Part shown: piece after piece, positions 1 through 43,566 of the stretch | How positions within the stretch are numbered: the first letter of the stretch is position 1 | Layout of the letters: each line of letters begins with the position of its first letter | Assembly: GCA_001687465.1 (NCBI GenBank) | Contig: LVLI01000953.1 | Location: 1 to 43,566 of the forward strand | Length of the DNA stretch: 43,566 bases | Reading direction: 5' to 3' | Source: Halocafeteria seosinensis | Taxonomy: Eukaryota | The notes under the pieces: generated by a model | Databases searched by the model: none | Told to the model about the DNA's origin: nothing | Seen by the model: the letters and a program-made list of their open reading frames with translations, nothing else | Made by a program: the position numbers and the translations under genes

Positions 1-1
1 T

Positions 2-310
2 GTCAATGATGGCGGAGGTAGTGGCAATGCGCACAGAAGACGTGGTAGCGAGGCAGCTTCGCTTTTCGGTGCTCCCACATCGGGAGTACCCAGTCGCGCT
101 CGAACCAAGAACGCCTTTTTCCTTCGATACGGGAAACCCGCTAACACGCAATCATCTGTAAGGAATGGTCAACATTCCTCTCAAGAAGGCGGTCAGCGGA
201 GGTCCCGTAGCGACACACCTGCCGGAAATGCTACGGAACGCGCCAATCAGGCGTTGTCACAGCTTCTTCTCGGTGTAGAAGAGGAGGATTATTTGTTCGA
301 ATCACCATAG
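2..310 (+). CDS. 3' end of an upstream gene (low-complexity G/S/R-rich C-terminus ending ...LLLGVEEEDYLFESP*)
   Basis: Frame starting at base 2 is stop-free for 102 codons up to TAG at 308-310. It is missing from the ORF track because it is 5'-truncated by the window. Confidence 0.6.
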   Translation, partial: VNDGGGSGNAHRRRGSEAASLFGAPTSGVPSRARTKNAFFLRYGKPANTQSSVRNGQHSSQEGGQRRSRSDTPAGNATERANQALSQLLLGVEEEDYLFESP

Positions 311-619
311 CCTTGTAGCGCCTGACCTACAGTAGAAAAATATTCACAAAGCCTAATGTATTTAGTCTTTCTGATGTATGTTGGCCTTTCCTAGTTACAA
401 TGTCTCTGAGCATAATGTGGTCACCACCTCACAGTGACCGGAGCAGCGCTCCTTTTCTAGTTACAGACGCTGTTAGGGAAGCTTTTCCAGCAAGTTGCAT
501 GGTACTTATTGGCGACCCTTCTTTTCGTCGCAAATGTTGTGTTCTGAGACACCTCAACTCTATAGTTCCTTCAGCGTCGTGTTAATTGACAGCCATCGAT
601 TTGCTGTGTTTGGTGGTGC

Positions 620-902
620 TCATGACCAAAGCGGTAACCGTAATCCAGTTATCAAATCTTTCCAATCCAAGCGATTGGCACACGTGCCAACATATAAAGC
701 TGCAGGAATAGCCCCATAAAATGCAGCATTCGACAGAATTGCAACTGTTTTCCGTTTCGATTCCTGTAGCACTTCCGAAAGCGGAACTGTTCGGGCCTCA
801 GCTTGCTCAGAGGCTCCAAGACCACCATTCTGCATACAAAACCATACTCAAAGCAAGTGAGAACTGACGGACTCATCGAGCAAGACCGCATACAAAATTC
901 AT
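620..902 (-). CDS. Small tail-anchored protein (72 aa), Tom7-like mitochondrial import subunit candidate
   Basis: Exon ATG AAT TTT (902-894), intron 893-830 (GTATGC..TGCAG, 64 nt), exon 829-620. The segment AAFYGAIPAALYVG resembles the Tom7 TM motif (W/Y)GFIPxxxYxG, and the size fits. Confidence 0.45.
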
Positions 903-915
903 CCATCTGTATACT

Positions 916-1495
916 CTACTTCTTCTTCCCCCAAAAGAGCCCCTTGAGAAACTACAAAAGGTACCAGGGTGAGTGACCCAGGGACCTGTTCCGGGCCGAC
1001 AGCTGACGAGGGACATACGCACCGTCATACGGGAAAGCACACCATTATAACACTATCAACGGCAGAATGAAGGTACTAACTCATGCTACGAAGTGATGGA
1101 CAACTTACATGCTGCGCAGCAAGCCTCATAAGCTTCTCCTGCTGGTCTCCACCAGCTTGCTGACTCAACATTTGCTCCATTATATCTCTATCACTACTGT
1201 CCTTCCACACGCTCTCAATTGCAGCGCCTTATGGGAAAACTGCATCGACACCGAATAAACACTTTTACATGCCAGTTGTGCACGTGATGAATACATAGCA
1301 AAGAGATGGCAACTTCAAGGAAAAATAACTCCAAGTTTTGATTGTTGCTTCCCCCACAAACAAGAATCAAAGAACCCCACAACTGTGGTATGCGGCACTG
1401 GGGAGTGTCTGTAGCCCGTATTTGATCACAAGGAACAGCGAATAGTTGCGTTAGATAACATGAGAGTAAGCGACTCTGAGGCAGCTCAAGAACTG
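916..1495 (-). CDS. 3' exons of a multi-exon gene, weakly resembling a TBC/Rab-GAP C-terminal region; 5' end unresolved (probably further right)
   Basis: Introns 1294-1228, 1108-1053 and 1022-952 give ...IPQLWGSLIL...FFLEVAISLLCAAIESVWKD...LMRLAAQHCYNGVLSRMTFLKGLFWGKKK*. The TBC resemblance is by eye only. Confidence 0.35.
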
Positions 1496-2626
1496 TGATC
1501 ATCGTCTGATGTAGCATTGACAGGTCACCGCTTGCGAACGCGCAGCCCAGAACGGATCCGGAAATACTATTGGATGGTTATTCCATACTGTCGCTCTAGT
1601 GCTACACCAGCGCTGAATGTGTATCCGCCACTGCTGTAGATGTGCACCTGATTGCGTCTAACCCTACCAGTGTGCTTGATTGAGAGGTACACAAACAGAA
1701 ACTCGGCCACCTCCGAATTCGCTGTGGGCCTCCGAAAAAACGAGTTGATGTCATCTTGTTAAACTGCTTCGTTTTCTATGTGAGTCCTGACTCCTAAGTC
1801 ACACCTTACTTGGAAACAGTTACAGTTAAGGCTGCAGTGGCATGCAAACACATCACGAGTGGTGAGTCGCAGCGCCATCAGCAGCATGAATCATGATTGC
1901 AGCTCTTCCGTATATTGGAAGTTCGAAGCTGATAAACCCAGAGGTACACGACCTGCAGAATATGCAGTACTGCTAGAATGTTGGTGTTCATTGGCTGTCG
2001 GAGATAGGATGACGTACCAACCATGGGTAGGTTTCCCAGCAGCTGCTATGGGCGAGGATCGTGCAGAACAGACAGCTTCCTGCTCTTAGTTACTTCGAAT
2101 TCGACAGTATTGCAACACTGACGTACTGCACCATTGTTTACGTGTGCGTAAAACTCACTTTGCACGTTTACTAGTTACATAAATCCCTCATCAATGATTG
2201 TCAACAGGCAAAGTCCCAGGGAATACGTTTCTCCAACTCCGTTGTTGAAGCCGACCGCTAACAAGCGTTAGTTGCTGGCACCCAACTGCCGTCCATAATT
2301 CCTGACTCGAAGAAGGTTGCAGTCCCCAGAGGGAGCAGATGATTTCCTAACAGGAATATCGACACATCGTTCGTTGTTACTGCGCAGTTAAGCAACTGAG
2401 TGTCTACCAGATAGGTTTTCTCGCGTTCTTGCTCGGTTACGTGTTCTCCGGTCTGAGGGGGTAGATTCCAGGAAGTATGGCAATATCTGCGTAAAGCTGT
2501 GGACAATTTATTCGTCTGAATTAACTAGGATATCTATTTACAGTTCCCTCATTCCCAAACTCTCCAGTAGCGTGTATTCGAATCGCTGAGTCACTGCTAA
2601 CGGGCACTGCTGACGCGCAGGCGAAA

Positions 2627-5600
2627 ATGGACGGTCCAGGACCAGAAAGACGCACGAAACCTTCAATGCTTACAAAGTTCAAGCATCATCGACAACGATC
2701 TTCAAGGAAATTTGCATTTAGGCTCTCGGTTCGCGTCTTGGTTGCGTGGGTTATATATCTCACGTTGACACTAGTTCCTTTGGTTCAAGACGAGTTGACT
2801 CAACCTCTACTCCCGTACTTGTATGCGACCAAAGCGGTTCTCACCAGTATCATGTTGACATTTCCGATCTTCACCAGGCTTCGATACTTCGAGAAAACGT
2901 ATTCAAATTATGTATCAGCAGCGACAGGGGCATTCATCGTGGTTCATTTTTCGGAAGGGGTAATTGTCGACATACTTGTGCGCCAGCACGGTTTCTACGG
3001 TGCCGAAGCAAACAGCGCCGCTGTAGTAATTGCTTCCCGGGTGCTAGGGCCGCATCAGTTACTCTTCCTGGTCTCGGTGCTGGCCAGCAGTCGCATAATG
3101 GTTATCGACACTGCAAACTACCTGCGTCTCTTGCTGATTGCTCCGAGTATTTGTACCCTGATTGTACTATTCCAAGCATTGGCAGTTGGAGGCGTGTCGT
3201 ACATAGGTCTGGGAACTGCAGATTACCTTCGATCTGTAATAGTAGTCATTGCGTCAATCTTCGTCAACTACTATATTGCATTGCTCGAGGAGCATGGACA
3301 GTGGCAATTGTGGGTTCAACGCAAACGAGTGCAACTCGGATGCATCCAGGCCGAGGCTCTGTTGAAACTTACAATGCCCCGAGAAACAGCTCACGAGCAA
3401 CTGCGAGGTGCACCTATCCCAAAAACCTACGACAATGCAACTGTTGGTTTTATATACTTCTCGGGCTACTCTTCGTTGATGAAGTCCTTGCAGGGTACGG
3501 TATTATCTTGCGAAGGAACGTGCACTGCTCACTTTATTTCATGGTTTGTCATTGCAGAGGAAAAGAGATTGGATTTGGTTCAGTTTTTAGATTTTCTCAT
3601 TGGCAAACTGGACCAACTGGTTGTAGAATTCCCGGAGGTGTATAAAATCGAAAGCATAGGCAATTGCTACATGGTGTCGTCCGGGGCACCTTTTGTAAGT
3701 CGAGACTTGTTCGTCAGCGCGGCTTTCCATTGTGGGAGCACCATATGTGGTATCACGTTGCTTCGGGCAGATAACGGACAGGCCTGCGGAGAGAGCTCTA
3801 GATTTTCTATTGGAGGCAATACAATTGTACAATGTGCTAAGAGTTGACTACAATCCGGAACCTTGGAGGGAATTTATCGAACAGCTAACGCTGCAATGCG
3901 GTGTACATTCTGGGAGAGTCACTGCGGGAGTCATAGGAAAGACCTGCCGATTCTACAGGTATCTAGCGGCATGGTTTGACTGCGATAGTTATTTACAATT
4001 ACACCATGAATTATTTTGCAGGCTGTTTGGCGACACCGTGAACGTTGCGTCTCGAATAGCTAGTAAATGCTCGAACAATAGGGTTCTGGCCAGTGAAAAT
4101 TTCATAAGCAGCTTAGGTTTAAAGAGCGCTCCTGAGTCGGATAGACGGTTTTCCAGAACAGAAACAGGTGCCCAATTTACCGTCTCAGGATATGGACTTG
4201 CCGATTTGAAGGGCAAAGGTATGACGTACTTGTACTATTTACAGGATGAAGATGCCACTCACGGAAAAAATGGTATCACCCACGATCCTGAGCAACTTGC
4301 AAATTCTGCTTCACGCGTGAAACGTAAGTGAACTATTACATGACATGAGAAAAGATTGGTCAAAGTATTGGCAAGTTCCAAGCGCAGCCATGACCACCAG
4401 TTTCAGCAAGGGAATGGCGACTATGACTAGTGCTACGACCCTTAGTGAAAATAGGGATAGCAAGAGGTCCATTCGAAGGACACAGTATATCATAGCGGAG
4501 ACGTCTCAACTATTGGGGTATTCGTTGGATCAATCTTTAACATCATATGGGAGATTGCCAGAGCCTGAGTTTCTTCATGAAGAATCCTTTTTTATTAAGG
4601 AACTGGAGACCCTAATACTCAGTCGGTTTGTTAATAGCCGACATAGTGCTTCCCGTATTTCTGATTCCCGTCACGATTCTACAATGTTGGCGGACTCAGA
4701 AAAGCTCTGCATTGAAGTAGGACATGAGATGAAGCAAACGTCAGGCAATAGTGTCGATCGCCCCTCGACATCCTCAAGCAGTTCGGAAACCATCAATCAG
4801 AACTACGAATTAGGCGAAAGAGAAGAGCACCTGCATCCTCCAGTGCGGAACGCCTGGATCATCGATCAAACATTCTTGTCCACTGCTCCTCGGAAAGCAA
4901 ACGACTCTTACTGCCATTGCTTACAGAATTGCAAATATTTCGGGTTATTGCGAGCTGGATTTCTCGTACCGGAAATGGAGAGCGAATACGAGAACTCGAT
5001 CCGCGGCCTCAACAGTGATTTATTGCAGCGGCTTGGAGGATTTGGATCCCTGTTTCTTCTATACACGTCTGGCATATATTTCAATTCCCTAGAGCATGTC
5101 ACGGTGTCCTCTATAATCATTTCCGGGTTGGTTCTAGTTATTGTCTTTCTTCGCAGTTATTCCCTGATTGCATTGTCCACGGTGCGGACGCAGGAAGATT
5201 CCAAAAATACCGCACCGCAACGACCCTTCAGCGAAGGGCTACGTCTTCTAGTGGGAAGAGCTAATTCCTCTGATGAGACTGGCGATCATCAGTTTGAACG
5301 AACCAAGCGACGACTAAGATTCAAAGCATATGCTTTCATAGTACTGTGGGCATGGTTGGTGATCATAACTCTGAGTGCGATGGACCACATAGCATGGTCT
5401 CGCGTACAGAACGCTCGACCGACTTCTGAATTATGTCTCGAGACTTTCTTGTATCCAGTGTTTCTCCTACCAGCGTTTCATGTCTTCAGGCTCGGTCTTC
5501 AAAAGCAGCTACTCATCCAGATCGGAGGGATGTTTGGTGTCATACCTATCCTCTTTCTGGCTTCAGAATCATTGCCCTGCAGTGGCTACATAATTGCGCT

Positions 5601-6363
5601 GGGTTTTCTGTTTGTGAGCAACGTTGTTGTAAACGGTATAATGGATGCGGCAGACGGAGAATTGAGACTTCGTCGCAGTGTCGTTCTTAATCGGGCCTTC
5701 GAAGAGTGCAACAACGATGCAAACGGAATGATTAGTGGCTTATTCCCACCGTCAGTCGCCCGAAGCCTCCGAAACGGAAAATCAATTCCTTTGAGGTTTG
5801 TGCCTAATAATGTTGCGATTCTCTGGGCGGACTTAGTAGGTTTTACTGCATTGGCCTCCAATATGGATTCTTTTGTTTCCATGGAACTATTGAACGACCT
5901 CTACAGTCGGTTTGACGTGCTGCTCGAATACGAATCGTTATGGAAGATGGATACCATCGGCGATGCATACGTGGTCGTGGGAAGTGGAGAAGAACAACAC
6001 GAAGCTTCGCTAGTTTCCTACCTTTTCCAAACAGCTCAAGGCATGATACGGGCCATTGAAGACTTTAAAAGTGATACTGGCTATGATGTCGGCGTTCGTA
6101 TAGGAATTGGGGCGGGACCAGCGGTATGGGGCGTCCTAGGCACACTAAGGCCGCGATTCCACGTGTTTGGGGAGGCCGTTCTGGAGGCTGAGGAAATGGA
6201 GGGTACAGCACGTACAAATGAAATCCGTGTGTCCCAAAATGCAGCCAACATTTACTGGCAGCATCAATTCCAATTTCGTCAATCAAGTGGTTATTTAGCC
6301 TTAGCTCCAGGGAAGCGTGTTAATGGGAGTGAGGAATCCAGCACTTGTTCAGGTGCTTCGTAA
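2627..6363 (+). CDS. Membrane class III nucleotidyl cyclase (TM cluster-cyclase-TM cluster-cyclase), probable guanylyl cyclase; 5 exons, 1156 aa (paralog A, intact)
   Basis: GT-AG introns 3495-3557, 3695-3770, 3959-4021 and 4324-4387 join the ORFs in frame. Motifs: YKIESIGNCYMV, CGVHSGRVTAGVIG, LFGDTVNVASR, ILWADLVGFT, WKMDTIGDAYVV, VRIGIGAGP. Hydrophobic helix clusters precede each cyclase domain. Confidence 0.92.
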
Positions 6364-8152
6364 AACAATAACCCAGAAGCACCAGAGTAGTTTGGTACAG
6401 CGAATACGGTAGGTGCAAGCCCCAGCTACTTGACGTTGCTTTCATTTGTGGAAATTCGAAAAGAAAGTAGTTAGTTTAGATAGATGATAGCGTGATACGT
6501 GAAGTCATCTTGTTGTGTCAGTGTCAGCCGGTTATTCATGTTAACCATTGATGTGGCCAAGTGGGACCAGACGTCGACCCCAGGGAATGAATTTTGAAGC
6601 CCTATTCCGGGGATAGGTCGGACTCCTAGGGTGCGTGGCACCAGGGCGATGCCGTCCAATGGGATGCCAGGGGTGGGACAGGGACAGCTTTTGTACAGTT
6701 GGCATATCAGATATATTAGTGCTACTGTCTTACATGTACCAATATAAGATACTAAAGACTATGTGCGTAACCTCAATATTGATATTTGGCGTGCTCTACT
6801 GCCCCACAGCCCTGTAACAATCTAAACCAGACGGAACATTGGTTACTGCCATCGTGGAGAAAGCGAGGATAGCTGGAGAAGTGTCGTAGAACTTGCGAAC
6901 CAGTTGCTTAAGGAGATTCACATGGATAACATTGAAACTTCGGCTTTTCTGAGATTTGTCGATGCTCCTTCGATCATCGGTGAATCACCGTAAATGCGTA
7001 AGAAACTGTAATACAATCGGAGTCGTTGGGAGGAGTTGTAAGTGGCAAGTCTATGGCCGTTGCATAACGTCTATTACGGCTATTTCTATGCCATCTTGCT
7101 GGCGGTGGAGTATTGAGGCGCAGCGATTGGCTCCCCTCCTAAAAGCGCATGGGAATTCCCTTGAGTTCCAGTGCTCGGTACACAAGGGAAGATGCCTGGC
7201 TGCAGATACCGGTAGGTTCAGAAAGCTCGTACATATATGTATAAACCCGAAATAGACATGATAGTGCGAAAAGAAATTTCTCATCACTATCTGTCCCAAA
7301 CTGTAATTGGGAGTGGGACAGCTTTTGTGGTACTCATCCTGGGATTGGGACGCCCCTACCCGGCGGTTGGAGTCAACTTGGGGACTACCTGTCCTGTGAA
7401 GTCGCAATCAAGGAGATTCCCTTGTTCTCCGCCCCCCAACTGTTGGATGGATTCCACAACTGTGGATTTCCTCTGAGTACTGAGCCCAGGGATTGAAAAT
7501 ACTCCAATCATTTGGTCATATACCTGAAGCCGTATTTGGGCTCATGCGTTTGGTTTTAGTTTGGCTTGCGGATTAGACTGACCGACTGCTAAGTACAGTA
7601 CTGTACGCATAAACCAACCCGTGGTAAGTAGAAGGTACTACCGGTATAGACATAGGTAGATATGTGGAAAATACTTTCGAACAATGTCTCGTCCCATGGT
7701 TACGAGAGTATGCTACTTGTAGACTGTGGTAGCTCCCTTTAACTGCTGCCGCCGGTAGTATGGGCGTAGAACATGCTTCCCCTTTTGCCGCTTGAACATC
7801 AGGAGGTTGTATGGTTCTACAGCAAAAAGAAGCCGTCATATTTACAGTTTATCAAGTCAATGGAATTGTTATATGGATACACTGTTGCATTTTTGATGCA
7901 CTGTAGCCGGCTGGGTTAGAAAGGTACGTAACCTAGCATTACCGGCTGCGAGTCAATGGACGGACGCTTTGGTTGTTTTGAATAGTTGTTCAATTATGTG
8001 ACACCAGCTATTCAGGGAGTTGGGAATCCTTGGGATGGTATTTCGCTTTTGCTTCGCCCGACTTCGTATGAGGTACCTCTGCGCCTCCCAGTATCATCCG
8101 TATTACGGTGCGCGCAGCGCCATGCAGATCCAGTCTGAAAACAGCTTCAACG

Positions 8153-11100
8153 ATGGACACAGAGAACCGTACACGTGGATCACAGTCCCAGCTTACTATG
8201 CTGGAGAACTTCAAGGAATACCGGTGCCGAGTCTTGAGAAACTTTATGTTTAGGCTCTCACTTCGTTTCATAGTTGCATGGATGGTGTATCTTGCGCTCG
8301 CACTAGTTCCAGTGATGATAGATAAGAACACGGCACCCCTCCTGCCTTACTTGTATGCCACCAAATCAGTACTGACGATTCTTGTGCTGACGGTGGCGGT
8401 TGTCACGGGAGTTCGATACTTCGAGAAAGCTCATTCAGCACTGTTAGCAACCATATTTGGAGTTATGATGATTGGCCATTTTTCGGAAGGAGTTATCGTT
8501 GACATTATCGTTCGGCAACAAAATCTCTACGGTGCCGAAGCTGATACCGCCGGCATAGTAGTTGCTTCGCAGAGCAAACTATGATTACCAGCAAAGACCA
8601 TAGGAGTATTGAAGTGGTGGTGCTTAGCCGCATGCGTTCCATCATAGCGGTATCTCGAGAACTGCAAATTTTATCCCAATTTGCAAACTTGTTTCCTCTT
8701 ATGCTTGTTTCCGCAGTAGCAGCAGCGTCTCCGCTGACTACATTCAGCGCATAGCTTCGAAGAAATACCAGTGGCAAAATCCCCACAGAAAGTATCACGC
8801 TGGAGATTGTCGTCCGCTCCGTAGAATGAAAATATGACGCGCACGTGTACAGCAAAAACAAGGTACCGAAAGCTCCCACCCTCTTCAGCAAGTCACTATT
8901 TAGACCGCTGAGAGAATGTTGATACTCCATCTCCATCTCTTCGTCGCGAAACCACGCGTTCAACGGTCCAACACATCTCTGAACTACCAAAGAACCGCCC
9001 TGATGAGCCAGAAATGTTTGATCTACGATTTCAGAGTAGTCTGGAGGAATAGTGTCTGTCTCGAACTCCGAAATTGAGGAAACATTTGAGCCCGCCAAAT
9101 AAGGATGATCCATTGAAGTAGTGTTCTGATTTGACTGTTGCTCCGCAGGTACATGTTGCCAACCTCTTTCAGAACGTGGTAGCGAACAAGCAGGGCGTCT
9201 CCCTGCTGTAGTCGTGGTAACAAAACGGTTGAGAATGAGCATCTCCAGGTCTTTGACAAAGAACGAGGTCTCTTGCACGAAAGAAGGCTCAGTAAGGCTT
9301 TGGTATGATGACAAGGCTTGCTCCAAAGGGTATTGTAGGAACTGGGTTGTCTCTCCTATTATGCGCTGGGCCCTTTGAATAGACTTCTTGCTGTCTCTGC
9401 TTTCGCTAACGCGTGTAGCACTCGTCATACTAGCAATCCCTGAGCTGAAACTGGTGTCTGCTGTTTAGCCATTTTTCCTTCATGTTATTGTAAGCAGTTG
9501 CAAATGATGAGCCTAGACTTACGTGTCATGCGCGAGGAAGCATGATCTGCAAATTTCTCAGATTTGGAGGTATGGGCAACAGGCTCGTACAAACAATATA
9601 AGTGCCTTTGACCTTTTCCTTTCAGGGTGACATCTCCGTAACTTGAGACGGCAACTTCTGTACCTTCTGTTGTTGTAAACCATGATTCATCTGAGGTAAC
9701 GTTTTGAGACAAGCCGATGCTTCTGCAGAAACTCTCACTGCCAAGTATTGTGTTGCTTGGAGACTTGCCTGCGATTCTGGATGCGACATTCACAGTATCA
9801 CCAAACAACCTGCAGAAATATACAAATTGGTACGGAATGGATTTACTACGAGGGAGACAACTGGCCCATAACGGGACTCATTACCTGTAGAATCGGCATC
9901 TTGTTCCTATCACTCCTGTTGTAACTTCTCCGGAATGCAAACCACACTGAAGTGTTAATTGCCCAAGAAACTCTTTCTCGCGTTCCGACGAGCAGTAAAC
10001 TTGTAGTTCAGAGTACAGCCGGAGCACCTCCAAGAAGAACTCCAGAGCTCTTTCCGCATGGCAATCCGATACCTGTAATTCCGGACGTAGCTACCACTAT
10101 TAGGATGTAGTAGAGGAAACAAAGCTCGACATACAAAGGGTGCACCTGAGGATACCATATAGCAATTCCCGATGCTTTCGACCTTAAAAACTTCCGGATA
10201 CTCCACAATAAGCTGGTCAAGCTGGCCAATAAGAAAATCCAGAAACTGAACAAGCTCCATTCGCTCTTCCCCTGCACAGGAAATAGCACTACTAGGCGCG
10301 GTAATCCCCACAAATACCGTATTTTATACAAACGAGTATTCACCTTGAGTTGTCTTCATCAAAGAAGAATAGCCACACAAATAAATAAAGCCAACGGTTG
10401 CTTCGCAGTACGTCTTCCGGGTGAGTGTGCCCCGGAGCTGATCATGTGCTGTTTCACGGGGCATTACCAGTTTCAACAACGCCTCTGCCTGGATGCATCC
10501 TAATTGTAATCGTTTTCGTTGAACCCACAGTTTCCATTCACCCTCCGCTTCCAGCAGGGAAATGTTGTAGTTCACAAAGATAGAAGTAGCGACTATAATC
10601 ACTGACCGAAGGTAGTCTGCAATCCCCAAACCAACATAAGACACACCGCCCCCCACAGCAACTCCCTGGAGAAGTACGAGAAGTCCGCAGACGCTGGGAG
10701 CTATCAGCAAAAGACGTAGATACTGTTTGACATCTCTAACCAGTAACCGGCTGCTTGCCACGACTGAAACTAAGAATAGCAGCTGATGCGGTCCCAATAC
10801 ACGCAATGGACCACATCTCCTGGTCTCATGAGCACAGATCTCGTCCTGCGTCGGAACTATGTCTCGAAACTTTCGTATATCCCGTGGTACTACTCTCCGT
10901 GTTTCATGTCTTTAGGATTGGGCTTCGACGACAGTTACTCGTCCAAATTGGAGGAATGATCAGTGTTGTACCTGTTCTCTTTCTGGCTCCGGAATCGCTA
11001 CCCTGTAGTGGGTACATAACAGCACTGGGATTTATGTTCGTGAGCAATGCTGTAATGAACGGTATAATGGATGCGGCAGATGGTGAATTGAGGCTACGGC

Positions 11101-11762
11101 GCAGTGTAGTGCTTAACCGAGCGTTCGAAGAATGCAAAGACGATGCAGACGGAATGTTACGTCGTTTGTTCCCGCCTTCCGTCGCTCGAAGTCTTCAAAA
11201 CGGAGAACCCATTCCCTTAACGTTTGCACCTAATGATGTCGCCGTCCTTTGGGCGGACTTGGTAGGGTTCACGGCATTGTCCTCTAGTCTTGATTCTTTG
11301 AGCTCTATGGAGTTACTGAGTGACCTTTACAGCCGGTTTGACGAGTTGCTTCAAGATGATTCGTTGTGGAAGATGGATACAATTGGCGACGCGTATGTGG
11401 CTGTAGGAAGTGGTGAAGAACGACATACGGCAGTATTACTTTTACATCTTTTCCAAACCGCTCAGGGCATAATCAGGGCTGTTGAGGAATTTAAGGCAAG
11501 CACTGGTTACGATATCGGTATTCGTATAGGAATTAGTGCTGGTCCAGCCATATGCGGTATAGTGGGCACGCTTAGGCCTCGATTCCACGTCTTTGGAGAA
11601 GCCGTTCTGGAGGCTGAACAAATGGAAAGTACCGCCCGGACTAATGAAATTCATGTTTCGCAGAAAGCAGCCAATATATACCGGCAACATCAATTTCATT
11701 TCTGTGAGTCAGAGGGTCATCTGACATTGTCAATGGATGTACATGATAACAACGAACACTAA
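8153..11762 (+). CDS. Paralog B of the membrane cyclase (1112 aa once restored), interrupted as assembled by an internal inversion of 8571-10802
   Basis: 8153-8570 (+) matches the N-terminus of paralog A, 10802-8571 (-) matches its middle, and 10803-11762 (+) matches its C-terminus. Restored junctions read VAS|RVLGPHQ and IVCS|AMDHI, matching IASRVLGPHQ and ITLSAMDHI in paralog A. Confidence 0.88.
8571..10802 (-). other. Inverted internal segment of cyclase paralog B (end of TM cluster 1, first cyclase domain, linker, start of TM cluster 2) with 4 intact introns
   Basis: Minus-strand exons are collinear with paralog A. Introns 10343-10272, 10134-10073, 9884-9810 and 9522-9461 are all GT-AG at the same codon positions as in paralog A. 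The segment is flanked by GC at 8569-8570 and 10803-10804. Confidence 0.92.
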
Positions 11763-12068
11763 GTGGCACGCCGAGTTCGCAAGAGGAGTTGAACTATCCG
11801 CTACTGAGAACGTCCTGGGCGATGTTTGGGGAACAAATCAACGCGTACGGAGGGGATCGTTGTTGACCGTGAAATTACAGAGTATCCAGGTTTACCGAAA
11901 GTGAAAAGCAATGAAAAATGCACACTGCAGGGGTAGCCAACTCTAGTATTCATTTTAAGCGTTACTTACGACAAAGTAACCTGACTGAGCCTTTGTACAC
12001 GACCTACAAACTTGAACACATTAATAGGCACATCTGGTAGACGCCACAAGCATACCGTTTTCTCTGGG

Positions 12069-13922
12069 CTAATTGCCATCGGACTCATCACTTCCCGAGT
12101 CCACTTCTACTTCCTGCTTCTCCGGAGCTGAGTCTTCGGTATTCTGTAACAACTCATCCAGTGCTTCATGGGCGTTCTGCGCTACCTCGTCGGTTGCTCC
12201 AAGTGGTGGATCTCCTCCAACGTCGGTAAAAAACAAGGGAGTGGAACCCAAGGTATCATCCTTCTCATTGATTGAGGATACTTTGCGTGGTTTAGCGGAC
12301 CGACTGGCGGTATGTTGACTCCAGATAGACCAAAGAAGCCGCACATCTTCCACGTCAGGAAGCGGGCCCGTGTTGTCTTCCGCTTCCTGCAGGACAAGTC
12401 GTGCGGTTATGTCTGTACAAACTGTTTTCCTGAACAAGTGTTCTGATATAGACGCGCGTTTCACATTCCCAAAGTGGTATCTGAACACGTGTCGTGCAAG
12501 CTGAGTCATTCGGTCAAGCGCTGCTTGTTCAGTATCAGCGAGTGAGGCAAACGTTTTGAAAGAATAAATCCATGCCAGCAATTCGCTCGGAAGAGGGCAC
12601 AGCTGCATGAATTCCTTTACTTGCGATATAATATGATCAATATCTGATATTAGATGTAAGGCTTGATCCATGGAGTCGTGTTTCTCTGTCTCCGATTCCT
12701 GTACCACGTATCTAGAGTGCCTTAGTTTCTCGATAAATCCAGCAGCAGTAACCAGTAACGAGAAGTAAAGTTCCGAATGTAAAATATAGAGCCCACTCGA
12801 TTGAGCTGCAGTAAAATGAGACTGGATAGATGCTTTGACTAAGCACTGGAAGAGCCTCCGCATATATTCGATTGTGAAGGCTTCTCCCACCAGAATCACA
12901 CTCTGAGAAAATGCCGTCCCGAATACTTGTCTATCCACCTCTGACATTCGACCTGCAATTGCGCAACAGGATTTCGTTGACTGAAACGCATAATCTGTCG
13001 CTGGACTCCCATGACGTCCGTAATAGAACGAGTGGACAGCAGTAACTATCTGGTCAAACTCAAATCGGGTCTTCCGAAGAGCCTGTATCCACTCTCCTGA
13101 CTGGAGCTTTTCATTTTTATGCAAGAAAGACCGGGCTTGTAATAATCCTGTTATACACAGGCATTGCTCCAGTGATGTACTGGAATCCTCTAAGCGATTC
13201 GTCGCTTCTTCGAAAGGCTTCTTGAAGAACGATGACACCTGAGGCAAAACATCGCGGCTGTATTTACGCCGAAGTCCAAACGAATTAATCACATCCCTTA
13301 TCGCTTTCACCAGATTGGGCAGTTCCATCTCGTCAGTAGTATCTATGGCGGAGGTAGTAAGGAGCATAACGCCACATTCAGCTAAGGCGTTCATGTAGGT
13401 CATTGCCGTCTCAGGATCCCAGTACAGTCGCTTATCGGAGAGCGCCATCCGACTAAGCCGAACCACTCGTTCCGCCCACATTGCACCACTCTTCTTCCCC
13501 GAGGAGTGCTCAGTATCATTATGCAGCGCAATTTGCACCATTGTGGCAGCGTTGGCCCACGGACGCAGCGCCCATTCGCACCGCAGTTCATTCGTTTCCC
13601 GACTGTCGCCATACAGGTCGTTCTCCGTGACTCTGCAGCCATCGTAAACTTGACAGGACGGGCTGGAATCATCCCATAATTGAGAAATCCAGCTCTGAAC
13701 GTCAGCAATACCCTCCTGGACAGCCTTTGCCGGCGCCGTTTTCTCTGTTTCAAAGCCATTTCCGGCCTCTCTGTCCACCGCACGAGCAGGCGACTTGGAT
13801 GAAGCTCCTTTGCGTCGTTTGGAAGGAGTGGATCTCGAGCTAGAAACATCTGTATCAGCATATAAACCCTGTTTGGGAACTTGCGAACCTCGCTTATGCG
13901 ACGTCTGCCGAGTCCCTCTCAT
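12069..13922 (-). CDS. Hypothetical protein, 617 aa: basic N-terminus (possible NLS), helical core, acidic C-terminal tail
   Basis: Long uninterrupted ORF with protein-like composition; PSKRRK near the N-terminus. No family recognised. Confidence 0.75.
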   Translation of the reverse strand: MRGTRQTSHKRGSQVPKQGLYADTDVSSSRSTPSKRRKGASSKSPARAVDREAGNGFETEKTAPAKAVQEGIADVQSWISQLWDDSSPSCQVYDGCRVTENDLYGDSRETNELRCEWALRPWANAATMVQIALHNDTEHSSGKKSGAMWAERVVRLSRMALSDKRLYWDPETAMTYMNALAECGVMLLTTSAIDTTDEMELPNLVKAIRDVINSFGLRRKYSRDVLPQVSSFFKKPFEEATNRLEDSSTSLEQCLCITGLLQARSFLHKNEKLQSGEWIQALRKTRFEFDQIVTAVHSFYYGRHGSPATDYAFQSTKSCCAIAGRMSEVDRQVFGTAFSQSVILVGEAFTIEYMRRLFQCLVKASIQSHFTAAQSSGLYILHSELYFSLLVTAAGFIEKLRHSRYVVQESETEKHDSMDQALHLISDIDHIISQVKEFMQLCPLPSELLAWIYSFKTFASLADTEQAALDRMTQLARHVFRYHFGNVKRASISEHLFRKTVCTDITARLVLQEAEDNTGPLPDVEDVRLLWSIWSQHTASRSAKPRKVSSINEKDDTLGSTPLFFTDVGGDPPLGATDEVAQNAHEALDELLQNTEDSAPEKQEVEVDSGSDESDGN

Positions 13923-14911
13923 TCTGTTTCCGTCACTTTACAGTTCCCGCCACGCGTTCCATACACTCAAACACACCAACAAGGATACAAAGAACCATCC
14001 AGCGTGCAAACAGGTGGGATATACACGTGTGTATACAGACAAAACGGGACAGGACTCCACATCCAGGAGTCAGTTTCAACTTCAACTTCAACTTCAGGGC
14101 CTGCCTGCAGAGGAATTCAAACGTTCAAACGCCGAACGGAGGGAAGCAGAAGACAGGAGGAGACTACCGTAAAGTTTTTTCGTCCTGATCAGGGGTTTAT
14201 TTGCAATTCCGATTGGGAAAACTGCGGGTAGCTGGTTTTGTTTCGACCGGAACTCATGTGGCACATGCTTCCTTAGCTTCCATTGACAGCGGAGACAGAA
14301 AATGGCTGAACTTGCTTTTTATCATATGTTGGAATTGAGAGTTCTCAGCAATGCATGTCCTGGTACAACTGTTGTAGCCCTTCTACTTAACACTCTTGCA
14401 ACGGTACACTGACTGTTGGGTGCAAGTTCCACCGGATGGCTACCACAATATGAATATGCAACGCTATTGTTTTGCACCTCAGTTTTGTCTTTCACCTTAT
14501 TTCCTCAGTTCAATATATTCAGAGTTCTATGCCTAAGTGAAACTCGCGTTGTCATGCAGATAGCAGGAAGCAAGGTCTGGGGTTTGGACTCATTGCAGCC
14601 GTAGTCTTGGGAATCCAAACTCCAACTTGCGATCCTATCCGCAACGGAACTGTGAAATTCAGCCTGCAGCACGTTCATACGCACGTAGAGAGATACACCA
14701 AGCCAGGATTGACTGTGTCGAGGTACGGTATGTGAATAGAGAATAGAGTTAGCTTGAAGTCTTATTGATGGAATATACGGTATAGAGTACCACCCAAGGA
14801 AGCGCACCATTGGTCGCAAGGAGGAACTTAACGGCTGCGCTTTTACACCTTCTACTGGTATTGGGCTGATTGACGTGCATAGAGGCAATCGGAACAAACA
14901 GACAACGCACG

Positions 14912-15896
14912 ATGCTATCCCTCCGTGATATCGCCTCAATGAGCAAAGATCTCCAGAGACTGCATAGGAAATGTGTCGAGGAGCATTCTCGCGTCGTGAA
15001 TGATCGTAACGACTTCCTCGAGGAAGTGTTGCGGCAGAGGAATTGGTTCAATAAGGAGGCGTCCAGGCTCGTTCAAAAGTTTCAGAGCATAATCAATCAG
15101 GTATGACGTTTGTTACTATGCCCGTTTCTAACCCTGTAATCTCACCTTGTTGAAATGGTTCCAGAATGTGCACACACTGGAGAATCGTGTTCATCATCTC
15201 TACCAACAAGTGACTGACCCCCAGGGAAGAATTGCAGCATGGGTACGTGGCGTGGCAACCAACTCGCTCCCCTCTATTCTGGGCACATCAACCTGTCTCT
15301 GCCTCTTCTCAGTCCAAGGTGACTAAACGAGACCAAGAAATCAAGAAACTGAAAGACGCGAATGCAAAGTTACAAGCAGCACTAAACGCTGAAAAGGTGA
15401 GTCGAGTTTCTGACAGATTCATCACCGTGTCGTTGAGATACCACATTAGTTGATACGGCAGGGCACTTCCAATTCTTTTTCGTACGAGAACCAGCAGCTG
15501 CATCAACAAGTTGCTGAATTGAAAAGGGAGAACGAAGATATTCGAAGAGGGTATCAACATAAAATCCAGAAGCTCAAACAGATGGCAGTGAAAAGGCAAA
15601 AAGAGTCCGCCTTTCGGTTATCCTCAACGATGCCGATATCCACCAAAGCAAAGTTTGAGTCTTCTGTAGGATCCGACGCCGAACATGGAGGCTTGCGAGC
15701 TTCTAATAAAGTCCACAGCAGCAGAAAGTTGGACGTTTCGTCAATTCCTAAGGCAACGAAAAGTGGTGCTGAGGACACCGTGGACTCCTCCACAACTGAA
15801 AGACGTAAGCCGGAGAAGAACCAACAACAGGGTGCTAGATTGCCGAGGAAACGCCACCGCAGGCATCGGCCTGCCGACCGACCAGGATCTGACTAA
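14912..15896 (+). CDS. Coiled-coil hypothetical protein, about 261 aa, 4 exons
   Basis: Introns 15101-15164, 15243-15312 and 15397-15461 (64-70 nt, GT-AG) join three ORF-track frames. Heptad-like stretches include EIKKLKDANAKLQAALN and LHQQVAELKRENEDIRR. The start codon is uncertain. Confidence 0.65.
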
Positions 15897-15910
15897 CTGT
15901 TGGAGCCACG

Positions 15911-18900
15911 TTATGTCGCTTTGGTTTCTTTATTAAGCTCTCCTAGAGCCTTGAGTTGTTTTTTCGCTGAGTAGTACACGTGATACAGTTCGTCGTATAG
16001 CTCTCTAAGTGGAAGTTCTTCGGAGGCTAGTATTTGAGGACGTAGCTCGATGAGGGCAGGACGCAGCGTTTCGTATCGGAATTTCAGCACGTCTTTGAAC
16101 CCCGGCTTTTTGCACTTGCCAACTGTAGACGACTCTGCCGGTGTCCTTTCAGCTTTTGTCGCGGTGGAAGATTTAAGGGAAAGGGGCGAAAACGCGCTGT
16201 GGTTGTTGCTTGTTTGTTTGAGCATTCGCAGTTGTCTAAGAAGTGAAGCCTTCTCAGCTTTTATTCTCCATACTCTTCCAGTACTATCCGTGGCATTAAT
16301 CTCCCTTTGCCAGTTATCTTCCAGATGGTAGTGGTATTCCGTCTCCCCGGCATCTCCATCATTGCGTTTCCTCTTGCGTGGAGTGACATATTGCTGGTGA
16401 TTTGCACTGTCAAGCGAAGAGGACCGTCCTGTGTAGGTGCTATTCGGAACTCTGGGGTGTTTCTGTTGAGGAGGTGTAGAGATGCCGCTATAGTCGTTCT
16501 TAACCCCGTCGAACGCTGCATACTTCGATAGCGATGTTTTGGTGTCTGGCGAAGTTAAACTTCGTCGTTGGTATTGGTGCCGCTTTAACGATTTCATCGA
16601 ACTTGCGGAGGGTGGCGGGCTGAATAGGCCTTGCTCTTTTTGTCCCCGGCGGTTGTCTGGCGGCCCTCTATGTTTGCCCTCGGAAATCCCGTAAGCTAAA
16701 GCTAAAGGGTCTGGGCCTGGATTATGTGTAGCCGTACTTGAGGCGAGGTTATTTGTTTGTCTGCTGTACTGCCGGTATCCTGAGCGGTGTCTATCCCTTG
16801 CTTTTGGAAACGGTTTCTGCTGGGACTGCTTTCCGGTGAAAGAAGCCGACGTCTGCTTGTAAATGCGTCCCTGGTCGTCCTGCGGTTGGGTGTCTTCTGA
16901 CGACGTGGATGATCTTTGGGCGTGGGTCCCACCACCGCTTGAGTGGGAATTATCAGCACCCTCTTCTTCAAACTTGAGCCGACGGGATACCGAAGACACA
17001 CTCGTTTCACTTCGCAACTCACGTAGTGAGGACGCAGTGTCCTGAGGAATACGGTCGCTTTGACCTCTGCTCTGGCTACTGGCGAGAGCTTTCAGTTCCT
17101 CATCTATTTCCGCTGATCCTGTGTAATGGGTTTTGTCCCCGGTTTCACGGGGCGAATCTACTTCCTGCCGAACCGTCTCGGCTTCACTATCTTGAGAATC
17201 ACCTTCTTGGAAAGACTTCTCATAGTTATGACTGCCACTTTTGTTCTTCCCCTCTGTGTTCTTCAAATCCCCAGGATTTTTGCAGGATGTGTCATGTCCT
17301 GTTTCTCTAGTGCTTGGAGACTGGGCAGTGGGGGAAACATGTACAGAGCGCTCCTTTTCGAGATGAGCAATATCCAACTCAGTGACAACGGAGCCGGAAA
17401 GAGAAAAAACGCTATAATCCGCCAGGCTCTTCATTGTAGAGCAAGCAGACATGTCACTATCAGATGCTCTTGCCAAAGTTTCAATAGGATTTTGTTGGGC
17501 ACTTGTTCGGTACTCTCCGATTTTCTTATTCATTTCAGAGCTCGATGATATCGTTCTCACCCTCTCCAAAAATTCAGATGCCTCCTGGTACTCGGAATAT
17601 GCCCGGAAGAGTTGCGATGCCACTTCTCCCTTGTTTCGAAAAGGTCCGCGCATGCCCAGTGAGCGCACGGCAGCGTCCAGCGTTTTCCTGGTATTCTTTG
17701 AAGTAATTTCCGTCTTACTACGCTCCAAGTCTATACCTAAGCACCCAAACGATTCCTGTTTTTCGTTCCAAAACTCTGATACCTGCGGACTGCAATGATA
17801 CTTCGAAATGTCTTTGTTCGCAAAATCCATGGGAAAGATGGCGAGGCATCTTACTCTAACCCGACACACTCCAACGAAGGGAGCTTACCCAACGCAAGGA
17901 TAATTCTAGGAGTGATTAGGGAACAGCCAATTAGGTCGAGTATTCTGTCAAATGTGTCAACACAGCTTATTTCCAACATTGAACGATATCAACATATACT
18001 ATTCTTCTTTCACTCACTTCACATGAGCTAGAGCGCCTTGGGTGATTTCAAACATTTTATCCTCAATGTCACAATGCCTCAACGACAGGCATTCAAGGGA
18101 GCCTCCCATGGGAAGTAGACTGCAAGCACAAACGAAATACACAATTCAAACTTTTTTTCGCCATAAGTGAAAGTGTGCACTTACTCGTCTAACGAGTTCC
18201 AGCAGCTCAGCGGTGCTCCTTTTAATAGTAAGCATTTCAAATGTTTCTCATGATCTTTTAGAGCTTTAAGATACTTCTGTGGCTCAGTGAAGTGGAATGA
18301 CGAAGGCTTTCCTTAGCCGGACGCATACCAAGGCTTACTTCTTGTCCGCAAAAGTTAGTGTCTTGAAGATCCAAACATTGTGTACCAACGGGAGCAAAGG
18401 GCAACCAGTGGTCGATTGTAACCAGCGTATTTGAGCCTCGGTAACCCTGTAGGAACGTACATTTATACATACAATAATTAAGAATGAGCGGCCACGTCAA
18501 TTCGGGCAAAGAGAAAATCCCTTCACTTACATCAAGAATCAGATGAAAGATATCTTGAATTTTCGTGTATAGTTCTTTCTCTTTCGATTCGTCGGAATCT
18601 GTCGCATTCTCCAGGATCCTGTCCAGACTCGGTGCCAAGTTAGTATATCGTGACCTGGAGGCCACATCATTCAAGACTGACAAAAATAATGGCATTGACT
18701 CCGAATCCTTTACAGGTTCTCGTTCCTTGGAATTGTAGTCCTTGTAGTCATCCGATGTGACCGGTGCTGACATCCGCTGCTTATAACTCTCCACGGGGGT
18801 AATTTGTTTCGGTTGCACGCGTAAATCCACGGACGACAGCGACGTAGCTACCGTTTTCGTTGGTCCATTGGACTCAGTACCACAAGCCGTAGGGGACGAA

Positions 18901-19151
18901 AAGGTCGCCTGGGAATCCTTACGGATTTCCTCTGGTAGACTTGACATGGATAGGGGCGCTTGGGATCCCGGCGAGTCCGTTTCTCCGGGGGAATTGTTGT
19001 TCCCCGAGCCAGATCCATCCCATTCCGAGTCCAACGAGTACGATGGCGTCATCAACCGCGAGCGACGCTTGAGGGAACGACTGCGCTGGATTGGAATTGA
19101 CATTCTAGCGCTCTCCCCCGGTTGTTTCAATGTCAACTTCCACGTCTCCAT
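15911..19151 (-). CDS. Leucine-rich-repeat protein with long S/T-rich disordered flanks, about 963 aa, 6 exons
   Basis: Introns 18530-18447, 18338-18277, 18184-18120, 18017-17945 and 17854-17790 fuse ORFs 18258..19151 and 15911..17869. The micro-exons encode LRR units TQCLDLQDT, LKCLLLKGA, LECLSLRHCDI, VKILDLIGCSLIT and LECVGL. Confidence 0.75.
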
Positions 19152-21268
19152 ACACTACACCCAATCGATCTCTCGATGTACCACTTGTATATCGAGGAGA
19201 GCTGTTAATAAGCTAACAATCCACCCGGAGTGCCACGGCAGCCATGCTCAATCTCTCCCGTAGAGACGATTTTTGAATGTGAAGAAAAGCGCGCTCTGAG
19301 CTGACGTCGCACGCTCGTTGTAGCTACAACAGGCTTCTTCCCCAAACTTGATGGTACGAAACTAATTCGGCTCATTTTCAAGCAGACTGGCATAGGAAAA
19401 TTTGAAATAAACAATTTCCCCCTGGAAATACTGTTATGCACGCAATACTGAAGTCATGGGAACGTTTTTGAATACTGAGGAGCGGAACAAGGATACGTTC
19501 GGTTACCCGCTATGTTGTTACAGTGCATGCGTGAAAGAATACACAGTCGATATCACAGAACGAAGTCTACCCTGCCCTGTCAATAAAGATCAGTGTCACA
19601 GATATTCAGTCGGATAACGTGGTGCGAAACAAACAACTCTTACACATGGTACAGTGTACTTAAAAACCCACAATTACCCTAATTTCACCATGATGCCAAG
19701 GAGGCACACCACCAACAAGTTCAACACTCCTAGGATTCGCGTTCCTTCCTTAGGTAAGCGTCCTTTGATTTCGGGCATCCCTTGCTCAGGCTCCTCTGGA
19801 GTTGACAACTTGACACTTTCAGACTGAACCGTTCGACGGTTGTCCGAACGTGTCCACCCTTGCTTTGAAAGTTTGGCGTACCTTTTGCAGGCGATCCCAT
19901 CAAATTCAACTCATGAAACGTGGGCTGATTTGCACCCCTTAAAGATCTCAGAACCATTTTTGGGTAGAGAAGATTCTACCAAGTTGTGGAACCGTGCGAC
20001 CTCCACTCCTGTTGTCAGGTTTAGAGCAGGCCCGAGAGGTCCGACCTTGAGCTAATGTTCAGCCCGTTAATATCTCAAAGCCAACCTTGTGTAGCCAGAA
20101 CTTGGTCAAAGGACCCACTCACTTCTCCGATGGCTTGGACTAGCAAGTTTTTGAAGCGTGCGACCCCACAACTCCGTTCCGGACTTCCATATACAGGTAG
20201 GAGTGTATAGACCACCGCGCTCGTTCGCTAAATGTCTTGGAAAACGAAGTTGTTCATGAGGATGTACATGAAGGCCTAAGTTCTTTCTTCTATTTTCATA
20301 CGTTACCCCTATGGAACATCTTCTGCCATTGTAATCTTCTTGTTCGACGTTTGGCTTGCCACATCTCCGTTTAGACTACGTTGTAGGACGCACTCTTGCA
20401 GTGGGCGCATGAGCGACACAGTGTGCATCCGTGTGAATACACATGCAACTATTATGAGGGACGAAATAGGCTAACAAATTTAGTCTTTTATGGACCAGGT
20501 TGGTGTATCTAGTTCGTGATCTCCCTTGCTTCCGCACATACTTCCGCGGGTACAACTTGTGTGATGCCTTAAACTTTTTGAAGGCTTAAAGCCTTCCCTG
20601 GAATGACTAGTTGTACATTCGGAACAATAGGATATGCGATTATTTCTACAGAGTGATGTTATCGGAACTCGTTCGAGCATGTATAGTTGTTGAAGCGTGA
20701 GAGCCAGTGCGTTCTCGGCCTCCCGCAACCGGGAAACCACCGAAAACGACATGTTTTCCTTCAGCTGCCGTATATTCATAAAGAAAGACAAACGCAAGAC
20801 AAATAAGTACGCACTCATGTGTCCAGAATCTATTTCTTCGCCGTCGCAACCTGCTAACATGGCTTCCCCCACTTGCGGACAGTTGGGGGGCAGCGCCCGT
20901 CGGTTGAAGCCCGCTCCCCCATCGAATCAGTCACCACTGGTATTCCATAACCGTATATCTACTCAAAGTGCACGGCGCCCCAGTCCTTAAGAATTGAACT
21001 GAGTTGTTTCTGAACGTTACATTAGGAACCGTGTCTGCGAACTCAGTTGTCAACACTTATGTGAGTGGACCGACGGCATTGTCGGACAAGGCCTTCCAAA
21101 CCAGCGACTGTTCGAAGTTCTGGAAAATTCGAACCAACTGCTGTTAGAGTAAGTAAGAAATCTAACTCTGCCGGTTTCGTACTTTTGATACATACAAAAT
21201 GGGAGCAATGCTGTGTTCTAGGGGCAACCCCTTTCAGTGCTCCATTCCCTCGCGACTTAATGATTCCT

Positions 21269-24200
21269 TGCCTCTTCAACGGGTTGAAGCCGTTTAGTCC
21301 ACGATAGACCACTCGGTATAAGGCATTTGTCAAGTCTGGTGCTATTAAGTGTACAAACACAGAACGTCTCGTCGAAATCGTTTGGTGACGCATACTTAAC
21401 ACGCGTGAATACAGTGTAGTCTGAAATCTGCCAATTCCGTGGAAAAAGAACAATTGCTCAGGCTTTCTTGACCTTTCGCAAACTGCGAATGCAGAGCCAC
21501 GCTCTCCTGTACCCTGGCTTAATTGCGAACCAAGCAAGGCATCCATTCATCGTAAATTCGTGGTTTCCGAGAGCCGAAGAACTAGGTAAGTGTTGCGTTT
21601 AGCTTCATTCTCTGTCCCCTGAGTGGCCCCCCAATTGAAGTCTCTGTTGCTCCTCGGTGGCAACTCCGTTCACGCCGAACACCCGACTGAGGGCGTGTCA
21701 AACCTCGGTGCGGGGCCTACTCCCCAACTTCTCGGGAGAGCTTCCCTGCAAGGGCGGTCCCTTTGGGAAAATGACCCACACGATGAGCATTGTGGAAACA
21801 CCTGGTGAGATGATAAGACTTCAACATACACTATTCAGACTTACACTAATCATTTTCGGGGCAAGAAAGCCGGAAGAGCACAGATAGTTAATTAGATTGT
21901 ATGCGATGAATTGTAGGTGGTTGCAGATGGCGTACCCATCAAGAATGAAGCTGTCAAGCGCGGTCGGCCTCCTAACAATATCTGCGTACTTGGTGAAGAC
22001 TGTCGCAGCCGGGTGCAGCTGGTACCATTCCTATTGGCACCCTTGTAATCCCGGCGAGTATATTCACTCGGGATGCTATTGGTGTAACGAAGAATGTTGT
22101 GACTGCCCCGTAAGTGGGACAACACTAGGGAACTCAAATTGTCTTACCTTCTAATCATCAGGCGGTTTCGTTTGTATCTACAGTCGGGGCAGTTTACCGA
22201 TAGCAAAAACGAAAATTCTTGTAAGAACTGCCCTAGAGGCGAGTACGCGTCAGGTGTTAGCAATGATCACTGTGATAACTGTCCGAGTGGTAAACATCAA
22301 TCATCATGGGGTCAATCCCACTGTGACTGGTGCCCCCACGGACAGATCTCTGGATGGGGAGACATCTGGTGCTCGAACTGTCCTGCTGGGAAGTACGAAA
22401 CTAACAGCCACAAGAGCTGCAGCTGGTGTCCAGGTGCGTATGCATTATTATCCCGACTATTTAGGTATTCTTGCGAAGGAACGTCTGCTCGCAGATGGGG
22501 AAACCAGCAATGATGGATGGAGTGGCTGCAGCGACTGCCCTGCTGGCAAATATGAACACGGCAAGAAGTCTTGCCGAAACTGCGCAGCAGGAAAATTCAG
22601 CAACCAGGGACGCAATTCTTGTAGACAATGCTCTGCGGGTCAGTTTGCAAGTGGAAGTGGAAACAGTCACTGTGATCAGTGCCCTTCCGGACGTTATCAA
22701 GACAGTTCAGGGGAAGACCACTGCGACGCTGCACCCCGAGGTCGGTATGCAAACAGTCGCACCAGCACAATGCCTTGCCCACGTGGAAGATATGGATCGT
22801 CTACTGGGTTAGCTAGCGCAAGCGACTGTAAAAGGTGTGCTGCCGGGAGGTACTCTAGTCACGAGGGCAATACCGCGCCCGGGGACTGCCGACTTTGTCC
22901 TGCCCAGAGACACGGAAATCCTGGAGACACCTCCTCGGATTGCGCCGGCGAGTGCCCAGCTGGTCGATATTGCCCTAAAGGCACGGCAGTGGGAGAAGAA
23001 CCCCCGTGTGGTGCCGTGGACCAGTTTTGCCCCAAAGGTAGTGAGCATCCTTTTTCCGTTTCGGAAGGTCATTACAGCGTCCCTCTAAGTGCCCATGAGA
23101 AGCTGAGGGAAAACCAAGTAGAATGCGAGCCTGGATATTACTGCACTGGAGGAGAAAGAATGAAATGTAAGGAGAGGTACTACGGCTCCGAATCAGGGCT
23201 GACGTCTCCGGAGTGTACGGGCCTTTGCGATAACGGCTACTTTTGCCCCGAGGGCAGCACATCAGCCAGAGAAGAGCCATGCTCGGATGATAACCCAGAA
23301 AAATATTGTGTGGAAGGATTCCGAAACCACTGCCCGTCAGATAGTTATACCACCCCGGAATCCCCGGACTACTCGCGGCGGAGCGGTTGCGAAGAGTGTC
23401 CTGTTGACTACGCATGCCACGGTGGCCTTAGGGTGAAGAAGCTGGCTTGGGAAGATCTCCACTGTGGGACCGACCCGAGGTTCGTGTTTGCACCCGAAAT
23501 TTCGAAAAAGAAAGAAGATGATGTAGACATAGGCAAGCCGCTGCTTCTTGAAGCAAGGCAAGAGTATCACTCCATCACCTACGAAATCGTATCGGTTCAA
23601 GAAAGTGGACGAAGGGGCGATGGACGGTTGTGCGAAGACGACATTACTTCTCAGTCACCATTTCGTATAGACAGCTACCTCGATGAAGCAACAATCTACC
23701 AGCCGAAGGATGACTCGGAGGCTATTGTCCAAACTAAAGGACAACTCAAAATTGGTAAAGGAGAGACCCTGGAGTTCGCTTCATGTGATAAGTATATGAT
23801 TGAAATCAAAGGAGTTTTTGATCAGGATGAGGAAGTCCGCTTAGAAGAGACTTGCAGTGTTTCTGTTGGCGTTGAATTTGTTAACTCTGCTCCAAGGCGG
23901 GTGGAGGGAGGGGATAGCAAGTTGCAAGTCACTGCCCGCCGGGGACAGCCGTTCAATGAGAGTGTCGGTGAGCCCTTACTGCAGTATTTTGAAGACCCTG
24001 ATGGAGATGAAATTGCATTTCGTATCGAGTCAGAAAGTGGCTGGCGCAGGCGGAACCTTGAAGGCGAAGATCATTTGTTTTTCATCGACAGTTGCTCCGG
24101 CCAAATCCGAGTCGGGGAACCTCTCGCATTGCAGCAGATGGATGAATTGGCTACTGTTACGTTGACCATAGTAGTGAGCGACAACCGTCCTCAAGATACA

Positions 24201-27200
24201 GGAGAGGCCACGGATGAAGTGTATGTGACTGTGCAAGAGCGAAATCGACCTCCGCGAATACAAGAACCTCTCCCGGTATTGCATGTGGTAGAAGGGGCTA
24301 GTAAGGGAACTCCAGTCGGAACGAAAGACGACCCCGATCGCAGCGAGTTTAAGACTATCGTGCAGGATGAGTTTGTGACAGATCCTGACTCTGACGAAAC
24401 TACTGTTTCAAAAGGCAGTTGTTCCCTCGATACCGCCTGCGAAGTCTTCACTGTGTCCAAAGATGGGAAGGTCACAGTAAAGGATCCCACGTATCTGGAT
24501 CACGACAAAGCAGGAACGCTTCCAAACTTCTTGCCCGTGGTTTATAGTGATGGTGTATCGGGGAGTACTTCAGCTGCCTTGGAGATATATGTGGAGGAGC
24601 TACGAGAAGCTCCTGTCATAACTACAACCGCCTTCGAAGTAAAGGAACAAACCACTGGGGTAATCGGTCAGCTGTCAGGCGAAGACAATCATGGGGACGA
24701 GTTCGAGTATTTCTTAGTAGATGCCATTAATAACCGTGGGGCTGATGAGTCTCGCATCTCCTTGAACAAGAATCAGATCGTTGTTGACAGTGGTGGGTTC
24801 AATACGGTGCGATGTACAAGCGCAGGCTGCAAAAATTGTAAACCGTACGACGAGTGGATAAAATTGACAGTGCAAGCGAAAGTGACGAACAATGATGATT
24901 CGATGCCAGGTCCTACTATGTCAGAAAAGACAGAAGTACAAATCGATGTTCAGTCGATTTCGAAGGCTCCGAGATTTATTGAACCATCTAGAAACCTAAC
25001 TATGCAGGAAGAAACTTCCAATGAAAAAATTGACCTATCCCCCTTATTTTGCGACATCGATGGAGGCTTAATCCTCTACGAAATAAGTCGTGTCGAGGGA
25101 CCGACAGGTCAAGCTCCATCTGCGACACAATTCTCCATAGATGAACGGTCAGGACTTCTTTCTCTCAATGAGCCCTTGGACTATGAGAATGCAAATAAGT
25201 ATATCTTCAGGATGAAGGCAATTAATGCGGGTGCACCGCATAAATTTGCGAACGTTTCATTCAACTTGTTCGTTGTTGATGTTCCTGAGCCTCCGAGGAT
25301 TATAACAAAGTCAGTAGAGATCAACGAAGGAAGTGACCATACGACGGGCACGCTTGCTCGGTTAGAAGTAAAGGACAGGGACATATATGCTGGAACTGAA
25401 CGTCCATATTCCTCTACCCCGGCTGCGTTTAAGTTTGAGCAGGTATCGCAACTTGACACGCTTCATGTCAATCAGAGTACTGGTGAACTCAGTGTTCATG
25501 CTGGCCATGTTATTGACTATGAACCTCTGTATCCGGATCCGGGTCTAGAGCTGCAGTTAAGAGTGAAAGACACGCGGAACAATGTATCGTCTGCGGTCAC
25601 TCGTGTGCTAATAGAGGTTCAAGACGTTACCGAGGCTCCCTTCTTTTCCCCACCGGAACAAGACTTTACTATGGATGTCGTTCGGCAGGGGGAAATCCTG
25701 GGGACCGTTGATGCTTCTGATTATGATATTGACGACTCTATTACGTATCGGCTTATAGACAGTCCCCCCTTCGTGCAGATAAAAGAGACTAGCGGACTCC
25801 TGCTACCGATTCCAGAACTAGGCAACAGCTCCAGTGGTGGTTCAATCGACTTTGGTGTTGAGGTAGGTGACACTTTGCAACTAACCGTGGAGATCCGTGA
25901 TACTTATAATCTAACGTCTGTTGGCACCCACACTATACGCGTGGTAGAAAATCAAGCTCCCCCGCGTTGGATAGGGTCTTTCTATGAGCACTTCAGTGAA
26001 AACCTGGTATATCAACTCAATGTACCGGAACGTCATAACGGAGTCGTCAATAATTTCAGACTAAGATGCGAAGATCCGAATGGAGGGAACGTTCAGTTTA
26101 GTGTCCAAACGACGAGTCCTCGTGAATTTTCCTCCTTACTCCGCCTCTTGCCTAGCACTGGTCAACTGGAAGTGCCTGATCCGGATGCACTCGATCTGTA
26201 CAAATTGGAGCATCACCATGGCATTCTGAATGTGATTTGCTCCGATAGCACGAACAAACAGTCTCCAGTCGGCAAACTTAATGTGTCAATAAGCGATACA
26301 CCACAAGCACCTAACTTTCGTGATGCCCCCTTGGACCCTGTACTGGCGATTCAGGAGGACGCCAACGAGGGTATACCAGTGGCCACAGTCAAGGCATTTG
26401 ATCCTGACGAACACAGCGCATACCACCTGGCGTTCAACATGGCCTTTGAAGACGGTCCAAGCGACCAACCTGCTCCTTTGACTGCTACCGACCCTGTGTT
26501 TGAAACCGACGGGCATGTTGCGTTCGCTAACCTGACACTTGCAGTGTCACTCAATTACAACAGGCAACATTTCTATCGTTTGAATGTCTCAGTTAATGAC
26601 CAGACGGGATTGATTGATAGTATGATTTATGAACTGCACGTCGAGTTCGTGAATACTGCACCCTCATTCGACCAAGACGTGTATGTAGTAAGTGTTAGGG
26701 AAGACGTGGAGGAGAGTGTCCCTATTAAGTCAGCCTTCACATTTTCGGACCGAACGCCTTTTGATCGCCAAGTCGAGTACAGTTATGAGGTTTTGTGGAG
26801 TGACGAGCCAGGACTGTTTACGTTCGTCGGTCACGACTTGTCACTAGCCCCAGGACGAAGCATGAATTATGAGGTGCAACCCATTCATTACGCACGGGTT
26901 CAAATTATTGACGAGGGAGGCTTAACCGACGAAGCCAACATCACCGTGCATCTCACCGATGTCAATGACATAAATGTAGAGGAATTCCGGAGTCCTTCTT
27001 TAGCGACACGTGGTGGCAACAAAGTACACTTCATTGGAAGGGAAATGGGGCCAATATGGCGTGAAGCTCAAGTCCGAGCTGAGCTTCAAAGTAGCGATGG
27101 ACTCTTCTATGCAAATGCGGATTGTCAAAGACGGCAAAATGGCTCCCAATGGATTAACACGGAAGTCGAATGCCAAGCTCCGGAGGGCATCGGTAAACGC

Positions 27201-27297
27201 TTGCGTTGGACGCTTCATATCGATGCGCATACTTACTCTACGCTTAAGCTCAGTTCATCGTACGCGAAGCCGCAGTTAAACGAATTATCTTCATGGC
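21269..27297 (+). repeat. Copy 1 of a recent tandem segmental duplication (partner 37402 to window end)
   Basis: Direct alignment with offsets of about 16.12 kb (5' part) and 16,270/16,269 (3' part). Coding parts are nearly identical; the upstream non-coding part carries small indels. Confidence 0.95.
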
Positions 27298-30200
27298 CTC
27301 AAGAGGCGAGTACGACAGGTGGTCAACTATTCAAGATCACTGGTGAAAATCTTGGCCCTCAAATACTCACCGATATTAATGGGAACAGAAGGAATACCTC
27401 CGTCTCTGTCCGATATCGCAATAGCGCAGGCGACGAACTCGAAAGTGGTCAGTGCCAAATTACATCGGCACATAGCGAGGTTTCTTGTTTTACGAGTGAA
27501 GGAACGGGTGGCTCCCTTGAGTTTAAACTGCGAGTTGGACCCGAATCCAGCAATTGGCTCCAGGAGACCCAGTGGTTGGTTCCCCTCAATGATACACAAT
27601 ATGCTTCACCAGAAATCCAAGCTATGCGGACCTTGATGAGCAAGTTCCCAACGACTGGCGTCAATGAAGCGATGCAATTGATTGGACAAAATTTCGGCCC
27701 TAGACAAACGAAGATAGATGCTATCATGTCGAATGACAAGTATACGTTGCGTGTTGCATGCCCTACCGGGAAGCATAATCACACAGTGGCAACATGCGAT
27801 ATTCCAGCGGGAGTGGGTGAAGGGTACGTCTTTACCGTTACTGTCTCTGGTCTGGAATCGGAATCAAGTGGTGAAGTCTACACGTTTTCCTACGACCCTC
27901 CAAGTATCAAAGCCATAACAGATATTCAAGGTGGCCCACCTGTCAACCTCGACACGAAAGGAGACGAGCTTGTTGTAATAACGGGGTCCAACTTTGGACC
28001 CTTGTGGAGCTACAACCTCCCCATTAAGACACTCTATGGCGCAGAATTCGAGTATCTTGCAGAAGATTGCACGCTTGCTTCTGAACATACTGTGATTGAA
28101 TGTTCCACTGTCGAAGGTGTCGGCAATAATCATAAATGGAAAGTAATTGTTGGCGACCAAGCTTCCAATATCATGAAAGATGTCAGTAACTATCATCCAC
28201 CCATTGTTGGGACGTATCGCCGTGGGTTGCTTGAGCCAATAGGAGAGGGTACTGCTAATTTCAATACGGAGGGCGAGGATGAAGTAATAATTGGCGGCAG
28301 TTTCTTTGGGCCTTCAGAGACTGTGCCAGACAAGGTTGTCTACGGACAGGGGAATGAGACGTTTCATGCACAGGACTGCAAAGTCGTTGATCATGACAAC
28401 CTGCGTTGTTTTACAGCCCCAGGAGCTGGTGATGACCATTTTTGGACTGTCATTATAGCCGGCCAGCAATCCGAAGTATCTACTACAGGGTACGGTCCTC
28501 CGGAAATTTTAGATTTCCAGGGAGTCGATGGGTCGGACCCACAAGCCTTGAATACACTTGGCGGAGATACCATCGATATCGTGGGCACCAACTTTGGGCC
28601 ATCGGCAAATTCGAGTAACTTCTTGGAGAAGGTTACTTTCGGTCCCCGTGGCAATGAATTTGAAGCCCAGCCATGTGAAGTGGTTTCTCATCACAGAATT
28701 CGTTGCACGGTGGGCCAAGGCAGCGGTAGTCAACACCGTTGGATCGTGAAAGTGGCTGGGCAACGCAGCAGAACGAGTCCAAAGTTTACAAATTTCGCCA
28801 GTCCTACAATTGAGGTAATCTCTCCGGGGAACGGTCCAACCGGATATAACGTAACAGGGGGTTCCATGCCGCGGATTGAGTTGCGCGGATATCATTTCGG
28901 AGTGAATCTTCTTCAAGATGTGGATGTTTCTGTGCTTTTTGATGCCACAGGGCGATTTCCGCGCCTGTACGAATCCGAGGACGCAAACATTACGTCTATA
29001 CTCGGTGAGTTCTTCGACGTACAGCAGTTACATCCATTGGACTTTGTACAGAAAGTCGGCTCTAAGAATCTTGATGGAGATGCTCTTAACCTGTGGCTAG
29101 ATACGATCCACGAGATTCCTGTTGATTCCTCCATGATCGAATGGTTGTCCAAAAATTCCGAGGCTCAGAAGATTGCGTTCACTCTTCCCGAAGGATTTGG
29201 GGCTCACCGGCCGGTAATGGTCAAAGTTGGGGGGAAAATATCGCATCCGGCGTGGTTTGGCTATGACCCACCTCGGATAAGAAACGTAGCCCCGAGTGTC
29301 CCTACGGGAGGCTCGTTTGAGATTGTTATCGACGGAGAGAACTTCTGTGGTGGACGCTCTTGCAAGAGCGTTGAATGTTGCGGAACAGTGTATGTTGATG
29401 GAGACGTTGTGGATGTGGCCGATCACCGATATTCCCATGACCAGATTAGAGCAACAATACCAAATGAAAACACGGAACAACATGTTCTTCAGGTCCACGT
29501 AACGGGTCAGACCTCAGCCTCTGCTGAACGAACCTTTGGTGCCATAGCTCCAAGCATCGCAGGTCAAGAGAAGTTCAAGGCATGGCCCGAGTTCAATACT
29601 ACAGGTGGTGAAGAATTGACCTTATTCAACATCCGCGGCGTGACCGGTGGAACTCAGGCGCAGGATCTCTCAATTACAGTGGGAGAGAGGCCCTGTGACA
29701 TAAAGGGTGACCTAAGTTTGGTGCAGAGAGACAGTGGTATTTGGGAGGCCAATGTGACTTGTTCGACGCCCGAGAACGTTGGAAAAGATTTATCCGTCAA
29801 CGTGGAGATCTCCGGAGTGTCCTCACCCGATCAACAATTCTCGATTAGCTACGCTTCTCCCACTGTATGTTTGATACAATTGGCGCCCGACAATCTCGAG
29901 AATGTCGTCCACGTTAGTAAGGCTCCGGAGTGCGACTTAGTTTTCAATGGCCGTGAGGTATCAGCCACGGAAAACAAGTTGCCTACGGAGGGGGGTGAAC
30001 TATTGATAGAAGGGCGCAACTTCGGTTCGAGTTTTCTTGGTATGGAGGCCGTTTTGGACATCGCAGGAATTGGAACGATCAACATTACAGAGCACACGCA
30101 TCATAAGATTCGAGCGATCCTTCCCGAAGGTTCAGGAAAAGATTTAGTTGGAAGCTTCTTCGTTCGTGATGCGCGCAATACTGATATTTTCGAGATTAGT

Positions 30201-33200
30201 TTCAATCCTCCCTCTATTGACGATATAACCCCTGGCTCCATTCCCACTTTGATTGATCCTGCCACAGACACAATAACTGTCCACGGGAATGACTTTGGTC
30301 CAGGCGGAGACGAGGTGTCGGTGCTAATCTCCGGCAAGACATGTGAGGTGGTTCACTCGGACCATCAAGACATCACATGTGTTCCCCCTAATGGTCAAGG
30401 AGATGAAATCGAGGTGCAAGTTCAGGTGTCATCACAAATGGATTCACGAGTGGGCATTCTGCAGTATAAGCCTGCCGCTATGGAAAGCATTTCCACTAAG
30501 TCAGGAGAGCATCCGACGTCAGGTCTGGATGAAGACGACAATCCCATCGAGGTCGTCATCACTGGACAAAATTTCGGGACCGAAGGAAGTGTATGCTTTA
30601 GAAAGCAAAGCGGTGAATGTTCGCACGTGATCGAGGAACTGGATCTGAACCACACTTTCGCCGTCTTCCAGTTACCCCAAGGGTACGGAGAATATGAGGT
30701 AGAGGTCCATGTTGATGGATGGAGTGACGCAGAATCAGGAGTAGAATCAACTCAACAGTTTAAATACGACCCACCAGAAGTTCATGACGTTCGCCGGATG
30801 GAATCTGCTCTCTCGTCTAACCGCGATTGTACCCCCTTCTCGCGATGCTTTCAAGGTGACGGAGATGAAGAGCAGTGTGTGATGGAGCATCCTCAATGTT
30901 TCCCTACTGTTGGTGGTGTGCCGATCATGTTGAAAGGCAAGAACTTTGGGCCGGACTATTCAGTCGTGCAACCAAAGATTGATGGTGAAGCTTGTCAGAT
31001 GGAACCTCAGCACGAGAGCGAAATGACCCACAACGAGGTCTATTGTACGCTTCCCGGAGGAGTAGGTACTGATATAAACGCTGCGGTAACAGTTGGCGAC
31101 GCTGAGTCTAGCGTGACAACAACGTTCTCCTACGATCCACCCCGAGTGGATACTGTCCGACCAAACGTTCCTAATGCGGAAGGGGAAACGATCATTATAA
31201 CGGGGCAGAACTTCAGTCCGGGTGGCTCTAGCAGGAATGTGAGGGTATTGGTTGGAGATCTTCCGTGCTTGAATCCACTGGTAGAGGATGATACTACGAT
31301 ATCGTGTTCCACACAGGCTGACGTCGTAGGTTCCAAGAGTATTAACCTTACTGTCGCCGAACGGGAAGTATTCTTCCCGAAGTGGAGAGACTTTATCATT
31401 GCAAAATGCGAGCAACACTGGTATGGTCTCAAAGGCGAGGAGTGTCTGCATTGTCCTAAGGAAGAAATCGGAGCTGTTTGTCCCGGTGGTGAATTGGAAA
31501 GAGATCTAATCTATGCAGATGAGGGCTTTTGGCGAGTGAACGATTCCACTCCCTCCGATCGATGCCACGAAAAACGGCAAGACAGGAAACAGTGTCCTGT
31601 CTTCCTTGGATGCATTCCGCAATTTGCGTGCTTAGGCAACAACACTTGCGCGGAAGGGTATACCTCGACTCGATGCAGCCAGTGTGTGGATGGGACTCAT
31701 TTCCGCATGAATGGAGAATGTGTAAAATGTCCTGAACACGCCTGGCTCCTCGGAGTAATGTTTGTCATGGCTGCTATGGGGGCTACGGTTGGAGGCTATT
31801 TGATCAATGCGAAGCAAATCCAATTGGCAGCATTCACGATCGGGCTTGACTATTTCCAAGTTGTGGCAAATTTTGCTCGTACGCGAGTGGACTGGCCGTC
31901 CTCAGTGGAGCGAGTGCTACAGATCCTATCACTGTTCAATTTTAACTTGGAGCTGGCGGCCCCGGAATGCTATGTTCAGCCACCACCTCCTTATGAGGTC
32001 CGTTGGATTACAATGATGGCTGTTCCCTTAGCTGCGGCATCTCTACTTGCGGTCGTGTACGTGGTACACTATCTATATAAACTACTCATCTTGAAACGCC
32101 CCGCACAGAAGCGTCACACACATATGCATGCTTTGATTGCCACATTAATTATCATCATGTATGTGCTTTACTTGTTCCTCTCGCGGATGACCCTGGATGT
32201 TTTTAACTGCGTTCCCGCTGATCCTCCGGATGGCAACCTCTACATGTCGGGAAATACGAATATTATTTGTGGTGAATCAGACGTACACGTCAACTTACTA
32301 CTTCCTTTGGCACTGGTCTCATTTGTCGTATACGTTGGTTTATTCCCCGTGGGCTCGTTCTTGTTCTTAAAGAGGAACAAACAGAGGGCAAAACACGATC
32401 AGATTCTTCGAGCCCATTGTCAGGGAAAATCCCCGTTGACCAACCCAAATTACGTCTTCCGGCGCAGATATCAGCGTCTCTATTATCTCTTCAAACCTGG
32501 AAAATGGTATTGGATAACCCTCATCTTGCTTCGCAAACTTCTAATTGCCTTGACAGCTTTGATGTTCCGCAGTACACCAACGTACCAGTTGGGGATGTCG
32601 TTACTTGTAATCTTCGCGGCGTTTACACTTCAGATTCGACATGAACCGTACATGAGCCGAAGTCAATACGAGGAAGTCCTCGAGGAACACCGTCGGAAGG
32701 TTGCGGAAGGGGATGAAATGCATATGCAAATCCAGGCGGTTATTGATGCCACCGATGAAAAGAGTGCAAAGGCCGCGAAGAAAGCAATCACAATGTACAG
32801 CGATTTGGAGGATGCGCGTAACGGAATTCCTGTTTCAGAACCATTGGTCCGTTTGCTAGCCGACTACAACGTAGTTGAGTCGTTGTTGCTGGGAAGTGCG
32901 TTGTTGGTGAGTCTAGCCGGTATTATGCTTCTCTCTGGCCGTTTCGAGGGAGAAGAAAAAGATCAAAATAGGGGAGAATATGAAACGCTTGGGGTACTGA
33001 CCGTGTTAGTTATTGTCTGCAGCTGTGTATATTTCCTCCTCGTCTTTATCTTCGAACTATTAAGCACGTTCCGGCCCAAGACTGCTCTCATGATAACCTC
33101 AAAGCTATCTTGTGGGAAGAAGGTAAAGGCTCACAGTGTTGAAGGTGTGCGAAAGCCACGACGCTCGGTATCTTCTGGCAGCGGCCGACGATCACTTTCT

Positions 33201-33716
33201 ACTACTACGGATGATGACGAAACCTACGATGCTCAAATAAATCCTCTGGCATTGACCCAACACATAACCTCCCCTAAAGAGACCGAGTCGCCGAGCGTAC
33301 AAAATGATGAAGCTGACCTAAGGAAGCGTTTGGAAGACGCAAGAGAGGAAATTCGTAGGTTGCGGAAGCAGGAAAATGTTGGAAACGTCAGAAACCAAAA
33401 CGAATCAGAACAGAAACGTGATTTTTTACAATATCGGCCGACTGGATGGAGTAATAGACGAATGTTTAATCCAATTACTGCTAACTCCGCTGAATCACCT
33501 CAGTCGTCCCGTAACGGCAAAGAATCATGGAAGACACGAGAAGAACCCTCACAGCTGAGTAGAGGAAGTTTTTCGTCGAAATCTCTCAAAGCTGCCTCCT
33601 TCCGTGCTCGCAGGGCTTCGTCCGGAAGAAGTCTAGACTCTGATGCAGCTCCGTCGTCTCTGCGAGCAAAAAGGGATACAGCTTCGGGTTCTATTGAAGA
33701 CGAAAAGTACAAGTAA
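21927..33716 (+). CDS. Giant cell-surface protein of nonagonal-cadherin type, about 3884 aa: signal peptide, Cys-rich repeats, cadherin repeats, IPT/TIG repeats, Cys-rich region, 9 TM, cytoplasmic tail
   Basis: Introns 22110-22183 and 22434-22494 attach a signal-peptide exon (alternative ATG at 21945, MKLSSAVGLLTISAYLVKTVAA). CxxCPxG repeats follow, then cadherin motifs (DPDGD, LDYE, DVPEPP, DVND; about 23450-26970), repeated ITGxNFG/YxxP IPT units (about 26980-31400) and nine hydrophobic helices (about 31740-33065). Confidence 0.9.
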
Positions 33717-33919
33717 GCGTTGTGCAAAGCTGCCTGTGTAGACGTGTTCTGTACAGACAATATACAAGGCTTCATTTTACATTTCAAACTCTAGCTGTGT
33801 AATGCCGTCTAGAAATCCACGGGGTTGGTGGGTGGCGTTAAAAAGCGAATAACAATGGTTAGTAGGGGAAACGAGTGCGACTGCGAGGATCGAAGGAAGG
33901 TTACCTCGAGTTTGATGCG

Positions 33920-34850
33920 AATGAAATATTTGATGGTGGATGACAGAATGGGGGCATGCTACATTTGAACGGAATAACAGACTTCGAAGGATTGTTAAAG
34001 ATACAAATATATGTAACTGTTGTCGTTTCATGAAGCCCCGTTGATTGGGACTCTTGATGTTAGGAATAGATCAACCGCAGAAAAGGGTAAATTCATTGTC
34101 CAACAACAGCAGAAATTTTTATTATAGAGTCATGTAGCTCATCAGGAGATATGGAAAGCTCCAGGGGCGGTATATTTGGTTTTTAAAGTGGTAATATCGA
34201 ATTTGTATTCGAAGCCCTTCGAGCACCTGATGCTATTGCAGGACACCAAGTAGGTTATAACTGTGGTATTGTCAATATCACGGGTTATTCCACTGGAAAT
34301 ATTGAAGGAGGATGGGCAGGTGCTATTTCTGGTAATACACTACACGCACCTGCTGGTTACGCGAATGGTCAAGTGTGTACGTCCTTTGTTCCTGTTCCAT
34401 AGCGAGATATTCTTGGCTCATGGAGTGATGGTATTGTGGTCATACCAACGGCTTTGTTTATATTAAGGAATGCTAAAGTATGGGACACATAGCTGCAGAT
34501 TACGGTGAAGGAATTACTAGTACAGTGGTCGTGACACAGCAGAGAAAAATGTTGAAGTACATGTATACACAAGGAGACATTCGTGGCCAACAAACAGAAG
34601 GTAGTACAGGATCCCAGTCAGGAGGGCATCCAGGCTCGTTGACACATGAATACATATGCATCAGAAATAGTCACTGGTACGGATGCTTGTGGGATTATTG
34701 GAACTATATTGCATGAAACCAGTGGTACTACATACTGTATCCAAGCAAAATACCCTGTATACAATGGCACTGGAGGAACAGTGTCAATCATAGGAATGGA
34801 TACTGGTAACAAGCTTTCGAAGACAGGAAATTCGGATGATTTGACAGGCA
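33920..34850 (+). pseudogene. Decayed gene for a GLUG-like glycine-rich repeat protein
   Basis: Frameshifted and stop-containing fragments: NEIFDGG, LNGITDFEGLLKI, FIVQQQQKF/IIESCSSSGDMESSRGGIFG, GIVNITGYSTGNIEGGWAGAISG, YTQGDIRGQQ, DACGIIG. The recurring pattern is (C)YSxGxI..GGIxG. Confidence 0.5.
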
Positions 34851-34899
34851 TTCATGGGCAGCTGTCCCATCAACGATGGTCACACGTTTTTCTCCAATC

Positions 34900-36760
34900 T
34901 AGAGCCCGAAGAAGAGTAGAATCTGGCCATTGTACACTTTTAAGTACCACAATCATCTCCCGCTTCCTCCACTCCACCTCCCTCAACGACAGTGACAAGA
35001 TTGGACTCTCCTTCAAGGCTTTAACTACAGTGCTACTCCATCGTTATCGCCGAGCCAAAGAGGACTCCAACCGCAAGTGCGGATTCCACAATACGTTCGA
35101 CTGTACTGTCTATATTGTACAATTGTACCATTGTAAATACTGTTGTGCACCGTATATGGCTACAGAAAAACTATGGACTCACGCATCTATTGCAAGTGAT
35201 CACACGTCCTCTCAGCAACATGGCAACGTAAAGCAGATTCCTTATAGCGCATTTCAGCTGGCCTATGAAATGGCGCCTTCGGTGACGTGTACACTTGAAC
35301 TGCAAGTAGGATACAGTTTTCTTTGAGCCGGTTAATGTAGGCGGATGAGTGCTTTCTTTGCAGACAAGACCATACGGGACAAAGTGGTGAATTTTCTTTC
35401 TCCAGGGTCGTCCCTGTCAGCCAGTCTCGTGTCCATCGTCAAGAACCTTGGGTGTGAAATCCCAGGGGCCAACGAAGAAATTTGATTTGTTTCTACGGTG
35501 TCATTTGCTCCCAAAACAACGTCCTCGAACACCCTTTGGGCTGTGTTCAGTAGTGACGCATGTCATATAACTTCGAAGGCAGGAATGGCACACTTGACAT
35601 TCGGTCATTCCGCTTACAAAAACGCAGTGCTGGTTGCTGGTTGCTGTGACGTTTCAGCTGTATAACAAGTCTACACAGTCGTGGGAAAAAGCTTTCGACT
35701 TCCTAAAACACGCACATCCCGACATTGACAGCCCAGAAAAACGCTCTTGATGGATGGCCAAAAAGGTGAAGCCAAAGCGTTATAAGTCACCTTTTCTGAC
35801 TTAACACCATTTATCTGCTCGAATTACAGAGCTGGCAATTTTGTGAGCAACTTTGGCAGAGTAGGGCACCAGATAAAGAAGCTGCATCAAGAGACAGTGC
35901 TCGCTTGTAACCAACATAAGTGTGAATTACAGAGCTGGCAATTTTGTGAGCAACTTTGGCAGAGTAGGGCACCAGATAAAGAAGCTGCATCAAGAGACAG
36001 TGCTAAGTGATGTAGACGTGTAAACATGGCTCTGCTGTTACTTCCGGTTTGCCGCAAGTGAAGTGCATATCTTGGAAAGATACAGTTCGGGTATTCTTGT
36101 GTTAGTAACGCGAACAGTTGCTAGGTCGCTGTTGAGCGTCAGCACCTCTGCAGTTCCCGCATATTTGCAACGCTGCTGCCTTAGTTTCTCAAGGATTTCT
36201 TTCCCAAACGGACTCAGCACGTCGCTATTATTGAGTTCGCGTGCTACTTGCTTCTGGTGGCTGACAAAGCGCCCTTTTCCGCTGTGAACAAGGCTCACCA
36301 TTGCTTAACACAGCTGACACAGCCTGACAGCCTCGAACCCCATCACTGCTTGGTTCATACTGTCTACTAGCTGGGTAGTACGGCGGCCGATCATTTCTAT
36401 GCCGCCCCAACCATTACGGTTTTGAGGTTTGAAGAGGAACTGGCATGCTGGTGGAAATTTCATTAGTTTGTGGAACTGGCTTCCTTGGGCTGTCCTCCGA
36501 CATCGTTACTTCCACGTTTCAACATGGAAGGAACAGTTCCCTTTGGATGCATCATTTGAGACTGTCGAATACCGGGAAGTTAAAGCAAAGAAAGACGATA
36601 TTGATCCGGGGCTAATGCTGTCAGTAGTGAGGCCGAATCAGAGCGGCTGCCCACGGAATAATAAGCGGATTCGAAACGCTGTTGAGCAGACACTGTCCAA
36701 TGTTTTCGTTGTGGCAGAAAGGGTCATAACAAGAGGAGCAGGCATTGCCCTTGCAGGCAA
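34900..36760 (+). mobile_element. Degenerate Mutator-like (MULE) transposase relic with SWIM-like region and CCHC knuckle; contains an internal inversion and a duplication
   Basis: AVFSSDACH (Asp at 35555), SWEKAFDFLKHAHP, LLMDGQKG (Asp at 35753), FICSNYRAGN, GRRTTQLVDSMN (on - strand), YFHVSTWKEQF, SGCPRNNKRI, CFRCGRKGHNKRSRHC (from 36701). Many stops and frameshifts; no TIR or TSD found, so the ends are approximate. Confidence 0.75.
35821..36004. repeat. Exact 81-bp direct repeat (35821-35901 and 35924-36004) with a 22-bp spacer
   Basis: gaattacagagctggc...gagacagtgct occurs twice with no mismatch seen. Confidence 0.95.
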
Positions 36761-38041
36761 AACGGTAATGTTGAGTAGACGAGCAAAGGCTGAGTACTAC
36801 AGTACAACCACTTATCACTTCATTCGGTCACCTCAGGCACACTTCACTACCACCTGGTCTCCAGCCATCGTTCACAGATGTATGCTTCTGCAGAAAGCAT
36901 ATTAGTCACATTATTACTTCAAAATACTTCATTCGGTCCACATACATGGTATTTGCATGCTTAAGGACGCATTTATGCTCCATGTCCGAGCACATGTGCC
37001 CCAGCGGCTCGGCAAGCCCCCTCTGCTTTACGGGTAAACTCGACATGTATAAGAGCAATTTCAACCAAAGCAGAACGTACAAACTCTATAGATGCTTAAG
37101 CACGAAAGAAGGTCTTTCATATTCAGTCAACGATGAATCTGAGCGCCCTCAGTTTACGACAAAATGATACGGTGTACGAGTTTCCGACCGCCAGGCCGGA
37201 CCCTTTCTCAGCGTGCCGTGGACCCAGAGGTGGTCTTCCTCGAAACACATCATCCTGCATCGTTCTTCTTGTCACTTCTTTTTCCGCTGTTTTGGTGTGA
37301 TCAGTCTGTGGAAATGAGCAACTAGTGGTTGTCGACACGGTCGGAAGAAGTCGTTGAACTTAGGGGGTCCCCACCCCGGAAGGAAAACTTGCGGAGTTGC
37401 ATGCCCCTTCAACGGGTTGAAGTCGTTTAGACCACTTACTAAAGTGGCACTTCGTATAAAGCATTTGTCAAGTCTGGTTCTTAAGTGTACAAACACAGAA
37501 CGTCTCGTCGAAGTCGGTTAGTGACGCGTACTTAACACGCGTGAATAGTCTGAAATCTGCCAATTCCGTGGAAAAAGAACAATTGCTCAGGCTTTCTTGA
37601 ACAGCGACCTTTCGCAAAGTGCGAATGCAGAACCACGCTCTCCTGTACCCTGGCTTAATTGCGAAGCAAGCAAGGCGTCCATTCATCGTGAATTCGTGGT
37701 TTCCGAGAGCCGACCAACTAGGTAAGTGTTGCGTTGAGCTTCATTCTCTGCTGTCCCCTGAGTGCCCCCCAATTGAAGTCCCTGTTGCTCCTCGGTGGCA
37801 ACTCCGTTCACCCCGAACATCCGACCGAGGGGGTGTCAAACCTTCTCGGGAGAGCTTCCCTGCAAGGGCGGTCCCTTTGGGAAAATGACTCACACGATGA
37901 GCATTGTGGAAACACCTGGTGAGATGATAAGACTTCAACATACACTATTCAGACTTACACTAATCATTTTCGGGGCAAGAAAGCCGGAAGAGCACAGATA
38001 GTTAATTAGATTGGTATGCGATGAATTGTAGGTGGTTGCAG

Positions 38042-38909
38042 ATGGCGTACCCATCAAAAATAAAGCTGTCAAGCGCGGTCGGCCTCCTAACAATATCTGC
38101 GTACTTGGTGAAGACTGTCGCAGCCGGGTGCAGCTGGTACCATTCCTATTGGCACCCTTGTAATCCCGGCGAGTATATTCACTCGGGATGCTCTTCGTGT
38201 AACGAAGAATGTTGTGACTGCCCCGTAAGTGGGACAACACTAGGGAACTCAAATTGTCTTACCTTCTAATCATCCAGGCGGTTTCGTTTGTATCGACAGT
38301 CGGGGCAGTTTACCGATAGCCAAAACGAAAATTCTTGTAAGAACTGCCCTAGAGGCGAGTACGCGTCAGGTGTTAGCAATGATCACTGTGATAACTGTCC
38401 GAGTGGTAAACATCAATCATCATGGGGTCAATCCCACTGTGACTGGTGCCCCCACGGACAGATCTCTGGATGGGGAGACATCTGGTGCTCGAATTGTCCT
38501 GCTGGGAAGTACGAAACTAACAGCCGCAAGAGCTGCAGCTGGTGTCCAGGTGCGTATGCATTATTATCCCGACTATTTGGGTGTTCTTACGAAGGAACGT
38601 CTGCTCGCAGATGGGGAAACCAGCAATGATGGATGGAGCGGCTGCAGCGACTGCCCTGCTGGCAAATATGAACACGGCAAGAAGTCTTGCCGAAAATGCG
38701 CAGCAGGAAGTGTGACTAGTGCTAAGCCAACACAATCACCAGATTGTGTGCCCAGTGGTACCCCTCCAAGTCCCCCCGTTTCATCAGTCAGAGCAACAAG
38801 CACGCCATTCAATACAAGTAATGCAGTCGAAACGCTACCGTCTTCGTCTCCGACAGCTTCGAGAGGACGGAAGCAACTTCCTGCGCAAAGACCTCGGAGA
38901 TATACATAG
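38042..38909 (+). CDS. Possible chimeric secreted protein (243 aa): cadherin signal peptide and Cys-rich repeats fused to a new S/T/P-rich tail
   Basis: Both introns are conserved (38225-38299, 38550-38610). The frame continues from 38710 into unrelated sequence (SVTSAKPTQSPDC...) to TAG at 38907-38909. Expression unknown. Confidence 0.4.
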
Positions 38910-39444
38910 AGACAGCGTTGTTATTCGATGAACAGACGCATATTGTTGTCTCCTGTATTTAGTGGTACACCTGTACACTTCCTTCAGGTGTCTTGTAGAG
39001 CATCGGAGCATAAGGAACCGGTAGTGTGGGTATGACGGGATTTAGAGAACTTGTGGAGCTAAGCCTAAGTGGTTGTGGCCAATTTCCTGGCCGGTGGGCT
39101 ATATGTCAAACAACAAATGAAATGGGCAGTGTTAAGGGGATACACATCAATTAATTAAATTCACTGGTTCCTTCATTAAATGTCCTGCAGCAAATATTCC
39201 CCACGTCATCTGAGTGAACTACAAAAGTACAACCGGTCCAGTGCGTCGGCGGGTTCCTTTCCCCGGGTTGGTCCGGAAGGGATTTTTGGGAGGAGAGGTA
39301 GTTTTTAAGCGCTAATTGATACGAACGTCGGCGTTTCATGCTCTAAACGATGTTCTGTTTTTAATGGAATGTATGTAAAAACTGCTGAATGGGAGGATGG
39401 GAAATTTTCTGCCACGATGTTGTGTATCTACCCGAGGCAAGTGC

Positions 39445-42400
39445 AGGTACCACGGCTCCGAATCAGGGTTGACGTCTCCGGAGTGTACAAGCCTTTGCGA
39501 TAACGGCTTCTTTTGCCCCGAGAGCAGCACATCAGCCAGAGAAGAGCCATGCTCGGATGATAACCCAGAAAAATATTGTGTGGAAGGATTCCGAAACCAC
39601 CGTTCGTCAGATAGTTATACGACCCCGGAATCCCCGGACTACTCGCGGCGGAGCGGTTGCGAAGAGTGTCCTGTTGACTACGCATGCCACGGTGGCCTTA
39701 GGGTGAAGAAGCTGGCTTGGGAAGATCTCCACTGTGGGACCGACCCGAGGTTCGTGTTTGCACCCGAAATTTCGAAAAAGAAAGAAGATGATGTAGACAT
39801 AGGCAAGCCGCTGCTTCTTGAATCAAGGCAAGAGTATCACTCCATCACCTACGAAATCGTATCGGTTCAAGAAAGTGGACGAAGGGGCGATGGACGGTTG
39901 TGCGAAGACGACATTACTTCTCTGTCACCATTTCGTATAGACAGCTACCTCGATGAAGCAACAATCTACCAGCCGAAGGATGACTCGGAGGCTATTGTCC
40001 AAACTAAAGGACAACTCAAAACTGGTAAAGGAGAGACCCTGGAGTTCGCTACATGTGATAAGTATATGATTGAAGTCAAAGGAGTTTTTGATCAGGATGA
40101 GGAAGTCCGCTTAGAAGAGACTTGCAGTGTTTCTGTTGGCGTTGAATTTGTTAACTCTGCTCCAAGGCGGGTGGAGGGAGGGGATAGCAAGTTGCAAGTC
40201 ACTGCCGCCGGGGACAGCCGTTCAATGAGAGTGTCGGTGAGCCCTTACTGCAGTATTTTGAAGACCCTGATGGAGATGAAATTGCATTTCGTATCGAGTC
40301 AGAAAGTGGCTGGCGCAGACGGAACCTTGAACGCGAAGATCATTTGTTTTTCATCGACAGTTGCTCCGGCCAAATCCGAGTCGGTGAACCTCTCGCATTG
40401 CAGCAGATAGATGAATTGGCTACTATTACGTTGACTATAGTAGTGAGCGACAACCGCCCTCAAGATACAGGAGAGGCCACGGATGAAGTGTATGTGACTG
40501 TGCAAGAGCGAAATCGACCTCCGCGAATACAAGAACCTCTCCCGGTATTGCATGTGGTAGAAGGGGCTAGTAAGGGAACTCCAGTCGGAACGAAAGACGA
40601 CTCCGATCGCAGCGAGTTGAAGACTATCGTGCAGGATGAGTTTGTGACAGATCCTGACTCTGACGAAACTACTGTTTCAAAAGGCAGTTGTTCCCTCGAT
40701 ACCGCCTGCGAAGTCTTCACTGTGTCCAAAGATGGGAAGGTCACAGTAAAGGATCCCACGTATCTGGATCACGACAAAGCAGGAACGCTTCCAAACTTCT
40801 TGCCCGTGGTTTATAGTGATGGTGTGTCGGGGAGTACTTCAGCTGCCTTGGAGATATATGTGGAAGAGCTACGAGAAGCTCCTGTCATAACTACAACCGC
40901 CTTCGAAGTAAAGGAACAAACCACCGGGGTAATCGGTCGGCTGTCAGGCGAAGACAATCATGGGGACGAGTTCGAGTATTTCTTAGTAGATGCCATTAAT
41001 AACCGTGGGGCTGATGAGTCTCGCATCTCCTTGAACAAGAATCAGATCGTTGTTGACAGTGGTGGGTTCAATACGGTGCGATGCACAAGCGCAGGCTGCA
41101 AAAATTGTAAACCGTACGACGAGTGGATAAAATTGACAGTGCAAGCGAAAGTGACGAACAATGATGATTCGATGCCAGGTCCTACTATGTCAGAAAAGAC
41201 AGAAGTACAAATCGATGTTCAGTCGATTTCGAAGGCTCCGAGATTTATTGAACCATCTAGAAACGTAACTATGCAGGAAGAAACTTCCAATGAAAAAATT
41301 GACCTATCCCCCTTATTTTGCGACATCGATGGAGGCTTAATCCTCTACGAACTAAGTCGTGTCGAGGGACCGACAGGTCAAGCTCCATCTGCGACACAAT
41401 TCTCCATGGATGAACGGTCAGGACTTCTTTCTCTCAATGAGCCCTTGGACTATGAGAATGCAAATAAGTATATCTTCAGGATGAAGGCAATTAATGCGGG
41501 TGCACCGCATAAATTTGCCAACGTTTCATTCAGTTTGTTCGTTGTTGATGTTCCTGAGGCTCCGAGGATTCTCACAGAGTCAGTAGAGATCAACGAAGGA
41601 ACTGATCATACGACGGGCACGCTTGCTCGGATAGAAGTAGAAGACAGGGACGTATACGCCGGAACTGAGCGTCCATATGCGTCTACCCCGTCTACCTTTA
41701 AGTTTGAGCAGGTATCGCAACTGGACACCCTTCATGTCAGCCAGAGTACTGGCGAACTCAGTGTTCATGCTGGCCATGTTATTGACTATGAACCTCTGTA
41801 CCCGGTTCCGGTTCTGGACCTGCAACTAAAGGTGAAAGACACGCGAAACAATGTAACGTCTGTGGTCACCAGTGTGGTACTAGATGTCCAAGATGTTGCG
41901 GAGGCTCCCTTCTTTTCCCCACCGGAACAAAACTTTACTATGGATGTCGTTCGGCAGGGGGAAATCCTTGGGACCGTTGATGCTTCTGATTATGATATTG
42001 ACGACTCTATTACGTATCGGCTTATAGACAGTCCCCCCTTCGTGCAGATAAAAGAGACTAGCGGACTCCTGCTACCGATTCCAGAACTAGGCAACAGCTC
42101 CAGTGGTGGTTCAATCGACTTTGGTGTTGAGGTAGGTGACACTTTGCAACTAACCGTGGAGATCCGTGATACTTATGGTCTAACGTCTGTTGGCACCCAC
42201 ACTATACGCGTGGTAGAAAATCAAGCTCCCCCGCGTTGGATAGGGCCTTTCTATGAGCACTTCAGTGAAAACCGGGTATATCAACTCAATGTACCGGAAC
42301 GTCATAACGGAGTCGTCAATAATTTCAGACTAAGATGCGAAGATCCGAATGGAGGAAACGTTCAGTTTAGTGTCCAAACGACGAGTCCTCGTGAATTTTC

Positions 42401-43566
42401 CTCCTTACTCCGCCTCTTGCCTAGCACTGGTCAACTGGAAGTGTCTGATCCAGATGCACTCGATCTGTACAAATTGGAGCATCACCATGGCATTCTGAAC
42501 GTGATTTGCTCCGATAGCACGAACAAACAGTCTCCAGTCGGCAAACTTAATGTGTCAATAAGCGATACACCACAAGCACCTAACTTTCGTGATGCCCCCT
42601 TGGACCCTGTACTAGCGATTCAGGAGGACGCCAACGAGGGTATACCAGTGGCCACAGTCAAGGCATTTGATCCTGACGAACACAGCGCATACCGCCTGGC
42701 GTTCAACGTGGCCTTTGAAGACGGTCCAAGCGACCAACCTGCTCCTTTGACTGCTACCGACCCTGTGTTTGAAACCGACGGGCATGTTGCGTTCGCTAAC
42801 CTGACACTTGCAGTGTCACTCAATTACAACAGGCAACATTTCTATCGTTTGAATGTTTCCGTTAATGACCAGACTGGATTGATTGATAGTATGATCTATG
42901 AACTGCACGTCGAGTTCGTGAATACTGCGCCCTCATTCGACCAAGACGTGTATGTAGTAAGTGTTAGGGAAGACGTCGAGGAGAGTGTCCCTATTAAGTC
43001 AGCCTTCACGTTTTCGGACCGAACGCCTTTTGATCGCCAAGTCGAGTACAGTTATGAGGTTTTGTGGAGTGACGAGCCAGGACTGTTTACGTTCGTCGGT
43101 CACGATTTCGCACTAGCCCCAGAACGAAGCATGAATTATGAGGTGCAACCCATTCATTACGCACGGGTTCAAATTATTGACGAGGGAGGCTTAACCGACG
43201 AAGCCAACATCACCGTGCATCTCACCGATGTTAATGACATAAGTGTAGAGGAATTCCGGAGTCCTTCTTTAGCGACACGTGGTGGCAACAAAGTACACTT
43301 CATTGGAAGGGAAATGGGGCCAATATGGCGTGAAGCTCAAGTCCGAGCTGAGCTTCAAAGTAGCGATGGACTCTTCTATGCAAATGCGGATTGTCAAAGA
43401 CGGCAAAATGGCTCCCAATGGATCAACACGGAAGTCGAATGCCAAGCTCCGGAGGGCATCGGTAAACGCTTGCGTTGGACGCTTCATATCGATGCGCATA
43501 CTTACTCTACGCTTAAGCTCAGTTCATCGTACGCGAAGCCGCAGTTAAACGAATTATCTTCATGGC
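39445..43566 (+). pseudogene. Disrupted duplicate of the giant cadherin gene (remainder, truncated by window end)
   Basis: Detached from its 5' exons by the 38710-39444 replacement. One-base deletion at about 40205 (actgccgcc vs actgcccgcc at 23931). I saw no further stop in the original frame up to the window end. Confidence 0.8.

Follow-up and report, generated by a model that had tools for sequence, protein, structure and literature searches.

Results and Discussion

Gene B, which encodes a predicted membrane nucleotide cyclase, is present in two versions that are most likely alleles in a diploid bicosoecid; one of them probably arose by a one-off balanced inversion, likely through end-joining at a 2-bp GC. 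Two DNA breaks would have been joined once at this core to give the inverted allele, and the orientation would since have been inherited with the haplotype. The intact version is transcribed and spliced into a collinear mRNA and should encode a two-domain membrane cyclase of 1,112 aa, while the inverted version is a predicted cyclase-null allele. The gene lies beside its paralog A in the window, which is the whole stretch of 43,566 nucleotides that was analysed.

Geometry of the inversion

Relative to paralog A, 2,232 bp of gene B (8571-10802) are inverted, with no net gain or loss of bases at the 2-bp GC core. An earlier sequence-only reading had described this arrangement, and both self-BLAST and a scan of cut pairs confirm it. 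Self-BLAST aligns A 2717-3036 with 8249-8568 and A 5377-6275 with 10803-11701 as + / + blocks, and places A 3047-3961 on 10794-9882 and A 4395-4633 on 9456-9218 of the opposite strand. The best-scoring cuts against A among 35 x 35 alternative pairs are 8570/8571 with 10802/10803, plus two GC-shifted equivalents. The left (8569..8570) and right (10803..10804) breakpoints are both within coding exons, as the same reading had stated. They have exactly the 2-bp self-complementary GC in common, with no further inverted identity, and a core of this length is compatible with chance (P = 0.16 over 100,000 randomly drawn cut pairs). The inverted segment (8571..10802, minus strand) holds codons 140-793 of B, which cover membrane helices, the first cyclase domain, the linker and four introns. 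It is the only strand-switch in 1500-13500 among the joints listed (15 of 19).

There are no inverted repeats flanking the segment among the 25 longest of the 222 inverted pairs in the window, and for inverted arrangements of the breakpoint sequence p exceeds 0.1 whichever of the four window sizes is used. The number of tandem repeats within the window is 0. An imperfect direct repeat of ~40 bp spans both breakpoints in the collinear allele, with a local-alignment p of 0.001-0.005 that was chosen post hoc; the in-register p is 0.04-0.2, and the likeness is lower at the equivalent positions of A. Breakpoints in such a repeat would not be expected from random end-joining, which counts against the preferred explanation. 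In the inverted form, the upstream halves of the repeat make up an imperfect hairpin at the left junction (8554..8585; z -1.37) and the downstream halves make up another at the right junction (10780..10826; z -1.44). The folding of these hairpins is not significant, since 18 and 23 of 200 shuffles fold equally well.

Structure of gene B and paralog A

Paralog A (2627..6363, plus strand) is predicted to be an intact two-domain class III membrane cyclase of 1,156 aa. It has introns at 3495-3557, 3695-3770, 3959-4021 and 4324-4387, the last two of which are skipped in RNA-like sequencing runs. The EukProt protein P0029, listed as a complete ORF of 1,152 aa, is 98% identical to A, with 23 differing residues and a 4-aa gap. 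The window also has another duplication (21269-27297 and 37402-43566), which is 93-97% identical.

Transcription enters gene B on the plus strand, because a GT-AG intron in the 5' UTR (7624..8117; joint 7622->8117, with GT..AG at cut +1) is spliced in the three RNA-like runs, X2, X3 and X4. The 5' coding part (8153..8570, plus strand) contains codons 1-139 and the first base of codon 140, with the start codon assumed. The four coding introns are on the minus strand at 10272..10343 (72 nt), 10073..10134 (62 nt), 9810..9884 (75 nt) and 9461..9522 (62 nt). The first three are skipped in X2-X4; the fourth has an alternative acceptor 3 nt further (9458-9522), and both skips are seen. The 3' coding part (10803..11762, plus strand) contains codons 794-1112, which encode the last membrane helices and the second cyclase domain. 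Re-inversion and removal of the four GT-AG introns gives the 1,112-aa frame that had been proposed from the letters, with a single terminal stop, no frameshift and 61% identity to A (677 of 1,103 aligned residues). Between B and A the overall dN/dS is 0.13; dS is 2.25, close to saturation, and in the linker the ratio is undefined. The value shows constraint over the long term and gives no date for the inversion. In length-limited protein searches, none of 28 matches (7,995 candidates) or of 32 matches (5,265 candidates) is a near-identical B protein of full length.

A and B each have two membrane blocks, each followed by a PF00211 domain, and a variable linker. PF00211 is above the Pfam cut-off in both halves of both proteins, with one B exon piece below it. 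A Kyte-Doolittle scan finds 10 hydrophobic segments in each protein, compared with the canonical 12. The catalytic motifs are the same in both paralogs, as had been noted earlier, and also in P0029: ADLVGFT and DTIGDAY in the C-terminal domain and GDTVNVASR in the N-terminal domain. We take the former to supply both metal-binding aspartates and the latter the Asn/Arg pair, so that one complete composite active site is predicted in A and in B. The first substrate position is Glu, which is guanylyl cyclase-like, and the second is an atypical Arg. A and B are predicted class IIIa two-domain membrane nucleotide cyclases acting on ATP or GTP. Their layout of membrane blocks, PF00211 domains and linker resembles the class IIIa pseudo-heterodimeric cyclases, including mammalian AC9/AC8 and the cyclase module of P4GC, a flippase-guanylate cyclase fusion of alveolates and stramenopiles (PMC13466520). 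The top PDB match is AC9 (E 2.4e-36); however, it is the first catalytic domain of AC9 that the C-terminal domain of A and B matches best. An identity with P4GC was rejected, as Pfam finds the N-terminal P4-ATPase (flippase) module in neither A nor B.

Both orientations in sequencing runs

The read evidence consists of assembled contigs from four public runs of one study, which cover two samples. The run kinds are listed as '?', and intron skipping assigns one run as DNA-like (X1) and the three from the other sample as RNA-like (X2-X4). X1 may come from the sample behind the window and is then not independent, and contigs drop rare variants. The left junction of the window and both collinear junctions are present in each of the four runs. 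In all of them a contig (8506-8613) spans the inverted left junction, with 65 and 43 letters per side and 0 differences from the window. In X1 the left junction has a depth of 76.6 in the inverted form versus 59.5 in the collinear form. At the right junction, where an X1 contig (9779-10804) stops exactly at the breakpoint, the collinear depth is 71.9 and depth arithmetic points to an inverted depth of ~68: the residual in bin 10723-11123 is what a 185-nt contig covered about 68x would leave. Applied to the left junction contig, the calculation agrees to within 0.1% (8,280 vs 8,273). The inverted share in X1 is therefore 0.56 and 0.49, and both junction forms have about half depth, as a heterozygous inversion would give. 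In the RNA-like runs the four B introns are skipped and both breakpoints are joined collinearly as predicted. The proposed test for both orientations and for restored spliced transcripts thus returned both, at the level of contigs.

An assembly or amplification artefact, which had been listed as one option, is highly improbable. The collinear form is real, X1 is possibly the source of the window, and the window is possibly a haplotype mosaic inside the segment, all of which would fit an artefact. However, the inverted left junction has 0 differences from the window in X1, where it has about half the depth, and in X2-X4, which come from the other sample. In addition, a 2-bp core contains no repeat that could lead an assembler to turn the segment round.

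In X1, paralog A likewise has two versions (depths of 86.9 of 149.7 at 4126 and 102 of 168.6 at 4653), which, with the differences between P0029 and A, speaks for the preferred explanation. The versions could instead be paralogous copies from a recent duplication of a block of at least 12 kb that includes both genes, the genome being haploid or homozygous and one copy of B broken by the inversion. Contigs cannot tell near-identical copies from alleles, and the window does carry the other 93-97% identical duplication, at 21269-27297 and 37402-43566. Nevertheless, a block duplication is unlikely: the two versions are near 1:1 throughout 12 kb, A and the spacers included, and the main text of the genome preprint reports diploidy for Halocafeteria seosinensis, the likely species, and for Cafeteria burkhardae (10.64898/2026.06.25.734631).

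Linkage of orientation to haplotype

The collinear contigs differ from the window at two positions in 8506-8570 (one of which is listed, 8536) and at one in 8569-8613, in all four runs. Outside the left breakpoint, the inverted junction has the window letter at 8536 and the collinear junction has another, synonymous letter. Outside the right breakpoint, the collinear form has Ser799Ala at 10818 and a synonymous change at 10829, again in four of four runs; the Ala is the residue of paralog A. Contigs break at 8535/8536 and at 8583/8584, which is expected if each letter leads to one orientation only. Since the collinear form differs from the window both inside and outside the breakpoints and the inverted junction matches the window exactly, the orientation travels with the haplotype. 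Orientation is in complete linkage with the flanking variants at contig resolution, and the segment flips at no frequency that contigs can show; rarer flipping would escape them. The inverted segment of the window may partly carry the letters of the intact allele, as a haplotype mosaic.

A culture that stably mixes two strains, in which the inverted allele is fixed in one and the intact allele in the other, would yield the same linkage, and the word 'clonal' occurs 0 times in the main text of the genome preprint (10.64898/2026.06.25.734631). Against this, the ratios are near 1:1 and lean both ways, the window version being 0.56 and 0.49 in B and 0.40-0.42 in A, and both haplotypes are found in two samples. 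Two strains are therefore quite unlikely.

The linkage is unlike a reversible switch or programmed unscrambling, both of which had been suggested. In a reversible ON/OFF switch, an enzyme would make staggered cuts, offset by 2 nt at the GC, at the two sites and religate the segment in either orientation. This would account for both orientations in DNA-like data together with restored spliced mRNA, for the exact balance at a self-complementary dinucleotide and for the imperfect likeness of the two breakpoint sites. However, the restored form has other letters both outside and inside the breakpoints, with orientation locked to the flanking letters in four of four runs; inverted repeats are absent, and the 2-bp core is within chance. 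A recombinase domain is found in 0 of the 23 ORFs scanned with Pfam, out of 67 in the window (the other 44 have at least 100 aa). A reversible switch is therefore very unlikely. There is an equally small chance that a dedicated enzyme acting at the imperfect ~40-bp like-oriented sites made the inversion, by a staggered cut of this kind and lossless religation, and still rarely flips the gene between a cyclase and a 143-aa membrane stub with an antisense mRNA.

In programmed unscrambling of the ciliate type, the window would be a germline-like precursor, the collinear form the somatic product and the GC a 2-bp pointer. Pointers of 2 bp are described for Euplotes, and segments can be inverted in scrambled genes (PMC9797194). 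The product should keep the letters of its precursor, but the collinear form does not and is another haplotype, not the flipped window molecule. No sequence is eliminated at the junctions, no base is lost and the supposed precursor is itself transcribed. Bicosoecids are not known to have a separate germline nucleus. This explanation is extremely remote.

The preferred explanation is a one-off mutation carried beside an intact allele. The sequence-only reading had listed a very recent mutation, and the one-off event stands, but the heterozygous state was not among its options. A fairly recent event stands as well, but the lack of decay is a weak clock: the absence of stops and frameshifts only places neutral divergence below about 0.7-2%, and the possible mosaic is a further caveat.

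Transcript and predicted product of the inverted version

The inverted version is transcribed across the left junction, beyond which the frame would stop after 143 codons in all. The truncated ORF (8153..8584, plus strand) has three predicted membrane helices and no cyclase domain, and its junction contig is present in the three RNA-like runs. An exact look-up of two truncated ORFs, the 143-aa stub included, and a 3' remnant finds 0 of 3 in the protein collection. Contigs are strandless, and the strand at this junction follows from the spliced 5' UTR intron. The 3' tail of the transcript would extend over 8571..8900 (plus strand, end approximate), and so likely end 150-400 nt into the inverted segment. 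As far as 8897 the RNA contigs agree with the window, but from 8898 to 9460 they differ at 22 positions, and an excess-depth estimate places the end at 8730-8970. One AATGAA lies at 8825, too weak to count as a poly(A) signal. Since the frame stops after 143 codons and the transcript likely ends early, the allele is predicted to be cyclase-null. The homologue and several paralogs are still in place, and the cell would tolerate the allele for this reason.

The tail would be antisense to approximately codons 684-793 of the intact mRNA, or ~300 nt, and could dampen it, although this is unlikely to matter. The inverted junction has RNA-like depths of 443, 106 and 494 versus 38, 34 and 112 for the long collinear contigs, but contig depth cannot give levels. 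A deep inverted junction in RNA counts against the preferred explanation, as a dead allele need not show it.

Comparison with known systems

The inversion resembles constitutional intragenic inversion alleles, such as those of DMD, which are reported as one-off events that break within the gene and leave a truncated product, with an intact copy or reference allele alongside (PMC10690541, PMC9544221). Unlike them, B is a compact protist gene broken twice within coding exons, its balance at the 2-bp core is exact and its chimeric transcript is readily assembled from RNA. The inversion also resembles the products of double cuts at meiotic hotspots, with breaks about 2 kb apart and end-joining that leaves inverted re-insertions at a median microhomology of 1 bp; those insertions come with deletions, whereas the inversion in B is balanced (10.1101/2020.06.23.168138). 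SPO11 is described as leaving 2-nt 5' overhangs (PMC11922745). A balanced inversion is possible with a self-complementary 2-nt overhang. A SPO11 origin fits this geometry, but neither site matches the mouse-favoured GNATNC and it is kept as a lead only.

The MAT inversion of Sclerotinia sclerotiorum is also eukaryotic and kb-scale (3.6 kb), truncates a gene, and has both forms transcribed and near 1:1. It is flanked by identical 250-bp inverted repeats and flips at each meiosis between otherwise identical orientations (PMC3574095), whereas B is without inverted repeats and its orientations are on different haplotypes. Bacterial intragenic invertons recode or truncate a gene (PMC10028968) and the flip/flop mating-type inversion of Ogataea polymorpha alters a gene or its expression (PMC5720833, PMC4238957), and as in B both orientations occur in one sample. 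Both are reported to be reversible in an otherwise isogenic population, and invertons are defined by flanking inverted repeats. The forms of B are not isogenic and have no such repeats.

Searches of mainly open papers on bicosoecid ploidy, on cyclases and on eukaryotic intragenic inversions with antisense effects found no description of the inversion in B. The main text of the genome preprint uses 'inversion' 0 times and 'cyclase' 0 times (10.64898/2026.06.25.734631).

Read in this way, gene B is a clean natural example of an intragenic inversion that is balanced, runs from exon to exon and segregates as a likely null allele, in a protist that has been little studied. The case also carries a warning about method. 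Invertons are usually recognised by the presence of both orientations together with restored transcripts, yet a heterozygous diploid yields this pattern just as well, and the two can be told apart only when orientation is phased to flanking variants. Should enzyme-driven flipping at a low rate prove true, gene B would represent a new type of switch for eukaryotes, intragenic and free of inverted repeats, in a protist nucleus.

Inversion within gene B

The window contains two paralogous predicted class III membrane nucleotide-cyclase genes in tandem, an intact A (2627-6363, + strand, 1,156 aa) and B (8153-11762). A self-BLAST-type comparison within the window matches both ends of B to A on the + strand and the middle on the - strand. 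When 1,225 alternative cut pairs were scored against A, the breakpoints proposed by the sequence-only reading (segment 8571-10802, 2,232 bp) came top, tied with two GC-shifted equivalents, and in inverted orientation the two sites are identical over exactly 2 bp. Once the segment is re-inverted and four GT-AG introns are removed, a frame of 1,112 aa free of internal stops results, 61% identical to A and with the joins in codons 140 and 793/794; the window's own frame stops after 143 codons. The cut-pair scan and the restored frame confirm the earlier claim of a balanced inversion whose reversal restores a frame collinear with A. A literature search found no published report of it.

The stretch is present in four public runs (X1-X4; two samples, one study), all as contigs with the kind of run unrecorded. 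X1, which retains the introns (contig 9779-10804), is read as DNA, and X2-X4, which skip them, as RNA. The sequence-only reading had proposed looking for both orientations and for restored transcripts, and the contigs contain both. Both collinear junctions occur in all four runs, where the loose ends spell out the predicted joins without gain or loss of a base, and spliced restored transcripts with these joins occur in X2-X4. A 108-nt contig across the window's left junction (8570/8571) has no difference from the window in any of the four runs, which makes the artefact once offered as an explanation very improbable. Its depth in X1 is 76.6, against 59.5 and 71.9 for the collinear junction contigs. 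The window-form right junction (10802/10803) is absent among the contig pieces listed (144 further pieces lie outside these). An X1 contig terminates exactly at 10804, and depth arithmetic on the X1 bins, which reproduced the left-junction contig almost exactly, leaves a residual of ~68x over 185 nt at the right junction; none of the three RNA-like runs has such a residual. Because of the left-junction contig in all runs and this residual, the inversion is real and accounts for about half the depth in X1, although X1 is possibly the sample behind the window and in that case not independent.

Linkage of orientation to haplotype

In all four runs the collinear contigs and the window have different letters at 8536, at a second position within 8506-8570, at a single position within 8569-8613 (8583, judging from contig ends), and at 10818 and 10829. 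The residue at 10818 is Ala in the collinear form, as in A. The assembly graph splits at these marker sites without merging, as happens when each letter leads to one orientation only. This linkage is the decisive point against flipping or unscrambling: either process would leave the letters of the window as they are, and the collinear form carries others at five sites in every run. Therefore, the earlier headline of a DNA-inversion switch or scrambled gene is not supported. A reversible switch, which also lacks flanking inverted repeats here, is highly unlikely, and programmed unscrambling is less likely than any other explanation considered.

Comparison with known systems agrees. In the Sclerotinia MAT switch the orientations are the same save for direction, with identical inverted repeats of 250 bp on either side (PMC3574095), whereas B has no inverted repeats and its orientations differ in letters. 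The defining features of bacterial invertons are inverted repeats and a population that is otherwise isogenic (PMC10028968); B has neither. Those defining features of ciliate scrambled genes that were tested (PMC9797194) are not found in B. In its behaviour the B inversion instead resembles a constitutional intragenic inversion allele.

A and the spacers likewise exist in two versions near 1:1, as expected in a heterozygous diploid. A genome report describes Halocafeteria seosinensis as apparently diploid with a GC content of 46.8% (10.64898/2026.06.25.734631), with which the window's 43-53% is consistent. The two forms are thus very probably explained by a one-off, heterozygous gene-breaking inversion allele in a diploid. 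A duplicated locus would give identical contigs but seems unlikely, and a culture mixing two strains, which would do the same, is slightly less likely still.

Origin and age of the inversion

A core of at least 2 bp occurs in 16% of random cut pairs; therefore, the exact balance at GC is compatible with two breaks repaired by ordinary end-joining. In the collinear arrangement both breakpoints lie within a ~40-bp imperfect direct repeat, whose copies have the motifs CATAGT, TTGCT, GGACC and CATC in common. The likeness gives p 0.001-0.005 by local score and 0.04-0.2 by in-register global score, the statistic having been picked after the match was seen, and it is lower at the matching places of A. 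This is one result against pure chance, and the highly unlikely case for an enzyme-made inversion builds on it. Homologous recombination does not produce inversions from direct repeats, and junction hairpins formed by the repeat halves were not significant in a folding test. A staggered 2-nt cutter such as SPO11 would equally give a balanced GC join (PMC11922745; 10.1101/2020.06.23.168138). Neither breakpoint site matches the pattern favoured in mouse (GNATNC), and with no other pointer to SPO11 this origin is no more than a lead.

The sequence-only reading called B pristine and named a very recent inversion as one possible reason for the lack of decay. B indeed has no stops or frameshifts, but this is weaker than it appears, as it is compatible with neutral divergence of as much as 0.7-2%. 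Compared with the A/B split (dS about 2), the inversion is young; a very recent age does not follow from the lack of decay. Collinear RNA differs from the window at 2 of 1,006 exonic bases in 9523-10802, despite some 9-15 heterozygous sites there by a rough count from contig depth; therefore, the window may in part carry the intact allele's letters within the inverted segment.

Cyclase identity and neighboring features

PF00211 was matched in both halves of A and of B in a Pfam scan of 23 of the window's 67 ORFs, and for the 3' part of B the best match is the first catalytic domain of adenylate cyclase 9. The C-terminal domains carry the metal-binding aspartates and the N-terminal domains the Asn/Arg pair; therefore, one composite active site is predicted for each protein. 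The closest relatives are EukProt GECG01 proteins, one Cafeteria roenbergensis protein and unnamed metagenomic proteins. They group with A and B in a single supported clade of a tree built from 25 C-terminal domains (A, B, and 23 chosen from 56 matches by rank plus outgroups), with B sister to A plus the EukProt GECG01 protein P0029. Sharing 1,129 of 1,152 residues with A (98%) and having a 4-aa gap, P0029 would most simply be the other version of A, the GECG prefix presumably denoting H. seosinensis. The two versions of A (2627-6363) differ at 23 residues plus the gap, making the alleles unusually divergent, and 20 of the 23 substitutions and the gap lie in the linker region (residues 433-683). 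The same EukProt source has three further two-domain cyclases (P0002, P0004, P0032). Another contig matches 43 nt of the second cyclase domain of B (11365-11407; loose ends at 11365 in every run and, among those listed, at 11407 in X2-X4), which points to one more paralog. The record P0005, labelled Symbiodinium sp. KB8, has a cyclase domain identical to that of P0036 and nests with Cafeteria-type proteins in the tree, which suggests contamination.

Between A and B, a multi-copy repeat (6950-7350) with raised X1 depth, many loose ends and short skips is possibly a mobile-element remnant. A deeply covered, spliced - strand transcript (1500-2501, intron near 1950-2016) contains no long ORF, and its versions differ by several indels. 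An intronless ORF of 3,853 codons (22155-33716) has TIG, cadherin and ephrin-receptor-like Pfam domains. Its 5' part has a second copy at 37402-43566, extending past the window end (21269-27297 and 37402-43566 are 93-97% identical). In this copy ~180 codons close to the start (residues 151-329) are missing and the reading frame is broken by a 1-bp shift near 40205; a paralog, a pseudogene and a tandemly assembled haplotype are the candidates. An exact 81-bp direct repeat occupies 35821-35901 and 35924-36004, spaced by 22 bp.

Transcription of the two forms

The 5' UTR intron of B (7624-8127) has alternative acceptors at 7822, 8117 and 8127, and a short upstream ORF starts with an out-of-frame ATG at 8122. 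Intron 4 has a tandem acceptor (9458-9461, - strand), both forms occurring in RNA contigs one codon apart. RNA contigs are unbroken over 10805-13427, from the 3' end of B into a convergent - strand ORF (12069-13937, 622 aa) with no Pfam match, reflecting either overlapping 3' ends or read-through.

In the intact version all four introns are spliced and both breakpoints are joined across (X4 contigs of 2,010 and 2,668 nt). There is transcription of the inverted version too: the depths of its junction contig are 443, 106 and 494 in the three RNA-like runs, and this contig links upstream to a contig spliced at the + strand 5' UTR intron. RNA contigs carry the window's letters up to 8897 and then 22 differences through 9460, and excess depth suggests that the inverted-allele transcript ends at ~8730-8970. 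From the contigs, which reveal neither strand nor level, we infer that the transcript of the inverted allele would be short, would encode a stub of 143 aa with three helices and no cyclase domain, and would have a tail antisense to codons ~684-793 of the intact mRNA. That intact mRNA clearly escapes outright silencing.
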